Of a stretch of 64,000 nucleotides of DNA, positions 1 to 64,000 are shown piece by piece. The translations under genes were made by a program, and so were the position numbers. Within the stretch, counting starts at the first letter, position 1, and every line of letters starts with the position of its first letter. The DNA is taken from IMG/VR virus record IMGVR_UViG_3300044266_000359; one strand, given 5' to 3'. The notes under the pieces are model-generated. The model searched no databases and was not told where the DNA came from. It saw nothing but the letters and a program-made list of their open reading frames with translations. The stretch comes from an uncultured virus (IMG/VR IMGVR_UViG_3300044266_000359). Lineage: Duplodnaviria; Heunggongvirae; Uroviricota; Caudoviricetes.

Positions 1-4
1 TTCA

Positions 5-1123
5 ATGAATCGTGAATTGGAAAACATGATTGCTGAGTCAATGAGCATCAACATGAGCGACTCTACCGAAGGTGGCAAGAGCTTGACTGTTACTGCCACT
101 GATGACGACGCAATGGCCCTGGCATCCATGCTGCAAAACGCAGGAATTGGCGGTGCACCAGAAGGCGAAGTTGAAGTTGTAGGAACACAAAGCCCAATCT
201 CCGGCGACGAAGGTGAGTGTCCAACTTGCGGTAGTCACGATTGTGGTTGCGGCGATATCGAAGAAGCACTCAGTGAAAATGAGCCAGACTGGCCAACAGA
301 CGAAGTTAAAAGCGACGATGCTATGCAATACAGCGGCGGCTTGAATGGTCCTAAGACAACTGGACAAACCACTGCACCTGTTATTGCTGCACAAAGCGAT
401 CGCCTTGGCGTTGACAGCGATGAACTACGTCGCTTACGTGAAATGGCAGGTATTCAAGAAGACACCGAAGATTGGACAGTTGATACTACTCAACGAGTCC
501 CACAAACTCCTCAGTTTAGTATCAATCGCTATCTTAAGGATCCAACAATCGCCCAATATAGCGACGCATTGTTCGGACTGTTACAAAACTACAGTGATGA
601 CGACGCAAAACTTGCCGATTTAGTCAAGCGTTATACATTGCCTTCAGAACGCGAACGTGAATTTAACAGAATGAAAAATCTTGTTAATTATTACAAACAA
701 CGCAACGCTGCATCAATGGCATCATTCAGTGCTAGACAAGATGCTGAAAAAGCACAACAAGCAAAGCAACAGCAACAGCAACAAGCAGGCACAATGGCTG
801 CTGCTAAAAAAGGTATTTCTGGTATGTACGAGCAAGAGCAAGTCATGGCCCCTGAGTCGATCGAAGAAGCGCAGGAAATATGCGAAGTCTGCGAAGCTGT
901 TCCTTGCAAGTGCGACGAAAGCATTGAAGAAAGCCTATCTCGCTTCCGTAGCCTAGCTGGTATTCAAGAAGCTGCCAAGCCAGACTTCACAGATGTTGAC
1001 AAAGACGGTGATGAAGAAGAGTCTTGGAAAAAGGCCGAACAAGACAAGAAGGAAAAAGAAGATAAGAAAGTTGAAGAAAGTATTCTATCAATGACCAATC
1101 TTTGGAAGGCCTACAAAGGGTAA
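5..1123 (+). CDS. Acidic hypothetical protein, probable head/scaffold-associated (may be 5'-truncated by the window edge)
   Basis: Long ORF with two Cys clusters (CPTCGSHDCGC, CEVCEAVPCKC), repeated LxRxRxxAGIQE motif and a DxDxDG motif; upstream of terminase. Confidence 0.6.
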   Translation: MNRELENMIAESMSINMSDSTEGGKSLTVTATDDDAMALASMLQNAGIGGAPEGEVEVVGTQSPISGDEGECPTCGSHDCGCGDIEEALSENEPDWPTDEVKSDDAMQYSGGLNGPKTTGQTTAPVIAAQSDRLGVDSDELRRLREMAGIQEDTEDWTVDTTQRVPQTPQFSINRYLKDPTIAQYSDALFGLLQNYSDDDAKLADLVKRYTLPSEREREFNRMKNLVNYYKQRNAASMASFSARQDAEKAQQAKQQQQQQAGTMAAAKKGISGMYEQEQVMAPESIEEAQEICEVCEAVPCKCDESIEESLSRFRSLAGIQEAAKPDFTDVDKDGDEEESWKKAEQDKKEKEDKKVEESILSMTNLWKAYKG

Positions 1124-1125
1124 TC

Positions 1126-1293
1126 ATGGCATACAACACATACAATGAATCGTTAACCACTCCTCCTGTGCAGAATCCACATAGTCCTGCACAGGGCGGG
1201 TACCGTCAACAACCGGTTGATATTCCTGGTGTGTTAGATCAAACACGCAAGTTGTATCAACCTTATGTTCCTCAACAGAAAGATAGCAAATAA
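1126..1293 (+). CDS. Small hypothetical protein
   Basis: ATG 2 nt after the previous stop; TAATG overlap with the next gene. Confidence 0.6.
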   Translation: MAYNTYNESLTTPPVQNPHSPAQGGYRQQPVDIPGVLDQTRKLYQPYVPQQKDSK

Positions 1294-1586
1294 TGTCTGC
1301 TAATGTTTATACATCTCTTGCCAATGCTGTGGTTTACACAGATAAACTGCGTATTAGCACAGGCTCAACTCCTGTGACATATCAAGTATATGCCACAGCA
1401 TTGGGCACTGCAAATGCTGTTGGAAACTTATATTCTGCTGCGATTCAACTCCCAGCGGCAACCACACGAGATGTCTATGCTGGCGCAGGCAACAAAGTTA
1501 CTGTAACTGGATCTAATTGGACTGCGCTTGAGGTAGGTACAGCAAGTTCAGCTCAAGCTGGCGTAATTGGAGCCGGGAGCAACTGA
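1293..1586 (+). CDS. Hypothetical beta-rich (Ala/Thr/Gly/Val) protein, possibly virion
   Basis: Stop/start overlaps on both sides; composition. Confidence 0.6.
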   Translation: MSANVYTSLANAVVYTDKLRISTGSTPVTYQVYATALGTANAVGNLYSAAIQLPAATTRDVYAGAGNKVTVTGSNWTALEVGTASSAQAGVIGAGSN

Positions 1587-1966
1587 TGAGAGCTCGTGAA
1601 TTCGTTGCTGAGGGCAGCCGAGGAGGCACGAGATCCAATGCTGCTCACGACTTTGAACGTGCTCATCCTGGCATGGTTGCACCGGGAGGTACCGGTGATG
1701 TATATTGGGGTCGGTATTATGACTTTTATCGAGTTTGTAGCTTGGCTGGCATGAACCCTGAAGACCTGGCCAAGACCGACGACATCAACTTCTTTGGCAA
1801 CTTGCCTATTTACAGCGCATACACAGATTATGACCGTGACAAACTCAAGGCCATCATGAAGAAACTAAAGATGAAGCCTAGAGATAGCATCAGCAATGGC
1901 AGTCACGAAACTGATGGCACCAACAGCACAAGCCCAGTCAAGGCCTTCAAAGGCTACAAGAGATAA
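1586..1966 (+). CDS. Putative internal head protein, paralogue A
   Basis: N-terminus MRAREFVAE resembles the T4 capsid-targeting sequence MKTYQEFIAE; C-terminus SPVKAFKGY. Confidence 0.6.
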   Translation: MRAREFVAEGSRGGTRSNAAHDFERAHPGMVAPGGTGDVYWGRYYDFYRVCSLAGMNPEDLAKTDDINFFGNLPIYSAYTDYDRDKLKAIMKKLKMKPRDSISNGSHETDGTNSTSPVKAFKGYKR

Positions 1967-1968
1967 TC

Positions 1969-2859
1969 ATGTGCATTATCGTTGCCAAATATTTTCCTGG
2001 CATTGGGTGGGCCGGTGCTAAGAATCGAGACCGCAAATACATTCCCAAATTGGATTTTATTGAAAGTGAAAAGAATGGCGTGGATCGCATGATGATGCAC
2101 GATCAAATCACTGGCTACAAAGAAGGCATTAACAGTCACGGTATCAGCATACTCAATACAAGTCTAGACTGCCTAGAAGATGAACCCGACGTTGAAGCAG
2201 GAACTGCTGATTCCAGTCCCGATGGCCAACTTATTGCCGCAGCATTGCTCAAAGACAATGTTCAAGATGCAGTTAAACTACTAATCAAGCACAAGCTAGT
2301 GGGTTGCACTATTGTATTTGATCAACACGAATTGTATCTAATAGAAGGCTGTGACCTAGATGGTACTGCACCTTACCGATACAAAGTCAAACAAATTCCG
2401 CGAACAGAAACTGTGACAAGAACCAATCATGGTATATGGATGCCTTGGGCTGGGTTTCAACGAGACTCAGGAGATAAACAACAAGAATTAGATCGTATCT
2501 CCAGCGAAGCAAGATTTGCTCAAGCCGAACGAGTGGTGAAATACGCAGAAGATCCTGAAGATTTAGTAGATGGCCTGTGTCAAGTGTACATCAATAACCC
2601 TCAGCTAAATATTATGAGAACAAGCACCGATACTAACAAGTATCGAACTACCAGTCAACAACTGTGTGTACCCAGAGAAAAAACACTGTATTGTCGACCC
2701 GTTAGCAGCCATTTAGAATTTGATTTCTGGAGGCTCAACAGACCCGAAACTCGTGTGTGGGTAGAAATATTAAGTAATCGTGCTTTGTGGCAGAATACTC
2801 GTGGTGAGCCACCATTTGGGCACTTGAATTTAAAGGACGTTGACAATGAGAGCAAGTGA
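1969..2859 (+). CDS. Ntn-hydrolase family protein (N-terminal Cys nucleophile; C45/NRDE-like)
   Basis: M-C-I-I start, KNRD, GINSHG and RTNH motifs. Confidence 0.65.
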   Translation: MCIIVAKYFPGIGWAGAKNRDRKYIPKLDFIESEKNGVDRMMMHDQITGYKEGINSHGISILNTSLDCLEDEPDVEAGTADSSPDGQLIAAALLKDNVQDAVKLLIKHKLVGCTIVFDQHELYLIEGCDLDGTAPYRYKVKQIPRTETVTRTNHGIWMPWAGFQRDSGDKQQELDRISSEARFAQAERVVKYAEDPEDLVDGLCQVYINNPQLNIMRTSTDTNKYRTTSQQLCVPREKTLYCRPVSSHLEFDFWRLNRPETRVWVEILSNRALWQNTRGEPPFGHLNLKDVDNESK

Positions 2860-3244
2860 GTTTGTAACTGAGGCAAGATTTGGCAGCGCCAAAGACGTTC
2901 CTGCCAGTGCTAAGAAACTGCCAAATCATCAAGTGTCCGCAATGAAAGGCATGATCAGTATGCCTGACATTTCAATGACCAAACAAGGTGGAAGTCCTTA
3001 CGCACAATGGCGTTTTGGTATTGCCATGGCCGGTGCTCCTGACTATCCCACCGAACCAGCCGGCGCATTTGCTGGTGACCCGCTGTTGGCTACATACTCA
3101 GACGCCGATATGGAAATCATTAACTCTGCTGCCAAAATGATCGGCGCGGGCCGTGTTAACAAAGTCACTGACAATCGCAGCACCGAGCACCCGGCTATTC
3201 ACAAAGTCAGTCCTGTCAAGGGCTTTGCGGGATATCCAAGATGA
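2846..3244 (+). CDS. Putative internal head protein, paralogue B
   Basis: MRASEFVTE ... QWRFGIAMAGA ... SPVKGFAGY. Confidence 0.6.
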   Translation: MRASEFVTEARFGSAKDVPASAKKLPNHQVSAMKGMISMPDISMTKQGGSPYAQWRFGIAMAGAPDYPTEPAGAFAGDPLLATYSDADMEIINSAAKMIGAGRVNKVTDNRSTEHPAIHKVSPVKGFAGYPR

Positions 3245-3627
3245 GAGCCCGAGAGTTTGTGAGCGAAGCCAAAACAGGCACAATCACCCGTGATGTAGGC
3301 TTGGCCTTGCCTGGTGCTTTTAAGATACCTGCACTTAAAAATCAAGATCCTTACTTACAATATCGCTTTGGTGTAGCCATTGCTGGCGCCAAAGGTGCAG
3401 CTCAACGTGCTAAAGACGGTGTGCCAGATTTCGACGGTGCTGAATCTGTTTTTGGTGAAAACGAAATTGTTATAAGCTATGATCCGCATGTTGAAGTATA
3501 CATCAAAGATGCTTTAAGAGCCATGGGACTTCCGCCTAGCGATGCCAAACGCATCGGCACACAAGCATCTGAAGAGGCACCAGATGTAGCAAAAACAAGT
3601 CCTGTAAAGGCATTCCAAGGATACTAA
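3241..3627 (+). CDS. Putative internal head protein, paralogue C
   Basis: MRAREFVSE ... QYRFGVAIAGA ... SPVKAFQGY. Confidence 0.6.
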   Translation: MRAREFVSEAKTGTITRDVGLALPGAFKIPALKNQDPYLQYRFGVAIAGAKGAAQRAKDGVPDFDGAESVFGENEIVISYDPHVEVYIKDALRAMGLPPSDAKRIGTQASEEAPDVAKTSPVKAFQGY

Positions 3628-3629
3628 AA

Positions 3630-4628
3630 ATGGCAACACCAGACCCACAAGAAGTAGCACCATGGTACCTACGTAATATAAACCAAGCCTTGGCACTGAA
3701 CAGCGCCACAGGCAATGTATATGTACGAACTGACGCCCAACTTACTGTTGGCAATGTCGGCAATGTTATTGTCAGCGAAGTAAGTGTCAACGATTTGGGT
3801 AATGTTGATATCAGTGGCAATACTATGCCAGTGTCGGGCAACGTCACTGTTGCTCAAGGCACAACTCCTTGGTCGGTGGCCGGAAACGTCACTGCCTCAT
3901 TAACTGGTAACTCACTGCCAACAGGCAAGCCCTGGCAGCTTCAAGTAGCACAAGGGCAAATTGCTGGTGTTGCTGGTTTGAGCATTAGCGGTTATGGAGC
4001 TGGTGTTGGTACAAATTTTATACCAGCATGGGAATTGGACACTGCATATACCTATTTGCCATCTGCTCAAGTGGTTCGTGTATGGAGCTCCAGCACAAGC
4101 GATACCAATGTAAGCGTATTGATCAACGGCCTGGATTCTAACTATGTTCTTCAAACAGAAACTGTAGTTCTAAACAACGGCATCACTGGTGTGTTGTCCA
4201 TCAAACAGTTTTTGAGAATAAATGGTATTTCTATAACAGGTTCTGTACAGAACATAGGAACAATCAGTGTGGGCAACAGTGGTAAAACCATTACATCTGC
4301 TGTTATAGGCAATGTCTCAAACGTCACTGCTGGACGTAGCCAAATGACAGTGTATACTGTTCCCGCAGGATACACATTCTATCTCACACAAAGTAACTGG
4401 TACACCAACCAAACAGGAAGCCAAACAGCACTATATCGTTCTTGGACACAATCGCCTTCTGGTATTGTTAATATTGTTTTAACATTTCCGATGCAGCAAC
4501 AATATAATTCAACCAAAGTAGTTCCTCGTCCTTACACTGAAAAAACAGACATACAATGGCAAGTTGCAAGCAGCTCAGGCACCAGTAAAATCGGTGGACA
4601 AATCGAAGGATACTTGATCGCAAACTAA
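3630..4628 (+). CDS. Hypothetical beta-rich virion-like protein
   Basis: 332-aa ORF with repeated xGNV(T/D) units; Gly/Ser/Thr/Val rich. Confidence 0.55.
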   Translation: MATPDPQEVAPWYLRNINQALALNSATGNVYVRTDAQLTVGNVGNVIVSEVSVNDLGNVDISGNTMPVSGNVTVAQGTTPWSVAGNVTASLTGNSLPTGKPWQLQVAQGQIAGVAGLSISGYGAGVGTNFIPAWELDTAYTYLPSAQVVRVWSSSTSDTNVSVLINGLDSNYVLQTETVVLNNGITGVLSIKQFLRINGISITGSVQNIGTISVGNSGKTITSAVIGNVSNVTAGRSQMTVYTVPAGYTFYLTQSNWYTNQTGSQTALYRSWTQSPSGIVNIVLTFPMQQQYNSTKVVPRPYTEKTDIQWQVASSSGTSKIGGQIEGYLIAN

Positions 4629-4670
4629 TCACAAATACTATGGCCAAAGAAAATTTGCCATAATTATGTG

Positions 4671-5792
4671 ATGCGATTTCATATTCTAGGTCTCCCTCAC
4701 ACAGTCAGCAGCAAAGAATACAACGCCTGCGCCTACACCCAAAAAGTTGTTAAATTTGGTAAAATGATGAAAGCCCGCGGGCACGAAATCATTCACTATG
4801 GCCACGAAGATTCTGATTTGGTCTGCGACGAACATGTCACAGTGATAACCAACGACGATTGGGCCCAGGCCTATGGCGACTACGATTGGCGTAAAAACTT
4901 TTTCAAGTTTGACGTTCAAGATCATGCTTACCAAACTTTCTACCGAAATGCCATCCGTGAAGTAGGATTGAGAAAACAACGTCATGATTTTATTCTACCA
5001 TTCTGGGGCTCGGGCGTGCGCCCTGTGTGCGATGCACATCCTGATTTGATTTGTGTAGAGCCGGGCATAGGTTATGCCGGGGGCCATTGGGCACGTTGGA
5101 AGATATTTGAAAGCTATGCTATCTATCATGCCTACTATGGACTAGAGGCTGTGGGCACATGCAAACAAGATTGGTATGATGCTGTAATACCTAACTACTT
5201 CGATCCAGACGACTTTGACTTCAGTGCCGAAAAGGATGATTACTTTTTGTTCCTGGGCAGAGTGTATTCTGGCAAGGGCACTCACATTGCCATTCAAGCC
5301 ACAGAAGCCACAGGAGACCGATTGATAATTGCCGGACAGAATCCTGAAAATCAAAGCTTCCCTCCGCATGTGGAATTTGTGGGTTATGCTGATGTAGAGC
5401 GCCGCAGGCAGTTGATGAGTCGTGCCCGGGGTGCGTTTGTTGCCAGTCAGTATGTTGAGCCGTTTGGTGGCGTGCAAATAGAAATGCTGATGTCAGGTAC
5501 GCCTACTATAACCACGGACTGGGGCAGTTTCACTGAAAACAACATACACGGAGTCACTGGGTATAGATGCAGAACATTTGAACAGTTCTGTTGGGCTGCA
5601 AAAAATATCCACAACATTGATCCACATGCCTGCAGGACCTGGGCAGAGAATTTTACCATGGAACGTGTGGCAAAGATGTACGAAGAATATTTCCAAATGG
5701 TACTGGATGTATATGCTGGCCGCGGTTGGTATGAAACACACAATCGCACTGAGCTAGATTGGTTGTCCAAAAAGTATCCAATCGCTAAATAA
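4671..5792 (+). CDS. Glycosyltransferase, GT4/group 1 (GT-B fold)
   Basis: [11 protein letters not shown] and [16 protein letters not shown] (EX7E) motifs. Confidence 0.85.
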
Positions 5793-5815
5793 ACTACATA
5801 CATTAAGGAACCAAC

Positions 5816-6628
5816 ATGAAAAAATTATTTGCTTTGCTAATGTTGGCAGTTTCTTTTGCTGCTAACTCATGGGACCAACGTGCTCCACTGCCACCTCAAG
5901 CTTGTCAAGTGCATAGTCCTTGGGGGTTTGCTCAAACAGCCAGACCAGCAGGTCCGATTTGCCGTGAAGCATATCTAGTTGCCTATGATGCTCCTGTTAA
6001 GATTCCTGCTTATGTGGCTTATACACTGTTGCCACAAAACGCTCTGGGTTGTTTTCCACGCACCAACGCTTTCGTAGCTGACGCCAGCGTACCTGGTGGA
6101 GCCAGACCCGATGACTATGCTGGTACAGGCTACGACAAAGGACATGCTGCGCCCGACGGCGACCTAAGCTGGTCACAACAAGTGGAGTACGAAAGTTTTT
6201 TAATGACAAACATGTATCCTCAACACGGTTCTTTGAATCGAGGAATATGGAAGTTGTTAGAGACATCCGTCAGAGGCTGGGCCGTGCAGCTGAACCAACC
6301 TTTTACTATATACGTTGGCGCATTTTATGGCGCTGGTAACGAATTTATCGGCAATGGTGTAATTGTTCCAAATGGCTATTACAAGATTGTTGTCAACCAA
6401 GCCACTGGACAAATTGCTGGCTGGGCATTCCCCCACAACAAGCCTTATCAAAACCTAGGCAACGACTTGACCAAGTTTCGTGTGCCTGTAGCACAAATTC
6501 AACAGCAGGCAGGAATTCAATACCGATTCCCAGCCAACGCTCAAGAAGTTGCACCCGGTAAAGAATGGCCGGTGGACTACGGCGCATTAACCAATGCCAA
6601 ACGTGCCAAGTGTGGCCGTGCTGATTAA
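5816..6628 (+). CDS. Sugar-nonspecific DNA/RNA endonuclease (NucA/EndoG family) with signal peptide
   Basis: YDKGHAAP, SFLMTNMYPQ, NRGIWKLLE motifs; N-terminal MKKLFALLMLAVSFAANS. Confidence 0.9.
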   Translation: MKKLFALLMLAVSFAANSWDQRAPLPPQACQVHSPWGFAQTARPAGPICREAYLVAYDAPVKIPAYVAYTLLPQNALGCFPRTNAFVADASVPGGARPDDYAGTGYDKGHAAPDGDLSWSQQVEYESFLMTNMYPQHGSLNRGIWKLLETSVRGWAVQLNQPFTIYVGAFYGAGNEFIGNGVIVPNGYYKIVVNQATGQIAGWAFPHNKPYQNLGNDLTKFRVPVAQIQQQAGIQYRFPANAQEVAPGKEWPVDYGALTNAKRAKCGRAD

Positions 6629-6631
6629 TCA

Positions 6632-8212
6632 ATGTTACAACCTAAGAATTTAGAAACTGTACTTGTCAAAGCTCCTCATCGCAAGGAAGTGTACACCGAT
6701 GAGGAATTGCGAGAGTTTGCACTTTGCGCTGACCCTGCGAATGGTCCATTGTATTTTATGGACCATTTCTTCTACATTCAGCATCCTACTAGAGGCAAGA
6801 TGTTGTATCACCCGTTTGAGTACCAAACTCGTCTGATACATACCTACCACAATTATCGGTACTCAATCAGTCTCATGCCACGGCAAACAGGCAAGTCAAC
6901 ATCAGCAGCTGGTTACTTGTTGTGGTATGCTATGTTTGTGCCAGACTCAACAATCTTAATTGCTGCACACAAGTACACAGGCGCACAGGAAATCATGCAG
7001 CGTATTCGCTATGCATATGAACTGTGCCCCAACCATATCAGAGCTGGCGCAACCAGTTACAACAAAGGCTCCATAGACTTTGAAAATGGTAGTCGTATTG
7101 TTTCGCAAACCACAACTGAAACAACAGGCCGGGGTATGTCTATCTCGCTCCTATACGCTGACGAATTTGCGTTTGTAAGACCCACTATTGCCAAAGAGTT
7201 TTGGACTTCTATCAGTCCTACCTTGGCCACAGGTGGTAAAGCAATTATTACCAGTACCCCCAACTCCGACGAAGACCAGTTTGCATTCTTGTGGAAAGGT
7301 GCTAACAAAACAGAAGATGCTTATGGCAACCAAACAGAGCTGGGAATCAATGGATTCCGTGCGTTTCGCAGCTACTGGAGAGAACATCCCGATCGTGGAG
7401 ACGAATGGGGCGCAGAGCAATTGGCACAGTTGGGCGAGGACAGATTCCGTCGAGAGATTGACTGTGAGTTTGTGATCAACGACGAAACGCTGATTGCTCC
7501 TACCAAACTGATTGATTTAGAAGGCGTAGAACCCATTCGCCGCACCGGTCAAGTGCGCTGGTATAAAAACATCGAAAAAGATGCCATATATGTTGTGGCT
7601 CTGGATCCCAGCTTGGGCACAGGCGGCGATCCTGCTGCTATTCAAGTGTTTGACGCCAGAACAACAGAACAAGTTGCTGAATGGCGCCACAACAAAACTG
7701 ATATTCCCACGCAAGTGAGAATCATGATTGACATTGTGAAAGAACTGAATTCCATAGTAAAAGACGAAAAGAGCATATACTATTCGGTGGAGAACAATAC
7801 CATTGGTGAAGCTGCACTGATCTCCATTGCTGACTACGGCGAGCAAAACATACCTGGTTACTTCTTGAGTGACAATTCAGTAACAGGCACCAGTGGCCGC
7901 AAATTCCGCAAAGGATTCAACACTACCAATAAAGCCAAGCTAACTGCTTGTAACAAATTCAAGATTCTAGTGGAATCGGGCCGCATGAAAATCCGGAGCA
8001 AGAGCCTGATTTCTGAGCTCAAAACCTTTGTGGCCCTGGGCACAAGTTATGCAGCCAAGCCCGGTGAAACTGACGATCTTGTGATGGCCACCCTGTTGGT
8101 CACACGCATGCTAATGATGCTGCAAACATTTCATTCAGATCTGGACTCGCACCTCAAAGATCACAGCGATATGATAGTAGAACCACTTCCTTTTATTTCA
8201 ATGTTTCGGTAA
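6632..8212 (+). CDS. Terminase large subunit (T4 gp17-like)
   Basis: PRQTGKS Walker A, LLYADEFAF Walker B, ITSTPN, nuclease ALDPS and DDLVMA motifs. Confidence 0.95.
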   Translation: MLQPKNLETVLVKAPHRKEVYTDEELREFALCADPANGPLYFMDHFFYIQHPTRGKMLYHPFEYQTRLIHTYHNYRYSISLMPRQTGKSTSAAGYLLWYAMFVPDSTILIAAHKYTGAQEIMQRIRYAYELCPNHIRAGATSYNKGSIDFENGSRIVSQTTTETTGRGMSISLLYADEFAFVRPTIAKEFWTSISPTLATGGKAIITSTPNSDEDQFAFLWKGANKTEDAYGNQTELGINGFRAFRSYWREHPDRGDEWGAEQLAQLGEDRFRREIDCEFVINDETLIAPTKLIDLEGVEPIRRTGQVRWYKNIEKDAIYVVALDPSLGTGGDPAAIQVFDARTTEQVAEWRHNKTDIPTQVRIMIDIVKELNSIVKDEKSIYYSVENNTIGEAALISIADYGEQNIPGYFLSDNSVTGTSGRKFRKGFNTTNKAKLTACNKFKILVESGRMKIRSKSLISELKTFVALGTSYAAKPGETDDLVMATLLVTRMLMMLQTFHSDLDSHLKDHSDMIVEPLPFISMFR

Positions 8213-8225
8213 TAAATAACACACT

Positions 8226-10892
8226 ATGGGTACAAAAGGCACAATTTCGCAAGATCTGTCAGATTTACTGACAACCAAAAATTTCGATCCTGTTTATACA
8301 GATGGCACAGGCAGAGACTCTTCGCCTGCTGAAGCAGTGGTATTCAGCTTCGATTACGTTGCTGGCTCGGGAAAAAACTACGGCACAGCAGTGGCAGTGC
8401 TTGGAGATCAAAACGATCTCCAGTTCTTTTTTGGGGACAACCTCGGCAAAAGCATTGACAATCCTGCAGATAAAAACGATTGGTTCCAGTTCTTGGAACA
8501 ACTGAGCAATTTTGCTACCCAACACAGATACACATTCAGTCCCAAAGACATCAATCAACTCAAGCACACCATGGCAGGTATTGCTGCCATCAAAGAAGGT
8601 TTGTTTGAAGGCTACTATGGCACTAGAAAAGTCAGCTACATGGGTGAAGCCACAGAAGCTAGACTGGTAATCAAGCACAAAAAGGCCCTGGAAGAAAACG
8701 ACCGTCGACACTTGTATGTGGAAAGCTTGTTTATTGAAACAGCAGATGGAGAACGATTCAAGTTGCCATTCCGCAAACTCACGGGTGGCCGTGCCATGCT
8801 GGAGCATGTGCGCCAAGGCGGCAAGCCCTATGACATTCGTGGTTGCCACATCGCCGAAATGGTGAACGAAATCAACCTGCTGGCCAGATTCAACAGAGCC
8901 AGTCACGGGCGAGTGTTTGAAGGTAACACAGCTCAATTGGTAGAATCAGCACAAGCATACTATCACACTTTGCAAGAGAACTTGAAGCATTTGGCCAGCA
9001 ATCGTGGCTACCAAGTGTATTTTGAATCTTGGACTCCTGCTGACATTGACGCTGGTGATGCCTTGGTAGAAGACATCAAGACTCTGTTTGTAGAGCAAAG
9101 CATCGATGCCAGAATTGAGGCAGCACTGCCCACTCTACTGAAAATACAACAACAGGAACAAGTCATGAAAGAAGCCCAAATATTCGAAAACTGGATCAAC
9201 CATCTTGCTGAAGGCACTTGGGCGCTGCCAGACACACCTGAACAAGAAGCCAAACTCAAAGAGCTTATGAGTCAGGAGCTGATTGCTGGACCAGACGGTG
9301 CCAATGCCACAGAACAACTGTATGATTTGGTAGGCGACGATCAACTGTTTGACCTTATTGGCGCTGCGGCCGAAGCTGACCCCAACGTAAACATTTGGGA
9401 CGTACCTGAAGTAGTGGATCGACTGCAAGAGTTGGGTGTAGAAGTACCTGTAAATCAAGAAGCCGACGAGCAAACTCCGCAAGCAGTGTCCGAAAGTCAC
9501 ATGAGTGAAGTTGATTCAATCATTCAAGACCTTATTTCCGGCGAAGCTGACGCTTACAACTTGCTGACCAGCCCGACCACTCCCGAAGAACAATATGTGT
9601 CCAATATTCTCCGCAAGGAATACGAAGATGTGTCCATTGATCACGGACTGCATCCGGACGATGACTTTGAAGAAATCATAGATCGCGTGCTTGACCGTTT
9701 GGCACAAGACTATGGACACAATGTAACCGAAGCCGACAGCCCATATTTTGCCGAAACCACAGTGGCCGGTTCAGTTGCTCCTGTGGCACATGAAATGGCA
9801 GAAGAAAGTGAAAAGAATCCTTTTACTAATGCGTTAGGTCATGCGTTATGGCGTGACCTAAGCAAAGAAAAGAAAGCAAGCCCTCAACAAGTTCAGCGCA
9901 ACAAAGAGCGTTGGGCAAAGCGTCAGGCAGAGCGTGAGCAAGGTGTGGCGGAAGAGGCCGAAAATAAAGATATGACCGGCCAAACTTGCGAAAAGTGTAA
10001 GCGCGGTAAGTATCAAGAAACCAGCATCCACGATGATATGGATGGTGTATTACATTGTACCAAGTGCGGCACCAAGGTTGATCGTTGGAGAGCATACAAA
10101 GAACCGAGCGCCCGCGCCAGAAGTCGTCAAGCAACAAAAGATTTTAATCGTAGTAAAAGTCAAGGTATGGCAGAAGGCTCAACTGATACTGTGTATCCCA
10201 ACGCCGAAGTAATCAAATCCAAAAACGGCAAGCCAATTGGTGAGATATACAAAGATGAGTATGGTTGGGGCTGCTTCCATTATGGTGCTGACCGTGGATA
10301 CGACTTGATCGACAGCAGAAAAGATGCCATTGACGCACTGCGAGACTTGCATCAAGAAGCAGGTCACAAAGGCCCGGACTATACAATTAAAGGTGTGGCG
10401 GAAGGCTACGATGACGAAGAACACCCAATCCGCGATGATGGCAACGAAGGTCGTCCGGGCAAACAATACCAGTGCCCGCGTTGTCATTCCACCGACATAA
10501 AAACATACAGTGATGGCGAGAAGGAATGTCACCAGTGCCATAAAACCTGGGATGTTAAAGGTGTGGCGGAAACAACAAGAGGTGGGTTTGGTGGCTCAGC
10601 CGGTCAAGCACATCACGAAATTGAATGGCTCAAGAACAAGATTGAAACACTGAAACCATTGTTGGCCAAGAAACCAAGTATTGCTCGTCAAATAAAAGAT
10701 TTGGAAAGACAAATCCGTGAGAGAGAACTGGCTATAGCATATCAGAAGGAAGGCATGGCAGAAGGCGAGCAACAGGCTTTTGTGAATCCGCACCACAATG
10801 ATCCAATCAACGCCAACAGCGCCATTACCGGTAGCTACTACGAAGGTGAAGATCCTCTGGTAAGATTAAAATCACTGGCTTTGTCTAAATGA
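8226..10892 (+). CDS. 888-aa putative virion/head protein with C-terminal repeat-delimited module array
   Basis: Long ORF after a TAAATA motif; acidic middle; recurring GVAE/GMAE motifs. Confidence 0.7.
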   Translation: MGTKGTISQDLSDLLTTKNFDPVYTDGTGRDSSPAEAVVFSFDYVAGSGKNYGTAVAVLGDQNDLQFFFGDNLGKSIDNPADKNDWFQFLEQLSNFATQHRYTFSPKDINQLKHTMAGIAAIKEGLFEGYYGTRKVSYMGEATEARLVIKHKKALEENDRRHLYVESLFIETADGERFKLPFRKLTGGRAMLEHVRQGGKPYDIRGCHIAEMVNEINLLARFNRASHGRVFEGNTAQLVESAQAYYHTLQENLKHLASNRGYQVYFESWTPADIDAGDALVEDIKTLFVEQSIDARIEAALPTLLKIQQQEQVMKEAQIFENWINHLAEGTWALPDTPEQEAKLKELMSQELIAGPDGANATEQLYDLVGDDQLFDLIGAAAEADPNVNIWDVPEVVDRLQELGVEVPVNQEADEQTPQAVSESHMSEVDSIIQDLISGEADAYNLLTSPTTPEEQYVSNILRKEYEDVSIDHGLHPDDDFEEIIDRVLDRLAQDYGHNVTEADSPYFAETTVAGSVAPVAHEMAEESEKNPFTNALGHALWRDLSKEKKASPQQVQRNKERWAKRQAEREQGVAEEAENKDMTGQTCEKCKRGKYQETSIHDDMDGVLHCTKCGTKVDRWRAYKEPSARARSRQATKDFNRSKSQGMAEGSTDTVYPNAEVIKSKNGKPIGEIYKDEYGWGCFHYGADRGYDLIDSRKDAIDALRDLHQEAGHKGPDYTIKGVAEGYDDEEHPIRDDGNEGRPGKQYQCPRCHSTDIKTYSDGEKECHQCHKTWDVKGVAETTRGGFGGSAGQAHHEIEWLKNKIETLKPLLAKKPSIARQIKDLERQIRERELAIAYQKEGMAEGEQQAFVNPHHNDPINANSAITGSYYEGEDPLVRLKSLALSK
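9792..10766 (+). repeat. Dispersed in-frame repeat AAGGYRTGGCRGAA (GVAE/GMAE), 5 copies plus one degenerate EMAE
   Basis: Copies begin at 9939, 10161, 10389, 10557, 10749; EMAE at 9792. Confidence 0.85.
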
Positions 10893-10932
10893 TATAAATA
10901 ACATTGACACAGACAGCAAAGGCGCATATACT
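10893..10932 (+). promoter_or_regulatory. T4-type late promoter TATAAATA (10893-10900) followed by a sigma70 promoter TTGACA-N17-TATACT (10904-10932) upstream of gp32
   Basis: Direct consensus matches. Confidence 0.75.
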
Positions 10933-10955
10933 AAGTCTTGTGTATGCGCTTTTTT
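10918..10955 (+). terminator. Intrinsic terminator-like hairpin
   Basis: GCGCATATAC/GTGTATGCGC stem followed by a T-run. Confidence 0.7.
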
Positions 10956-11032
10956 GTTCTGTATCACAGGCAACTAAGATCTAATTATTAGATAGGCAAC
11001 ATAACATAGGCAACTTTGAAAGGAAATATACT

Positions 11033-12037
11033 ATGGCATCATTAGCAGAAATTCGCGCACGTTTACAGGCAGCAGAAAACAAACAAGGTGGGCAATCCAC
11101 TGGCGGAGACAACTCAATTTATCCGCACTGGAATATGGAAGAAGGCCAATCGGCTACACTACGCTTCCTACCCGATGGTAACTCCAAAAACACTTTCTTC
11201 TGGATGGAACGAGCAATGATTCGTTTGCCTTTCGCTGGTATCAAAGGCGAAATGGATTCGAAACAAGTTATGGTTCAAGTACCTTGTGTTGAGATGTGGG
11301 GCGAAGCTTGTCCAATCTTGGCAGAAGTTCGTACTTGGTTCAAGGACAAGAGCCTTGAAGAAATGGGTCGCAAATACTGGAAAAAGCGCAGTTACATTTT
11401 CCAAGGCTTTGTGCGTGAAAACCCCTTGAGCGAAGACAAGACTCCTGAGAACCCAATTCGCCGATTCATCATCGGTCCTCAGATCTTCACAACCATCAAA
11501 GGCGCCTTGATGGACCCCGAGTTGGAAGAATTGCCAACTGACTACCTGCGTGGCCTGGACTTCCGTATCAGCAAAGGTTCAAAAGGTGGATTTGCTGACT
11601 ACAACGGCAGCAAGTGGGCACGTAAAGAAAGCGCTCTCACTGAAGAAGAGCAAGCAGCCATTGAAAAGCATGGCTTGTTTGACTTGAGCACATTCCTGCC
11701 CAAGAAGCCCGGCGAAGTTGAGCTCAAGGTTATCAAAGAGATGTTTGAAGCATCTGTTGATGGTCAGCCATACGACACCGAGCGTTGGGGTCAATACTTC
11801 CGTCCTGCTGGTGTTCAAGCACCTGGCGGCGCTGCATCCAACAACGACGAGGACACACCTGCTCCTGCAGCCAAGGCAGCACCTGCTCCTGCAGCCAAGC
11901 CTGCTGCGGTTGACGAGGATCCTCCTTTTGACACCGATGACGCTCCAGCAGCCAGCGCACCTGTACAGGCCGCAAAGCCTGCAGGCAATGCCCAAGACAT
12001 CTTGGCAATGATTCGCGCTCGTCAAAACAAGCAGTAA
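11033..12037 (+). CDS. Single-stranded DNA-binding protein (T4 gp32-like)
   Basis: LRFLPDG, CPI, YWKKRSY and G.DF motifs; Ala/Pro/acidic tail; SD AAGGA; followed by uvsX. Confidence 0.85.
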   Translation: MASLAEIRARLQAAENKQGGQSTGGDNSIYPHWNMEEGQSATLRFLPDGNSKNTFFWMERAMIRLPFAGIKGEMDSKQVMVQVPCVEMWGEACPILAEVRTWFKDKSLEEMGRKYWKKRSYIFQGFVRENPLSEDKTPENPIRRFIIGPQIFTTIKGALMDPELEELPTDYLRGLDFRISKGSKGGFADYNGSKWARKESALTEEEQAAIEKHGLFDLSTFLPKKPGEVELKVIKEMFEASVDGQPYDTERWGQYFRPAGVQAPGGAASNNDEDTPAPAAKAAPAPAAKPAAVDEDPPFDTDDAPAASAPVQAAKPAGNAQDILAMIRARQNKQ

Positions 12038-12051
12038 TAACTACTGAACAC

Positions 12052-12073
12052 ACGCAAGGGGAAACCCTTGCGT
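12052..12073 (+). other. Perfect 9-bp hairpin with GAAA tetraloop between gp32 and uvsX (no T-run)
   Basis: ACGCAAGGG-GAAA-CCCTTGCGT. Confidence 0.7.
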
Positions 12074-12094
12074 TCCATTCTCTATAGGTGATAC

Positions 12095-13156
12095 ATGGCA
12101 AAACCATTTGATGTAAGTAAGTTCCGCAAGGAAATTACAAAAAGTATTGACGGCCTTTCTATTGGCTTCAACGACCCAACTGATTGGGTCTCCACAGGCA
12201 ACTATGCCTTGAACTATCTCATTAGTGGTGACTTCAACCGCGGCATTCCGCTGGGCAAAGTCACTGTGTTTGCAGGTGAATCTGGCGCAGGCAAAAGTTA
12301 TATCTGCTCTGGTAACATTATCAAGAACGCACAAGAACAAGGTATCTTTGTTGTGCTGATTGACAGTGAAAATGCTTTGGACGAAGACTGGCTCAAAGCA
12401 CTTGGTGTTGACACCAACGAAAACAAACTTCTCAAATTATCAATGGCCATGATCGATGACGTAGCCAAAACAATCTCTACGTTCATGGCTGATTACAAAG
12501 GCTTGCCCGACGGAGAACGGCCCAAAGTTCTTTTTGTTATCGACTCCCTCGGAATGTTGCTGACCCCTACCGACATCAACCAGTTTGACAGCGGTGACCT
12601 GAAAGGTGACCTTGGGCGTAAACCTAAAGCTCTTACCGCACTAGTCCGCAACTGTGTTAATATGTTTGGTAGTTATAACGTGGGTTTGGTTTGTACCAAC
12701 CACACTTATGCCAGCCAAGACATGTTTGATCCTGACGATAAGATTAGCGGCGGGCAAGGTTTTATCTACGCAAGCTCAATTGTTGTTGCTATGAAGAAAC
12801 TCAAACTCAAAGAGGACGAGGACGGCAACAAAGTAACTGACGTTATGGGTATTCGTAGTGCTTGCAAGGTTATGAAAACTCGCTATGCCAAACCCTTTGA
12901 AGGTGTGCAGGTGAAAATTCCTTATGAGACAGGTATGAATCCTTACTCAGGTCTTGTGGACTTGGCTGAAAAGAAAGGCTTCCTCAAGAAAGACGGTAAC
13001 CGGTTGGCTTATACCACATTAGACGGTGAGATCATCAAGCATTTCCGCAAAGCTTGGGAATCAAACGAAGGCGGATGCCTTGATGTGGTTATGGCAGAAT
13101 TCGGAAAACGCAAAGAAGAGGTAAGTATTGTCGATGACAATCAGGAGGAAGCGTAA
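12095..13156 (+). CDS. uvsX: RecA-like recombinase UvsX
   Basis: GESGAGKS, LIDSENAL, FVIDSLG, TNHTY, SGG motifs. Confidence 0.92.
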   Translation: MAKPFDVSKFRKEITKSIDGLSIGFNDPTDWVSTGNYALNYLISGDFNRGIPLGKVTVFAGESGAGKSYICSGNIIKNAQEQGIFVVLIDSENALDEDWLKALGVDTNENKLLKLSMAMIDDVAKTISTFMADYKGLPDGERPKVLFVIDSLGMLLTPTDINQFDSGDLKGDLGRKPKALTALVRNCVNMFGSYNVGLVCTNHTYASQDMFDPDDKISGGQGFIYASSIVVAMKKLKLKEDEDGNKVTDVMGIRSACKVMKTRYAKPFEGVQVKIPYETGMNPYSGLVDLAEKKGFLKKDGNRLAYTTLDGEIIKHFRKAWESNEGGCLDVVMAEFGKRKEEVSIVDDNQEEA

Positions 13157-13420
13157 ATGCATTCAGAAGTAGCAAGCGAAATTTGGAGTGAACTCAAGCG
13201 TTATATCAACACAGTAGATCGCACTGAAGCCGCAGAAGTCCTTATCTCTACACTAGTTAACTATGACGAGGATGTTGAGGATATCCGGGACGCATTCAAA
13301 GGCGATTCGGATGTTAAAAAGGCCCTTGTGGCCTATCTCGACAACGACCAAGATCATGAGGACGAAGAAGAGGAAGAAGAAGACTACGACGAAGATTACA
13401 ACGAAGACTGGGAAGATTAA
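13157..13420 (+). CDS. Acidic hypothetical protein
   Basis: Coupled ORF with Asp/Glu-rich C-terminus. Confidence 0.7.
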   Translation: MHSEVASEIWSELKRYINTVDRTEAAEVLISTLVNYDEDVEDIRDAFKGDSDVKKALVAYLDNDQDHEDEEEEEEDYDEDYNEDWED

Positions 13421-13872
13421 TGTGGTATAGTCGTGTTGTTGCTGATCTTGGAAGCATTCCAGATTTTATAGCACACTACGAACGCGAACTTGTTGATGCC
13501 AAAAAAGATTGTAAAATCGGTGGCATCGTAGAAAAGAATATCACTGCCCTACCAGGTATAACTGAGCACCGTTTTAATCAACTACAAGAGATTGAAGCGG
13601 TGCTTAATTATCTCAATATTCAGCTTCGCAAAATTCGTAGAAAGCATTTCCAAAAGTACTTGGAAGCCTATGCTCGTGCCTTGACCTCACGTGATGCTGA
13701 AAAGTACGTGGATGGCGAAGACGAAGTGATTGACTTTGAAACCATCATCAACGAAGTTGCATTATTGCGTAACAAGTGGTTGGGTGTAATGAAAGGCCTA
13801 GACACCAAGCAGTGGCAAATGGGTCACGTGGTGCGATTAAGAACTGCAGGCATGGAAGACATTCAGGTGTAA
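13420..13872 (+). CDS. uvsY: Recombination mediator UvsY-like protein
   Basis: 150-aa helical protein, YVDGED and KGLDTKQWQ-type C-terminus, downstream of uvsX. Confidence 0.75.
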   Translation: MWYSRVVADLGSIPDFIAHYERELVDAKKDCKIGGIVEKNITALPGITEHRFNQLQEIEAVLNYLNIQLRKIRRKHFQKYLEAYARALTSRDAEKYVDGEDEVIDFETIINEVALLRNKWLGVMKGLDTKQWQMGHVVRLRTAGMEDIQV

Positions 13873-13879
13873 ATACCTG

Positions 13880-14638
13880 ATGAAAATTGTACTTGTTACT
13901 GGTGGATTTGATCCGCTGCACTCCGGTCACCTTGCTTATTTTGAAGCTGCTCGACAGTTGGGTGATCAACTTATTGTTGGTGTAAATTCTGATGAATGGC
14001 TTGTTCGTAAAAAGGGCAGGCCATTCATGCCTATTACAGAACGAACTAAGCTCATACAATCGTTAAAAGTAGTGGACAATGTGATATTGTTCAATGACAA
14101 TGATGGGTCTAGCATTGAAGCCATTAAAAATGTCAAAATGTTATACCCAGCTGCTGAGATTGTTTTTGCCAATGGCGGAGACCGTACAAAGGAAAACATT
14201 CCCGAAATGGTGTTTGACGATGTGGAGTTTGTGTTTGGTGTAGGTGGCGAAGATAAAAAGAACAGTTCTAGTTGGATCCTCGAAGATTGGAAAAAGCCCA
14301 AGACAGACCGTGCCTGGGGCTACTATCGGGTGTTGCACGAGGTAGGCACACATGTCAAACTCAAAGAACTCACCGTAAATCCCAAAACATGCTTGAGCAT
14401 GCAACGCCATGAACGTCGTGCAGAGTTTTGGTTTGTGGCCGAAGGCGAAGCCACAGTGTACACAGTGGACCCTTACAGCACAGATTATGACCTAATGGCA
14501 AGTCCAGCCAGGCATCAGTCTACCTGGATACGACTCAACGAATGGCATCAACTGTGCAACGAAACTGATGAACCACTCAAACTGATCGAAATACAGTATG
14601 GCGAAGATTGTGTGGAAGAGGACATTGAACGAAAATGA
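13880..14638 (+). CDS. Cytidylyltransferase (TagD/RfaE-like) fused to a mannose-6-phosphate-isomerase-type cupin
   Basis: GGFDPLHSGH, GVNSD, ANGGDR; C-terminal LSMQRH..RAEFW ... IEIQYG...EEDIER. Confidence 0.88.
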   Translation: MKIVLVTGGFDPLHSGHLAYFEAARQLGDQLIVGVNSDEWLVRKKGRPFMPITERTKLIQSLKVVDNVILFNDNDGSSIEAIKNVKMLYPAAEIVFANGGDRTKENIPEMVFDDVEFVFGVGGEDKKNSSSWILEDWKKPKTDRAWGYYRVLHEVGTHVKLKELTVNPKTCLSMQRHERRAEFWFVAEGEATVYTVDPYSTDYDLMASPARHQSTWIRLNEWHQLCNETDEPLKLIEIQYGEDCVEEDIERK

Positions 14639-15321
14639 AGCCCATTCCAATTTTTATTGGATATGATCCTCGAGAAGCCATAGCATACCATACATGTGTT
14701 AATTCAATTGTACGACATGCATCAAAACCAGTGGCCATTGTGCCCTTGGCTTTGAACCTGTTTGAAGACTACACAGAAACGCACACAGACGGATCAAATC
14801 AATTTATCTACTCGCGATTCCTAGTGCCGCACTTGATGGATTACACAGGTCATGCTATTTTTGTTGATGGCGACATGATTGTTCGTAGTGATATTGTTGA
14901 ATTGTGGAACTTGCAAGATCCTAACAAGGATGTGCAAGTAGTCAAGCACGACTATAAAACTCGCATGCCCGTGAAATACCTAGGAGCAAAAAATGAAGAC
15001 TATCCTCGAAAAAATTGGTCTAGTGTTATTCTGTGGAATTGTTCTAGCTTTTCTAACAGGAAACTTACCCCCGAGTTCGTCCAGCAATCCACCGGCAGTG
15101 AGCTCCACCGCTTCACGTGGATAAAAGACAATTGCATTGGAGAACTGCCCCGAGAATGGAACTGGTTGCCCGATGAATACGGGCCAAATCCTGACGCCCG
15201 GTTACTGCATTACACACTTGGCGCACCCTGCTTCCATGAGTTTGCTACCACGCCACAGGGAGATGAATGGCACAGAGAACGCATACTCACTGAATACTGT
15301 GAACAAAAGGGTATAAATTGA
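14635..15321 (+). CDS. Glycosyltransferase (GT-A, GT8-like)
   Basis: FIGYDPRE, SRFLVP, FVDGD, KNWSS, EWN, LHYT motifs. Confidence 0.8.
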   Translation: MKPIPIFIGYDPREAIAYHTCVNSIVRHASKPVAIVPLALNLFEDYTETHTDGSNQFIYSRFLVPHLMDYTGHAIFVDGDMIVRSDIVELWNLQDPNKDVQVVKHDYKTRMPVKYLGAKNEDYPRKNWSSVILWNCSSFSNRKLTPEFVQQSTGSELHRFTWIKDNCIGELPREWNWLPDEYGPNPDARLLHYTLGAPCFHEFATTPQGDEWHRERILTEYCEQKGIN

Positions 15322-16055
15322 AAGCCTTCATTATTCACTTGCCCAACCAAGAGTTTAGTAATGCACATGCCACTACTATGAGGAATGAGTTGCGTGAGTT
15401 TGGATTTGATACAGAATTATTTGAAGGAACTCCGGGCGAACAAGCAGAAATTGAATATCAAGAAACTGAAAGAAAACTCTGGCCTTACAGTATCAAAGGC
15501 GTTCAGTTAACACAGCAAGAAGTTGAACAAAGCATAGGACACTTGTTGCCAGCAGATTATTTTGTAGAACATGATGTAAAAATCGCACGCAAAATAAAGT
15601 GGAGCGACGATTGGATTGGGAAAGTATCTCGACCTGGAGTCAAAGGTTGCTTTGACAGTCATTACAGATTGTGGAGACGCTGCATTGACCTCGACGAACC
15701 CATTGCAATATTCGAAGACGATGTGAAATTTTTTCGAGGATATAAACCTGTTGACTTTGACGATGTGTTAATTGTCAGCATAGGAAAAATGGCCTGGAAA
15801 GAAGAACCATACAAAACATATTTGGAAACACCTGCATCAACTCCCAGACCCATGGCATGGAGAAATTACAGCATGCCCGGTACTTCGGGCTACATCATAA
15901 TGCCGCATGCATGTCGTGCATTGGTCAAGACCTATAGAGATTGGTATTTGCCAGCAGACAATGCTATCAATCGAGCACTAGTAAATATTCAAATACACAA
16001 TTATCTCATGGGCAGGCACATGCACGAGAGCGAAGGGAACGTAAGCGCAATATGA
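15318..16055 (+). CDS. Glycosyltransferase family 25 (LPS biosynthesis-like)
   Basis: GCFDSHYRLW, IFEDD, GTSGYII, PAD motifs; TTG start. Confidence 0.82.
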   Translation: MKAFIIHLPNQEFSNAHATTMRNELREFGFDTELFEGTPGEQAEIEYQETERKLWPYSIKGVQLTQQEVEQSIGHLLPADYFVEHDVKIARKIKWSDDWIGKVSRPGVKGCFDSHYRLWRRCIDLDEPIAIFEDDVKFFRGYKPVDFDDVLIVSIGKMAWKEEPYKTYLETPASTPRPMAWRNYSMPGTSGYIIMPHACRALVKTYRDWYLPADNAINRALVNIQIHNYLMGRHMHESEGNVSAI

Positions 16056-16966
16056 AAGTAGGAATTTTTTACAGCTCCATAAGCAATCCTGCAAAGTTTC
16101 CAAACAAAACCATGTTGATGGATAATTTTGCCACTGGAGTTCGTCAACACAGCGATGAAGTCATTGAATACCGACAACAAGGACCCATACAGCAAGACTT
16201 GGATGTGGGTTTTGTTTTGGGCTACACACTGGAGCAAAATCACAGACGCAAAATCATTGACAGTCTGGTAGCACAAAAAGCCAGACCAGTTTTTGTTGAC
16301 AGCAATATTTTGCACTATGCTAGAAAAGAGCATGAATGGCACAGATACAGTTTGGATACTGTGTACCCTGATTCGGGCACTTACTTTTTCTCTGATACAG
16401 TTGAACCCAAGTGGGCAACATACAGCAAGTGGCATGGTGTTGATGCCAAGCCCTGGAGAAGCACAGGCGATCACATATTGTTATTGTGCCAGCGCCCACA
16501 TGGTTGGAACATGTTTGGCAACAGCCAAGACACTTGGCTAGATGAAACAATTGGTAGATTAAAACGACACACGGCCCGACCACTAAGAGTGCGTATGCAT
16601 CCCGGAGACGGCACCCGAGAGCAACAGATTACCAGACTAAAACAGCGTTATGGGTCAAGTGTTGAAATCAGTCATGCCGAAAACATCCGAGAAGACTTGA
16701 TCGATTGCTGGGCCGCAGTGGGCTACAATTCCACACCAAATGTGGTTGCTGCCATTGAAGGCATACCTGTGTATGTGCATGACCCTGTGCATAGTTGGGC
16801 AGCAGGCACAGCGTTTACCAGCTTGGATGAGATTGAAAATCCCACCATGCCCGATCGAACCGAGTGGCTTGAACGCATTGCCAACATACACTGGAGCAAT
16901 CAAGAAGTAGTCGGTGGCAAACTATGGGCGGCTATTCGAAACTATATTTTGACTGCTCGTCAATAA
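16052..16966 (+). CDS. KpsS/KpsC-like capsule-synthesis fold protein
   Basis: ILLLCQ, RMHP, YNSTPNVVAAIEGIPV pattern; ATGA overlap at 16052. Confidence 0.55.
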   Translation: MKVGIFYSSISNPAKFPNKTMLMDNFATGVRQHSDEVIEYRQQGPIQQDLDVGFVLGYTLEQNHRRKIIDSLVAQKARPVFVDSNILHYARKEHEWHRYSLDTVYPDSGTYFFSDTVEPKWATYSKWHGVDAKPWRSTGDHILLLCQRPHGWNMFGNSQDTWLDETIGRLKRHTARPLRVRMHPGDGTREQQITRLKQRYGSSVEISHAENIREDLIDCWAAVGYNSTPNVVAAIEGIPVYVHDPVHSWAAGTAFTSLDEIENPTMPDRTEWLERIANIHWSNQEVVGGKLWAAIRNYILTARQ

Positions 16967-17666
16967 AACTTGGCAAGTCTTTTCTAGTGCCTTTGGCAGT
17001 CCAAATCACACTGTCAGGCTGCATGTGCCAGTCAATTAGTGTGCTGGGCAACTGTGCCCATTTGTATTTGGGAACAATATTGGCCAGCACATCTTGATCC
17101 AATCCCCACCACAAGTCATCCCGATCCATGTGCTGTTTTAATACAGTGGCATACTCTCGGAGAAATGGCTTGGCGGCAGCATGCAAATACAGACCGCCTG
17201 CTAGAAATCTAGCACGCCGACCTGTTATGTGATGTATGTAAAAATCATTGGCATCGGGCAACACAGGAATTTCTTTTCGTACAACAGCATCTACGTCAAT
17301 GGCCAAGGTAGGTTGGTCAAATATCTCTGCCAGTTTTACAAAACGTTGGCAAGCACAGTAGGTACTCATCATGCGCTGTTCTAACTGAGTCTGGCCGCCC
17401 TTACGCATGGCTTCGTTGATGCTGTGCAATTTTGCTGGATCACAATCAGCACGCCGCCATTGGTCGGCAGCAGTGCGAAATTGATCTAGTGTAATATGTT
17501 CGCAAGTATACGCAACATTGTGTTGGTCACACCACTGGAGATCTTGTGGTTCGGGGTTATAAATGTGTGCTTTTATTCCAGCAGAAGAATTAGCCTGTAC
17601 ACTGCGAATCAACGCTTTGCCAAACTGTTGAAAGTAGTCGGCACTGGCAGCAAAATAAACAATCAT
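16932..17666 (-). CDS. Putative nucleotide-diphospho-sugar transferase (GT-A-like)
   Basis: QRF, IDVD, GLDQDVL motifs; start placed 7 nt after a minus-strand TAAATA. Confidence 0.6.
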   Translation of the reverse strand: MIVYFAASADYFQQFGKALIRSVQANSSAGIKAHIYNPEPQDLQWCDQHNVAYTCEHITLDQFRTAADQWRRADCDPAKLHSINEAMRKGGQTQLEQRMMSTYCACQRFVKLAEIFDQPTLAIDVDAVVRKEIPVLPDANDFYIHHITGRRARFLAGGLYLHAAAKPFLREYATVLKQHMDRDDLWWGLDQDVLANIVPKYKWAQLPSTLIDWHMQPDSVIWTAKGTRKDLPSFIDEQSKYSFE

Positions 17667-17673
17667 GGTGGGA

Positions 17674-17690
17674 TATTTACACATTAAATA
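17674..17690. promoter_or_regulatory. Back-to-back divergent late promoters (TAAATA on each strand)
   Basis: TATTTA 17674-17679 and TAAATA 17685-17690, each 6-7 nt from an ATG. Confidence 0.65.
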
Positions 17691-17696
17691 TCATTG

Positions 17697-18548
17697 ATGA
17701 AAATTGCTTACTTTCCCGCCGCTGTTGCTCGTAACGGGCATTCTGTGCTAGACGCTGTGTTAGACAGTGCTCGAATCGGCGGCATGACCTTGTGCGAAAA
17801 CAGCCTGGACGCTGATGCGGCAGTGATTTGGTCAGTGCTTTGGAATGGACGCATGGCACCAAATCGAGCGGTATACGAACACTATAGAAAACAAAACAAA
17901 CCAGTTATTGTGCTGGATGTTGGCGCATTACGCAGAGAAGTCACATGGAAACTGGCGGTAAACCATATCACTGCACAAGGTTACTACGGTCACCAGATCA
18001 ATCTAGATGAAGACAGGCCCAAAAAGCTAGGTATTACCTTGGAAGGTGCCATTGGCACAGACCCTAGCATACTGATTGCTTGCCAACACCGTGCCAGTTT
18101 GGCAGTAGAAGGCTTGGAAAGCCTAGAGAGTTGGGTAGGTCAACAGGTGCAACAAATACGACTTCACTGTGATAGAAAAATCACAGTGAGACCACATCCT
18201 CGCAGTGCGTTAGATATATCAAAATTGCCGTCTGATATTACCATACAATCTCCCAGGCGAGTGCCCGATACATACGATGCGTTTAATCTAGAATTTAGAT
18301 ATCATGCTGTGGTCAACTACAATTCTGGACCGGGCATACAAGCAGCCATAGCGGGTGTGCGTCCCGTGGTTGACTCAACCAGCCTAGCATACCCAGTGGC
18401 AGTGAGCTATGCTGACATTGAGCAACCGTATTACACTGACCGACATCAGTGGCTGACAGAAATATGTCACACCGAATACACCTTGGATGAACTGAGAAGG
18501 GGCACATGGATTCGAAGAATCGAACCAGCGTTGACTGTGCCTGCTTGA
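17697..18548 (+). CDS. KpsS/KpsC-like protein, paralogue of 16052-16966
   Basis: ILIACQ, RPHP, YNSGPGIQAAIAGVRPV. Confidence 0.55.
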   Translation: MKIAYFPAAVARNGHSVLDAVLDSARIGGMTLCENSLDADAAVIWSVLWNGRMAPNRAVYEHYRKQNKPVIVLDVGALRREVTWKLAVNHITAQGYYGHQINLDEDRPKKLGITLEGAIGTDPSILIACQHRASLAVEGLESLESWVGQQVQQIRLHCDRKITVRPHPRSALDISKLPSDITIQSPRRVPDTYDAFNLEFRYHAVVNYNSGPGIQAAIAGVRPVVDSTSLAYPVAVSYADIEQPYYTDRHQWLTEICHTEYTLDELRRGTWIRRIEPALTVPA

Positions 18549-19240
18549 TTCACGGATCAGGCTACGACTGGATCTATGTAGATCATTTGTATAACATGTT
18601 GAATAGAACCTTGCAGAATCGTGTGAGGTTACATGTTTATACCGAAGCTGATAGGCCAGTGCCGTCGCACATGATCAAGCATGAATTGAAAGAATGGCCT
18701 GGCATATCGGGTCCTCGGCGCAGCTGGTGGTATAAATTACAGTTGTTTGATAGTGAACATCACTCAGGTGATTTGCTGTATTTTGATTTGGATACAGTGA
18801 TTGTTCGCGACATAACTTGGATCCCCGAACTCACAACAGAAAAACTCTGGACCATTAGAGATTTTAGAAACTTACAAAACCCAAATCACTGGGGAATGAA
18901 TTCCAGTGTGATGTGGTGGAACGTGTCTAAATTCAACTGGGTCTGGGAACAGTTCAAAAACAGCAACATTGCCACGGTCATATCCAAGCATCCGCACGGT
19001 GATCAACAGTACATTGGTAATGCAGTTGGGCACAATGCAATTAGATTTTTGGATGCCAATCGAGTGCAAAGCTGGCGCTGGCAAGCACATGATGGCGGCT
19101 TTGATTTTGTAAAGAGACAGGCAAAAACTCCGGGCACAGGAACATGCATCGACAATGACGTTGCAATATTGGTATTTCATGGTCAACCTAAACCTCACGA
19201 ATTGCCAAATGATGTTGTAATAAAACAACACTGGAAATAA
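18506..19240 (+). CDS. Glycosyltransferase (GT-A)
   Basis: WWYKLQLF, YFDLD, NSSVM, GDQ, FHGQPKP motifs. Confidence 0.78.
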   Translation: MDSKNRTSVDCACLIHGSGYDWIYVDHLYNMLNRTLQNRVRLHVYTEADRPVPSHMIKHELKEWPGISGPRRSWWYKLQLFDSEHHSGDLLYFDLDTVIVRDITWIPELTTEKLWTIRDFRNLQNPNHWGMNSSVMWWNVSKFNWVWEQFKNSNIATVISKHPHGDQQYIGNAVGHNAIRFLDANRVQSWRWQAHDGGFDFVKRQAKTPGTGTCIDNDVAILVFHGQPKPHELPNDVVIKQHWK

Positions 19241-19242
19241 GG

Positions 19243-19304
19243 TTGACCAATAATTCCCATTTTGCTATAATATACACATAAACAGCAAACAGGAGCCACA
19301 AATG
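19243..19304 (+). promoter_or_regulatory. Early sigma70 promoter + RBS cassette, copy 1
   Basis: TTGACC-N17-TATAAT ... CAGGAG ... ATG. Confidence 0.85.
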
Positions 19305-19523
19305 GAACTCGCAATTGGTACCAAAATCCGTTACACCAGCGCCGCAGGTGTCCGTGTTGCAACTGTTAGCAACATCAAAGTTGCCCCTACTGCCAAGCCC
19401 GGCTTTCTGAACACCTGGTTGACCCTGGACATTCCCGTCCAGCGTGGCGTAAAATTTAATACTAAAGTTAATATTCCTGCTGACAACGGTTCTTTGTCTG
19501 CATTCCGTGTTGAATTGGCTTGA
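19302..19523 (+). CDS. Small early hypothetical protein
   Basis: Promoter and AGGAG RBS directly upstream. Confidence 0.8.
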   Translation: MELAIGTKIRYTSAAGVRVATVSNIKVAPTAKPGFLNTWLTLDIPVQRGVKFNTKVNIPADNGSLSAFRVELA

Positions 19524-19581
19524 CCAATAATTCCCAATTTGCTATAATATACACATAAACAGCAAACAGGAGCCCCAAATG
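19520..19581 (+). promoter_or_regulatory. Early promoter + RBS cassette, copy 2 (60/62 identical to copy 1)
   Basis: Direct sequence comparison. Confidence 0.85.
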
Positions 19582-19725
19582 CAAGTACGTGAATTGATAG
19601 AGTTATTGTCGCAATTTGACCCTGAATCCCAGGTATTGTCATCGCAAGCCGGTGGAGAATACGAGTCTGACTTGTCCTTACTGGAAGTAGAAGTCTGCGA
19701 TGGGGTTGTTTGGTTGCGTGACTAA
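19579..19725 (+). CDS. 48-aa early protein MQVRELIELLSQFDPE... (not in ORF track)
   Basis: Translated manually; RBS AGGAG; fills the gap between two cassettes. Confidence 0.75.
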   Translation: MQVRELIELLSQFDPESQVLSSQAGGEYESDLSLLEVEVCDGVVWLRD

Positions 19726-19728
19726 CGG

Positions 19729-19791
19729 TTGACCAATAAATCCCAAACTGCTATAATACAATTTTAACGCACAAAACAGGAGCCAACCATG
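19729..19791 (+). promoter_or_regulatory. Early promoter + RBS cassette, copy 3 (diverged)
   Basis: TTGACC-N17-TATAAT ... AACAGGAGCC. Confidence 0.8.
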
Positions 19792-20811
19792 AGTGCAATT
19801 CGTGTTGTAAACGGAACATACCGTAACAAACCCGTCCGTAATCAAGAATTTGTTCTTGTTAACGGTTTCCAGACCGGCGCCAAAGGCAACTATGTTACCG
19901 TTAAAAACAACGGTGCCTTTCCTAACTGCCCCGATACGATTCGTATCAGCGTTGACAACATCGCCGACATCGAGTATACTAACGGTATGACACAAGACAA
20001 CACCGTACAGTTCGAAAAGCCCGCAACTCCTGCAGAAACCGACGAGCAAGCCATTGAGCGTATTCGTGAGCGTTTTGACATCCTGCATGAAATGACCAAG
20101 GCCAGCGTAACTGGCGACATTCGTGCTATGATTGTGTCGGGCCCTCCTGGTGTTGGCAAAAGCTTTGGCGTGGAGCAAGAAATTGAAAAAGCTACTATGT
20201 TTGACAAGTTGGCTGGCAAGCGCCTCCGTGCTGAAGTTGTCAAGGGCTCAGCTACCCCAATCGGCTTATATCAAACGCTGTACAAATATAGCGACTCAAA
20301 TTGTGTCGTGGTATTCGATGACTGCGATTCAATTCTGTTGGACGATGTCTCCCTTAACTTACTCAAAGGCGCCCTCGACTCGGGTAAAAAGCGAACCATC
20401 AGCTGGTTGTCAGAGTCGTCCGCCCTGCGCCGTGAAGGCATTCCTGATCGCTTCGAGTTCAAAGGTTCAGTTATCTTCATTACCAACTTGAAGTTTGACA
20501 AAATGAAGAGCCAAAAGCTCCGTGATCACTTGGATGCACTGCAAAGTCGTTGTCACTATCTGGACCTGACGCTTGACACCATGCGTGACAAACTGTTGCG
20601 GATCAAGCAGATTGCCAAGGACGGCGAGCTGTTCAAGGACTACGAGTTTGAAGAGGCTGTGCAAGATGACATCATTGACTTCATGCACACCAACAAGGAT
20701 CGCTTGCGTGAAGTGAGCTTGCGTATGGCTCTGAAGATCGCTGACCTGCGTAAACTGAGTGCGCTGAATTGGAAGCGACTGGCTGAGACCACTTGCATGA
20801 AGGCAGCTTAA
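19789..20811 (+). CDS. AAA+-type P-loop ATPase, early expressed
   Basis: GPPGVGKS Walker A, VVVFDDCD Walker B, FITN, ALQSR. Confidence 0.85.
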   Translation: MSAIRVVNGTYRNKPVRNQEFVLVNGFQTGAKGNYVTVKNNGAFPNCPDTIRISVDNIADIEYTNGMTQDNTVQFEKPATPAETDEQAIERIRERFDILHEMTKASVTGDIRAMIVSGPPGVGKSFGVEQEIEKATMFDKLAGKRLRAEVVKGSATPIGLYQTLYKYSDSNCVVVFDDCDSILLDDVSLNLLKGALDSGKKRTISWLSESSALRREGIPDRFEFKGSVIFITNLKFDKMKSQKLRDHLDALQSRCHYLDLTLDTMRDKLLRIKQIAKDGELFKDYEFEEAVQDDIIDFMHTNKDRLREVSLRMALKIADLRKLSALNWKRLAETTCMKAA

Positions 20812-20812
20812 T

Positions 20813-21055
20813 ATGGACGGACGAGTTATGCACCTCAGTAATATGTGGCGCGAACGTCCGGCTGCTTGGCAAAAGTTCTATGAAGGTGAAAAGTTAGCTC
20901 GATATCTGAGCAAGATGTATTACACCCTGAACGTCAAGGCAGTCAATCGCAAACTTAAAAAATATGATGCTGTTTATGAGTATGATCGATCAGAAGCCCG
21001 TGTTATATTTGCCAAGGAAAGTGGCTACTTTTGGTTCATGCTAAAGTGGAGTTAA
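20813..21055 (+). CDS. Hypothetical protein
   Basis: Coupled ORF. Confidence 0.65.
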   Translation: MDGRVMHLSNMWRERPAAWQKFYEGEKLARYLSKMYYTLNVKAVNRKLKKYDAVYEYDRSEARVIFAKESGYFWFMLKWS

Positions 21056-21067
21056 AGAAAGTGATAT

Positions 21068-21298
21068 ATGAGTGATCAAGAGTTTGACGACGAACCAGGC
21101 ACCTGGAACTTTGTTGCATATAAAATGGACTACGAAGGCCTTGACTATTGTTTTCGTTGTTATGCAGATTTTGAAGAAATGGAAGATCCAGAGTTTCACC
21201 GACTACGCCAAGAATACGTAGCCGCCGCAGACGCTCTCGAATCATATATCAAAGCAAAGGTAGATCCAAAGTATTTAGAAGCATTAGGTATCGATTAA
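21068..21298 (+). CDS. Hypothetical acidic protein
   Basis: ORF in operon. Confidence 0.65.
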   Translation: MSDQEFDDEPGTWNFVAYKMDYEGLDYCFRCYADFEEMEDPEFHRLRQEYVAAADALESYIKAKVDPKYLEALGID

Positions 21299-21357
21299 CC
21301 CCCCCCGCCGTGTGCGTAAGGGCAATGCCAATAAGTCCCTTTCGATAAGGATACAAA

Positions 21358-21510
21358 ATGATTCTTCTTAATATTCTTATTACTGTTTGGGCTTGGAAGG
21401 TAGCCAACGATGCGTTCGAGATAGAAAGAAACACAGCCGGTTGGGTGTGTGTTGCAGTAAGTGCAATGAATGGTGCAGTGGTTTTATATCGTTTGACAAG
21501 TGGAGTTTGA
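21358..21510 (+). CDS. 50-aa two-helix membrane microprotein (not in ORF track)
   Basis: TAAGGA RBS; MILLNILITVWAWKVANDAFE... Confidence 0.65.
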   Translation: MILLNILITVWAWKVANDAFEIERNTAGWVCVAVSAMNGAVVLYRLTSGV

Positions 21511-21511
21511 T

Positions 21512-21622
21512 ATGTACGAAGTATGGGATGGTGATTTGTTTTTGTTCGCTGTGGACACTGAGTTCGAAGCCCATGAGGCCATTGAAGAAGGGTTTACAGT
21601 AAAAGAAAAGACCATTGTGTAA
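21512..21622 (+). CDS. 36-aa acidic microprotein (not in ORF track)
   Basis: GGAG RBS; MYEVWDGDLFLFAVD...; tight packing. Confidence 0.6.
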   Translation: MYEVWDGDLFLFAVDTEFEAHEAIEEGFTVKEKTIV

Positions 21623-21624
21623 AA

Positions 21625-21777
21625 ATGGACGTCTGGAGCTGGCTCAATTTATTTTTTGTATTTTTCAGCGCATGGTGTGCTAGGATTTGTTTCGAAAATA
21701 ACGATCGAGCCGGTGGATGGTTTAATGTTTTTGCCAGTGCCGCAAATGCGGCGTCGGCCTTGGTAAGTATTTTTTAA
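21625..21777 (+). CDS. 50-aa membrane microprotein, paralogue of 21358-21510 (not in ORF track)
   Basis: MDVWSWLNLFFVFFSAWCARICFE...GW.NV.ASAANAA. Confidence 0.6.
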   Translation: MDVWSWLNLFFVFFSAWCARICFENNDRAGGWFNVFASAANAASALVSIF

Positions 21778-21818
21778 GATTCTCCTAGGCAAATCGGTTG
21801 GCTCCGGCCTAGGATTTT

Positions 21819-21851
21819 AACAGGTGCCCGTAAAACGGCACCTGTTTTTTT
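21819..21851 (+). terminator. Intrinsic terminator; its T-run supplies the next -35
   Basis: AACAGGTGCC...GGCACCTGTT followed by a T-run. Confidence 0.85.
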
Positions 21852-21878
21852 GACATTTTGTTGTGGTAAGTATATACT
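21850..21878 (+). promoter_or_regulatory. sigma70 promoter, ATG 6 nt after the -10 (leaderless)
   Basis: TTGACA-N17-TATACT. Confidence 0.75.
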
Positions 21879-21884
21879 ACTACA

Positions 21885-23354
21885 ATGAAAACATGCACAA
21901 TCGTGATCCGCGATGAAGTCAACATCAAGCTGGAAGGCTTGGATCTAGACGTAAGAAAAACTCTAACAAACACATTCAAATATGATGTGCCCTATGCGAG
22001 GTATCTTCCAGCAGTGAGGTTGGGACGGTGGGACGGCAAGGTCAGCTACTTTCAAATGGGCGGTAGCACCTACACTAACTTGCTACCAGACATTATTCCC
22101 ATACTTGAACGCTACAACTATAATATAGAACTAGACGACCAACGTGACTATTCTGTCAGCTTTGACTTTGATCGAGTAGAAGAAAATCGCTGGGCATACA
22201 AGACCTGGCCCAAAGGCCACCCTGCGGCAGGTGAGCCTATCATGTTGCGTGACTACCAAGTGGAAGTTATCAATAGGTTTTTAGAAAACCCGCAAAGCAT
22301 TCAAGAAGTTGCAACAGGTGCAGGTAAGACAATTACTACAGCAACACTCAGTGCCGCAGTTGAGCCGTACGGTCGGTCAATTGTTATTGTGCCCAACAAG
22401 AGCCTGGTAACACAAACAGAAAAAGACTATGTTAACTTGGGCCTGGACGTTGGCGTTTATTTTGGTGACCGCAAAGAGCACGGACACCAGCATACTATCT
22501 GCACATGGCAGAGCCTCAACGTATTGCTAAAAAACACAAAATCTGGCACTGCTGACATTACCATTGCGGACTTCATTGAGGATGTTGTATGCGTGATGGT
22601 CGACGAAGTACACATGGCCAAAGCAGATGCGTTAAAAACATTACTCACAGGAGTGATGAGCCGTATACCAATACGTTGGGGGCTGACAGGAACTATTCCC
22701 AAAGAGAAGTTCGAAAGCCAAAGCCTGCTGGTCAGCTTGGGTCCTGTAATAGGCAAACTTACAGCCAACGAACTGCAACAACAGGGTGTGTTGGCACAAT
22801 GTCACGTTAACATTGTGCAACTGCAAGATCACGTGGAGTATCCAGACTACCAAAAAGAACTAAAATACTTGCTGGAAGAGTCTGGCAGGCTCGATGCTAT
22901 GTCAGCCTTGATTCAACAGGTAAACGAAACAGGCAATACCTTGGTGTTGGTAGATCGAACCGAGTGCGGCCGCCAGTTGGTCGAGCGCCTGGGCGAACGT
23001 GCAGTATTTGTATCAGGTGCAACTAAATCCAAAGATAGGCAGGAAGAATATGATCAAGTGGCTGAAGCAACGGACAAAATTATTGTGGCCACTTACGGTG
23101 TGGCTGCGGTTGGAATTAATATTCCTAGAATCTTTAACTTGGTGCTTATTGAGCCTGGTAAGAGCTTTGTCCGTGTTATCCAATCAATTGGTCGTGGCAT
23201 CCGCAAAGCTGAAGACAAGGATCATGTTCAGATCTGGGACGTTACGAGTACGTGCAAGTTTGCGAAGCGGCACTTGACCAAACGCAAAGCTTACTATCGA
23301 GAAGCCAATTATCCATTTACCCAAGAAAAACTTGAGTGGATGAAAGTCAAATAA
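21885..23354 (+). CDS. uvsW: SF2 DNA helicase, UvsW-like
   Basis: LRDYQ, ATGAGKT, DEVH, GLTGT, QSIGRGIR; N-terminal WDGK motif. Confidence 0.9.
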   Translation: MKTCTIVIRDEVNIKLEGLDLDVRKTLTNTFKYDVPYARYLPAVRLGRWDGKVSYFQMGGSTYTNLLPDIIPILERYNYNIELDDQRDYSVSFDFDRVEENRWAYKTWPKGHPAAGEPIMLRDYQVEVINRFLENPQSIQEVATGAGKTITTATLSAAVEPYGRSIVIVPNKSLVTQTEKDYVNLGLDVGVYFGDRKEHGHQHTICTWQSLNVLLKNTKSGTADITIADFIEDVVCVMVDEVHMAKADALKTLLTGVMSRIPIRWGLTGTIPKEKFESQSLLVSLGPVIGKLTANELQQQGVLAQCHVNIVQLQDHVEYPDYQKELKYLLEESGRLDAMSALIQQVNETGNTLVLVDRTECGRQLVERLGERAVFVSGATKSKDRQEEYDQVAEATDKIIVATYGVAAVGINIPRIFNLVLIEPGKSFVRVIQSIGRGIRKAEDKDHVQIWDVTSTCKFAKRHLTKRKAYYREANYPFTQEKLEWMKVK

Positions 23355-23390
23355 GTTGACTTTTCAGTCAACTTCCTATAACATACAACT

Positions 23391-23891
23391 ATGCGAATTT
23401 TAACTCTCGACAACGCTCATTACGACCTTGACCACTTGCCAGATGAAATAGATGACATGAGGTTTGCCATACTGGACAACTCCAACCCTGTTGAACCCGA
23501 CTATCATTTTATTCCACTGATATTTTTGGAAAGTTTCAATGCTCCTGCACTGGTGTTGCGTATAGGAACACAAACCATACGCATGCCCATGGACTGGCAA
23601 GTGCTAATTGGAGAGCCCGATGTGGGCGATCTCGAAGTGCTGCCACTGACATCAATCAATGATCGTGGATTCAAAGTGTTTCAGTTTAACCCATTGACCA
23701 GTTTCCGTCCCAGCTTTTTGGACATTGAAATCCTAGATGTGTATCATGAAGTTTCGTGGTATGCACCCAAACTCAAGAATGGACAAATGCTTGCAGTTCC
23801 TATTACTGAAGGTGATGATCCGGACTGTGTGTACTTTGTCAAGGACATCAGCCGCAACTGCGAAATCGTCAACTACAACCTTGCTTGGTAA
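23391..23891 (+). CDS. Hypothetical protein
   Basis: ORF 6 nt after TTGACT-N17-TAACAT. Confidence 0.75.
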   Translation: MRILTLDNAHYDLDHLPDEIDDMRFAILDNSNPVEPDYHFIPLIFLESFNAPALVLRIGTQTIRMPMDWQVLIGEPDVGDLEVLPLTSINDRGFKVFQFNPLTSFRPSFLDIEILDVYHEVSWYAPKLKNGQMLAVPITEGDDPDCVYFVKDISRNCEIVNYNLAW

Positions 23892-23892
23892 T

Positions 23893-24042
23893 ATGGCACA
23901 GTATACAGAACCCGAAGTTTTTGAAATTATCAATAGATTGGCAAGAATCTATTTAGAAAGTTATCCTAGTGATCGGGAAGGCCTTGAACGCTTTTTGCGT
24001 TGGGCATATTTACAGTACGGATATACCTATGGGAACCCTTAA
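23893..24042 (+). CDS. Small hypothetical protein (MAQYTEPEV...)
   Basis: ATG 1 nt after the previous stop. Confidence 0.55.
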   Translation: MAQYTEPEVFEIINRLARIYLESYPSDREGLERFLRWAYLQYGYTYGNP

Positions 24043-24271
24043 CCCTGGCACTACTTACATTTATGAAAGTGTAGCCGGAACAATATTTGCTCGTGAGTTT
24101 GGTAAAACAGAACGAAAGGTAGTGGGGTATACAACGGATGTTAGTTCTGAATTTGCCATGTACAAGAGTGAAATAAACCAAGTGTTGAAGATGTGCGAGT
24201 CGGATCTGGTCATGCGAGAGTTGCTGGATCAACTGTTTGTAATGTATAATCTAAAGAAAACACATGAGTGA
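24029..24271 (+). CDS. Hypothetical protein (MGTLNPGTTYIYE...)
   Basis: Overlapping operon packing. Confidence 0.6.
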   Translation: MGTLNPGTTYIYESVAGTIFAREFGKTERKVVGYTTDVSSEFAMYKSEINQVLKMCESDLVMRELLDQLFVMYNLKKTHE

Positions 24272-24704
24272 CAAACTAAACATTGCCAACGAGATGAGAA
24301 TGTTTGATCGCAAGGTCAGAACATTCTACGAAGAACTCACAGACGAAGAACGTAAAAAGTTCTCCACGTACTTGATGATACGTTGGGGTTCGGCTGTGGA
24401 AGGCAGCAGAGACTTACAAGAGTTTTATCTTATTTCCACTAACGAACGACTCAACAAGCATTTCTTTGCCATGAGTCGACATCCTAAATTACAGTGGCTC
24501 ATGGCCACCAGCGTGAGTCCAGACATGGGTACACCCAGACACAATTGGATATCGCCAAAGAAAAAAGAAAAAACATCAGCAATTAGAAAACAGTTGGTGG
24601 AAATATATCCGCATCTCAAGGATGACGAAATAGATTTACTGGCTTCGATCACAGACAAAAAAGAACTAGACAACTACTTGAAAGCACATGGAGACCGTGA
24701 CTAA
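24264..24704 (+). CDS. Possible clamp-loader small subunit (T4 gp62-like)
   Basis: YLMIRW, HPKLQW, WIS.KKK pattern and size resemble gp62; replication context. Confidence 0.45.
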   Translation: MSDKLNIANEMRMFDRKVRTFYEELTDEERKKFSTYLMIRWGSAVEGSRDLQEFYLISTNERLNKHFFAMSRHPKLQWLMATSVSPDMGTPRHNWISPKKKEKTSAIRKQLVEIYPHLKDDEIDLLASITDKKELDNYLKAHGDRD

Positions 24705-25374
24705 ATTCAAATGTCAATATTGCCACAAAGAGTTTGTGCGTGAAAGCACTCTGGCTGTGCATGTGTGCGAACAAAAAAAGCGCAGACAAGACAAGAGCGA
24801 GCGCGGCGTAGAACTTGGATTCCAAGGTTATGTGAGATTTTACGAAATGTCACAAGGTTCAGCCAAGTTCAAAACCTATGACGATTTTTGTGAAAGTCCT
24901 TACTATAGAGCATTTGTCAAATGGGGTCGTTACTGTGTTAGCACTCGGGTGATAAATCCCAAACAGTTTTTAGAATGGCTGCTCAAGCACAATAAAAAGT
25001 TGGACAATTGGTCCAGTGACATTTTGTACACAGAATATCTCACATGGTATCTCACAGTGGAAAACGTTGCTGACGCACTGGCACGAGCAGTGGAGTATGG
25101 CATGGATTGGGCAGAAAAGAATCAAGCCCGTGACTGTGATTGTTTGCGATATGGATCTACTCATGCCCTGTGCTATGCTATCACAGCAGGGCGCATAAGT
25201 CCCTGGGTGATTTACAACTGCGAGTCGGGGCAGGGATTTTTGCAAAACATCAGTTCTGAACAATTGGCAATGATTTGGCCATATATCAATTCTGATGTGT
25301 GGCAAAAAAGGTTTGCAGACTACTCAGCAGATCAAGAGTATGCCAAGGAAATTTTAGCAAAGGCAGGATGGTAA
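24688..25374 (+). CDS. Hypothetical protein with N-terminal zinc finger
   Basis: FKCQYCHKEF...LAVHVC. Confidence 0.7.
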   Translation: METVTKFKCQYCHKEFVRESTLAVHVCEQKKRRQDKSERGVELGFQGYVRFYEMSQGSAKFKTYDDFCESPYYRAFVKWGRYCVSTRVINPKQFLEWLLKHNKKLDNWSSDILYTEYLTWYLTVENVADALARAVEYGMDWAEKNQARDCDCLRYGSTHALCYAITAGRISPWVIYNCESGQGFLQNISSEQLAMIWPYINSDVWQKRFADYSADQEYAKEILAKAGW

Positions 25375-25375
25375 T

Positions 25376-25744
25376 ATGATCAAAAGTATAAATGGTGGCA
25401 GCGGCATTCAAATCACCAATGGCAGTCTGTCGTGGCCCAGTTTCTATAACAGTGCCAGTTCAAGTGGCAATACTCTAATAGGGCAAGTTCGCTATAATGG
25501 TTCAAGTCAGAACTTGGAAGTGTACGATGGCAACAATTGGTTGATGATATCAGGTTCTTACCCTATGATAGAATTGTCAGGCGAAGTCCAATCCATATTG
25601 GCCTGGGCCAGAATAAAAATGGCAGAAGAAGAACGAATCAAACAGCTGGCAGCCAAACATCCCGCAGTGGCTGACGCATTGAACGCTGTGGCCCGAGCCG
25701 AAGAACAAGTTCGAATTGCAGCAGCATTGGTAGACACAGCATGA
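25376..25744 (+). CDS. Hypothetical protein
   Basis: GQVRYN...LEVYDG..W motif; coupled. Confidence 0.65.
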   Translation: MIKSINGGSGIQITNGSLSWPSFYNSASSSGNTLIGQVRYNGSSQNLEVYDGNNWLMISGSYPMIELSGEVQSILAWARIKMAEEERIKQLAAKHPAVADALNAVARAEEQVRIAAALVDTA

Positions 25745-26319
25745 GCGCAGACATCGACATTGACATGCCCAACAGGGACGCATTGCTGAAACTGATCCAG
25801 CATGTGCCTGCACGGCTTGAAGTTAATGGTCAAGTGCGTAAACATAACTCGGGTATCTACGTTACAGAAATTCCTAGGGACATTCCCAACGGTTGTGCAG
25901 CTATTGATTACGAAGCAGCCGAACAGCGCGGCTATTTCAAAATAGACTTGCTAAACATGAGTGTTTACAATCTGATCAAAAGTCCTGAACACTACCAACA
26001 GATGCTGGCAATTGAACCGCCATGGAGTCGACTGTGGACAGACCCAGCTTGGGCAAGCCAATTGGTACATGTAGGAAACTATACAGATTTGTTAAAACAA
26101 ATGCAGCCAGATTCAATACCCAGAATGGCTGCTTTTATATCAATTATTCGTCCGGGCAAAGCACATTTGCAACGCAGGCCTTGGACGGAAGTATTTGCAA
26201 GTGTGTGGGATGGTGATGACAGTCGGGGATTTGTGTTCAAGAAGTCACATGCGCTAAGTTACAGCATGTTGGTCAAATTGCACATGAACTTGCTCAATCA
26301 AGTCGACGCACAAGCGTGA
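25741..26319 (+). CDS. Miniature DnaE (family C DNA polymerase III alpha) catalytic core
   Basis: DIDID, KHNSG, YFKIDLL, IRPG, FKKSHA.SY in canonical order. Confidence 0.8.
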   Translation: MSADIDIDMPNRDALLKLIQHVPARLEVNGQVRKHNSGIYVTEIPRDIPNGCAAIDYEAAEQRGYFKIDLLNMSVYNLIKSPEHYQQMLAIEPPWSRLWTDPAWASQLVHVGNYTDLLKQMQPDSIPRMAAFISIIRPGKAHLQRRPWTEVFASVWDGDDSRGFVFKKSHALSYSMLVKLHMNLLNQVDAQA

Positions 26320-26671
26320 TTGACTTTCGTTTTGATTTTTTTCTGCTGATATCCAGCAAGCTGCACACCGGACCGTGTAGTATTTCCAAATCTTTGTTTG
26401 AAAAGGTTCTCAATGTGGGTTTGAATTGATCCCACTCCCCGCGAAGAAATATGTTTATGGGAATAGAATGATTGCTTTCCCACCACCAGGTGTTGGCCAG
26501 TTCTAAAAATGCCAGTTTTTCCTGCTGTGATTGCACAGCACCAAAGTCGTAGATTGTGGTAATAGCATCATCCCTGTTTTGGATAACGCCCACGTACTCT
26601 TCGTTGGCGTAGATGCACAGCGTTATAAACGGATACTTTGCTGCTAGTTTTTGAAAGATATCATTGCCCAT
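26294..26671 (-). CDS. Hypothetical protein
   Basis: 125-aa ORF filling an otherwise empty gap. Confidence 0.7.
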   Translation of the reverse strand: MGNDIFQKLAAKYPFITLCIYANEEYVGVIQNRDDAITTIYDFGAVQSQQEKLAFLELANTWWWESNHSIPINIFLRGEWDQFKPTLRTFSNKDLEILHGPVCSLLDISRKKSKRKSITLVRRLD

Positions 26672-26692
26672 AAATAATTGTTCGAGGATCCT

Positions 26693-27766
26693 ATGTATTC
26701 AACAACCATTTACTTATACCAGCAGACAACCAAAGTTTTGTTAGTTGACACCGATGGCGGATCCTTCACTTATAGGTATGACCCCGTGTACGCAAAACCT
26801 CTTACTGTAAACAAAGGCGTTGACAACGTGCTCTTGTTTGAGTTTATCAATCAAGAAGAAAAACCTGTCAACATCACAGGCTCAACATTTGTGTTCCGCT
26901 TGTTAAACCAAACTGGTGATCAAGTGCTGATCGAAAAACCCATGACCACACTCAGCGCACCTTTGGGTCGTGTCAAAGTGGTGCTGGATACCATGGACAC
27001 AATTGATATTGTTGCTCAACCCGGTAGCTACAGTATACAACGAGCCCAGGGAGACTATGTGCAAGCTGTGTTTGTGGATGCACAAGCTGGTGCCCGAGCA
27101 GATTGTAACATTGTGGATTCAGTGCTACCGCAGTTTATTCCCAGCCGAGCATTGACCATTCCAGATATCTACGGCAAAGCTCAACAGTTGACCCCCGGAC
27201 CTACCAACTGGCCAGACTGGGCCTTGTACCCACCGCCTGTGAACACCACCCAACTCACTGAATTTTACTCAAGTGAAATTCCTACCAGTGAACAAAATCT
27301 AACCACTGTCAGTGCAGACTTTGATACATTTACTGGAACAATCAAATTCCAAGCTGCTGACACCTATCAGTCCGTTTGGTATGATGTCACAGAATGCTGG
27401 GAATTCTTTGCCGAAACCAGCACTAGATATTTCAACATTGTGGGCTTTTATCCCTTGATCCGCATGGCTATCAACAACAGTGTGGGATTTGGTGCAACTG
27501 CTACTCCTGTGGTAGAAGAGGGTGTGGTTGTGGCAATCAACGTGAACAATTCTGGACAAGGATACGTGGCCACTCCCAAAGTACAAATTCTTGGTGATGG
27601 TGCAGGAGCCACTGCTCGAGTTGTTTCTGTGGGAGAAGATGGACAAATTGGTCCAATTGAAGTGACCAATGGCGGTGCTGGATATGTTCCTTTGCAGTAC
27701 CAAGGTACACAAGCAGCCACGGTGTTGATTACCAATGGCTACATTTCAAACATCAAATATCGTTGA
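26693..27766 (+). CDS. Putative tail/baseplate structural protein
   Basis: Beta-rich; NxGxGY repeats; upstream TAAATA and GAGG. Confidence 0.55.
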   Translation: MYSTTIYLYQQTTKVLLVDTDGGSFTYRYDPVYAKPLTVNKGVDNVLLFEFINQEEKPVNITGSTFVFRLLNQTGDQVLIEKPMTTLSAPLGRVKVVLDTMDTIDIVAQPGSYSIQRAQGDYVQAVFVDAQAGARADCNIVDSVLPQFIPSRALTIPDIYGKAQQLTPGPTNWPDWALYPPPVNTTQLTEFYSSEIPTSEQNLTTVSADFDTFTGTIKFQAADTYQSVWYDVTECWEFFAETSTRYFNIVGFYPLIRMAINNSVGFGATATPVVEEGVVVAINVNNSGQGYVATPKVQILGDGAGATARVVSVGEDGQIGPIEVTNGGAGYVPLQYQGTQAATVLITNGYISNIKYR

Positions 27767-27798
27767 TCTAGTGTTACAAATCTGTTATACTGTAACAG

Positions 27799-28764
27799 AT
27801 GTTTGATATTTTCAGTTATTTGCCAGCGAAAAGAAAGCAAACGCCTTCGGGTTGGGTAAGCTTCAATGCAGTTTGTTGCAGTGACAAGCGACAACGTGCT
27901 GGACTGAAAACCACAGAACAAGGTTGGAGTTATCACTGCTTCAACTGCTCGTACACAGCCAGTTTTATTCTGGGTCGCAATCTAAGTTTCAAAGCTCGCA
28001 AATTGTTAGGGATGTTAAATGTTCCCGAAATGGAAATTGAACATTTGAATTTAGAAAGCATGCGTCACAGGTCCATGGAAGGGCTAGTAGCAGATCGTCA
28101 GCGCACACTCAATGCACTAGCAGACATTAAATTTGAAGAACGAGACTTGCCACCCTATGCAGAACTGCTGACAGAGGAAGGCAGTTATAGAGATTACGTG
28201 CGTAGCAGACGAGTGCCCGAAGACTATCCTGTGATGATTCAAACACAAAACGACGGAGTACACTGGACCAGACCACACGTGGTAATTCCGTTTACACATG
28301 ACAACACTGTGGTTGGTTGGACATGTAGATTTTTAGATACCAAAACTCCCAAGTACATTTCAGACAGCCAGCCCAACTATGTGTTTGGAACTGATTTACA
28401 AAAGGAATCTTGGACGCATGTGCTGGTCATGGAAGGCATCTTTGATGCACTCAGCATTGGCGGTGTGGCAACCATGCACAATACCATCAGTGATGGACAA
28501 GCAAGACTCATACGCAGCCTGGGCAAAGACATAACTGTAGTACCAGATCAAGACACCGCAGGCCTGGCACTGATTGACCGTGCAGTGGAATTGAACTGGG
28601 CAGTAAGCATACCCAACTGGCCATCTCACATCAAAGATGTAAACGATGCAGTAATAGAATTTGGCAAGTTGGCAACTATGCTAACTATATTCGAAGCCAG
28701 AGAAACGTCGAAGATTAAAATAGAATTAAGGAAGAAGAAACTTGCTCAAAGATTACAACGCTGA
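27799..28764 (+). CDS. DNA primase (T4 gp61-like; Zn finger + TOPRIM)
   Basis: YHCFNC, PKY, EGIFDA, PDQD, KDVND; precedes the helicase. Confidence 0.88.
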   Translation: MFDIFSYLPAKRKQTPSGWVSFNAVCCSDKRQRAGLKTTEQGWSYHCFNCSYTASFILGRNLSFKARKLLGMLNVPEMEIEHLNLESMRHRSMEGLVADRQRTLNALADIKFEERDLPPYAELLTEEGSYRDYVRSRRVPEDYPVMIQTQNDGVHWTRPHVVIPFTHDNTVVGWTCRFLDTKTPKYISDSQPNYVFGTDLQKESWTHVLVMEGIFDALSIGGVATMHNTISDGQARLIRSLGKDITVVPDQDTAGLALIDRAVELNWAVSIPNWPSHIKDVNDAVIEFGKLATMLTIFEARETSKIKIELRKKKLAQRLQR

Positions 28765-30181
28765 TATCCAAAAACTATTTTTGGAAATGATGTTAGAAGA
28801 CGCAAGCAGTTATGTGCGTATTCAAAACATCTACAACCCCCAGAACTTTGACAAGAGTCTGCGACCTGCGGCTGAGTTTATACAAGAACACAGCGACAAG
28901 TTCAAGACCATGCCCGACCGCACTCAAATTTCTGCAGCCACGGGTGTTAAGCTAGCACCAGTACCCGACTTGAACGAAGGTCACTTTGACTGGTTCATGA
29001 CAGAGTTTGAAGCATTTACTCGACGCCAAGAACTTGAACGTGCCATTCTCAAAGCCGCAGACTTGCTGGAAAAGGGCGAGTTTGAACCAGTCGAAAAGCT
29101 GATCAAAGATGCAGTACAAATCAGTCTGACCAAAGACATGGGCACAGATTATTTTGCTGATCCTGCGGCTCGTATCAACAAGTACTTCAATTCTGGCGGA
29201 CAAGTGAGCACAGGCTGGCCGCAACTGGACAAACTGTTGTATGGCGGATTCAGTCGCGGCGAATTGAACATTTTTGCAGGTGGCTCGGGATCTGGAAAAA
29301 GCTTGGTCATGATGAACATTGCACTCAACTGGTTGCAACAAGGACTCAGTGGTGTGTATATCACACTAGAACTTTCAGAAGAACTTACAAGCTTGCGTAC
29401 AGATGCCATGCTGACCAATATGTCAACCAAAGACATTCGCAAGGACATTGATACCACAGAACTCAAAGTCAAACTGGTTGCCAAAAAGTCCGGGCAATAC
29501 AGAGTCAAAGCACTGCCGGCACAAAGCAATATCAACGACATCAGAGCCTATCTCAAAGAAGTACAAATTCAAACAGGTATTCGAGTGGATTTTATGATGG
29601 TTGACTACTTGGACTTGCTGATGCCGGTCAGCGCCAAAGTCAGTCCCAACGACTTGTTTGTCAAAGACAAGTATGTTTCAGAAGAATTGCGTAACTTGGC
29701 CAAAGAGTTAGGCATCTTAATGGTAACTGCATCGCAGTTAAACCGTTCAGCAGTTGAAGAAATTGAATTTGATCACTCACATATTTCGGGTGGTATCTCA
29801 AAGATCAACACAGCAGACAACGTATTTGGTATTTTTACCAGCAGGGCCATGAAAGAGCGCGGCAAGTACCAAATTCAATGTATGAAAAGTCGTAGTTCAA
29901 CTGGCGTGGGACAAAAAATTGACTTGGAATACAACATTGAAACCATGCGTATTACAGACGAAGGCGGGGACGAAGGAACCGGCTATAACAAGCCGCAAAG
30001 CTCGCTAATGGACTCAATCAAAGCTCGTAGCCAAGTGAAATCCGCAGAAGAAACTTCAGAAGCTCCGCAGAAATGGGAACGTGCCACAGGCGTTCCAGCT
30101 TGGGAACAAGCTCCTAAAATTGAAGCAGATGTGCAAAGTACCAAGTTAAAACAGCTTTTGGGTAAAATAAAATCAAACTGA
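28742..30181 (+). CDS. Replicative DnaB-like helicase (T4 gp41-like)
   Basis: TGWPQLD, GGSGSGKS, ITLE, VDYLDL, TASQLNR; TTG start. Confidence 0.92.
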   Translation: MLKDYNADIQKLFLEMMLEDASSYVRIQNIYNPQNFDKSLRPAAEFIQEHSDKFKTMPDRTQISAATGVKLAPVPDLNEGHFDWFMTEFEAFTRRQELERAILKAADLLEKGEFEPVEKLIKDAVQISLTKDMGTDYFADPAARINKYFNSGGQVSTGWPQLDKLLYGGFSRGELNIFAGGSGSGKSLVMMNIALNWLQQGLSGVYITLELSEELTSLRTDAMLTNMSTKDIRKDIDTTELKVKLVAKKSGQYRVKALPAQSNINDIRAYLKEVQIQTGIRVDFMMVDYLDLLMPVSAKVSPNDLFVKDKYVSEELRNLAKELGILMVTASQLNRSAVEEIEFDHSHISGGISKINTADNVFGIFTSRAMKERGKYQIQCMKSRSSTGVGQKIDLEYNIETMRITDEGGDEGTGYNKPQSSLMDSIKARSQVKSAEETSEAPQKWERATGVPAWEQAPKIEADVQSTKLKQLLGKIKSN

Positions 30182-30213
30182 TTCTGAATAAATAATTCAA
30201 AGGTCCTTGGACG

Positions 30214-30462
30214 ATGCAAAAAAAGACTCGAAGTATTTTAGAAGAATTGGACTCCATGTATGTGGAGCGAGATCGCCGTCTAATAATTGAAAACAGAGCT
30301 GCCAGTGTTATTGCCAGTGCTGTGAGATTATTGGAGCAGATTGATGCTGAGTTCCCACCAGACCAGGCAGAGAATCTCACACGCAAATTGCTCAATGCCA
30401 TTCGCACTAGAGATTCAGGAAAATTCGCCAGATCTGTAAGGAGAACAAATGCAGATCTATGA
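30214..30462 (+). CDS. Hypothetical protein
   Basis: ORF after TAAATA. Confidence 0.7.
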   Translation: MQKKTRSILEELDSMYVERDRRLIIENRAASVIASAVRLLEQIDAEFPPDQAENLTRKLLNAIRTRDSGKFARSVRRTNADL

Positions 30463-31480
30463 AATCTTCCAAGCTAATGAAAACGTACTCAAAGGCGTTG
30501 CTAACAGTGTAAAAAGCGCAGTAAGTCGCACACCTGCTATTGCTGGCGCTGTGAACAGCGTAAAAAGTGTAGCAAGCCGTGCCCCTGCCATTGCTGGTGC
30601 AGTTGCTAGCGATATTGGCAGCAGAATACTAAGCCGCGCAGGCTTGCCCGGAGACGTTGGACTAGGTTCAAAAAATGCATTTGGTGACAAAGAAGCCCAA
30701 GCTGCTCGCACCGCTGAACCCATAATCAAAGCACAAGCAGACAACTTATTCAAACAGTGGGCTGCAAACAAAGATCGATCCAATCCTGCTGCTCTACAAC
30801 AATCACTGATCAGTGTGGTGCAAAATACACTGTTGCAAAGAAAACTAGGCCGTGATTATACCAACTTAGATAACTGGGTTGCACAAGACCCCCAAACCCA
30901 ACAACGTGCTGCCGGACTGGTTAAAAATATCACCTCAGGTATTGATACTATTTTGAAATCCGACCCGCAAGATACTGCCCAAGCTTGGGAAAATCTTGTG
31001 CGAGCAACTTCCCAGGCCATGTCACTAATGACATTCCATCCTAAGAATTACAACTATTCAGGTCAGGCCGCTGCACAAATGCCAGTGGTTACTACCACAG
31101 CACAAGGATACAAGATTGGCAACACTGCATTGAACTCAGCCAATCCTGCTCAGCAAACAATGATACAGTTAATCAAGAGTCAAGTTGCCCCAAATGGTGC
31201 ATTACCTAGAATCACAGTGACCCCACAAGGTTATATGTTAGGCTCGTTACCTTTGACACCTACCGATGCTACACACAAAAAATTAATTGACATTATCACC
31301 GGTGGCAAACCCAAAACAACAAAAGCCAAAACAAAAAAAGCTAAACCACAGCCTACAGCAAAACCAATTGCAGGTACAGAGATCAAAGGAGCCAAAGCTG
31401 GTGCACCGACTTCGGCAGAAGTTGCCAATCTTGAAAAACGTATACAACAGGCTCAGGCTGCCCAAGGACAAACAGCATGA
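30449..31480 (+). CDS. Putative virion protein with 17-aa tandem repeat
   Basis: MQIYE leader; NSVKSxxSRxPAIAGAV twice. Confidence 0.65.
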   Translation: MQIYEIFQANENVLKGVANSVKSAVSRTPAIAGAVNSVKSVASRAPAIAGAVASDIGSRILSRAGLPGDVGLGSKNAFGDKEAQAARTAEPIIKAQADNLFKQWAANKDRSNPAALQQSLISVVQNTLLQRKLGRDYTNLDNWVAQDPQTQQRAAGLVKNITSGIDTILKSDPQDTAQAWENLVRATSQAMSLMTFHPKNYNYSGQAAAQMPVVTTTAQGYKIGNTALNSANPAQQTMIQLIKSQVAPNGALPRITVTPQGYMLGSLPLTPTDATHKKLIDIITGGKPKTTKAKTKKAKPQPTAKPIAGTEIKGAKAGAPTSAEVANLEKRIQQAQAAQGQTA

Positions 31481-33372
31481 AATTACTAGAAGGTGGAAAC
31501 GTATTCAAAGACGCTGACGGACAGCCGTTGACCGGCCGTGTGAATCAAAGTGACATCCCTGCCACTGTGCAATGGATTGAGCAATTGACTGGCATTGAAT
31601 TTCCACGTGATCGTTGGCTAGGCAGCACAGGCAAGAACCCTACTTCGGGAGACCTAGATCTTGCTGTGGATGCCAACGAAGTCAACAAAGACCAACTGTT
31701 TGCCAAGCTGAGTGCATGGGCAGCAAGTCACAAACTCAACCCCAAGGAATGGATCAAAAAGGGCGGCGAAGTGCATTTGCGTACACCTATTGCCGGCCGT
31801 CCAGAATTGGGTTATGTGCAAACTGATTTTATGTTTTTTCCTAACTTAGATTGGGGACAGTTTTATTACAGCCAAGGCCCGGACTCTGCTTACAAAGGTA
31901 TGAACCGCGCTGTGCTCATGAGCAGCATAGCCAAACAACAGGGACTCAAAGTTGGCAGCAACGGTGTGTTCAGCAGAGCTACTAACGAACTGGTAAGTCA
32001 AGATCCCGATCAACTGGCTGACTGGATACTGGGCAAAGGTCGCACTCGCAAAGATCTTGCCACTGTGGAAAGCATTTATGCTGCACTAGCTCGTGATCCT
32101 GATCGCGATGTCAAGCTGGCAGATTTTCGTGAGTATTTGGCTCGCGAAGGCCTGCAAGAACCTACTGCTGTGAACGAAAACACTGAAGTAAACTTCTTGG
32201 CCAAACTGCGTGACCGCATTGTCAATCAAGGCATGCAACCCTTGATCGAAACTGAAACTGCCAACCCTTATAGCATATACGAAGCAGAAGAAACCAACGT
32301 TGGTGGCCGAGCCAAGGGCATTGAGCACTTGGAAGACCTGGTGTTCCGCAAAGGCCGACGTGGTGCCCAAGAAGCCTTGGCCATTGTGCAAGCTGCCAGC
32401 GAACAACCGGCCAGCACCACTGTAAAGTGGGACGGCAAGCCTGCTGTGGTATTTGGACGCAAGCCTGCCACAGGCGAGTTTGTGCTCACAGACGGTTCAG
32501 GATTTGAAGCTCGGGGCTATGATGGACTTGCTACCAGCCCCAAAATGATGGCACAAATTCAAAACACACGCTCCGGAGAACGGTCGGGCATTATCAAGCT
32601 GTATGCTGACTTGTGGCCTATACTGGAAGCTGCCACACCCACAAACTTCCGTGGTTATGTCAAGGGTGATTTGTTGTACATGGAAACACCTCCACTGGAA
32701 GCCGGCAACTATGTGTTCAAACCCAACACAGTGGAATATCGTATTCCAGCCAAATCAAGCCTGGGACAGCGTATTGGTAATTCTACCATTGGTATTGCCA
32801 TGCATTCCATGTATGCTGACCAAGGCGAAGCTAGACAGCCGCTCAGCAGAGTAAAATTCAACGAAGTACCTGGTCTGTTGTTGATCGAGCCCATTGCTGG
32901 CAAAGAAATGATGCCAGAGTCTAACTTGGTCAAACAAGTCAAAGCATTGATTCGCAGCAAAGGCGCTGCAATTGACACACTGTTTAATCCTGCAGAATTA
33001 CGAGCACAGCAAATCACAGACTTGGCCAAGCTGTGTGTGGATTACATCAACTATAGAATCCGCACAGGTAATTTTGATAACTTGTTGGCAGGGTTTGGAG
33101 ATTGGTTAAAAACCAAAGTCACTCCTAAAAAGTTTGGTAACATCATTGAGTACTTGCAAAGTCCACGTAGCAACACTGAAGCATTGGCTGCTGCATTTAC
33201 TATTTTTATACTGTTGCACGACTTAAAGCTAGACATACTGCGACAGCTGGATCTACGCGATCCTGGGCATGAAGGTTGGGTTATGGCCACACCCGCAGGC
33301 TATGCTAAGGCGGTCAATCGCTTTGATTTCACTGCCAGAAACCGCGCCCAAAATAACCCTCAACAGGCGTAA
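31477..33372 (+). CDS. Two-domain protein: Pol-beta/PolX-like nucleotidyltransferase + ATP-dependent ligase-like domain
   Basis: LGSTG...GDLDL, VQTDF; then KWDG, VKGDLL, HEGWV, KAVNR. Confidence 0.65.
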   Translation: MKLLEGGNVFKDADGQPLTGRVNQSDIPATVQWIEQLTGIEFPRDRWLGSTGKNPTSGDLDLAVDANEVNKDQLFAKLSAWAASHKLNPKEWIKKGGEVHLRTPIAGRPELGYVQTDFMFFPNLDWGQFYYSQGPDSAYKGMNRAVLMSSIAKQQGLKVGSNGVFSRATNELVSQDPDQLADWILGKGRTRKDLATVESIYAALARDPDRDVKLADFREYLAREGLQEPTAVNENTEVNFLAKLRDRIVNQGMQPLIETETANPYSIYEAEETNVGGRAKGIEHLEDLVFRKGRRGAQEALAIVQAASEQPASTTVKWDGKPAVVFGRKPATGEFVLTDGSGFEARGYDGLATSPKMMAQIQNTRSGERSGIIKLYADLWPILEAATPTNFRGYVKGDLLYMETPPLEAGNYVFKPNTVEYRIPAKSSLGQRIGNSTIGIAMHSMYADQGEARQPLSRVKFNEVPGLLLIEPIAGKEMMPESNLVKQVKALIRSKGAAIDTLFNPAELRAQQITDLAKLCVDYINYRIRTGNFDNLLAGFGDWLKTKVTPKKFGNIIEYLQSPRSNTEALAAAFTIFILLHDLKLDILRQLDLRDPGHEGWVMATPAGYAKAVNRFDFTARNRAQNNPQQA

Positions 33373-33435
33373 TTTTTGCCAGTTTCATAAATAAGTGTAG
33401 GGTCAAAGACCCAATTAACTTAAAAGGAAATTATC

Positions 33436-33840
33436 ATGGCTTATTATACCCCAGTAAATGGTGATGCACAACCAGTATTTGCAATCGACGTTCAAAACGG
33501 TCCTGTTGCTGCTTCTGCTTCTACCGCTGCTACACCAGTTAACCTAGCTGGTCCTAAGTTGGACTTCTTCCGCGTTGTTGCTAACACCACAGTGGTTAGC
33601 CAGCAAGGCGTGCAAGAATACGTTGCTAACGTTATTCAAGCTATCCAACAAACCGCTACAGTCGCTATGTACCAAGTTGACGGCACAGTGTTGAGCTTCG
33701 GTGTTTACCCAACCGGCGCTTTTGCTAACGCTTCAACCAACACATCAGCTGCCAGCTTCTTGGCTGCCGCCAACATTACCTACACAGGTTATCAGTTGGA
33801 TAGCGCCACAAGCATTGGTTTCAAACTAGCTGCTTCCTAA
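33436..33840 (+). CDS. Probable abundant virion protein
   Basis: TAAATA promoter, 5' hairpin, AAGGA RBS, own terminator, strong GCT/GTT codon bias. Confidence 0.65.
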   Translation: MAYYTPVNGDAQPVFAIDVQNGPVAASASTAATPVNLAGPKLDFFRVVANTTVVSQQGVQEYVANVIQAIQQTATVAMYQVDGTVLSFGVYPTGAFANASTNTSAASFLAAANITYTGYQLDSATSIGFKLAAS

Positions 33841-33861
33841 TTCAAACCTAGGTCAAGCATC

Positions 33862-33891
33862 AACCCCGGACATAAAAACTCCGGGGTTTTT
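33862..33891 (+). terminator. Intrinsic terminator
   Basis: AACCCCGGA...TCCGGGGTT followed by a T-run. Confidence 0.85.
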
Positions 33892-33914
33892 CTTTGGCCT
33901 TAAATACCCGCACG

Positions 33915-34331
33915 ATGAAAATACTATGCAAAACCCTGTTTGATTGCACACGCACTGGTGTAACCGGGCATTTTCGCCCAGCACAGGTGCCTTTTGTTGA
34001 CCAAGCGGAACAAACAATCAACAACCAGGAAGATTGGAATCGTGCAAGAAATCAACAGCGCAATTGGGAAACAATCATGCAAATTGCCAGTCTCCGAGCA
34101 CAGATTATGTCTACTAGCAAAACACGCAAGGTTGATGACACCTGGGAATTTTCATTCGAAGTAGAAACAGTGGGTGTTTACAGCAGCAACGGGGACCCAG
34201 AAGACCTTGACGGGCTGCTGGCCGAATGCGAGGGCATACCCATGGTCGTTGGACTAAATGAAACTGTGAGTGAATCCACGCTGATCCCCGGAAAGAACAT
34301 TTGGTTCGATGCCATAAATATTGAACCATGA
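33915..34331 (+). CDS. Hypothetical protein
   Basis: ATG 8 nt after TAAATA. Confidence 0.65.
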   Translation: MKILCKTLFDCTRTGVTGHFRPAQVPFVDQAEQTINNQEDWNRARNQQRNWETIMQIASLRAQIMSTSKTRKVDDTWEFSFEVETVGVYSSNGDPEDLDGLLAECEGIPMVVGLNETVSESTLIPGKNIWFDAINIEP

Positions 34332-34591
34332 GCGACACCACAGAAATCGAAAAAAAGAGTCTAGAAGCACACGTTGAACTGTGTGCCGAAAGATACAAAC
34401 TTCTTGAAACCAAACTAGGAACAGTTGAGCAAGGAGTTAGGCACGCTAATTCGTTAATTGAAGATTTAGCAGAAACTGTGAGCAAATCCAGTGAAAAAAG
34501 CAATGATAGATTGATCGCCTGGGGCGTGGGAATCATTGTCACATTGTCTGGCGCTTGCGGTTGGTTATTGACCAATTATCTCAATAAATGA
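34328..34591 (+). CDS. Coiled-coil protein with C-terminal transmembrane helix
   Basis: HVELCAERY, coiled coil, hydrophobic C-terminus. Confidence 0.65.
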   Translation: MSDTTEIEKKSLEAHVELCAERYKLLETKLGTVEQGVRHANSLIEDLAETVSKSSEKSNDRLIAWGVGIIVTLSGACGWLLTNYLNK

Positions 34592-35064
34592 TCAAAGAAC
34601 AAAAACTAGAACAGTGGGCCGAGCGCGAACTCATTCGTCATATTCACACTATGATTATTGACGACAACGACGGTGGTTATGTAGTTTTTGGAAAATACCA
34701 TCTCACACCCGAAACCCATGGATTTGCTGTAAAAACTTGGGATCGACACATACACTGTTTTGGCAGCAAACGATCTGCAATCAGTTGGTGTGTGGCCGAC
34801 AGATCCAACAACATCAATCTAGCCAATCAAATTTTAGTACTAGACCGCAAACAACAAATGCTGTCTGCAGACATACACTGTCGTCGAGGCCAGGCCAATC
34901 GCGGACGTACAGAAGATTTTTACGAAATAGTAAATACCAAAGTGCAGCCCAAAATTGAGCAGCATCTTTCGGTGACTGCTGAATTAGAGAAATGTATAAA
35001 TTCGGCTAAATATATTCAAATTAGAGGATTCAATAATGAAATTGCAAGAACTAGCGGCCAATAA
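34588..35064 (+). CDS. Hypothetical protein
   Basis: Coupled ORF. Confidence 0.65.
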   Translation: MIKEQKLEQWAERELIRHIHTMIIDDNDGGYVVFGKYHLTPETHGFAVKTWDRHIHCFGSKRSAISWCVADRSNNINLANQILVLDRKQQMLSADIHCRRGQANRGRTEDFYEIVNTKVQPKIEQHLSVTAELEKCINSAKYIQIRGFNNEIARTSGQ

Positions 35065-36007
35065 GCCAAGCAAGCAAATAGCCCAAGTATTCGAAAGTTA
35101 CTTTGGGTCAAACCTGCACTTTGACCAGTTAAACGCTGGACAAACAAAAACACTGTTGGGTCGCGTACAAAAAATTCTAGGTGAAACCAGACGCACACCT
35201 GGCTTTTATCAAAGTCAAAACAATCCCACATATCTCAAGCTAGTTATGTTGGAACAGGCACTGACCAGCCGCCTGCGCGAAGCTGGAGTTCCTCCTATCC
35301 CTGGTACCACTCCTGCTGCCGCACCTGGCACCACTGGCACAACCACAGCTACACAGACTCCACAGGATGCTGCCAAGCAAGCTGCCGCCACAGTGGCTGC
35401 TACCAAGGATCCTGCACTACGTGCTGCATTACAGAAAGCTGCCAAAGGCCAAAGCTTGAATCCTCAAGAACAAAAAATGGTAGCTGGCGCTGCACTAATG
35501 AAACAAGAAAGCCGTTTGCGTAATGCTTATCGCATGCTCAAAGAATCTGAAGTGCAACAAGCCCAAGTGGTGTTGGCCGCTCAAGACATGGTAGACAAAA
35601 TGCAAGGCATGTTGGAAGACGTAAGCGAATTGCAATTCAAAGAATTGCCAGCTCTAGTTGACTCAATCAAGAACCAAGTGGGTATTGATCAAGCTCAACA
35701 GTTCAATACTGATGTGTCGGCTGCACTAACTGGCTTGATGCAGAATCTACAAGCTACCAAGCAACAGCTTGACTCTGCACTGGGTGTGGTAACTGGTCAA
35801 GCTCCTGCTGTTCCTGGCGTACCCGGTGCAGGCGACCTTGGCGCCGAACTAGGTGCTGACTTGGGTGCTGCTGCAGGCGGCGCTCCTGGCGCCGAAGCAG
35901 GTGCCGAACTAGGTGCTGACTTAGACAATGACCTGGCTGCTGCCGCTGCTGCCGGCAACGAAGCTGAACCAGCACCTGCTGCTAGCTTAGGCCGCGCACG
36001 TAGATAA
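35036..36007 (+). CDS. Putative head/core protein
   Basis: MKLQE leader, LRE/LKE sites, Ala/Gly tail with 20-bp direct repeat (35843, 35903). Confidence 0.6.
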   Translation: MKLQELAANKPSKQIAQVFESYFGSNLHFDQLNAGQTKTLLGRVQKILGETRRTPGFYQSQNNPTYLKLVMLEQALTSRLREAGVPPIPGTTPAAAPGTTGTTTATQTPQDAAKQAAATVAATKDPALRAALQKAAKGQSLNPQEQKMVAGAALMKQESRLRNAYRMLKESEVQQAQVVLAAQDMVDKMQGMLEDVSELQFKELPALVDSIKNQVGIDQAQQFNTDVSAALTGLMQNLQATKQQLDSALGVVTGQAPAVPGVPGAGDLGAELGADLGAAAGGAPGAEAGAELGADLDNDLAAAAAAGNEAEPAPAASLGRARR

Positions 36008-36357
36008 TGAGAATCAACGAAGTTGCTGCTGACCAACCTGGAGCAGACCCAAATCAATTAGTGGGTCTGGTCCAATTTCTCAGTGGCCGCGCAACAGACA
36101 CTGATGCTCAAAAACAAATTAGCCAAGATGCATTTATTAAATTGGCACAAAGCTTGGGTGTCAATATCACACATCAAAACCTCGGCGACATAATTAGCCA
36201 ACCTCCATTAAATGGCGTGCTAGAACCCTTGGATCCAAATTCCAATATGATCTCATTCAAAGGCGCCGACATAGGCCCTGCCAAAATGAGTGTGCCACAA
36301 GCTCAACAAGTTGTCAACAAAATGGCCAAAAGCGCAATGAAACGCGGTTTGAAGTAA
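36007..36357 (+). CDS. Putative head-associated protein
   Basis: MRINE leader; TAATG coupling. Confidence 0.6.
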   Translation: MRINEVAADQPGADPNQLVGLVQFLSGRATDTDAQKQISQDAFIKLAQSLGVNITHQNLGDIISQPPLNGVLEPLDPNSNMISFKGADIGPAKMSVPQAQQVVNKMAKSAMKRGLK

Positions 36358-36412
36358 ACGTTTTGTTGACAACAGGCGTTGTATTAGTATACAATGCTAC
36401 AAGGAGATTCCA

Positions 36413-36712
36413 ATGAAAAAAGCTCTTGCAATTTTAATGCTGATTGCCGGCACGTCGGCTTTGGCACACGGTCCGGTTTATCGTCCACATCCTCATTACA
36501 GCCATGGCTATGGCTGGGTAGTTCCGACAATCATTGGCGGCGTGGTGGGTTATGAAATTGCTCGACAGCAACAACCTGTGGTGGTACAACAGCAACCAGT
36601 GATTGTTCAGAATCCCCCGATAGTGTATCAGCCACAGTCAAATTGTGGACCTTGGATTGAAACACTAAACTCAGACGGAACTATCACTCGCTCACGAACT
36701 TGTATGCAATGA
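36413..36712 (+). CDS. Exported/membrane small protein
   Basis: Signal peptide, IIGGVVG segment, Q/P-rich; AAGGAG RBS. Confidence 0.7.
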   Translation: MKKALAILMLIAGTSALAHGPVYRPHPHYSHGYGWVVPTIIGGVVGYEIARQQQPVVVQQQPVIVQNPPIVYQPQSNCGPWIETLNSDGTITRSRTCMQ

Positions 36713-36770
36713 AATACTGGAAAATACAGCTACACTATCATCCTGGGCTAGACATCGATTATAATATAGC

Positions 36771-37358
36771 ATGAAAATAAATCAAGCAACTGCGGCCGAA
36801 TTGGCCAACTACTCACAGCATCTAAAATCGCTGCCGCCACATGACAAATACACACGTTTTGGTTTCTCTGTCAGCAACGAAACCATTGATCAGTTGATAT
36901 TGAATGTGCTGTATCATCCCGAAGATCATTACATATTTGTAGCACAATACAATGACACTGTTGTGGGTTTTGGGCACCTGGCACGGGAAGGCGCAGACTG
37001 GGAATTGGCTGTCAGCGTCAACGAAGATTTGCAAGGCCAAGGCATCGGCAACGCACTAATGAGTCACATGATCGGCTGGAGTAAAACACACGGTATTCAT
37101 TCTGTGTTCATGCACTGCATCAGCGAAAATCAAAAAATACAGCACCTTGCTCGCAAGCATGGCTTGCGAACTGTAGAACGCTCGGGACCGGAAATAACTG
37201 CAAAAGTTGAATTGCCGGATCCAACAATGATAGATTATGTTAAAACTTATTTGGAAGAACAACAAAATCTAATCAAACAAATTACCGATTTACAAAAAAA
37301 GCTATTGGCTACATTTTCGCCTGTGGCTGTATTCAACCCACAAGACAAAGTAGAATAA
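36771..37358 (+). CDS. GNAT-family acetyltransferase
   Basis: VSV..DLQGQGIGNALM motif A; N..IQHLARKHG. Confidence 0.85.
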   Translation: MKINQATAAELANYSQHLKSLPPHDKYTRFGFSVSNETIDQLILNVLYHPEDHYIFVAQYNDTVVGFGHLAREGADWELAVSVNEDLQGQGIGNALMSHMIGWSKTHGIHSVFMHCISENQKIQHLARKHGLRTVERSGPEITAKVELPDPTMIDYVKTYLEEQQNLIKQITDLQKKLLATFSPVAVFNPQDKVE

Positions 37359-37359
37359 A

Positions 37360-37869
37360 TTGAAAGAAAAATTCAAACACGCATACATGGACACAGCACG
37401 TAGATTTGCTGAACTCAGTCCAGCAATTAGACGCAAGGTAGGAGCCATTGTTGTAAAAGACGATAGAATTATTTCAATCGGTTACAACGGCATGCCTGTG
37501 GGCTGGGACAATGAGTGTGAATATAAAGAATATCTAAATGCTGCTAAGGCAGGGTTCATGAACGACGCAGAAATCCAAGATAAATTTCCCTTTGAAGAAT
37601 ACGTAGAGGAATATCAAGCCATGCGTAGATACCGTCTAGTGACCAAAGACGAAGTACTCCACGCAGAGTCCAATGCAGTTTCAAAGTTGGCAAAAAGCAA
37701 CGAGTCGGGGTTGGGTGCAGATTTGTTTGTGACCACAGCACCTTGCATTCATTGTGCCAAACTCATACACCAGACTGGTATTCGCCGAGTGTGGTACAGC
37801 GACAATTACAGAGATTCGGCAGGCATTGATTTCTTGGTCAAGTCCGGCGTAACTGTAGAAAAAATTTAA
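37360..37869 (+). CDS. dCMP deaminase
   Basis: KVGAIVV, SIGYNG, HAESNA, PCIHC. Confidence 0.9.
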   Translation: MKEKFKHAYMDTARRFAELSPAIRRKVGAIVVKDDRIISIGYNGMPVGWDNECEYKEYLNAAKAGFMNDAEIQDKFPFEEYVEEYQAMRRYRLVTKDEVLHAESNAVSKLAKSNESGLGADLFVTTAPCIHCAKLIHQTGIRRVWYSDNYRDSAGIDFLVKSGVTVEKI

Positions 37870-38585
37870 TGTATAATCCAAAATTCAATTACCAACCTGT
37901 GCCCAGAGTAACCATCGAGGGCAAACGTTTTTACGCCACTCCTGATGGAAACAAATTACCTAGTGTAACCACAATTCTAGACAAAACCAAAAGTGAAGAA
38001 AGCAAAGCAGCACTGAACCAATGGCGAGCAAGAGTAGGCACCGAGCGAGCACAGCAAATTACCACAGAAGCAGCCAATCGAGGCACAAGGATGCACACGT
38101 ACTTGGAAAAGTACATCAAAGAAGGCGCCATCCCTCCACGTGGAAGCAATCCTTTCTCATGGCCCAGTCATATTATGGCTGAAGAAGTTGTTAAAAAAGG
38201 CTTGGTCAATGTAAGCGAGTTTTGGGGTATTGAAGTCCCACTGTATTTCCCCCGAGTATATGCAGGTACTACAGACGGTGCGGGCATACACTTGAACGAA
38301 GAATCCATTTTAGATTACAAGCAAACAAATAAGCCTAAAAAGCGTGAGTGGATTGAAGATTACTTCATGCAACTTGCTGCCTATGCAGAAGCACACAATG
38401 AATTGCATGGCACACGAATCAAAAAAGGCGTAGTTTTGATGTGCGTCAAGCCCGATTTAGACGCCAATCACAATATCATTGGTCAGCCGCAATACCAGGA
38501 ATTTGTGCTAGAAGGCACAGAATTTGAGAAGTATCGCGGACTGTGGTGGAAAAAGGTTGAACAGTATTATCTGCTAAATATGTGA
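37869..38585 (+). CDS. PD-(D/E)XK exonuclease
   Basis: PSVTTIL, RGTRMH, AGTTD, ILDYK, QLAAYA. Confidence 0.85.
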   Translation: MYNPKFNYQPVPRVTIEGKRFYATPDGNKLPSVTTILDKTKSEESKAALNQWRARVGTERAQQITTEAANRGTRMHTYLEKYIKEGAIPPRGSNPFSWPSHIMAEEVVKKGLVNVSEFWGIEVPLYFPRVYAGTTDGAGIHLNEESILDYKQTNKPKKREWIEDYFMQLAAYAEAHNELHGTRIKKGVVLMCVKPDLDANHNIIGQPQYQEFVLEGTEFEKYRGLWWKKVEQYYLLNM

Positions 38586-38603
38586 TACCTCGAGGATATC
38601 ACA

Positions 38604-40499
38604 GTGGCAATTTTACAAATTTCAAGAATAACCAATCGCAAAGGATTAGCCGAAGACCTCCCACAACCATTGGCTGGTGCAGAGCTGGGTTGGGCAACGG
38701 ACAGTCGTAGATTATTCATTGGCAACGGAACTGTTGCCGAAGGCGCCCCTGTAGTGGGCAACACAGAAATTCTTACTGAATTTTCTGATTTGCTTTCCTT
38801 TGCTAACCAATACACTTACAACGGTGTCAGCGCCACTGGATACACAGTACAAACAGGTCCTACTGTAGCTACCCCGGTTTCGCAAAGCATACAAGATAGA
38901 TTAGATAGCATCGTAATCGCTACAGATTTTGGAATCGTTGGCGATGGTGTTACTGATTGTACCGCAGCGATCAACCGTGCAATGTACCAATTGTATTGTG
39001 TCAATAATAATCCAGCAATTCGACGGGGATTGTTTTTTCCAGCCGGTGCATACCTCATTACAGGAACCTTGTACATTCCTACCTATGCCACACTGATCGG
39101 CGAAGGAAATGAAGGCACAACTATTTCATTAGTTACACAGACTTGGTTAGGAACAGTTGCCTGGCAGGCTGATACTATTGTGGTTCGCGAAGGCGTTTAC
39201 TATCTTTCTTCGCAAGCTGTGCCCCCAAATACCAGTATTGGTGATACAACCTATTGGACTGAAGTACCAGCACCTGAACAGGTTTGGCAAACAGTAGACA
39301 GTCAATTCAATACAGGTACCAGCATTGGCCTAGGATCAGCAGTTGCTCCAACTGGTATCACTATTACAGGAATACAATTTACCACAGACAATCCTGGAAT
39401 GCAAGGTGCATTGTTGGAAGATGCAAGTCATGTGGTATTAGACAGTGTAAGCATTTTAGGACCTCTCACTGAGCAAAATATCACTGACATTGTTATAGAC
39501 AGTATTGTAGTTGCAGCGGACATCAATGCCGGCTACGAATACACAATTGTCACACTAGGCGACACAGATTTTACAGAGATTGGTGCTTCACAAAACGTAA
39601 TAGGTACAAGATTCACAGCCACAGGACCTGGAACAGGAACAGGTACTGCTGAAATCATGTATCCAACCACCACAGCTATTGCCTGGGCCAGTACGCCTGC
39701 ATTGGTTTGCAGCAATGTAAACATCACAAATTGCAAGTTCGGTGGTTTCTGGACCGGAACAAAAACAGATCAGCAAATCAAAGGCATAGTGATCGGCCAA
39801 TCAAAATTTGACACACTGTATCAAGGCATATATCTTGGCGGAGATGCACCAACTGATGGTGGCGCCAGCGGTGTGCGTATGGTTCAAAATACATTTGACA
39901 ACATTTATTTGCAAGGCATCTCACTTGAAAATGTTGAAATGAACGTGTCAGCATACAACACATTTTATGATGTAGGCAACGAATTCAACGGCGTTGATTA
40001 TCCACAAAGTTCAATCATTGACTTTGATGCTGACAACAACGTCAGCATTGGAGACATGTTCCAAAGAACTGCTGATGTTGCAGAAACTTCTGGATTGGCT
40101 AGAATCAATCTGCATCGCCGTGCGAACATTGCCATGGACGGCGCTTATGCTCTGGATCTAGGAACATATCACCGCCAGTCTGGACTTGAAGCAACTCTAG
40201 CAGATGGATCCGACGCTGCGGCATTGTTTACAGTTGATTCCGCTGTCACTCGAGCATTTGCTGTTGACTATACCATCGTCCGAGACACTGCTGTGGAAAC
40301 AGGAAAATACACAGTGGTAGCAGGCACCGACGGAGAGGGCACTGGACTAAACTCAACATACACTGCCCAACTTCAGAACAGTGTCACAAATGTATTCTTT
40401 TCTGTTTCTGAATCCGGTGGTGTGGTATCTCTGCTATATACAGTTGTTCCCAGCGGAACAGACGCCTTACTTTCATACTCTGTAACAAAACTAGCTTGA
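38604..40499 (+). CDS. Tail spike/fibre protein with pectate-lyase-like beta-helix
   Basis: LAGAELGWATDSRRLFIGNG N-terminus; DFGIVGDGVTDCTAAINRA; GTG start. Confidence 0.75.
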   Translation: MAILQISRITNRKGLAEDLPQPLAGAELGWATDSRRLFIGNGTVAEGAPVVGNTEILTEFSDLLSFANQYTYNGVSATGYTVQTGPTVATPVSQSIQDRLDSIVIATDFGIVGDGVTDCTAAINRAMYQLYCVNNNPAIRRGLFFPAGAYLITGTLYIPTYATLIGEGNEGTTISLVTQTWLGTVAWQADTIVVREGVYYLSSQAVPPNTSIGDTTYWTEVPAPEQVWQTVDSQFNTGTSIGLGSAVAPTGITITGIQFTTDNPGMQGALLEDASHVVLDSVSILGPLTEQNITDIVIDSIVVAADINAGYEYTIVTLGDTDFTEIGASQNVIGTRFTATGPGTGTGTAEIMYPTTTAIAWASTPALVCSNVNITNCKFGGFWTGTKTDQQIKGIVIGQSKFDTLYQGIYLGGDAPTDGGASGVRMVQNTFDNIYLQGISLENVEMNVSAYNTFYDVGNEFNGVDYPQSSIIDFDADNNVSIGDMFQRTADVAETSGLARINLHRRANIAMDGAYALDLGTYHRQSGLEATLADGSDAAALFTVDSAVTRAFAVDYTIVRDTAVETGKYTVVAGTDGEGTGLNSTYTAQLQNSVTNVFFSVSESGGVVSLLYTVVPSGTDALLSYSVTKLA

Positions 40500-40505
40500 C
40501 ATTCG

Positions 40506-40931
40506 ATGTGGCATCGACAATTTTCTGATCGACTGAGTTCGTGGACCGAACTCAGAACAACTTGCGCTCAATTGCCTGTGGATCAAGCACTGGCAAATAT
40601 CAATCGATGGTGGTTTGACGCCCCGTGGATTCCTTATCATTTGCACTGGGATGATCAGTTAACTTGGCCCGATCCATGGCAATTGCTAGACGATAATTTA
40701 TTCTGTCCGCTTGCACGAGGACTGGGAATCCTGTATACTATAGCTATACTTGATCGCAGTGACATGCAAAATGCTGTTTTAATCGAGGTTGGAAGTGACA
40801 ATTTAGTCCAGATTGCTGGGGGGAAATATATATTGAATTGGGACCCAGATGACATCGTAAATATCAACCTAGACCGATTAAAAATTCGTCACAGCGTCAG
40901 TCAAGAGCAAATAAAAAAACAAATTAAGTAG
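40506..40931 (+). CDS. Hypothetical protein
   Basis: WPDPWQLL...FC motif; between tail gene and nrdA. Confidence 0.65.
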   Translation: MWHRQFSDRLSSWTELRTTCAQLPVDQALANINRWWFDAPWIPYHLHWDDQLTWPDPWQLLDDNLFCPLARGLGILYTIAILDRSDMQNAVLIEVGSDNLVQIAGGKYILNWDPDDIVNINLDRLKIRHSVSQEQIKKQIK

Positions 40932-40936
40932 GTAAA

Positions 40937-43258
40937 ATGAAAAATATAACAGTTGTTAAGCGCAGCGGTAGCCGCGAGCCGTTGGCATTGGAAAAATGGC
41001 AAGCTCAAATTGCCAAAATATGTTCGGGTATAGCAGATGTTAGCCAGAGCATGATAGAGATCAGAACACAGTTACATTTTTATGATGGTATAACAACACA
41101 AGAAATTGATGGTATTACATTACGTGCTATTGTGGATTTGATTGATATTGAATCCAACCCTGATGTTGGACACACCAACTATCAGTACGTGGCAGGAAAA
41201 CAGCGACTGAGCATGTTGCGTAAAGATGTATACGGAACATATGATCCTCCACACTTGTTGGATATTGTCAAGCGAAATGTTGCAGTAGGTTTGTACACTC
41301 CTGAATTGCTGGAATGGTACTCAGAAGATGATTGGAATCGAATGAATGAAATCATTGATCATTCAAAAGATGAGCAGTACAGTTATGCCGCAGTGGAGCA
41401 GATGATCGAAAAATATTTGGTCAGAAATAGAGCAACGAAAGAAATTTATGAAACACCTCAAGTTAGATACATGGTTGCTGCTGCGACTGTATTCCACAAA
41501 GAAGAGCCTAACTCAGCTCGTTTACGCTATATCAAAGAATATTATGGCGCGGCTTCGGACGGCCTTTTCACACTGGCTACTCCAGTCCTCGCTGGTCTTG
41601 GTACTCCTACTAAGCAGTTTAGCAGTTGCGTTCTTATCAGGTCAGACGACGATCTGGACTCAATCTTTGCCTCTGGCGAGATGATGGCCAAGTATGCCAG
41701 CAAGCGAGCTGGCATTGGCTTGGAAATTGGACGCTTGCGTCCGCTAGGATCGCCCATACGTGGTGGAGAGATCATGCACACCGGCATGATTCCTTTCTTG
41801 AAAAAATGGTTCGGTGATTTACGTTCATGTTCACAAGGTGGTATCCGTAATGCAAGTGCGACTGTGTTTTATCCCATCTGGCATCATCAGTTCGATGATC
41901 TCATTGTGCTCAAGAACAACCAAGGTACCGAGGAGACACGGGTACGGCATATGGACTATGGGGTGGTACTGTCGGCTTTCTTTTGGCGTCGATTCAAGAA
42001 CAAAGAAAATATCACTTTCTTTGATCCCAACGAGGTGCCGGATCTATACGAGGCATTTTATCGGAACACTAAGTTATTTGAAGATCTATATGTCAAATAT
42101 GAAGCTAGATCTGACCTCCGGAAAAAGACTATGTCTGCTGAAGAAGTCTTTGCCTCAGGCATACTTAAGGAACGAACAGACACTGGTCGCATTTATCTAG
42201 TGTTCATTGACAATGTGATGAATCAAGGTCCATTTGACCCTGAGTATCACACCATTTACCAGAGTAACCTTTGCTGTGAAATTCTCCTCCCTACAAAGCC
42301 GTTTAAGCGTCTGGATGACGCTGATGGGCGCATCGCGCTCTGTACGCTTGGAAGTATTAACTGGGGCGCCTTCCGGAATCCTGAAGACATGCGCCGTGCT
42401 TGCAGAATTCTGCAGAGATCCTTGTGTAATATCCTTGACTACCAAGACTTCCTTTCTATCCAAAGTCAACTATCGAACGATGAGATTCAGCCGCTGGGTA
42501 TCGGTATTACTAACCTTGCTTACTGGCATGCCAAACGGGGTTTCCAATATGGCGACCGGGATGCTTTGGCCGAGGTTAAATCGTGGATGGAGCACCAGGC
42601 TTTCTACCTTACCGAAGCAACAGTTGAACTTGCGAAAGAGCGTGGCCGCTGCAAAGATTCGGACCGCACCTGGTACGGTAAGGGTGTGTTTCCTTGGGAG
42701 CGACGAGCCGCCGGGGTCAACGAACTCACGGACTTTTCACCTGAGTTAAACTGGGAAGGCTTGCGCGGACTGATGCGAGCATGGGGTGTGCGTAATGCCA
42801 CACTGATGGCCATTGCTCCTGTAGAGTCAAGCAGTGTTGTGATCAACTCAACCAACGGCATTGAAATGCCCATGAGCTTGATCACTGTAAAAGAAAGCAA
42901 AGCTGGTTCACTCACACAAGTGGTTCCAGAATATCAAAAGCTGAAGAACCGTTATCAACTGATGTGGGCACAAAAAGATTGCGACGGTTATTTGAAGACA
43001 GCGGCTGTATTGGCAGCGTATGTTGACCAATCAATCAGCACAAACACCTTCTACAATCCGGCCCACTTTCCCGACCGCAAGGTTCCCACAACATTGATTG
43101 CTCGAAACTTAATGCTGGCTCATCACTGGGGATTGAAAACATTCTACTACAGTTTGATCAACAAGCAAGGTAGCAAACAAAAAGACGAAGATGTAGTTGC
43201 ACCGTTAGAAGTGATTGACTACGACATGGAAGAAGATTGTGAATCTTGTAAGCTATGA
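40937..43258 (+). CDS. nrdA: Ribonucleotide reductase class Ia alpha subunit
   Basis: ATP-cone start VVKRSG, QFSSCVL, SNLCCEI, APVESSS, KTFYY, C-terminal CESC. Confidence 0.97.
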   Translation: MKNITVVKRSGSREPLALEKWQAQIAKICSGIADVSQSMIEIRTQLHFYDGITTQEIDGITLRAIVDLIDIESNPDVGHTNYQYVAGKQRLSMLRKDVYGTYDPPHLLDIVKRNVAVGLYTPELLEWYSEDDWNRMNEIIDHSKDEQYSYAAVEQMIEKYLVRNRATKEIYETPQVRYMVAAATVFHKEEPNSARLRYIKEYYGAASDGLFTLATPVLAGLGTPTKQFSSCVLIRSDDDLDSIFASGEMMAKYASKRAGIGLEIGRLRPLGSPIRGGEIMHTGMIPFLKKWFGDLRSCSQGGIRNASATVFYPIWHHQFDDLIVLKNNQGTEETRVRHMDYGVVLSAFFWRRFKNKENITFFDPNEVPDLYEAFYRNTKLFEDLYVKYEARSDLRKKTMSAEEVFASGILKERTDTGRIYLVFIDNVMNQGPFDPEYHTIYQSNLCCEILLPTKPFKRLDDADGRIALCTLGSINWGAFRNPEDMRRACRILQRSLCNILDYQDFLSIQSQLSNDEIQPLGIGITNLAYWHAKRGFQYGDRDALAEVKSWMEHQAFYLTEATVELAKERGRCKDSDRTWYGKGVFPWERRAAGVNELTDFSPELNWEGLRGLMRAWGVRNATLMAIAPVESSSVVINSTNGIEMPMSLITVKESKAGSLTQVVPEYQKLKNRYQLMWAQKDCDGYLKTAAVLAAYVDQSISTNTFYNPAHFPDRKVPTTLIARNLMLAHHWGLKTFYYSLINKQGSKQKDEDVVAPLEVIDYDMEEDCESCKL

Positions 43259-43431
43259 TAGCTAACGCACAAGATCTGCCAGAAAAGAAAGCCAGCGTAG
43301 AGGTATCGGGCATCAAAGTTGTTGTTGACAAAAACGATAACTGGGAAACTGTAGGAATGATACTCGTACTTGTATTAGGAGTATACGCAGGAATCAAAGT
43401 TATAAACAAAATTTTTAAGGAAACTAAATGA
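43255..43431 (+). CDS. 58-aa single-TM microprotein (not in ORF track)
   Basis: ATGA overlaps with both nrdA and aceA. Confidence 0.6.
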
Positions 43432-44636
43432 AAAAGCGTAATTACACACAGGAACAAGTTCGTAAGTTACAAGGTAGCGTACAAATTGAACACACACTGG
43501 CCAAACGTGGAGCATACAAACTTCGCGAGCTATTGGCCAATGAACCATACATCAACACCTTGGGTGCATACAATGGTCAAATGGCAGTACAACATGCCAA
43601 AGCTGGACTCAAAGCAATTTACTTGAGCGGTTGGCAAGTGGCAGGTGCAAACAATACCTCAAACCAAACCTATCCCGACCAGTCATTGTATCCAGTTGAC
43701 TCAGTACCTCGTGTGGTCAAAGGTATTAACAATGCTTTCCGTCGTGCTGATCAAATTGAAACACTGGAAGGCAATGTCACAACAGATTACTTCCTGCCTA
43801 TTGTTGCAGATGCCGAAGCAGGCTTTGGTGGTGCGCTAAACGCTTACGAACTGATGGCAGCAATGATCGAAGCTGGCGCTGCTGGTGTACACTTTGAAGA
43901 TCAATTGGCGTCGGAAAAGAAATGCGGCCACTTGGGCGGCAAAGTTCTTGTACCCACAAGTCAAATGATTCGCACACTGAATGCCGCACGACTGGCCGCG
44001 GACGTTGCAGGAGTTGACACAGTTATCATGGCCCGAACCGATGCAGAAAGTGCAACACTGATTACCAGCGACCACGACCCACTAGACAAGGATTTTATTA
44101 TCAATGAGCGCACTGAAGAAGGCTTTTATAAATTTAAGAATGGTATTGATGCTTGTATTAGCAGAGGTCTTGCTTATGCCCCTTACGCTGATCTCCTTTG
44201 GTTTGAAACTTCGACTCCTGATATTGCACAAGCTAAGAAGTTTGCTGATGCCATCCACGCTGAGTTTCCTGACCAAATGCTTGCTTACAATTGCAGTCCT
44301 AGTTTTAATTGGCGTAAGTTTTTGAGCGAAGACGAGTGCGAAACGTTCCAGCGTGAACTAGGCGAACTGGGCTACAAGTTCCAGTTCATTACACTTGCCG
44401 GCTTCCACTCAGTTAACCTTGCTACCTTTGAATTGGCCGAAGCGTACCGTCAACGTGGTATGGCTGGCTATTCAGAAATGCAACAACGTGAGTTTGCCGC
44501 TCAAGAGCGTGGATTTACCACTGTCAAGCATCAACGTGAAGTTGGCGTTGGTTACTTTGATGCTATCAGCGAAGCAGTGGGTGCCACAAGCACTGTGGCC
44601 AACCGAACAAGTACAGAATCGGATCAGTTTCATTGA
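43428..44636 (+). CDS. aceA: Isocitrate lyase
   Basis: [59 protein letters not shown]. Confidence 0.97.
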
Positions 44637-44830
44637 ACTCACTGGAACGTATCTGGGCCAGAGCAACTGGGCATTTGATGGGCGAGACCGATGAGGATCG
44701 CCCTGATGTGCCTATACTCACGCTGAAAGAAGCTCGAATAGCATTGTTTTTCAAAACGTTTTGGGTTATAATACATGTGATAACTTGCTGTTTTATTATT
44801 GCCGGCGTTATTAGACATTGGAACAATTGA
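44633..44830 (+). CDS. Small membrane protein
   Basis: TTGA overlap; hydrophobic C-terminus. Confidence 0.6.
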
Positions 44831-44831
44831 T

Positions 44832-45032
44832 ATGATACATATTAGACGCGAAGGCGGGCTCCTTCACAATGGTTTTAATTTTTATTCGTTAACAGACAAA
44901 AACAGTTTTGGATTTTTGTTTAGGTATGGTCCTTACATGCCACAGACGAATTTGGGTTCTAAAGTTTACTGTTTTAGATACAGCAAACAAACAAAAAAAT
45001 GGATAATCGGACATGTCGCAAGCTCAATATAA
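44832..45032 (+). CDS. Hypothetical protein
   Basis: AT-rich ORF filling the gap before nrdB. Confidence 0.5.
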   Translation: MIHIRREGGLLHNGFNFYSLTDKNSFGFLFRYGPYMPQTNLGSKVYCFRYSKQTKKWIIGHVASSI

Positions 45033-46113
45033 CTTAAAAACAAAAACAGATTACTTGCAACGCAAGATGTTTCTGGACCCAGCCGGTCCGGTCACTATTC
45101 AACGCTTTGAAGAAGTCAAGTACAACAAGATTGTGAAGTTTGAACAAGAAGCACGTGGTTTCTTTTGGGTACCAGAAGAAATCTCATTGACCAAAGATGC
45201 TCAGGATTTCAAAGACGCCAGCGAAACTGTGAAACATATTTTCACTAGTAACTTGTTGCGCCAAACAGCATTGGACAGTTTGCAAGGTCGTGGACCCAGT
45301 CAAATTTTTACACCTGTGGTGAGCTTGCCTGAACTGGAAGCCTTGGTCTACAACTGGACCTTTTTTGAAACAAACATCCACAGTCGTAGTTATTCGCACA
45401 TCATTCGCAACATCTACAACGTGCCCAAGGATGTGTTTAATACCATTCACGACACTGAAGAAATTGTGAACATGGCTTCAAGTGTGGGCCGGTATTATGA
45501 TCACTTGCACATGGTCAACTGTGAAAAAGAACTAGAAGTTCCTGTTAAAGAACAACCACATGTCAAAGCCATTTGGCTGGCACTGAATGCCAGTTATGCA
45601 CTGGAAGCGTTCCGCTTCATGGTTAGCTTTGCCACAAGCCTGGCCATGGTCGAAAACAAGATCTTCATTGGCAACGGCAACATCATCAGTTTGATTCTGC
45701 AAGATGAAATCCTGCACAAAGAATGGACTGCTTGGATTATCAACCAAGTGGTCAAAGAAGATCCACGTTTTGCCGCTGCCAAGGCAGAATGCGAAGCAGA
45801 AGTCTATGCCATGTACATGGACGTTATTAGAGAAGAAAAAGCATGGGCAGATTACCTGTTCAAGTTCGGTCCTGTTATTGGATTGAATGCCGCTATCCTG
45901 CGAGACTTTGTGGACTATACTGCGGCCGCTGCGCTCAAGGAAATTGGTATCAAGTATCAAAGCCCTGCACCCAAGAGCACGCCCATTCCTTGGTTCAACA
46001 AACATGTGGATACACACAAGAAACAAACAGCACTGCAAGAAAATGAAAGCACCAACTATGTGATTGGTGTTCTTGACGGCAAAGTGGATTACGATTCATT
46101 ACCAGATTTATAA
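45013..46113 (+). CDS. nrdB: Ribonucleotide reductase class Ia beta subunit
   Basis: FFWVPEE, LDSLQGR, ETNIHSRSY, LEAFRF, DEILH. Confidence 0.95.
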   Translation: MSQAQYNLKTKTDYLQRKMFLDPAGPVTIQRFEEVKYNKIVKFEQEARGFFWVPEEISLTKDAQDFKDASETVKHIFTSNLLRQTALDSLQGRGPSQIFTPVVSLPELEALVYNWTFFETNIHSRSYSHIIRNIYNVPKDVFNTIHDTEEIVNMASSVGRYYDHLHMVNCEKELEVPVKEQPHVKAIWLALNASYALEAFRFMVSFATSLAMVENKIFIGNGNIISLILQDEILHKEWTAWIINQVVKEDPRFAAAKAECEAEVYAMYMDVIREEKAWADYLFKFGPVIGLNAAILRDFVDYTAAAALKEIGIKYQSPAPKSTPIPWFNKHVDTHKKQTALQENESTNYVIGVLDGKVDYDSLPDL

Positions 46114-46123
46114 GGAGAATAAA

Positions 46124-46357
46124 ATGAAAGCAACAGTATGGAGTAAAAATGGATGCGGATTTTGCTCACAGGCAAAAGCACTGCTGGAAAGCAAGGGCAT
46201 CGAATACGAAGAGCGAAATATTACCAACAGCAACTGGACCCGAGATGATTTGCTAACTGCGGTACCCACTGCCAAAACTCTGCCACAGATTTTTCTTGGC
46301 GAAGAATACATCGGTGGTTACACTGAATTGAGAAAAAAATTAACAGAAAGTGCATGA
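46124..46357 (+). CDS. Glutaredoxin
   Basis: CGFC, TLPQIF, IGGY; TAAGGAG RBS. Confidence 0.92.
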   Translation: MKATVWSKNGCGFCSQAKALLESKGIEYEERNITNSNWTRDDLLTAVPTAKTLPQIFLGEEYIGGYTELRKKLTESA

Positions 46358-46659
46358 TGACATTAGAAGTAGGAAAAGTATATACATTTAAGATGAACTC
46401 TGGCGAGGAAATGATTGCCAAGTATCACAGCGAGGTAGTAGGAAACTATATTGCAGTCACTGATCCAGTGAGCGTGGCGCCTGGGCCAAAAGGCATGGGC
46501 CTGGTACCCAGCTTGTTTACTGGAAACCCCGATCAAAGTGTCACTATAAATACTAACTGTATTGCTATGTATGTGGAAACTGACGATGCTGTCAGGGGCA
46601 AATATACAGAAGCAACCACTGGTATTCAAGTGCCAGACAAAAAAATTATAATGGGATAA
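46354..46659 (+). CDS. Hypothetical small beta protein
   Basis: FKMNSGEEMIA motif; coupled. Confidence 0.65.
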   Translation: MMTLEVGKVYTFKMNSGEEMIAKYHSEVVGNYIAVTDPVSVAPGPKGMGLVPSLFTGNPDQSVTINTNCIAMYVETDDAVRGKYTEATTGIQVPDKKIIMG

Positions 46660-46660
46660 C

Positions 46661-46945
46661 ATGCCACCAGTGCAACGACAAGGCGATCCAAACACAGCAG
46701 GGGGAACAAACACCAGTGGTGTGAGTTCGGTGCGAGTGAACGGAAAGCCTATTGTTGTTGATGGCACAGTGGTCAGTAGCCATGCACCCTGGGGAAGACC
46801 TCATCCGCCGCATGAAGCTGCTACCACAACAGGCGGCGTGGGCTCTGTGCGTGCAGGCAATATTCCGGTCAATGTTGATGGCAATGCTGACACATGTGGT
46901 CACACTAGAACCGCAGGTTCGGGCGATGTAAGGGCAGGCGGATAA
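46661..46945 (+). CDS. PAAR-domain spike tip protein
   Basis: RQGD, SVRVNGKP, His residues, TCGH...GSGDV. Confidence 0.88.
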   Translation: MPPVQRQGDPNTAGGTNTSGVSSVRVNGKPIVVDGTVVSSHAPWGRPHPPHEAATTTGGVGSVRAGNIPVNVDGNADTCGHTRTAGSGDVRAGG

Positions 46946-48912
46946 TGGGTTTGCTTACTCCACTGCAACTTACTGCGGCTTCGGCATTATTGGATAATTC
47001 TGGCATTGCGTTAAATTCAGAATGGCAAGATCAATTGCAGGCTTATCAATCTACAGAGTTGATTGCCAACTGGCAAAACGCTGTGAATTATTATAATTCT
47101 CGCAGTTGGAAAACCGACAACACTCTGGCTTTGTTATTGAGAATGGGCGCTTCAATTTTCCCGGCGCTGGGCAATAGCATTCCAACTGGTGCACCAACAC
47201 CACGACCCATTGAAGGTCCAGTAACAACAGGATTTGTGGGCCTGATTGAAAATACTGGAAATTTATACCTAGGAGACGGTAACGTAGGTAAATTTGCTCT
47301 TTCCTTCATGGCAGCACAAGGGTATATCAGTTCAACCAATGTGTTTATCAACAGCGCAGTAAATGCACAGACCTATCTAGGTCCAACATTTACCAACATG
47401 AGCAATCTAACAACCAACAATATCAGTGCATTGAATTCAAATCTAACTGGGTTTGGGGTGGACCTTGGCAATCAAGGCCAGCTTACTGACATGCAAAACC
47501 TCAACAACTATGGCACACCTGCAGCACTGTTGAAACAAATTTCCAAAGTAGCTGGCTTACAAGGCGGCACATTGAAAATAATTGAAGTTGCGTTAATAGC
47601 TGTTGGACTAACCAAGGCCAACATACTAACATTGATCTCAGGGTCTAGAGACGCCAATCCCACACAGTTTGATCAATACCAACGATTGGCTTATACTGGC
47701 ATGACCAATGTTGTTGGTGCTGACCTCCAGCAAGTGTTGAGTATTTTAGATGTTACAACTCCCAACATCGCAACACTAGCAGACTTATTGGATCAGAAAA
47801 AAATATTTCCTAACAGTTGGTCTACACTTACAACTCCCACTGTTAACGGACCCGTGCCGGTTTATCAAGACAACGGCAGTACTAATTTTGCACTGGCCAC
47901 AGAAGTAGCTGCATATTTGCCTACAGCCAGTGGTTGCGAAGAGCTTGGAAAAATAATTCCTCCCGGACAAGCTGTGGCAAATAAATCTGTCCAAGTCGGA
48001 CTGCAACAAATCACTGGTATTGCGTCAACTACCTTGCCCAAGCTTGCACAAACAGTTTTGGGACAATGCAAAAACGTATGGTCAGTTAATAAAATTTATC
48101 TAGCCGATAGCTGTGTGGCCAATGGCCAACCCATACCCACTTATTATCGAGCACAGCAAGATGTTCCTGCTGGCATTGATATCAACAACACTGATTATTG
48201 GTTGCCCACATCGTTGGGTGGCATCAGTACCATGGCAGGATTACCAGACATTCAAGCACAAACTACAGCGTTGCCTGCTGAAGTTGTTGCATACTATGAT
48301 ACTCTTGCTACAGGTACTGGACCCAACGGAACATTGACCACATGCGATTTATTTGGCACTGCTGCTGGCAGCGGATACATTGAAAAATTAGCTACAGTTA
48401 CAGGAATAATCAATTCTTTGAATTCAATAGGTGAACTAAACACATTGAAAAATGTTTACATTAACATGTTGTCAGCAACCAACGATTCTCAAATGTTAAG
48501 CTACATCAGTGCTGCCAATACTAACATTCTTTCTATTAGTACAAATTATCCAGAAGCTGCCGGAATAGCAAATACTGCATGGATGTGGATGGCTACAAAA
48601 CTTGCTACAGAAAAAAACAATCAAACCAAAGCTGGCATTGACTACGATAATTTGCCAGACAACAATCAAACCAGTGTTTATGGATTTGTGCAAAATCTAC
48701 CGCAGTACGGACTTCAAGTTGATGCTTGCGGTGCAGGTGATTTCCTGGATCAGGTCGCTGACCTTTCTGTAATCGGTGGGCAAGCGATTGTTGGAACCAT
48801 GCGCGAAGCCAGAAACAATCAACGCCTTGGCGCCGCACAATTGGCGCAAAATACCACACCTTCCACAGGTTTTGCAGTAACGCCTGCGCCTGCAGTTGTT
48901 CCTGTAAACTAA
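46945..48912 (+). CDS. Putative baseplate/tail structural protein
   Basis: 655-aa ORF coupled to PAAR. Confidence 0.55.
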   Translation: MGLLTPLQLTAASALLDNSGIALNSEWQDQLQAYQSTELIANWQNAVNYYNSRSWKTDNTLALLLRMGASIFPALGNSIPTGAPTPRPIEGPVTTGFVGLIENTGNLYLGDGNVGKFALSFMAAQGYISSTNVFINSAVNAQTYLGPTFTNMSNLTTNNISALNSNLTGFGVDLGNQGQLTDMQNLNNYGTPAALLKQISKVAGLQGGTLKIIEVALIAVGLTKANILTLISGSRDANPTQFDQYQRLAYTGMTNVVGADLQQVLSILDVTTPNIATLADLLDQKKIFPNSWSTLTTPTVNGPVPVYQDNGSTNFALATEVAAYLPTASGCEELGKIIPPGQAVANKSVQVGLQQITGIASTTLPKLAQTVLGQCKNVWSVNKIYLADSCVANGQPIPTYYRAQQDVPAGIDINNTDYWLPTSLGGISTMAGLPDIQAQTTALPAEVVAYYDTLATGTGPNGTLTTCDLFGTAAGSGYIEKLATVTGIINSLNSIGELNTLKNVYINMLSATNDSQMLSYISAANTNILSISTNYPEAAGIANTAWMWMATKLATEKNNQTKAGIDYDNLPDNNQTSVYGFVQNLPQYGLQVDACGAGDFLDQVADLSVIGGQAIVGTMREARNNQRLGAAQLAQNTTPSTGFAVTPAPAVVPVN

Positions 48913-48953
48913 AGTATACATTTTTAGGTTAGTACACACTTACCCGAAAACAG

Positions 48954-48982
48954 TTGACCAAAAATAGCTATTTTGCTATAAT
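48954..48982 (+). promoter_or_regulatory. Early promoter, same family as 19243
   Basis: TTGACC-N17(…TTTTGC)-TATAAT. Confidence 0.8.
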
Positions 48983-48988
48983 AACAAC

Positions 48989-49108
48989 ATGAACAACAAA
49001 ACACCAGTCGAAACGCCCGAAGACGAGTACACCACAGGCATGGACATTGCTGACAGTGTCGGGCTCATTGCTTTGTGCGTGTTGATTGTGCTGGCACTGT
49101 CAATCTAA
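48989..49108 (+). CDS. 39-aa leaderless single-TM microprotein (not in ORF track)
   Basis: ATG 6 nt after the -10; stop just before the next promoter. Confidence 0.55.
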   Translation: MNNKTPVETPEDEYTTGMDIADSVGLIALCVLIVLALSI

Positions 49109-49111
49109 CGG

Positions 49112-49140
49112 TTGACCAATATTTCCCATTTTGCTATAAT
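49112..49140 (+). promoter_or_regulatory. Early promoter, same family as 19243
   Basis: TTGACCAATATTTCCCATTTTGCTATAAT then AACAGGAG. Confidence 0.85.
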
Positions 49141-49172
49141 TGAAACATAGCGTAACAAAACAGGAGTTTGAG

Positions 49173-49445
49173 ATGAATATCAAAGACGTCAATTCTGCGA
49201 TTATTTCTGGCATTTACACCAACGACGATCTCAACAGCATTGCTGAAGCACTAAAATATGCTCGCGCTCAACTTGGAAAATTAAACCGTCGTGGCATGTT
49301 GCCCGGCGACACTGTGCGGTTTACCAGCAACCGCAACGGTATCACCTACACTGGTACAGTGACCAAAGTCAAAATTAAAAACGTTCTTGTTCGCACCAAC
49401 GCTGGCATGTTCAACGTTCCTGCTAACATGTTGGAGGCAGTTTGA
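49173..49445 (+). CDS. Small early protein with SH3/KOW-like C-terminus
   Basis: AGGAG RBS; PGDTVRF...GTVTKV. Confidence 0.7.
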   Translation: MNIKDVNSAIISGIYTNDDLNSIAEALKYARAQLGKLNRRGMLPGDTVRFTSNRNGITYTGTVTKVKIKNVLVRTNAGMFNVPANMLEAV

Positions 49446-49560
49446 TGTTTTGGGTGATTGATAAAAAAGGCGCCAAGTTTGTGTTCAAACGCATCGACGA
49501 TCTGTTTGACTTCATTGCAGTTTGCGGTGCAAACAACATTGTTGAAGGGTGGGCAGGGAT

Positions 49561-49719
49561 ATGAACTTCCGGCAGTGGTGCCGCGAAAAGTGGTTTGAGC
49601 ACAAAGACGAACTAGAAGCGTACGGCCAGAAATTGCCATATACTTCGCAAGAATACTTTGCCCGATACAAATTCTGGCTCAAGCGCGAATATCGTCATCA
49701 ACACAATGCAAATCGATAA
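49561..49719 (+). CDS. 52-aa aromatic-rich protein (not in ORF track)
   Basis: MNFRQWCREKWFEHKDE...; manual translation. Confidence 0.55.
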   Translation: MNFRQWCREKWFEHKDELEAYGQKLPYTSQEYFARYKFWLKREYRHQHNANR

Positions 49720-49735
49720 AAGGTGGTATGTAACT

Positions 49736-50176
49736 ATGGGACTGGATCAATACGCATACGTGGCCGCAAAGGCCGGGCAACGAGAAGAATTTTACGAAAC
49801 GTCAGAGTACAACGAAGAAACCAAGGAGTGGGTTAGCAAAACTGCCAAGCCCCGTGAAATTGCCTACTGGCGCAAGCATCCTAACCTGCAGGGATGGATG
49901 GAACGGTTGTGGGAACACAAACTGGCCGCCCAAGGCCAAATTCCCGAAGCAGGACAATTTGGTAGCACATTCAATGGAGTTGAGCTAGAGCTTACATGGG
50001 AAGACCTTGACGCCTTGGAACGGGCTGTGACACACAACCAACTGCCCGAGACCACAGGTTTCTTCTTTGGCAATCCTTCTGATGAGCATTATCGCGAACA
50101 GGATCTTGCGTTTATCCGCGAGGCCCGAGCAGAGTTGTTCTTGGGACTCAAAGTATTTTACAATTCCAGTTGGTAA
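49736..50176 (+). CDS. Hypothetical phage protein (MGLDQY...YWRKH...GFFFG...SSW)
   Basis: ORF with AGGTGG RBS-like motif. Confidence 0.7.
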   Translation: MGLDQYAYVAAKAGQREEFYETSEYNEETKEWVSKTAKPREIAYWRKHPNLQGWMERLWEHKLAAQGQIPEAGQFGSTFNGVELELTWEDLDALERAVTHNQLPETTGFFFGNPSDEHYREQDLAFIREARAELFLGLKVFYNSSW

Positions 50177-50370
50177 TGCTCAAGCAAGACATCCTCGACT
50201 CAAAAGGCAACGTGTACGCCACAGTTAAGTTTGATGGCACCATGTTGTCATTCTGCAACTTACAGCCATACAATCTGACCTTTGTCATGGATGCCCGAGT
50301 GGTCGAGCAACTGCTACCAATTTTACAAAGCATCAAGTTAATTCAGTGGACCGGAGCCGTAAATAAATGA
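50176..50370 (+). CDS. Hypothetical protein
   Basis: TAATG and ATGA couplings. Confidence 0.55.
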   Translation: MLKQDILDSKGNVYATVKFDGTMLSFCNLQPYNLTFVMDARVVEQLLPILQSIKLIQWTGAVNK

Positions 50371-51743
50371 TAGATTACACAGAAGATAGGTTTATTGGAA
50401 CTATGGCATCAGGTTGGATCCGCGACTTGGAAAGTTCTGACAGTCGTTTGCATAAAGAGGCAGTGATTGAAAAAGCTCTCATGGCTGCAAAGCTAGGATC
50501 AGCAGAAGCGCAGGCGTTCTTGTTCAACTGTTACCAAGCCTACAATCCGTACTATACATTCCATGTCAAACAAGTACCAGAAGTTAGCGACCACCGAGAC
50601 CGTCCCAATGCATGGCCTAAGTTTTGGGCACTGCTAGAAGCACTTCGTACTCGTTCAACTACAGGTAACTCAGCTCGTGAAGCCATTGTGGAATGTGCTG
50701 AACTGTTCGATGATGCTGAGTGGAATACAGTTTGTCGGCGTGTTATTATCAAGGACCTGCGTTGCGGCATCTCAGAAAAGACCTTAAACAAAATTCTTAA
50801 AAACACCGATTGGGAGATTCCGGTATTCAGTTGCCAGCTGGCACAAGATTCAACTGATCAACCCCGGAAGCTCACAGGCTTCAAACGCCTTGAGCCCAAG
50901 CTGGATGGGGTGCGTGTGTTAGCTGTGGTGCAAGGCATGAACGTGAGCTTGTTCAGCCGCAATGGCAAAGAGTTTGCCAACTTCCCCCAGATTGCCAAGG
51001 ATATTAACATCTACCGCAGAGCATTCCAAAACAATCTTGGCTCAGGTGGTCGTTTTGTGCTGGACGGCGAAGTAACTGGCGAGAGTTTCCAAAAGCTCAT
51101 GAAGCAAGCACATCGAAAAAGTGATGCCCAAACCGATGGTATGGTGTACAACATCTTTGACGTTGTTCCTTTGGACGACTTCCAGCGCGGTTATTGGAAC
51201 GCTCAACAATACAAGCGTTTTGAAATTCTAGATCGCGCCCGCGGCGCACTAGAAGATGCCACAGGCGGTCACAGCCTGAGAGTTGTAAGCGGACTGGAAG
51301 TAGATCTAGGCACAGCTGAGGGCCACGATATTATGAATCGCTATGCCCAAGATTGTGTGGCAGAAGGCTACGAAGGCATCATGATCAAAAGCATGGATGC
51401 TCCGTATGTGTGCAAACGAGCAGACTACTGGATGAAATGGAAGCCTACTATTTCAGTAGATTTGACCATTGTGGGTTTTGAAGAAGGTACCGGTCGTAAC
51501 GAAAACCGACTTGGTGCTATAATTTGTGAAGGAGTTGACAATGATCGTAACATACGAGTTAATGTTGGTAGCGGTTTTAGTGATAGCGATCGTGATGAGT
51601 ATTGGTCCGGAAGGGATAGCCTGCTTGGGCACTTGGTTGAAGTCCAAGCTGACGCAGTTACGCAAAACCAAGACGGATCATACAGTTTGAGGTTCCCCCG
51701 ATTCCTACGTTTCCGTGATTTTGAAGCAGGCGAAAAGTTGTGA
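50367..51743 (+). CDS. ATP-dependent DNA ligase (T4 gp30-like)
   Basis: EPKLDGVR, SRNGK, LDGEV, FDVV, EGIMIK, KWK, SLRFPRF. Confidence 0.95.
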   Translation: MIDYTEDRFIGTMASGWIRDLESSDSRLHKEAVIEKALMAAKLGSAEAQAFLFNCYQAYNPYYTFHVKQVPEVSDHRDRPNAWPKFWALLEALRTRSTTGNSAREAIVECAELFDDAEWNTVCRRVIIKDLRCGISEKTLNKILKNTDWEIPVFSCQLAQDSTDQPRKLTGFKRLEPKLDGVRVLAVVQGMNVSLFSRNGKEFANFPQIAKDINIYRRAFQNNLGSGGRFVLDGEVTGESFQKLMKQAHRKSDAQTDGMVYNIFDVVPLDDFQRGYWNAQQYKRFEILDRARGALEDATGGHSLRVVSGLEVDLGTAEGHDIMNRYAQDCVAEGYEGIMIKSMDAPYVCKRADYWMKWKPTISVDLTIVGFEEGTGRNENRLGAIICEGVDNDRNIRVNVGSGFSDSDRDEYWSGRDSLLGHLVEVQADAVTQNQDGSYSLRFPRFLRFRDFEAGEKL

Positions 51744-51967
51744 GACGCTGGGACGAGGATTCAGATCTGTGGCTGTTTACCATGTCAGAGTTTCAACAGC
51801 TTCCTGATGGTATTGTGCTAGAAAGCATCGATGGCAAAAAAGCAGTAAAAGGTCTGGATCGCATCGGCCACGATCAACGTGCTAGGTATATTGCTTGGGG
51901 AATACGAGATCCTTTCAATCATGAACTAGGGCCATTGTTTACAAAGTTTGTGTTAGAAACAAAATGA
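51740..51967 (+). CDS. Hypothetical protein
   Basis: GTGA coupling. Confidence 0.6.
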   Translation: MRRWDEDSDLWLFTMSEFQQLPDGIVLESIDGKKAVKGLDRIGHDQRARYIAWGIRDPFNHELGPLFTKFVLETK

Positions 51968-52428
51968 AGAAAGTCTACTATGAAAAGATCGGGCGCAAAT
52001 ATGTGCCTGTTAGCGAGTACGATGGCGATTATCATCTGAGTTTTCCTAAAGGTAATCACCTTGTTATGTGTTATCCTGGTGGCTCCTCACGTAGGTTCAA
52101 CGTCGAACCTGCCCTGGCTCCAATGATTGCTGCCGGCCGCTTTGCTGAAGACAAAATGTGTGAAGCTGTTTATGAGGCAGCTTCCATGCATCGCCAAGAG
52201 CACCAAGGCACAGAGCTAACCCCCGAGCAACTTTGCGCCTGGCGCAATTTTGAAAAAGTCATGGGCGAGCGTGGCAAGTATGTGCAATTCAAAAGCACAC
52301 ACGACATTGTAGGAGCTGGACTTCGGGTGTTGGAAAAAGAAGCCGCTGAACTCATGACACACCCAGCAGTTCGTGACGCCTACGAACAGTTCCAAGCAGT
52401 TTGCAAATTGGTTAAACAAACCAGTTGA
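51964..52428 (+). CDS. Hypothetical protein
   Basis: ATGA coupling. Confidence 0.7.
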   Translation: MKKVYYEKIGRKYVPVSEYDGDYHLSFPKGNHLVMCYPGGSSRRFNVEPALAPMIAAGRFAEDKMCEAVYEAASMHRQEHQGTELTPEQLCAWRNFEKVMGERGKYVQFKSTHDIVGAGLRVLEKEAAELMTHPAVRDAYEQFQAVCKLVKQTS

Positions 52429-52452
52429 CATCTACGCAATCTGTTGTATAAT
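52425..52452 (+). promoter_or_regulatory. sigma70 promoter
   Basis: TTGACA-N16-TATAAT. Confidence 0.75.
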
Positions 52453-52456
52453 CGCT

Positions 52457-52614
52457 AGGCATGGTCCAGGAGGTTGTGCTGCTCAATGGAGAAAGCGGAA
52501 ACGATTGGTAACCTAGGTCCGCTAGAACCCGTGGCAAGTGAGCGTAAGTCACAGAGGTGAGACACTGTCTTGGAGAAATCCAAAACCCAGGCTGGTACCC
52601 TGGGGAGTATGCCT
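52457..52614 (+). ncRNA. Candidate structured non-coding RNA or long structured leader
   Basis: No ORF in the track; starts at the predicted +1; ends pair (AGGCAT/ATGCCT, CCAGG/CCTGG); several internal hairpins. Confidence 0.55.
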
Positions 52615-52644
52615 TAAAGAACTAAACAGTGAAAGGAATGAAAC

Positions 52645-52953
52645 ATGTCTGTTGAAATTGCGGTTTCTGCGTTGAGTATGCCGCAGTCCCTCGACTCTCT
52701 TAAATTGGAAACGCCCTTGACCATGCACCGTGTTGTTTTCGAAATCTCGTCAGTTGAAACATGGTACAAGATAATGGCCGAAGCAAGAGTGCAATTCGGC
52801 AAGAACTGGCGTGCTCAACCCAGAGTCAAGCGCAGACTCACCAGCTGGAGGAACACCACTCTAAAGGTTTGGTTTGAAGTGCCAGACTCGACTTTTGCAA
52901 CCTGGTGTGCAGTTAAATTGGGTGTTCAAGCTGTGGGAGTAGTCAATAAATAA
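52645..52953 (+). CDS. Hypothetical protein
   Basis: AAAGGA RBS. Confidence 0.65.
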   Translation: MSVEIAVSALSMPQSLDSLKLETPLTMHRVVFEISSVETWYKIMAEARVQFGKNWRAQPRVKRRLTSWRNTTLKVWFEVPDSTFATWCAVKLGVQAVGVVNK

Positions 52954-52957
52954 ATCT

Positions 52958-54394
52958 ATGTTTCTCTCATGGTTAATGATGGGCGTGGCACTGAGTCTCA
53001 GTGTTATCGCCGCTTTTTATAGTATAGCAGGTTTGGCTGCTATTTTTGCCGCGGCGGTGGTTCCTATTGTGGTAATGGGAACAATATTAGAAGTCGCCAA
53101 GCTCACTGTCACAGTTTGGTTACACGAGTACTGGCCACGGTGCCGATTCCTTATGAAGGCATACCTGGTACCTGCGGTGGCATTGCTTGCTTTTATTACC
53201 AGTATGGGTATATTTGGATTTCTAAGCAAAGCACACAGTGACCAGGGCATGGTGTCAGGTGACGTGCAAGCCAAGATTGCCATTTACGATGAAAAAATTC
53301 AAACCGAACGGGAGAACATTGATGCAAATCGCAAGGCGCTTAAACAACTTGATGAGGCAGTGGACCAAGTTATGGCACGCTCAACAGATGAAAAAGGGGC
53401 CGATAAGGCCGTGGCAATACGGCGAGCCCAGCAAAAAGATCGCGCTCGTTTACTTGAAGAAATTAGCAAGAGCCAATTGCGGATTACCGCACTCAACGAA
53501 GAACGAGCTCCAATTGCGGCGGAAGTACGAAAAGTGGAGGCCGAAGTGGGCCCTATCAAGTATATCGCCGCCTTGGTGTATGGGGATAACACCGATGCAA
53601 ACATTTTAGAACGGGCAGTGCGTTGGGTCATAATTATTCTAGTAATTGTATTTGACCCATTGGCAATTATGATGCTGTTGGCTGCAACCGAAAGCTTCAA
53701 GTGGGAGAAAGAGCCGCCTGTGGCAGAAACTGTAGTTGATGATGACAAGATTCGAGAAACTGCCAAAGAGCAAGAGCCCGAAATACCAGCGGAGCCTGTG
53801 CCCGAAGTTGAAAAGTCTTGGCAAGAAAAGTATCCATATCTCACTAAACCTTTTGTGCATTTCAGTAATACCAAACCGGTAGTCTATTCGGGCAATCCTG
53901 CAGAGTTTCAACAACCTTGGCCGGAAGAGAAAAAACAAGAGTTGGTCAAGGTAATGAAGGATATTTTCCCGTCGGACGATTGGTTAGACGGCGAAGAGCA
54001 TGGTTCAGATGAAGAAAAGCAAGCCATAAGAGAATGGAAAGCGGCTAATCCTGAACTCACAGTAAAAGCACAGCGAGAACTGCTGGCACGTGGTGAAATT
54101 ACCGAACTACCTTGGGCAAGAAAACCCAATTCAACTTTTGGATTTGTGTTTCCTTGGAGCCCAGAAAAAGGCGACACATTTATCAAAACAGATGTGGTGC
54201 CCAATGCAATGTACAAGTTTAACGGAACTCAATGGATGGCCGTTGACAAATCTGTGTTAGACAGTTATACTCATGATACTGCATACATTGATTATCTTAT
54301 CTCCAAAATATCATCAGGTGAATATGATCCTGAGCTATTGTCTGAAGACTTGCGTGATCAAGTAGCTGAACGTATCAAACAAACTGACGCATGA
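52958..54394 (+). CDS. Multi-pass membrane/coiled-coil protein
   Basis: Three N-terminal TM segments, GIFGFLSKAH, coiled coil, EVGPIKY, VFDPLA. Confidence 0.75.
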   Translation: MFLSWLMMGVALSLSVIAAFYSIAGLAAIFAAAVVPIVVMGTILEVAKLTVTVWLHEYWPRCRFLMKAYLVPAVALLAFITSMGIFGFLSKAHSDQGMVSGDVQAKIAIYDEKIQTERENIDANRKALKQLDEAVDQVMARSTDEKGADKAVAIRRAQQKDRARLLEEISKSQLRITALNEERAPIAAEVRKVEAEVGPIKYIAALVYGDNTDANILERAVRWVIIILVIVFDPLAIMMLLAATESFKWEKEPPVAETVVDDDKIRETAKEQEPEIPAEPVPEVEKSWQEKYPYLTKPFVHFSNTKPVVYSGNPAEFQQPWPEEKKQELVKVMKDIFPSDDWLDGEEHGSDEEKQAIREWKAANPELTVKAQRELLARGEITELPWARKPNSTFGFVFPWSPEKGDTFIKTDVVPNAMYKFNGTQWMAVDKSVLDSYTHDTAYIDYLISKISSGEYDPELLSEDLRDQVAERIKQTDA

Positions 54395-55626
54395 AAACAA
54401 CTGAAAATTTAGATAACTGTAGTTTTTGTGGAAAACACAAAGATCAAGTAGTTAAGCTCATTGTGGGCGCCGAAGTTGCAATTTGCAACGAGTGTGTGGA
54501 CTTGTGCCAGACTTTGCTAGAAGATGCACCTGTTGCCAAAGCTGACAAAACGCCCGGTGCGCTTGATCCTAGAGAAATCAAACGTCACCTTGACGAGTAT
54601 GTGATTGGGCAAGACCAAGCAAAAATTGTTCTCAGTGTAGCAGTTACCAACCACTACAAACGAATCAACAACAAAGAAAAACAAACCGAAGTCGAAAAAG
54701 CCAACATCCTCATGCTTGGTCCCACAGGATCAGGAAAAACACTGCTGGCCAGAAGCGTGGCCAGATATTTGGATGTGCCGTTTGTTATTGCAGACGCCAC
54801 CAGTTTGACTGAAGCAGGATATGTGGGTGATGATGTTGAGAGTTTGATCAGTCGGCTGTACGCAGCTTCTGGATTCGACGTTGAAAAAACACAGCGTGGT
54901 ATTGTGTTTGTGGACGAAATTGACAAAATCAGCAGAAAAAGCGAAAGCACAAGTATTACCCGAGACGTGTCGGGCGAAGGCGTGCAACAGGCCCTGCTCA
55001 AGTTGGTTGAAGGCACCAAGTGCAGAATTCAACCAACTGGTGGTCGTAAACATCCAGGCGGGGACATGATCGAAATAGATACCACTGACATTCTGTTCAT
55101 AGCAGGTGGTGCTTTTGTGGGCCTGGATAACATTGTTAAAAACCGTATCAAAGGCACCAGCATTGGATTCCAAGCTGAAGTCAACCAAGATACTCCTGGC
55201 AAATTAGACATGGTCACGCCCGACGATTTGGTACGCTTTGGGTTGATTCCTGAGTTTGTGGGCAGATTCCCCAGTTGGGTAGCATTGCAAGAGTTAACGT
55301 TGGAAGATCTCATTTCCATTCTAACTGAAGTTAAAAACTGCTATGTTGATCAGTATCAATGGTTATTTGACCAAGATCAAGTTGCACTGACATTCGAAAC
55401 TGACGCACTCAAACGCATAGCTGAAAATACCATCAAAAACAAAACTGGCGCCCGTGGGCTGCACAGTGAACTGGAGCGTGTGTTATTGCCGCACATGTTT
55501 AACTTGCCACGCTATCGAGACAGCGAAATCAACAGCCTTACAATCACTCAAGACCTGGTAAATAATCCTGTAGAACTAAAGGGATTACATGAACAAGTTG
55601 CGAGGAAGGTCAGTACTGGTCACTGA
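54391..55626 (+). CDS. clpX: ATP-dependent Clp protease ATPase ClpX
   Basis: CSFCGK Zn domain, [25 protein letters not shown] loop, TGARGL. Confidence 0.96.
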
Positions 55627-55813
55627 CGACAACATAGAAAAAGCTCTGCGTAAGTTCAAAAAGAAAATCCAAAACTCGGACATTCTTAACGAGCTACGCA
55701 AAAGAGAGCATTACGTTAAACCTACCACCAAGCGCAAACTCAAACGTAGCGCGGCTAAAAATCGCTGGCGTAAAAAGCTGGACGATCAAGCATTGCCCAA
55801 GAAGCTATACTAA
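55589..55813 (+). CDS. rpsU: Ribosomal protein bS21
   Basis: IEKALRKFKKK...ELRKREHYVKPT..RK. Confidence 0.92.
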   Translation: MNKLRGRSVLVTDDNIEKALRKFKKKIQNSDILNELRKREHYVKPTTKRKLKRSAAKNRWRKKLDDQALPKKLY

Positions 55814-56052
55814 TGTACGTGGAGTTCAAGCTACCCGAATCTATTGCTGGTGCGTCATTATTGTTGCTTCGTCGTAGCATACTTGATTGGTCCGAAAAAT
55901 ACCAAATTCCTTACACTGAAAAAACCATAAAATACACTTACCGCGTGTGTTTTGATAAAGACGAGTCTTATAGTTTTTTTGCAATGACCTATCCACAGAC
56001 CCGGCACTTTCTCCAATATCGCATTGTGTCTGACCTAAATAATAAAATATAA
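55813..56052 (+). CDS. Hypothetical protein
   Basis: TAATG coupling. Confidence 0.6.
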   Translation: MYVEFKLPESIAGASLLLLRRSILDWSEKYQIPYTEKTIKYTYRVCFDKDESYSFFAMTYPQTRHFLQYRIVSDLNNKI

Positions 56053-56079
56053 TTTGATTTCGTGTATAATAAATAACAA

Positions 56080-56137
56080 TGTAGCGCCGATGGTCGGGCT
56101 ACAAAATTAATCTTGCTTTTCGAAGGAGAACACAATG
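56080..56137 (+). promoter_or_regulatory. Structured dnaK leader, ROSE-like RNA thermometer candidate
   Basis: Hairpin containing GCCGATGGTCGGGC, then CTTGCT opposite SD AAGGAG. Confidence 0.65.
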
Positions 56138-58021
56138 AGCAAAGTAATCGGTATCGATCTGGGTACCACAAATTCATGCGTAGCCGTGGTTGAAAACGGC
56201 AATTCCCGAGTAATTGAAAACAGCGAAGGTGCTAGAACAACTCCTAGTGTTGTTGCTTACACCAGCGACGATGTGCTGGTCGGTGCAAGCGCCAAGCGTC
56301 AAGCAATTACCAATCCCAAAAACACCATTTACGCAGCCAAGCGATTGATCGGACGCAAGTTCCGCGAAGATGCAGTGCAGAAGGACATCAACTTGATGCC
56401 GTATAGCATTGTGGAAAATGACAATGGTGATGCTTGGGTTCAAGCTGGCGATCGCCGACTGGCACCTCCACAAATCTCTGCAGAAGTTCTGCGTAAAATG
56501 AAAAAGACAGCAGAAGACTATCTTGGCACAGAAGTCACACAAGCTGTTATCACTGTCCCTGCTTACTTCAACGACAGCCAACGTCAAGCTACCAAAGATG
56601 CTGGACGTATCGCTGGACTAGAAGTATTGCGTATTATCAACGAGCCAACTGCGGCTGCACTAGCATACGGCGTTGACAAAGCCGATAAAAAGGATCGCAA
56701 GATTGCTGTGTACGACTTGGGCGGCGGCACGTTTGACGTAAGCATCATTGAAATCGCCAACATTGACAATGAAAAGCAAATCGAAGTATTGAGCACCAAC
56801 GGAGACACCTTCCTGGGCGGTGAAGACTTTGACCAGCGCATCATGGACTTCTTGGTCGACGAATTCAAGCGGGATACTGCTGTGGACTTGACCCGAGACG
56901 TACTGGCCTTGCAACGCTTGAAAGAAGCTGCTGAAAAAGCCAAGATTGAACTGTCAAGCAGCACTGCTACAGACGTCAACTTGCCTTATGTCACTGCTGA
57001 TGCTAGTGGTCCCAAGCACATGAACATCAAGCTCACTCGTGCCAAACTAGAGAGTTTGGTGGACGAGTTGATCCAACGCAGTATTGAACCTTGCCGCATT
57101 GCAATGAAAGATGCCGGTGTCACTGCTGATGAAATTGATGAAGTTATTCTTGTTGGTGGCCAAACTCGCATGCCCCGAGTACAAGAAGCTGTGGAAAAAC
57201 TGTTTGGCAAAGCACCGCGCCGGGATGTTAACCCTGACGAAGCAGTGGCTGCAGGCGCTGCTATTCAAGGAAGTGTGTTGGCCGGTGACCGCAAAGACGT
57301 GTTGCTGTTGGATGTTACACCGTTGAGCTTGGGCATTGAAACCATGGGTGGTGTGTTTACTAAAATCATCCAAAAGAACACAACCATTCCTACCAAGGGC
57401 ACACAAACATTCAGTACTGCTGAAGACAATCAGCCTGCTGTGACCATCAAGGTTGGACAAGGTGAGCGTGAGCTGTTCAAGTACAACAAAGAACTTGGTT
57501 TGTTTAATCTAGACGGTATTGCTCCTGCACCACGTGGCATGCCGCAAATTGAAGTTACCTTTGACATTGACGCCAATGGCATTATGCATATTTCGGCCAA
57601 AGACAAAGGCACCGGCAAAGAAAACAAAATCACTATCAAGAGTGACTCAGGCTTGAAAGAGGATGAAATTCAACGCATGGTTCGTGAAGCTGAAGACAAT
57701 GCCGAAGCTGACAAGAAACAAGTTGAATTGATTCAAGCTCGCAACACCGCAGAAGGTACGTTGCATGGGTTCCGCAAGGACTTTGATGCCTACAAGGATC
57801 AGGTCACAGAAGAAGAACGCAACCGAGCTGAACAAGCACTTCAAGATCTTGACACTGCTATTGGCGGTGATGACGTTGAGGAAATCAACGCAAAAACAAC
57901 AGAATTGTACCAAGCTATCGGTCCTATCACCGGTAAAAAGTACGAAGCCGAGCAAAAGGCCAAAGCGGAATCCGAGAAAAAGGATGATGATGTGGTCGAT
58001 GCCGAAGTCAAGGCTGCTTGA
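56135..58021 (+). CDS. dnaK: Chaperone DnaK (Hsp70)
   Basis: [39 protein letters not shown]. Confidence 0.98.
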
Positions 58022-58036
58022 TTTCGATAAGTAAAA

Positions 58037-58101
58037 ATACAGGTGCCGATGGTCGGGCCCGTATAACAAAGTCAACTTGCTTTATAAGGAGAAATGACAT
58101 G
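58037..58101 (+). promoter_or_regulatory. Structured small-HSP leader, ROSE-like RNA thermometer candidate
   Basis: Same 14-mer hairpin core and CTTGCT...AAGGAG. Confidence 0.65.
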
Positions 58102-58542
58102 ACTAAGACTTTAACACTACGCACATTCGATATCCCACAAATGCACAAGTTTGGGATTGGATTCGACAACATGTTTGATGAACTCATGCGTGTTACATCA
58201 CAACAACAAACCAATTATCCTCCACACAATGTGATCAAAACAGGTGAAAACACCTTGATCATTGAAGTGGCTGTGGCTGGCTTTGCCGAAGGCGAAATTG
58301 ACATTCAGGTGGAGAAAAACTTGTTGACAATTCGTGGCGAGCAGGCACGTGAAACAGATGCCAGTTGGGAATTTTTGCATCGCGGAATTTCCAGCCGTGA
58401 TTTTAGCCAAGCTTTTACTTTGGCCGATCACGTGGAAGTAAAAAGCGCCAGCATTACCAACGGCATTTTGAGTGTGTTTTTGGAACGCAAGATTCCAGAA
58501 GAAGCCAAGCCAAAGAGTATTGCTATTACCTACAATAAGTAA
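58099..58542 (+). CDS. Small heat-shock protein (IbpA/Hsp20)
   Basis: IGFD, NYPPHN, AVAGF, HRGIS.R.F, NGIL, PEEAKP. Confidence 0.94.
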   Translation: MTKTLTLRTFDIPQMHKFGIGFDNMFDELMRVTSQQQTNYPPHNVIKTGENTLIIEVAVAGFAEGEIDIQVEKNLLTIRGEQARETDASWEFLHRGISSRDFSQAFTLADHVEVKSASITNGILSVFLERKIPEEAKPKSIAITYNK

Positions 58543-58556
58543 TATAATGTAAATAC

Positions 58557-58580
58557 AGCAGTGGGAATGGTCCCACTGCT
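58557..58580 (+). other. Perfect 10-bp hairpin right after TAAATA, upstream of clpS
   Basis: AGCAGTGGGA-ATGG-TCCCACTGCT. Confidence 0.7.
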
Positions 58581-58597
58581 ACAACAAGGATAATAAA

Positions 58598-58912
58598 ATG
58601 GCACAGTCAGATACACGTACCAAAATCAAGCCTAACGAAGCTGTCAAAGAGCCACCGATGTTCAAGGTAGTTTATATCAATGACAATCAGACCAGCATGG
58701 AATTTGTGATTTCCAGCTTGGTTGATTATTTTGATTACCGCATTGAAACTGCTGAACAAATCACCATTGACATTCACGAAACCGGCTCTGCTGTGGTAGC
58801 TGTGTTGCCTTATGAAATTGCCGAGCAAAAAGGCATCGAAGTTACTCTCAATGCACGAGCACAAAGCTATCCGCTACAAATCAAACTTGAACCCGATGGC
58901 GTGGGTCAATAA
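58598..58912 (+). CDS. clpS: Clp adaptor ClpS
   Basis: PPMFKVVYIND..T.MEFV, IHETG.AVV, YEIAEQK, YPL. Confidence 0.9.
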   Translation: MAQSDTRTKIKPNEAVKEPPMFKVVYINDNQTSMEFVISSLVDYFDYRIETAEQITIDIHETGSAVVAVLPYEIAEQKGIEVTLNARAQSYPLQIKLEPDGVGQ

Positions 58913-59697
58913 TCAATTGTAATGCGCTTGGGGTGATACACCCAAGTTGACCACGGCGAACCACTGCGACCACGACAGTTATTCACATAACGAATATTGT
59001 CGTGCGTCTGGTCTACGCTGCCATGGTAGTGACCAAAGCACCAGGTGTGTATTTTCTTTTCAGAATCTGCTGCCAATACATGTTGCATATAACGATTGCC
59101 CATGGTATTGAATTTCAACGATCCCACTAGATTGACGTCGTGGTTGATCAGCACAGGGTTGGGCACAGTGTGAGTGGCAACCACAATCTTTTTAACGTCA
59201 ATATGTGTTTGCAAGCGTTTGATTGAACCGATCATGTAGCTGGCATCGTTTGTACTCATCTTACGTATGTTTTCTATTTCGTTTAGGCCATAGAATTCTT
59301 TTTCTGCGTACCATTGGGCAGATTGATCGGGGTCTGTAACACCATCAAAGTCAAACCCCCACCAGCCGTTGGTTCCAATAATGGCCACACCGTCTACCAC
59401 TACCACATTGTCTTGTAGATAAACAACATTGTGTACCGCAGTAACACGATCCACCAAGTCACGATAGCTGTGTCCTAGATCTTGCATGTGGTTGGAGTGT
59501 TCGTCGTTGCCGTCGATATAAAACACAGCTTGATAGCATTTGCCCAAGTGTGTGAGTGCTTCGATCAGCCGGTCTCGGTCCTTGGCAACGTCTCCTACTA
59601 CCAAACAGTGGGCGCTGGTGCTGCGGTCAGTCCAGTCAAACGTTTCTTGCCAAGTATCTATGTGTAAATCAGAAATTAAATCAAAAGTAAATTGCAT
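58906..59697 (-). CDS. Calcineurin-like metallophosphoesterase
   Basis: SDLH, GD, GNDEH, THTVP, FGHYH. Confidence 0.85.
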   Translation of the reverse strand: MQFTFDLISDLHIDTWQETFDWTDRSTSAHCLVVGDVAKDRDRLIEALTHLGKCYQAVFYIDGNDEHSNHMQDLGHSYRDLVDRVTAVHNVVYLQDNVVVVDGVAIIGTNGWWGFDFDGVTDPDQSAQWYAEKEFYGLNEIENIRKMSTNDASYMIGSIKRLQTHIDVKKIVVATHTVPNPVLINHDVNLVGSLKFNTMGNRYMQHVLAADSEKKIHTWCFGHYHGSVDQTHDNIRYVNNCRGRSGSPWSTWVYHPKRITIDY

Positions 59698-59723
59698 CAT
59701 ACATATTTAGAAGGATTTTTATC

Positions 59724-60089
59724 ATGCATATAATTTTTGGCGATGCCATAAAACACATACCCAATAGTTATACAGTATTGGAGTTAGATACCATACGTAT
59801 AGAACCTGACAACCAAGAATTCAAGACCTACTGTGTGATTGAAAAAATTCCTTTGGCTGAGTTTCCTGTTGCAGAAATAAATCAAAAAGTTCATGCAGAT
59901 TTGATACAACACTACAAGCAGCAGGACTGGCAATTTTGCGAAGATGCAATCTCTGTACTGTACGGAAAATGGGACGGAGAAATAGATAGTTTTTATGACG
60001 ACTTGAGCCGACGAATCAACGAGTATAAAAACGTCAAGTTAGAACCCAGCTGGGATGGCACACTGGTGCGTTCTATAAATACTCAATGA
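59724..60089 (+). CDS. Hypothetical protein resembling the C-terminal tail of class III adenylate cyclases
   Basis: ELDTIRI, Y.QQDW, FY..L..RI, WDG pattern. Confidence 0.5.
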   Translation: MHIIFGDAIKHIPNSYTVLELDTIRIEPDNQEFKTYCVIEKIPLAEFPVAEINQKVHADLIQHYKQQDWQFCEDAISVLYGKWDGEIDSFYDDLSRRINEYKNVKLEPSWDGTLVRSINTQ

Positions 60090-60796
60090 CAGAATTAATT
60101 GCAACCCTAGTAATGACGCACATTACCATTGCTTGTGTTACCTTGTATTTGCATCGTAGCCAAGCTCATCGCAGCGTGACCTTTCACCCAGCGATAGCAC
60201 ATTTCATGCGTTTTTGGTTGTGGCTCACAACAGGCATGGTTACCAAACAGTGGGTGGCCATACATCGCAAACACCATAGATACAGTGATCGATCAGGCGA
60301 CCCGCACAGTCCATTGGTGTATGGTATCCGCAGAGTTTTCTTTCAAGGAGCAGGTTTATATCATGAAGCAAGCAAAGATCGTGTTATGGTTGACGCATAC
60401 GGTGCTGGTACTCCTGCTGATTGGATGGAGCGCAACGTATACAGTGCTCACTCCAGACTTGGCATTGGCCTTCTCTTTTTGTTCAACGTTGCCGTTTTCG
60501 GTTGGGTCGGCGCCTTAATATGGTTGGTACAAATGGCGTGGATTCCGTTTTGGGCAGCGGGAGTGATTAACGGCCTAGCACATTGGTGGGGATATAGAAA
60601 TGGTGAAACTAGAGACAACAGTAGAAATATTAGTCCCATTGGTATTATCATCGGTGGTGAATGCTTACATAATAATCACCATCTTGACCCTGCTAGTGCC
60701 AAACTGAGCCGACGTTGGTTTGAGTTTGATATTGGTTGGATGTATATTGTTATTTTGCGTTCAGCGGGGTTGGCAAAGGTTACCCAGGCAAAGTAA
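60086..60796 (+). CDS. Acyl-CoA (delta-9-type) fatty acid desaturase
   Basis: His boxes HRSQAH, HRKHH, HNNHH; GDPHSP; WFEFDIGW. Confidence 0.92.
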   Translation: MTELIATLVMTHITIACVTLYLHRSQAHRSVTFHPAIAHFMRFWLWLTTGMVTKQWVAIHRKHHRYSDRSGDPHSPLVYGIRRVFFQGAGLYHEASKDRVMVDAYGAGTPADWMERNVYSAHSRLGIGLLFLFNVAVFGWVGALIWLVQMAWIPFWAAGVINGLAHWWGYRNGETRDNSRNISPIGIIIGGECLHNNHHLDPASAKLSRRWFEFDIGWMYIVILRSAGLAKVTQAK

Positions 60797-60976
60797 CTTG
60801 AACTGTTCCATTTGATCCTGCGCTTCTACCACAGCACCCATCCAGAACCATTGATCCAGCATGGATTCCACAAACAGGTCCATGTACCAGTTAAACAATG
60901 GGCTGTTGAGCCAGGGCTCTGATTGTTGGACCAGCAGGCGGTTCCACGCCTGCCCTAGTTGATAAAACTCATACAT
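60761..60976 (-). CDS. Hypothetical protein
   Basis: TGATG coupling with a 28-aa upstream minus-strand ORF. Confidence 0.5.
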   Translation of the reverse strand: MYEFYQLGQAWNRLLVQQSEPWLNSPLFNWYMDLFVESMLDQWFWMGAVVEAQDQMEQFKLLCLGNLCQPR

Positions 60977-61062
60977 CAGCTTGATTTAGTAGGGGTAATA
61001 GGTGCGGGCTTGTTGCCATTGAATGGCGGGTTTTTGGGTGGATTATGTTTGAACCAACTCAT
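60976..61062 (-). CDS. 28-aa Pro-rich microprotein MSWFKHNPPKNPP... (not in ORF track)
   Basis: Manual translation; upstream minus-strand TAAATA; stop overlaps the next ATG. Confidence 0.4.
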   Translation of the reverse strand: MSWFKHNPPKNPPFNGNKPAPITPTKSS

Positions 61063-61145
61063 GCTGGTATTTATATGTGACGTTGTGATTTTTTCAGGCC
61101 AGTGTAAAATAGCGATAAATTATTCTATTACATTAAGGAACATTC

Positions 61146-62387
61146 ATGAAAAAAATCGGGTTTATTGGGATTGGCAAGCTAGGCTTAGACTGTGCTGAAG
61201 TAATGGCTGAAAAGCATGAAGTTCGCGGATATGACATCTATCCACGAACCAGTGATTCAGTAAAAGTCTGTGACATCAGCGAGCTGGTCAATGAAAGCGA
61301 GTGGATTTTTATCGCAGTCCCAACACCACATGCCGAAGGCTATGATGGAAGTGTGCCAAGCTCGCACATGGAACCACGTGACTTCGGACACGACGCTGTG
61401 ATTGACGCAATCAAGAACGTAAACAAGTATGCTACATCTCCTAAAAAGGTTGTGCTGATTTCTACAGTGCTACCGGGCACAACACGCAAGCACTTTTATC
61501 CTTTGCTGGACAAGCAACATCAGTTCTTGTACAATCCCTACTTGATTGCCATGGGATCAGTAAAATGGGACATGGCCAATCCTGAAATGGTCATGATTGG
61601 TACAGAAGATGGCAACCCCAATGCTCTGGCCGGTGAGTTGATTGATTTGTACAAAACCATGATGCAAAACAATCCACGCTATGAAATTGGTACCTGGGAC
61701 GAGTGCGAAGCAATCAAGATTTTCTACAATACCTTTATTTCAGCCAAGGTTGGTCTGGTCAACATGATTCAAGACTTTGCCATGCGTATTGGACACATCA
61801 ACGTTGACGTTGTGACCAATGCTCTAGCTCGAAGCACCATGCGTATCATGGGACCCAAGTACATGACCGCAGGCATGGGCGATGCAGGCGCTTGCCACCC
61901 ACGTGACAACATTGCTCTGCGTTGGTTGGCCAAAGAGTACAATTTGGGCTATGACTTGTTTGACACAGTGATGCATGCCAGAGAAATCCAAGCCAAAAAC
62001 TTGGCCATGTTCTTGGTGGACTTGAGTGTGATGAACGACAACTTGCCCATTGCCATTCACGGCAAAGCATACAAGCCCGACGTTCCCTACTGCATTGGTA
62101 GCTACAGCACCTTGGTTGGACACTATGTTGAACAAGAAGGTAAATCGGTTGTGTACGTCGATCCCTTGGCCGATGATCCAACCAACGTGGTTGAAAAGGT
62201 TGGTGGACCTGCAATCTTTTTATGGGCACATGATCGCAAGATCACTTACGAATACACTGGTGACCAACCCGAAACTCAACCTTATTGTGAAATCCTCCCA
62301 GGATCCATTATTGTTGACCCTTGGCGCAAGCTGAAATCGGGCAACGGCATTGAAGTTATTCATTACGGTAACACCCGTCAACAATAA
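61146..62387 (+). CDS. UDP-glucose/GDP-mannose dehydrogenase family
   Basis: GIGKLG, IAVPTP, STVLPGT, K..YN.F, GACHPRD, AYKP, DP. Confidence 0.9.
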   Translation: MKKIGFIGIGKLGLDCAEVMAEKHEVRGYDIYPRTSDSVKVCDISELVNESEWIFIAVPTPHAEGYDGSVPSSHMEPRDFGHDAVIDAIKNVNKYATSPKKVVLISTVLPGTTRKHFYPLLDKQHQFLYNPYLIAMGSVKWDMANPEMVMIGTEDGNPNALAGELIDLYKTMMQNNPRYEIGTWDECEAIKIFYNTFISAKVGLVNMIQDFAMRIGHINVDVVTNALARSTMRIMGPKYMTAGMGDAGACHPRDNIALRWLAKEYNLGYDLFDTVMHAREIQAKNLAMFLVDLSVMNDNLPIAIHGKAYKPDVPYCIGSYSTLVGHYVEQEGKSVVYVDPLADDPTNVVEKVGGPAIFLWAHDRKITYEYTGDQPETQPYCEILPGSIIVDPWRKLKSGNGIEVIHYGNTRQQ

Positions 62388-62388
62388 C

Positions 62389-62417
62389 TTGACAAATAAA
62401 CCCAATACGTGTATAAT
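62389..62417 (+). promoter_or_regulatory. Consensus sigma70 promoter, ATG 6 nt after the -10
   Basis: TTGACA-N17-TATAAT. Confidence 0.85.
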
Positions 62418-62423
62418 TACACT

Positions 62424-63443
62424 ATGACTACACGTATTGGCTTTTGCTGCAAATGGCTCGATGACCCTGCTGAAACTGCAGGCCGTAAACCCACGTCTGA
62501 GAGCCGTGACCTAAATGGACGTTCCACTACCATGCGTTGGCTCCGTGAACATGCGGACGAAGCCGAACAACGCCAGTGGGACATTATGAACCACAATGCC
62601 CGTGCGGCTCTGCTTATGGTAGAACGTGTGGGCACACTGCCTCCTGAACGCAGAATGGTGCGTCTGGGTAGCGAAATGCTACAAGGCTACACAGAACCTT
62701 CATGGATAGATTGGTGGCAACGACGTGAAATACAAGATCACTGTGAACGAATCTTTGCGCCGGTTGGAGACGCTGCTCGGCGTCTTGGTGTACGGCTATC
62801 CTTCCATCCAGGGCAATTTTGTGTACTGGCAAGCGAGTCGGATGAAATCGTGGAGAGATCCATACTCGAGTTTGAGTATCATACAGACATGGCGCGGTGG
62901 ATGGGATTTGGCCATGACTTTCATGATTCGGGATTCAAGATCAACGTACACTTATCGGGCAAAGGCGGTCCTGCTAAGTTTTTGCAGACGCTGAAACGTC
63001 TGTCACCTGAGGCTAGAAACCTTATCACTATCGAAAACGACGAGATGTCAAATGGGCTTGATACTACTTTACTTGTGGCTGAGCATTGTGCTCTTGTGCT
63101 GGATATTCATCACCACTGGGTCAAAACAGGCGAATATATCGACCCCGCGGACGCTCGTGTTCAGCGGGTTCGTGAGTCTTGGCGTGGTGAGCGTCCTGTA
63201 CTCCATTTTTCTACTAGCCGCGAAGATATTTTGGTTGACCATGATCCAAACGTTCGACCAGACCTTGCTGCTCTTATTGCTGGAGGTCATAAAAAACAGC
63301 AACTCCGGGCACACAGTGACTTCTATTGGAACCATGCTGTGAACGACTGGGCCTTGAGCTTTGCTGATCGCTTTGACATACAATGCGAGGCCAAGGGCAA
63401 GAACCTAGCAAGTGAACAGATCTATGAACGACTTATTGGTTAA
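62424..63443 (+). CDS. uvsE: UV-damage endonuclease UvsE/UvdE
   Basis: RIGFCC, RLSFHPGQF, INVH, IENDE, LDIHHH, AHSD, EAK.K. Confidence 0.92.
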   Translation: MTTRIGFCCKWLDDPAETAGRKPTSESRDLNGRSTTMRWLREHADEAEQRQWDIMNHNARAALLMVERVGTLPPERRMVRLGSEMLQGYTEPSWIDWWQRREIQDHCERIFAPVGDAARRLGVRLSFHPGQFCVLASESDEIVERSILEFEYHTDMARWMGFGHDFHDSGFKINVHLSGKGGPAKFLQTLKRLSPEARNLITIENDEMSNGLDTTLLVAEHCALVLDIHHHWVKTGEYIDPADARVQRVRESWRGERPVLHFSTSREDILVDHDPNVRPDLAALIAGGHKKQQLRAHSDFYWNHAVNDWALSFADRFDIQCEAKGKNLASEQIYERLIG

Positions 63444-63711
63444 TACCTTTAGTTGGATACGAGATGATTTCCGGTCTTATCCTACTAGGTTTGTTGTTGA
63501 GTTGCTTGCTTGGGCTATTAGCATTGGGTGCAGTATTACTATGGCTCTTACTGTCCCCAACCCACCCTTACTCACCTTATATCCTATTTGGATCTCTGGT
63601 TGCGCCATGTATGCTTGGGCTGCTTATACTAGGAAATCATTTGGCATGCTGGTTAACTACCTGCTTCTTGTGACCATTGATTCAGTTGGCCTATTTAGGA
63701 TGCTTATGTAA
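63424..63711 (+). CDS. Small three-TM membrane protein
   Basis: Hydrophobic segments. Confidence 0.65.
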   Translation: MNDLLVNTFSWIRDDFRSYPTRFVVELLAWAISIGCSITMALTVPNPPLLTLYPIWISGCAMYAWAAYTRKSFGMLVNYLLLVTIDSVGLFRMLM

Positions 63712-63783
63712 GCAGATATTTCTTTCGTTTAGTTACCATAAGTAATAGGTACTCAAGTACGCTATACTCTAAGGTGAACAATA

Positions 63784-64000
63784 ATGATAAGAACTATCAC
63801 TGCGGGGTTACTTGCCGTTTCAATGGCCGGAGCCGTTTCCGCACAAACTCTAATTAATCAAAGCTCTATATCCAGTGGATATGGATCTGCTAGCTTAATA
63901 GATACCAACAGTACTTCTAACTCAGTTAGTACTGTTAATACCACAAATACCAGCACAGCTACGACTAACAGCACCGCTACCAGTACTGTTACGTCCACCA
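63784..64000 (+). CDS. Exported Ser/Thr-rich protein (partial, runs off the window)
   Basis: Signal peptide MIRTITAGLLAVSMAGAVSA; open frame to the window end; AAGGTG RBS. Confidence 0.65.
   Translation, partial: MIRTITAGLLAVSMAGAVSAQTLINQSSISSGYGSASLIDTNSTSNSVSTVNTTNTSTATTNSTATSTVTST

What the first reader, a model, noticed from the sequence alone, without database searches (positions are those of the whole stretch)
9792..10766. Repeat-delimited in-frame cassette array: candidate shufflable virion-cargo polyprotein
Seen: the C-terminal third of the 888-aa gene is divided by a repeat conserved at the DNA level. AAGGTGTGGCGGAA is identical in the copies starting 9939, 10389 and 10557; AAGGYATGGCAGAAGGC occurs in those starting 10161 and 10749; a degenerate EMAE lies at 9792. 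Spacings are 150, 222, 228, 168 and 192 nt, all multiples of 3. The intervening 50-76 aa modules are mutually dissimilar: a basic helix, a CxxC..CxxC Zn ribbon, a small alpha/beta domain, a second Zn ribbon and a coiled coil. Established: T4-type prohead proteases cut after hydrophobic-X-Glu, which V-A-E and M-A-E fit. Inference: the repeat is both a protease site that releases mini-proteins inside the capsid and a recombination anchor for gaining, losing or swapping modules. Identical synonymous codons (GTG GCG) in three copies argue for a DNA-level role or recent exchange. This would be an integron-like library of injected effectors.
Basis: partly seen in the sequence, partly recalled or inferred. 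Interest (0 to 1): 0.88.

Follow-up and report, generated by a model that had tools for sequence, protein, structure and literature searches.

The report
Swappable mini-protein cassettes in phage head
A head gene of an uncultured giant freshwater phage carries five small unrelated proteins joined by one short coded linker; related phages gain, lose and trade these pieces exactly at that linker, even between different genes, and the linker looks like a cut site for the phage's head protease, although cutting has not been measured.

Summary
Confirmed. The 888-aa gene after the terminase of a PA5oct/GAP32-like jumbo phage holds five 46-72 aa cassettes between copies of a coded linker (G-V/M-A-E; DNA consensus CAAGGYRTGGCRGAAG). 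Six orthologues with at least 393/400 identical N-terminal residues carry five other cassette sets; where DNA was held, the breakpoints sit on the linker. All five cassettes recur in unrelated genes; M4, M2 and M1 are the best DNA matches (98, 90, 88%) to a 338-kb phage whose core genes are 66-82% identical. Linker DNA is constrained at silent sites, cassettes are under purifying selection (dN/dS 0.19), and the protein pattern fits a gp21-type protease: hydrophobic-X-Glu is kept in drifted linkers, depleted inside cassettes and enriched in scaffolds. Not an integron: no integrase in five records, no hairpin. Cleavage, packaging, ejection and cassette function are inferred only. No paper found in 10 searches, but this scan has already noted the same system on at least nine other windows, so this is a further, well-resolved case.

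The parts
6632..8212 (+). Terminase large subunit (upstream neighbour)
   Evidence: Pfam Terminase_6N/6C, PHROG terminase
8210..8218 (+). T4-type late-promoter-like motif TAATAAATA just before the start codon
   Evidence: Seen; likeness to the T4 late promoter is recalled
8226..10892 (+). 888-aa carrier gene: conserved virion-protein N-terminus, variable middle, cassette array, conserved C-terminal tail
8226..9215 (+). Conserved N-terminal region (aa 1-330), homologous to virion structural proteins of PA5oct and GAP32-like phages; aa 111-330 hold 12 hydrophobic-X-Glu-small sites against 2.1 expected
   Evidence: phrog_13484 E 7e-9; tblastn; PA5oct gp278 noted ESI-MS/MS
9792..9803 (+). Degenerate first linker (E-M-A-E); 5' breakpoint of the array
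   Evidence: Identity to L212 ends here; same entry point in P0002, P0003, P0256, P0257, P0258 and L213
9804..9941 (+). Cassette M1, 46 aa, basic (pI 9.7 with linker)
   Evidence: 88% DNA identity to a cassette in a 256-aa non-orthologous gene of G002; also in P0127, P0132
9939..9954 (+). Linker copy 1 (G-V-A-E at 9942-9953)
9954..10163 (+). Cassette M2, 70 aa, two CxxC motifs (zinc ribbon by pattern)
   Evidence: 95-97% aa identity in L070, L212, L213; 19 longer carriers and 3 free-standing 47-61 aa homologues
10161..10176 (+). Linker copy 2 (G-M-A-E at 10164-10175)
10176..10391 (+). Cassette M3, 72 aa, predicted four-stranded sheet plus helix, folds alone (pLDDT 87.5)
   Evidence: 113 homologues at the 50% cluster level; flanks; model
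10389..10404 (+). Linker copy 3 (G-V-A-E at 10392-10403)
10404..10559 (+). Cassette M4, 52 aa, two CxxC motifs
   Evidence: 98% identical in a 672-aa non-orthologous gene of G002; cleanly absent from P0257
10557..10572 (+). Linker copy 4 (G-V-A-E at 10560-10571)
10572..10751 (+). Cassette M5, 60 aa, basic, helical by pattern
   Evidence: 85% identical between linkers in L111; present in P0257
10749..10764 (+). Linker copy 5 (G-M-A-E at 10752-10763); 3' breakpoint
   Evidence: L212 lacks exactly the 588 nt between copies 2 and 5
10851..10889 (+). Conserved C-terminal motif (L-x-R-L/I-K-x-L-A), resembling the C-terminus of the prohead scaffold of relatives
   Evidence: 116 of 120 orthologues; scaffold ends seen; a head-binding role is inferred
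11033..13872 (+). SSB, UvsX-like recombinase and UvsY-like mediator: the general recombination genes that could act on the linkers
   Evidence: PHROG matches; their role here is inferred
1586..3627 (+). Three small ORFs (1586-1966, 2840-3244, 3241-3627) with near-identical N-terminal leaders ending in hydrophobic-X-Glu: single-protein, T4-internal-protein-like cargo
   Evidence: function inferred

Best explanation
The gene encodes a late prohead-core protein that also carries cargo. Its 16-base linker does two jobs. As DNA it is a short shared homology at which cassettes are inserted, deleted, reordered and moved between genes and between co-infecting phages without breaking the frame, most likely by the phage's own T4-type recombination proteins rather than a dedicated integrase (exchange at the linker: shown; the enzyme: inferred). 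As protein it reads G-V/M-A-E, which the gp21-type (S77) prohead protease would cut after Glu, releasing 6-8 kDa mini-proteins inside the head (inferred from sequence statistics). These probably enter the host with the DNA and act early, like T4 IPI, with fast turnover driven by host defences (inferred by analogy). Odds: exchange at the linker 0.97, cleavage at the linker about 0.8, ejected early-acting cargo about 0.55.
For: Allelic series at one site with at least 393/400 identical N-terminal residues: M1-M2-M3-M4-M5 (window), A-B-M2-M3-M5, A-B-M2 (two proteins), A-M2, A-C-D-E; a sixth protein has another cassette at another site. Base-level breakpoints on the linker against L212. M1, M2 and M4 are the three best DNA matches (88-98%) to G002, in two non-orthologous genes; core genes 66-82%. 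153 of 299 internal ends of high-identity DNA matches lie within 15 nt of a linker, against 21 expected (max 35 in 1000 draws). 195 of 202 neighbouring linker pairs are in frame and open; 163 distinct cassettes in 139 clusters. The 17-mer is in the G-V-A-E frame in 77 of 80 viral loci, with a second copy nearby in 45; in cellular genomes 38 of 120 and 0. Silent sites in loci chosen by protein only: GCT/GCC 7 of 68 (background 53%), GCG 22 of 68 (6%), GTG 26 of 34 Val. Among 229 drifted linkers, P3 stays hydrophobic (V/M/I/L) in 226 and P1 stays Glu in 210, while P2 and P4 stay in 177 each. Hydrophobic-X-Glu-small is depleted inside 103 cassettes (11 vs 31.5 +/- 5.2), not in non-cargo window proteins (77 vs 65 +/- 7), and enriched in two scaffolds (16 and 18 vs 4.5), in aa 111-330 (12 vs 2.1) and in PA5oct gp278 (13 vs 4.1). 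S77 protease in 3 of 5 related records. Pooled dN/dS 0.19; pS above pN in 16 of 18 cassette pairs. 27 of 63 other carrier genes begin with a CTS-like leader against 20 of 348 control ORFs.
Against: No proteomics exists for any carrier; nothing here shows cutting, packaging or ejection. The printed T4 rule is L/I-X-E, and A-X-E or S/A/G-X-E in giant phages; V/M at P3 is an extension. Two of the six window sites are followed by Glu rather than a small residue. 144 of 299 match ends lie 100 nt or more from a recognised linker in at least one partner, so other joints exist. 37 of 121 orthologues have no G-[VMLI]-A-E at all, and that count includes an unrelated conserved motif; the G002 orthologue (472 aa) and PA5oct gp278 have no array. 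This gene has no CTS-like leader. The leader pattern was written after seeing the data, and its controls include spurious ORFs. Related sites were counted as independent in the codon tests. Silent changes are mostly transitions, which recent common descent alone explains. Hydrophobic-X-Glu may be partly raised in helical proteins. Contigs of four runs showed no joint between two window linkers. The window's own protease gene was not seen (G001 is 25% complete).
Confidence: 0.7

Rival explanations
1. The linker is cut, but the released peptides work during head assembly or inside the particle (DNA-condensing or core filler) or leave the head; they are not ejected effectors.
For: The carrier's conserved part is rich in cut-like sites, like a scaffold; T4 core fragments mostly leave the head (PMC9026906 passages); half of 163 cassettes have pI above 9.
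Against: 139 unrelated clusters, with GNAT, HD and zinc-ribbon types among carriers, rapid exchange and avoidance of internal cut sites are more than filler needs; M3 is predicted to be a folded domain.
Confidence: 0.15
2. The protein is not cut: the linker is a flexible joint in a beads-on-a-string virion protein, and its conservation is purely a product of recombination.
For: No cleavage data; DNA homogenisation explains the silent-site pattern; polyvalent proteins can be packaged unprocessed (PMC5512222 passages).
Against: It does not explain why P3 and P1 resist change while P2 and P4 drift, nor why cassette interiors lack the motif.
Confidence: 0.1
3. A dedicated, still unrecognised site-specific recombinase reads the 16-mer and mobilises cassettes, possibly as small circles (a true integron analogue). 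This concerns the DNA step and is compatible with cleavage.
For: 12-16 nt is short for homologous recombination; the same linker is shared by phages only about 70% identical in core genes; joints are precise.
Against: No PF00589, PF00239 or PF00078 match in 5 records, 4 of them 97-100% complete; no hairpin (z-scores -1.0 to +2.0); other phages use other Glu-ending joints for the same M2 module; T4 recombination is said to need only patches under 50 bp (PMC2839356 passage).
Confidence: 0.15
4. The Val/Met codon of the linker (GTG/ATG) is an internal translation start, giving nested C-terminal products.
For: 56 of 69 sites in protein-chosen loci have GTG or ATG at this position.
Against: GTA, ATA, CTG, ATT and TTA also occur; GTG to ATG is a simple transition; cassettes have no stop codons, and nested starts would not explain the fixed Glu or the depletion inside cassettes.
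Confidence: 0.04

Closest known systems
Phage T4 internal proteins IPI, IPII, IPIII and Alt (capsid-targeting sequence plus gp21 processing; variable ip1 locus)
   Same: Small, often basic proteins placed in the head, cut after hydrophobic-X-Glu by a gp21-type protease; T-even phages carry diverse sets at ip1 and IPI blocks GmrSD (PMC9026906, PMC4437046, passages). CTS-like leaders occur on many carriers and on three small window ORFs.
   Different: T4 IPs are one protein per gene. Here several are strung in frame inside one gene, attached to a conserved core protein, and the cut site is also the DNA exchange point.
PeSL-mediated modular shuffling in T4-type phages RB49/phi1
   Same: Short dispersed repeats mark insertions, deletions and replacements of small ORFans and can yield mini-circles (PMC2839356, abstract and passages).
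   Different: PeSLs are intergenic promoter/stem-loop units that move whole genes. This repeat is 16 nt, coding, unstructured and works inside reading frames.
Polyvalent proteins of phages and conjugative elements
   Same: Many unrelated domains in one polypeptide, proposed to be co-delivered with DNA; likened to polyproteins and to cassette recombination (PMC5512222, passages).
   Different: The word 'linker' does not occur in that paper's main text. Cassettes here are mostly 50-120 aa and unclassified; none of the hallmark domains was found in the window gene.
Polymorphic toxin cassettes (CdiA, Rhs)
   Same: A conserved coded junction marks where variable modules recombine into a carrier (PMC5512222 passage); that the junction is also a processing site is recalled, not from a call.
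   Different: One terminal toxin plus immunity gene in a secreted bacterial protein, against serial arrays shared across many phage genes with no immunity genes seen.
Integrons
   Same: Tandem array of exchangeable cassettes drawn from a large shared pool.
   Different: No integrase, no folded attC-type site, and cassettes are in-frame protein modules without own start or stop.

Membership tests
T4 internal proteins (IP/CTS system) | N-terminal ~10-residue capsid-targeting leader | tested here: not met
   The 888-aa protein does not match the leader pattern; 27 of 63 other carrier genes do (pattern written after seeing the data)
T4 internal proteins (IP/CTS system) | gp21-type prohead protease encoded by the phage | tested here: inconclusive
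   PF03420 in 3 of 5 records (3 of 4 near-complete relatives); not in the 25%-complete nearest record G001
T4 internal proteins (IP/CTS system) | Cleavage after L/I-X-Glu during head maturation | not testable with these tools
   Motif statistics fit a broader hydrophobic-X-Glu rule; no cleavage data
T4 internal proteins (IP/CTS system) | Packaged in the head and ejected into the host | not testable with these tools
   Only the distant homologue of the N-terminal region (25% identity, PA5oct gp278) is marked ESI-MS/MS
T4 internal proteins (IP/CTS system) | One small protein per gene | tested here: not met
   Five modules in frame in one 888-aa ORF
Integron | IntI tyrosine recombinase | tested here: not met
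   PF00589 0 of 5 records, 4 of them 97-100% complete; control 14 of 14
Integron | attC site folding into a single-strand hairpin | tested here: not met
   24 folds around the 6 sites, z-scores -1.0 to +2.0
Integron | Cassettes are separate ORFs with own start and stop | tested here: not met
   195 of 202 linker pairs in frame and open
PeSL modular shuffling | Repeat is an intergenic promoter plus stem-loop | tested here: not met
   Repeat is inside ORFs, in one frame, without hairpin
PeSL modular shuffling | Insertions, deletions and replacements end at the repeat | tested here: met
PeSL modular shuffling | Excised mini-circles | not testable with these tools
   Only assembled contigs could be laid
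Polyvalent proteins | 2-15 unrelated domains in one polypeptide of a phage | tested here: met
Polyvalent proteins | Hallmark domains (MPTase, ART, GNAT, kinases, LPD families) | tested here: inconclusive
   None in the window gene; GNAT in 1 of 138 cassettes and 1 of 42 carriers, HD in 2 of 42
Diversity-generating retroelement | Reverse transcriptase | tested here: not met
   PF00078 0 of 5 records; control 3 of 14

The most novel reading that the evidence does not exclude
A clade of freshwater jumbo phages runs a community-wide, frame-preserving cassette system in which one 16-base word is at once the recombination joint and the head-protease site. Small free-standing genes are captured between linkers and traded among dozens of head-cargo genes, giving a combinatorial library of hundreds of injected mini-proteins (mostly of unknown family, probably counter-defence) whose exact ends can be read from sequence.
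Probability: 0.5. Interest if true: 0.9.

Novelty: new variant of a known kind. Interest (0 to 1): 0.78.

Why it matters
It shows a way to evolve co-delivered cargo by plug-in modules: a cassette placed between two linkers would be targeted, released and made exchangeable in one step. The linker also marks the borders of a large pool of small, purifying-selected proteins (139 clusters from a limited set of loci, 4 of 138 representatives above a Pfam cut-off), which can be synthesised and screened as candidate anti-defence proteins. It also explains why assemblies of these phages break here (22 of 80 loci have the linker within 400 nt of a contig end, about 6 expected).

Tried and rejected
No whole genome is held for the window; G001 and G002-G006 served instead. 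Genome-wide repeat finding did not list this family among the 20 largest. Pfam and PHROG gave no cut-off match for the five cassettes; ESM Atlas gave no hit at 0.9 or above for M3. The N-terminal model was poor (pLDDT 53) and had no PDB match; its BFVD hits are its own relatives. The M3 model had no Foldseek match and a best VIA Z of 5.2 (rmsd 3.7, 61 aligned), a common sheet-plus-helix arrangement; no fold or function is claimed. Laying contigs of 4 runs at 90% likeness showed loose ends at 9954, 10389-10390 and 10407 and two short joints near linkers, but these short pieces probably come from other phages, and no joint joined two window linkers; contigs drop rare variants, so this says nothing either way on within-population excision. 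Linkage of Val/Met with GCG/GCA was not significant (p 0.19). Integrase, resolvase, reverse transcriptase and hairpin tests were negative. The 17-mer in cellular genomes occurs as scattered single hits, so there is no sign of a host repeat. PA5oct has one 1-mismatch copy in 287 kb, so cultured relatives do not seem to use this linker (only this one genome tested); a search of cultured phages with the array found only an M2-like free ORF in a Variovorax phage and two weak hits. No complex prediction was run. Assembly artefact rejected: clean frame, same array in G001, and colinear contigs across single linkers in other runs. In one search the sixth query (H0) was out of frame and was ignored. 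One of 139 cassette representatives (a chance pair spanning the N-terminal domain, L148) was dropped. PA5oct supplementary Table S5 (virion peptides) was not read; it may show whether gp278 is processed.
Full report
Setting. The window is part of a large T4-related phage: terminase, SSB, UvsX, UvsY and helicase genes. The closest cultured terminases are those of PA5oct-like phages (51%) and GAP32-like phages (45%). Related records that share the repeat are 300-364 kb; the best sequencing runs holding the gene are freshwater metagenomes. The gene in question (8226-10892, 888 aa) follows the terminase and a late-promoter-like motif. Residues 88-267 match a PHROG 'virion structural protein', and the PA5oct homologue, two genes after its terminase, is annotated as found by ESI-MS/MS.

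Observation. Confirmed as described: five copies of AAGGYRTGGCRGAA, all in this gene, 0.12 expected; a degenerate sixth site at 9792; modules of 46, 70, 72, 52 and 60 aa.

Exchange at the linker (shown). A protein search with aa 1-340 returned 2681 relatives, of which 120 were listed, 542-1173 aa long. Six proteins share at least 393 of the first 400 residues with the window yet differ in cargo: P0257 A-B-M2-M3-M5, P0002 and P0258 A-B-M2, P0256 A-M2, P0003 A-C-D-E, and P0001 with one other cassette at an earlier site. For P0002 the DNA is held (L212): identity stops at the EMAE site, resumes at linker 1, and the 588 nt between linkers 2 and 5 are missing exactly. L213 (84% N-terminal identity) has a short M4 before M2, so order changes too.

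Cassettes move between genes and phages. M2, M3, M4 and M5 were found between linkers in non-orthologous frames, M1 in a 256-aa gene of G002. Against the whole 338-kb G002 record the three highest-identity matches of the window are M4 (98%), M2 (90%) and M1 (88%), in two genes about 165 kb from G002's own orthologue, which is 472 aa and has no array; apart from one 57-nt match at 86%, the other matches are 66-82%. M3 has 113 relatives among 50%-identity representatives; of 82 matches in proteins over 130 aa, 68 have a linker-like site upstream, 63 downstream and 55 on both sides, with 80 different upstream neighbours. About 23 of the 113 are free-standing proteins of 57-124 aa (counted by eye), one with a CTS-like leader (P0227). 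M2 has 19 longer carriers, 9 of them with G-V/M-x-E on both sides by eye, 3 free-standing forms of 47-61 aa and a free ORF in a cultured Variovorax phage. So cassettes probably arise by capture of small genes (inference). Across all held loci, 195 of 202 neighbouring linker pairs are in frame and open, defining 163 cassettes in 139 clusters, median 71 aa. 153 of 299 internal ends of DNA matches of at least 85% lie at a linker, against 21 by chance; 144 lie far from one in at least one partner.

DNA constraint. In 160 loci chosen by the N-terminal protein alone the consensus is CAA GGY RTG GCR GAA G; GCT/GCC is 7 of 68 against 53% background, GCG 22 of 68 against 6%. The 17-mer sits in the G-V-A-E frame in 77 of 80 viral loci against 38 of 120 cellular hits. 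The variation is mostly transitions, which fits copies homogenised by recent exchange and does not require a site-reading protein. No tyrosine recombinase, resolvase or reverse transcriptase was found in 5 records, and there is no hairpin. I therefore favour short-homology recombination by the phage's own system; PMC2839356 (abstract and passages) reports repeat-mediated shuffling and mini-circles in T4-type phages and cites a need of under 50 bp.

Protein constraint (indirect). T4 gp21 cuts after L/I-X-E, chops the scaffold into fragments and removes 10-residue leaders from internal proteins (PMC9026906 and PMC5694885, passages); SPN3US and phiKZ proteases cut after A-X-E and S/A/G-X-E (PMC10052503, PMC13282480, passages). 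Three of 5 related records encode an S77 protease between a core gene and a scaffold gene. Among 456 in-frame near-consensus sites (1 out of frame), the 229 drifted ones keep a hydrophobic P3 in 226 and Glu in 210, but Ala and Gly in only 177 each. Hydrophobic-X-Glu-small is depleted inside 103 cassettes (11 vs 31.5), slightly raised in non-cargo proteins (77 vs 65), and 3.5-4-fold enriched in scaffolds, the positive control. The conserved aa 111-330 of this protein (12 vs 2.1) and PA5oct gp278 (13 vs 4.1) are enriched too, and 116 of 120 orthologues end in a motif like the scaffold's C-terminus. This points to a core-associated protease substrate. 27 of 63 other carriers start with a CTS-like leader against 20 of 348 controls (pattern chosen after inspection). 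Cassettes are real proteins: dN/dS 0.19 pooled over 18 pairs, and M3 is predicted to fold alone.

What the cargo does is open. No window cassette reaches a Pfam cut-off; 4 of 138 representatives do (DUF6321, GNAT, and a TAT-signal-like stretch counted where at cut-off: one at 22.8 against 22.7; the two-family rows below cut-off are not counted) so the number is 3 to 4 at most; 42 long carriers gave GNAT, HD and DUF6321 hits in a few. The analogy to T4 IPI, an ejected inhibitor of GmrSD encoded at a variable locus (PMC4437046, passages), is the basis for the counter-defence reading.

Against my reading: no direct evidence of cutting, packaging or ejection; the array is optional (37 of 121 orthologues lack the motif); this gene has no leader; the P3 residue departs from the T4 rule; contigs showed no within-strain excision.

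Literature. Ten searches found no description of linker-delimited, exchangeable cassettes in phage head proteins; 'GVAEG' with 'phage' gave 0 papers; the 2026 jumbo-phage review has no 'polyprotein' or 'cassette' in its main text. PMC5512222, PMC7824862 and PMC9503650 (passages) cover polyvalent, head-packaged effectors without a shared linker in the passages seen. PMC7318152 (passages) lists 93 virion-associated products; its peptide table was not read. The library lacks most subscription journals. Within this scan, nine earlier notes on other genomes describe the same or a parallel system; my reading was written down before I saw them, and they are not counted as evidence.

Verdict. The feature is real and the exchange mechanism is located to the base. 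It works like T4 internal proteins combined with PeSL-type shuffling but is a member of neither, and it is not an integron. New variant of a known kind; interest 0.78.

Noticed in passing
window 1586-1966, 2840-3244, 3241-3627: Three small ORFs with near-identical N-terminal leaders ending in hydrophobic-X-Glu and similar C-termini; look like single T4-internal-protein-type cargo genes; no Pfam or PHROG match.
   Followed up: partly
window 5-1123: 372-aa protein with two copies of an L-x-R-x-R-x-L/M-A-G-I motif (37-nt direct repeat at 425 and 935), like the scaffold C-terminus of relatives.
   Followed up: no
window 19236-19776 and 48947-49159: Five copies of a 55-nt intergenic repeat holding a strong sigma-70-like promoter pattern before small genes; resembles PeSL-type early-promoter cassettes, a second possible shuffling system.
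   Followed up: no
window 43428-44636, 60086-60796, 54391-58912, 62424-63443: Host-like genes: isocitrate lyase, fatty acid desaturase, ClpX, DnaK, Hsp20, ClpS and UvdE endonuclease; the isocitrate lyase gene is 82% identical in G002, above other core genes.
   Followed up: partly
window 9490-9740 (aa about 423-505): An acidic helical module between S-E-S and T-E-A-D sites is itself present or absent among orthologues (absent in P0001, P0007), bounded by other Glu-ending joints.
   Followed up: no
L321 (G001 about 75500-75830): A 115-aa ORF whose first 44 positions match the major capsid protein family, fused to an unrelated tail.
   Followed up: no
P0134-P0137, P0138: M2-like modules bounded by other Glu-ending joints (E-S-V-E-E type) in other carrier families, suggesting parallel linker dialects.
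   Followed up: no

Follow-up and report, generated by a model that had tools for sequence, protein, structure and literature searches.

A viral polyprotein joining a family-X-polymerase-like domain and a ligase-fold DUF6267 domain, with prohead-protease-type sites at the domain boundaries

ASFV DNA polymerase X works together with the ASFV ligase, and the cleavage motif of the T4 prohead protease gp21 takes the form L/I-x-E. PgVPolX of Phaeocystis globosa virus 16T, for which fill-and-seal was shown biochemically, is 1093 aa long; it combines an NAD+-dependent DNA ligase with a full Pol-beta core and also has dRP lyase activity (PMC5537341). In jumbo phages, RlaP (PF10127), a Pol-beta-superfamily enzyme that extends damaged RNA 3' ends by one or two NMP ahead of ligation, is linked to an RNA-ligase-fold enzyme (PMC7824862; PMC12776372). 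The prohead proteases of T4, phiKZ and SPN3US cleave after glutamate in a short motif (PMC5694885), and the gp21-processed IPI-III and Alt of T4, like the polyvalent virion proteins with their multi-domain cargo including ADP-ribosyltransferases, have a short leader cut after glutamate and are delivered with the DNA (PMC9958956, PMC5694885, PMC9503650).

The locus analysed here lies in a 64,000-nt stretch of viral DNA (the window), and its source is an uncultured giant freshwater phage. Its folds, conserved catalytic residues, boundary motifs and gene context were computed, and the features are as follows.

30188..30194, plus strand: T4-type late-promoter-like ATAAATA, heading three overlapping ORFs (30214, 30449, 31477)
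30214..30462, plus strand: 82-aa virion structural protein, the conserved upstream neighbour (phrog_11854, E 6e-14)
30449..31480, plus strand: 343-aa variable protein with an MQIYE leader, overlapping the polyprotein start codon
31477..33372, plus strand: polyprotein ORF of 631 aa (leader, PolX-like domain, linker, ligase-fold DUF6267 domain)
31477..31491, plus strand: leader MKLLE, with a prohead-protease cut predicted after E5 from [LIVF]xE statistics, giving Gly6 as mature N-terminus
31492..32163, plus strand: minimal family-X-polymerase-like domain, palm and thumb (residues 6-229; AF2 pLDDT 95.5)
31651..31659, plus strand: catalytic D59-x-D61, kept in 50/50 aligned diverse homologues
31825..31827, plus strand: third catalytic aspartate D117, likewise in 50/50
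32164..32319, plus strand: linker with three [VLI]xE sites (E234, E258, E269), each glutamate in 120/120 close homologues
32320..33342, plus strand: DUF6267 domain with a ligase/capping-type covalent nucleotidyltransferase fold (Pfam; AF2 pLDDT 92.8; VIA)
32425..32436, plus strand: motif I KWDG with K317, the lysine predicted to be nucleotidylated (K317, D319 and G320 in 45/45)
32662..32676, plus strand: motif III-like KGDLL with D398 (D in 38/45, E in 3/45)
33271..33282, plus strand: motif IV EGWV with E599 (E in 43/45)
33307..33321, plus strand: motif V KAVNR with K611 and R615 (K in 45/45, R in 42/45)
50367..51743, plus strand: canonical ATP-dependent DNA ligase, a separate gene (PF01068, E 3.6e-16; OB domain PF14743; phrog_114, E 1.4e-89)

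As in PgVPolX, a viral PolX-like domain stands N-terminal to a ligase-superfamily domain in one chain; unlike PgVPolX (PMC5537341), the window protein has palm and thumb only, is OB-less, gives no match to an NAD+-ligase model and carries protease-type sites between the domains. With ASFV PolX (PDB 5hr9) it shares the minimal palm and thumb, the three aspartates and the absence of the 8-kDa lyase and fingers subdomains, and the two structures align over 148 residues (Z 9.2, rmsd 3.3). However, identity is 14%, ASFV is a eukaryotic virus that encodes its polymerase and a DNA ligase as separate genes, and the window family lacks, in a by-eye register, the invariant R183/R283-type arginines. It differs from RlaP in the PolX thumb of its model and in its partner, DUF6267 instead of Rnl1 or Rnl2, and from the T4 head-packaged proteins in having cut sites inside the chain, between enzyme domains whose order is shuffled; PolX-fold plus ligase-fold cargo is not described in the available parts of PMC9958956, PMC5694885 and PMC9503650. 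Searching the literature by title or abstract start found no paper describing a PolX-like/DUF6267 fusion, and no mention of "DUF6267" among the papers covered, most subscription papers lying outside the search.

The motifs of both domains were located where the original prediction had placed them: G49-S50-x8-D59-L-D61, VQTDF (D117) and a thumb-like stretch from N143 in the N-domain; KWDG at 317, KGDLL at 396, EGWV at 599 and KAVNR at 611 in the C-domain; and the protease-type sites LLE (3-5), VNE (232-234), LIE (256-258) and IYE (267-269). Among 8000 scored candidates, 4064 are homologues of the polyprotein at E<=0.001, and the best 120, which come from many samples, are 76-100% identical to it. 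Conservation was read from an alignment of diverse homologues, from which 8 close homologues of the 53 rows had been dropped beforehand. Since the catalytic residues are near-invariant in this alignment (D59/D61/D117 in 50/50, K317/D319/G320/K611 in 45/45), the motifs exceed what chance would give. The fusion is no assembly artefact, because both domains lie in a single ORF at 76 of 80 viral loci, the remaining four stopping at a contig edge, and because one contig of a DNA run not marked as a possible source (X5) covers 31217-32540, linker included, with zero differences. Among 50,697 records no cultured phage with the fusion was found, at least 80% of the query being covered nowhere. A cellular origin was considered and rejected: all seven genome_contigs matches are MAG contigs, and phage neighbour genes are present in five of them. 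The whole polyprotein found nothing in a PDB sequence search, nor did the polyprotein or either domain in NCBIfam; in the ESM Atlas, unnamed viral clusters ranked first, and NTP_transf_2 (0.93) and RNA_ligase (0.77) serve as leads only. Complex prediction of the two domains scored 0.00, which we do not count as evidence either way.

The assignment of the N-domain to the PolX/Pol-beta superfamily was borne out. The superfamily motif is present (G49 in 49/50, the three aspartates in 50/50, a palm fold), the palm is followed by a PolX thumb in the model, the Foldseek matches listed are all family X, and so are the top 10 matches in the VIA structure comparison, with Pol beta at Z 10.4 (rmsd 3.5, 164 aligned). 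Neither 8-kDa lyase nor fingers subdomain occurs in the model, the domain beginning 43 residues before G49. Profile searches were less informative: the window domain matched no Pfam family at E<=1, its profile found nothing in the PDB (best E 0.8), PF14791 gave weak matches in 4/50 members (best E 0.009), and, of the 41 families matched by the 50 members, the 25 listed do not include RlaP (PF10127). We take R183 and R283, in Pol beta numbering, to be the invariant arginines of family X. In our by-eye register, position 53 of the PolX-like domain is K in 25, R in 10 and another residue in 15 members, position 149 is S/A/N/Y, and a conserved R/K stands at position 144 in 49/50, so that the family appears to have no invariant arginine at the places of R183 and R283. 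Structure model and conservation thus support a Pol-beta-superfamily, family-X-like domain, for which template-directed dNTP incorporation is a prediction.

The variable arginines (by the same by-eye register), together with weak AbiEii matches in 3/50 members (best E 5.5e-4), fit another reading, in which at least one of the domains is injected as an effector and nucleotidylates proteins of the host, the ends of tRNA or signalling nucleotides, serving take-over or anti-defence and not repair. It would also suit the location of homologues in virions (see below) and the co-passengers found in polyproteins of this kind, which include an ADP-ribosyltransferase and Tad3. We regard this reading as improbable, given the PolX thumb in the model and the fact that family X chains align further (148-181 residues) and with higher scores (Z 7.6-10.4) than MenT1, CD-NTases, TUTases and antibiotic nucleotidyltransferases, which mostly align over the palm only (Z <=6.6). 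Moreover, the high identity of close homologues (76-100%) contrasts with the variability of the neighbour at 30449, which occurs in only 25/80 loci.

The C-domain, which the original prediction had left without a family name, is Pfam DUF6267 (PF19782; E 5.4e-31, residues 282-622), matching profile positions 4-371 of 376 with 108.7 bits against a curated cut-off of 27. The proposed covalent nucleotidyltransferase superfamily is upheld by the structure comparison, in which each of the first 32 VIA rows is a chain of the ligase/capping fold (best Z 8.4, rmsd 4.0, 182 aligned). Foldseek returned mostly ligases, weakly (best E 3.5e-3, TM about 0.2; no match at E<=0.001), and we grade the model-based fold match as middling. 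The nearest structures, at Z 8.4-7.1, are the nick-sealing RNA ligase 5cot, which we take to be of the Rnl5 family, fungal Trl1, T4 Rnl2 and REL1. Motifs I, III, IV and V and the lack of an OB domain are common to them and DUF6267; identity is 8-12%, and DUF6267 differs in an N-terminal HxED helix, a large helical insert (about 110 residues, with an invariant K584) separating motifs III and IV, an Asp instead of Glu in motif III, and only one helix past motif V. Indeed, the polyprotein stops 20 residues past K611, leaving room in the AF2 model for that single helix and no OB fold, as had been predicted. Position 340 is G in the window clade and K in 41/45 diverse homologues. The window C-domain matches none of the PF09414, Rnl1, Rnl2, Rnl3 and Rnl5 profiles. 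Distant homologues in Atu_ph07, RsoM2USA and Phosso match PF09414 below threshold (E 0.002-0.085). Based on sequence and model, an OB-less member of the ligase/capping nucleotidyltransferase superfamily with a predicted lysyl-NMP intermediate is supported.

Hallmarks of ATP-dependent DNA ligases are a C-terminal OB domain and KxDGxR. These bear on a further reading, that DUF6267 is a stripped-down replication or recombination DNA ligase filling the ligase gap of cyanomyoviruses, here a redundant or specialised second DNA ligase with the PolX-like domain as its intracellular gap-filling helper. Such a role would agree with the reported absence of the g30 ligase from cyanomyoviruses (PMC2984593), with the lack of a PF01068 match in P-SSM4 and HTVC008M, with the presence of the DUF6267 gene T4-GC71 in 16/16 cyanophages and its place a few genes after the gp41 helicase in P-SSM4 and HTVC008M, as in the window, and with a gap of no more than about 1.5 Z between DNA ligases and the best RNA ligase. 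Against it, the window C-domain has no OB domain and no match to PF01068 or PF14743, KWDG is followed by K/M/I/S-P-A in 120/120 close homologues and thus by no arginine, RNA ligases take the first five places in the structural ranking, and Atu_ph07 gp66 weakly matches the RNA_ligase profile (positions 3-169 of 171, E 9.8e-4). The window phage and PA5oct also already encode a canonical ligase, the former at 50367 as the original prediction had it, and both the late promoter and the cut sites suggest a place in the virion. We consider this reading quite improbable.

The protease-type sites fall at the domain boundaries, as had been claimed for leader and linker. A locatable PolX-like domain starts directly after [LIVF]xE in 125 of 140 cases, internal copies doing so in 37/37, and another 9 of the 140 begin with Met in place of the site. 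E5 is kept in 119/120 close homologues, and the linker glutamates flank a conserved amphipathic helix (240-253). Upstream of the HxED motif of DUF6267, [LIVFM]xE occurs within 18 residues in 50/51 diverse homologues vs 175/867 interior windows. Boundary motifs of this kind recur in both domain orders and in many fusions, and 3/6 Met-start homologues show a possible C-terminal targeting helix, by a pattern of our own. The sequence evidence supports the hydrophobic-x-Glu sites as being of prohead-protease type, and cleavage of the polyprotein at them is likely. A prohead protease gene is present in PA5oct and listed for Atu_ph07; scanning the window ORFs and contigs of relatives with 24-62% completeness revealed none.

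ATAAATA is at chance level in the window as a whole (11 vs 7.5+-2.7), and all 10 plus-strand sites lie <=140 nt from an ORF start, such zones making up 14% of the window; sigma-70 promoter and terminator scans gave chance-level results. The 82-aa neighbour gene occurs in 72/80 loci and also near the homologues in PA5oct and Phosso. The 343-aa protein was assigned to no family by PHROG/Pfam profile searches, and similar leaders occur at its position in related loci. The window contains no detected tRNA genes. The single RNA run covers only 33408-33828, outside the polyprotein gene, and has no bearing on its expression.

Location in the virion, as originally predicted, is backed for the PolX-like partner in two cultured relatives. 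The published virion proteomes of PA5oct and Atu_ph07 each list a PolX-like homologue that stands alone, EST35_0231 (6 peptides, 57% coverage) and gp65 (10 peptides, 36.8% coverage), respectively. Other passengers of these polyproteins, namely ART-PolyVal, Tad3 and NT5C, are effectors of a kind typical for early action, which favours delivery with the genome. The ligase-like partner was mostly not listed: gp66 is the sole member of gp53-gp69 missing from the Atu_ph07 virion list, EST35_0228 has no MS note in the PA5oct proteome, T4-GC71 carries no proteomic flag in three cyanophage virion proteomes, and the RsoM2USA homologue listed in the virion shows a mass mismatch and is a doubtful positive. 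We judge it likely that the fusion polyprotein is packaged in the head.

The absences of ligase-like proteins from these virion lists weaken a coupled fill-and-seal system, and so does the distribution of the domains, since cyanophage DUF6267, a core gene, lacks a detectable PolX-like partner and sits beside an HxGH nucleotidyltransferase. Named Synechococcus, Cyanophage or Prochlorococcus phages make up 326 of 350 DUF6267-like records, none of them among the 14 with the N-domain, and a PolX-like profile search found nothing in P-SSM4, HTVC008M or RsoM2USA. It is conceivable, though unlikely, that one chain delivers two cargo enzymes that act independently of each other, with the HxGH "cytidyltransferase" as the partner of the ligase-fold enzyme, e.g., in making and using an activated nucleotide (NAD+-like cofactor recycling, RNA-end capping or activation). 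DUF6267 lies beside or near such a gene in P-SSM4 and HTVC008M, phrog_455 spans both, CTP_transf_like is found in 14/64 scanned polyproteins with NMN adenylyltransferases as weak best matches, an HxGH module is present elsewhere in 2/5 relative contigs, S-SM1 virions contain the cytidyltransferase (25 peptides), and the PolX-like domain is also fused to many unrelated domains. Speaking for a link between the two enzymes, however, DUF6267-like domains are the commonest fusion among representative PolX-like proteins (53/150 in the same chain, against 11/150 for HxGH by phmmer), the pair is adjacent or close in three cultured lineages, and no HxGH gene adjoins the window gene. In these lineages a KxDG gene adjoins the PolX-like gene in Atu_ph07 and Phosso and stands three genes upstream in PA5oct, and 14/14 named phage records with a PolX-like gene also match the Phosso KxDG neighbour. 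The link of these neighbours to DUF6267 is weak by profile comparison: the PA5oct neighbour reaches P 77%, those of Atu_ph07 and Phosso are singly not significant, and all three together give P 23% (E 9e-4).

Both superfamilies, the sites and the PolX-like proteins in virions fit the predicted fill-and-seal function, to which we assign an even chance: a polyprotein made late and packaged in the head would yield, once cut, two enzymes for extending and sealing broken ends of nucleic acid. Besides the weakened coupling, points against it are the variable arginines in our register, G340 in place of the usual K, the middling ligase-fold match, the weak profile link of the KxDG neighbours to DUF6267 and the lack of a prohead protease gene among the ORFs and contigs scanned. 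The gene would be expressed late and its product built into the prohead, where a T4-gp21-type protease would cut after E5 and the linker glutamates, freeing a PolX-like enzyme of 25 kDa (6-234) and a ligase-fold enzyme of 40 kDa (270-631). The two would exit the head along with the genome and be active ahead of phage gene expression, the former extending a 3'-OH end by one or a few nucleotides by means of D59/D61/D117 and two metals, the latter self-nucleotidylating K317, transferring the NMP to a 5'-phosphate and sealing the break. They may serve to repair the ends of nucleic acid that the host has cut or that has suffered damage inside the particle. Enzyme activity, substrate and coupling of the domains are what we infer here. 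By analogy, the substrate is split about evenly between RNA (tRNA-type repair, cf. RlaP plus RNA ligase) and incoming DNA (cf. PgVPolX, or ASFV PolX plus ligase), and rescue from anticodon nuclease or restriction is a conjectured anti-defence role.

More tentatively, DUF6267 may be a new branch of the polynucleotide ligase superfamily which, joined by the PolX-fold enzyme and in many cases by an HxGH nucleotidyltransferase, makes up an end-healing kit that is released by a protease, injected, and shared by a very large set of giant phages from aquatic habitats. In this view the PolX-fold partner may work on RNA or need no template, and may depend on the N-terminal glycine that the cut creates, and the same ligase-fold domain could be the missing ligase-type enzyme of the cyanomyovirus core genome.

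Two proteins gain from this analysis a biochemical identity that can be tested, with residues named: DUF6267, which is among the core genes of the marine T4-like cyanophages for which absence of a DNA ligase is reported, and a virion protein in PA5oct and Atu_ph07 that had no annotation. With the [LIVF]xE punctuation as a guide, many unannotated giant-phage polyproteins could be split into effector domains, and useful reagents might come from the OB-less ligase and the PolX-fold enzyme of 25 kDa. If fill-and-seal is true, these phages would inject a ready repair kit that counters host nucleases before transcription.

The ORF at 31477-33372 encodes a 631-aa product in which all motifs quoted in the original prediction were located. 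The fusion is genuine, with a single ORF carrying both domains in 76 of 80 viral loci (a contig end truncates the remaining four), and one contig of the DNA sequencing run X5 spans the linker with zero differences from the window. The main features are as follows.

31477-33372, plus strand: polyprotein ORF (leader MKLLE, predicted cut site E5)
Residues 6-229: PolX-like N-domain
Residues 240-253 (window 32194-32235): nearly invariant amphipathic helix between E234 and E258
Residues 282-622: match to DUF6267 (PF19782), the C-domain
43428-44636: phage isocitrate lyase (Pfam ICL, E 3.6e-104), flanked by two ribonucleotide reductase genes
50367: canonical DNA ligase
54391-60796: chaperone/host-physiology block of an ATPase (ClpX-like by PHROG matches), Hsp70, Hsp20 and fatty-acid desaturase

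The separate DNA ligase is real, OB domain included, and accompanies terminase, primase, helicase, a RecA-like protein and ribonucleotide reductase; the window is a portion of a large T4-related phage, and its best-matching sequencing runs are freshwater metagenomes. A late-promoter-like ATAAATA at 30188 precedes a run of three overlapping ORFs; its count in the window is at chance level, yet 10 of 10 plus-strand sites lie upstream of ORF starts. The S-PM2 late promoter is NATAAATA (PMC2984593). Many loci among L020-L085 have variable cysteine-rich or enzyme-like gene insertions between the helicase and an 82-aa gene. On bacterial MAG contigs L101, L102, L103, L105 and L106, gene order around the homologue matches the window phage, and these are probably phage DNA binned with cells.

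The ligase-type motif residues are conserved: over 45 diverse members, counted after dropping eight close ones, K317, D319, G320 and K611 are invariant, as are K584, E286 and D287, with E599 kept in 43 and D/E398 in 41. The C-domain model (pLDDT 92.8) has no OB fold, as anticipated, and every one of its 32 best structural matches has the ligase/capping fold, with five RNA ligases at the head (Z 8.4-7.1) and the best DNA ligase at Z 6.9, all middling scores. Foldseek gave nothing at E<=0.001, but its list consisted mostly of ligases. The uniform structural ranking and the motifs place the modelled C-domain in the ligase/capping superfamily, and the predicted fold alone does not discriminate between RNA and DNA as substrate. 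In the window's clade, G340 (113 of the 120 closest homologues) replaces a lysine found in 41 of the 45 diverse members, which may change phosphate binding. In the homologues P0184, P0197, P0204, P0205, P0213, P0227 and P0228, a KxDG motif lies inside a region missed by the DUF6267 profile; these regions are possibly further distant ligase-fold families.

For the N-domain, residues 1-233 were searched against 1.84 billion representatives (616 matches at E<=0.001, 150 listed). The Pol-beta-type catalytic residues D59, D61 and D117 are invariant in 50 aligned short members, and R/K144 is kept in 49. The expected PolX-like fold was recovered in the model (pLDDT 95.5): the 10 best of 48,161 structural chains belong without exception to family X, aligning over 148-181 residues at Z 10.4 to 7.6 with ASFV PolX at 9.2, and Foldseek again returned family X (best E 9.8e-5). 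Since family X comes first and other Pol-beta-fold enzymes (Z <=6.6) align mostly over the palm only, the modelled domain is a minimal palm and thumb; it has no lyase subdomain. Its sequence appears atypical for PolX. The positions equivalent to Pol beta R183 and R283 are not invariant arginines in the family, with the register set by eye. Template-directed DNA synthesis cannot be assumed. That the domains are nucleotidylating effectors is unlikely.

Protease-type sites had been proposed at the domain boundaries, and their placement bears this out. Among the 150 representatives listed of 616 matches, the PolX-like domain start was locatable in 140; [LIVF]xE immediately precedes it in 125, including 37/37 copies internal to longer chains, and in 9 a Met start at the exact predicted cut place gives the identical mature end. 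Upstream of the DUF6267 HxED motif, [LIVFM]xE occurs within 18 residues in 50 of 51 cases, against 175 of 867 within-domain control windows, an imperfect control because the sequences are related and linkers possibly Glu-rich. The linker residues E234, E258 and E269 are present in 120/120 close homologues, the middle residue being variable at the first site. Prohead proteases of T4, phiKZ and SPN3US cleave after glutamate within comparable short motifs (PMC5694885); a prohead protease gene was not found among scanned window ORFs or in partial relatives. The helix at 240-253 could be an internal capsid-targeting peptide, and a comparable aromatic-led helix lies C-terminal to the PolX-like domain in several Met-start homologues. 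Similar short Glu-ending leaders at the small or low-complexity window ORFs 30449, 35036, 36007, 1586 and 3241 suggest additional head-packaged proteins. P0147, P0160, P0176, P0183, P0184 and P0186 are LxE-punctuated polyproteins with ART-PolyVal, Tad3, NT5C, Amidoligase_2 and DUF5661 domains, a putative shuffled set of head-packaged cargo.

The fusion was found in no cultured phage among 50,697 records; stand-alone PolX-like homologues occur in 14 named records, at the same location downstream of the helicase. The virion location predicted for the protein holds for the PolX-like part in both proteome-bearing relatives, PA5oct (EST35_0231, 6 peptides, 57% coverage; PMC7318152) and Atu_ph07 (gp65, 10 peptides, 36.8%; PMC6102473 Table S5), but the ligase-like neighbours are absent from both lists, as far as the accessible parts go: the KxDG protein gp66 is the sole gap in Atu_ph07 gp53-gp69, and EST35_0228 carries no MS note. 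Both detected homologues are leaderless, so the leader is unnecessary for packaging. The KxDG proteins have motifs I, IV, V and PNxxxY in common with DUF6267, with weak profile support. In the accessible part of PMC3037559, cyanophage T4-GC71 (16/16 genomes) has no proteomic flag, and its neighbouring cytidyltransferase was found in S-SM1 virions. RsoM2USA ORF438, whose leader ends in LTE and which matches the C-domain profile at E 2e-5 in a set of 9 proteins, is one of the 10 abundant virion bands that PMC8504454 names. Its stated 51.69 kDa mismatches the 62.4 kDa of the record; the mass of ORF383 fits. The Phosso protein match to Atu_ph07 gp66 (L001:3986-5008) begins 48 nt before the annotated start, which is thus possibly too late. 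Phosso gene 181 (L107:5240-6133) is a second PolX-like copy (E 1.2e-21) among small genes; a tRNA-Leu gene lies about 5 kb away, and no ligase is annotated in the vicinity.

PolX-like and DUF6267-like domains share a chain in 53 of the 150 representatives listed (of 616), and a KxDG gene accompanies the PolX-like gene in 14/14 named records. An HxGH domain occurs in 11 of the 150 by phmmer and in 14 of 64 scanned by Pfam. The ligase-like gene occurs in P-SSM4, HTVC008M and RsoM2USA, none of which gave a PolX-like match in a profile search; in P-SSM4 and HTVC008M it is found beside or near the cytidyltransferase. The pairing is frequent and old, yet not obligate; that each domain is cargo in its own right, the ligase-fold one having the HxGH enzyme for its true partner, is possible but doubtful.

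The polyprotein belongs to DUF6267 and to both superfamilies; no paper containing the term DUF6267, or describing family or fusion, was found within the literature searched, whose coverage is limited. Its proposed action resembles that of PgVPolX (PMC5537341) and ASFV PolX plus ligase, of which it is not a member, and of RlaP plus RNA ligase (PMC7824862, PMC12776372), although it has no RlaP profile match. On the RNA side stand the missing OB domain, the top structural rank of RNA ligases, distant homologues that match PF09414 weakly, the DNA ligase encoded elsewhere in the window, and RlaP as a precedent. On the DNA side stand the PolX thumb, PgVPolX as a precedent, and the ligase reported to be missing from cyanomyoviruses (PMC2984593). 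The C-domain matches no RNA-ligase profile and, unlike ATP-dependent DNA ligases, lacks both OB domain and KxDGxR; an intracellular substitute DNA ligase is quite improbable.

To the reading we prefer, a head-packaged pair that extends and seals ends, we give about even credence. The polyprotein would be synthesized late, assembled into the prohead and cleaved into 25-kDa and 40-kDa enzymes; both would be ejected, nucleotides would be added at a 3'-OH, and adenylation-driven sealing would complete repair. As the ligase-like domain is absent from the PA5oct, Atu_ph07 and cyanophage lists and doubtfully positive in RsoM2USA, its packaging seems to vary by lineage, and the fusion in the window would enforce it.
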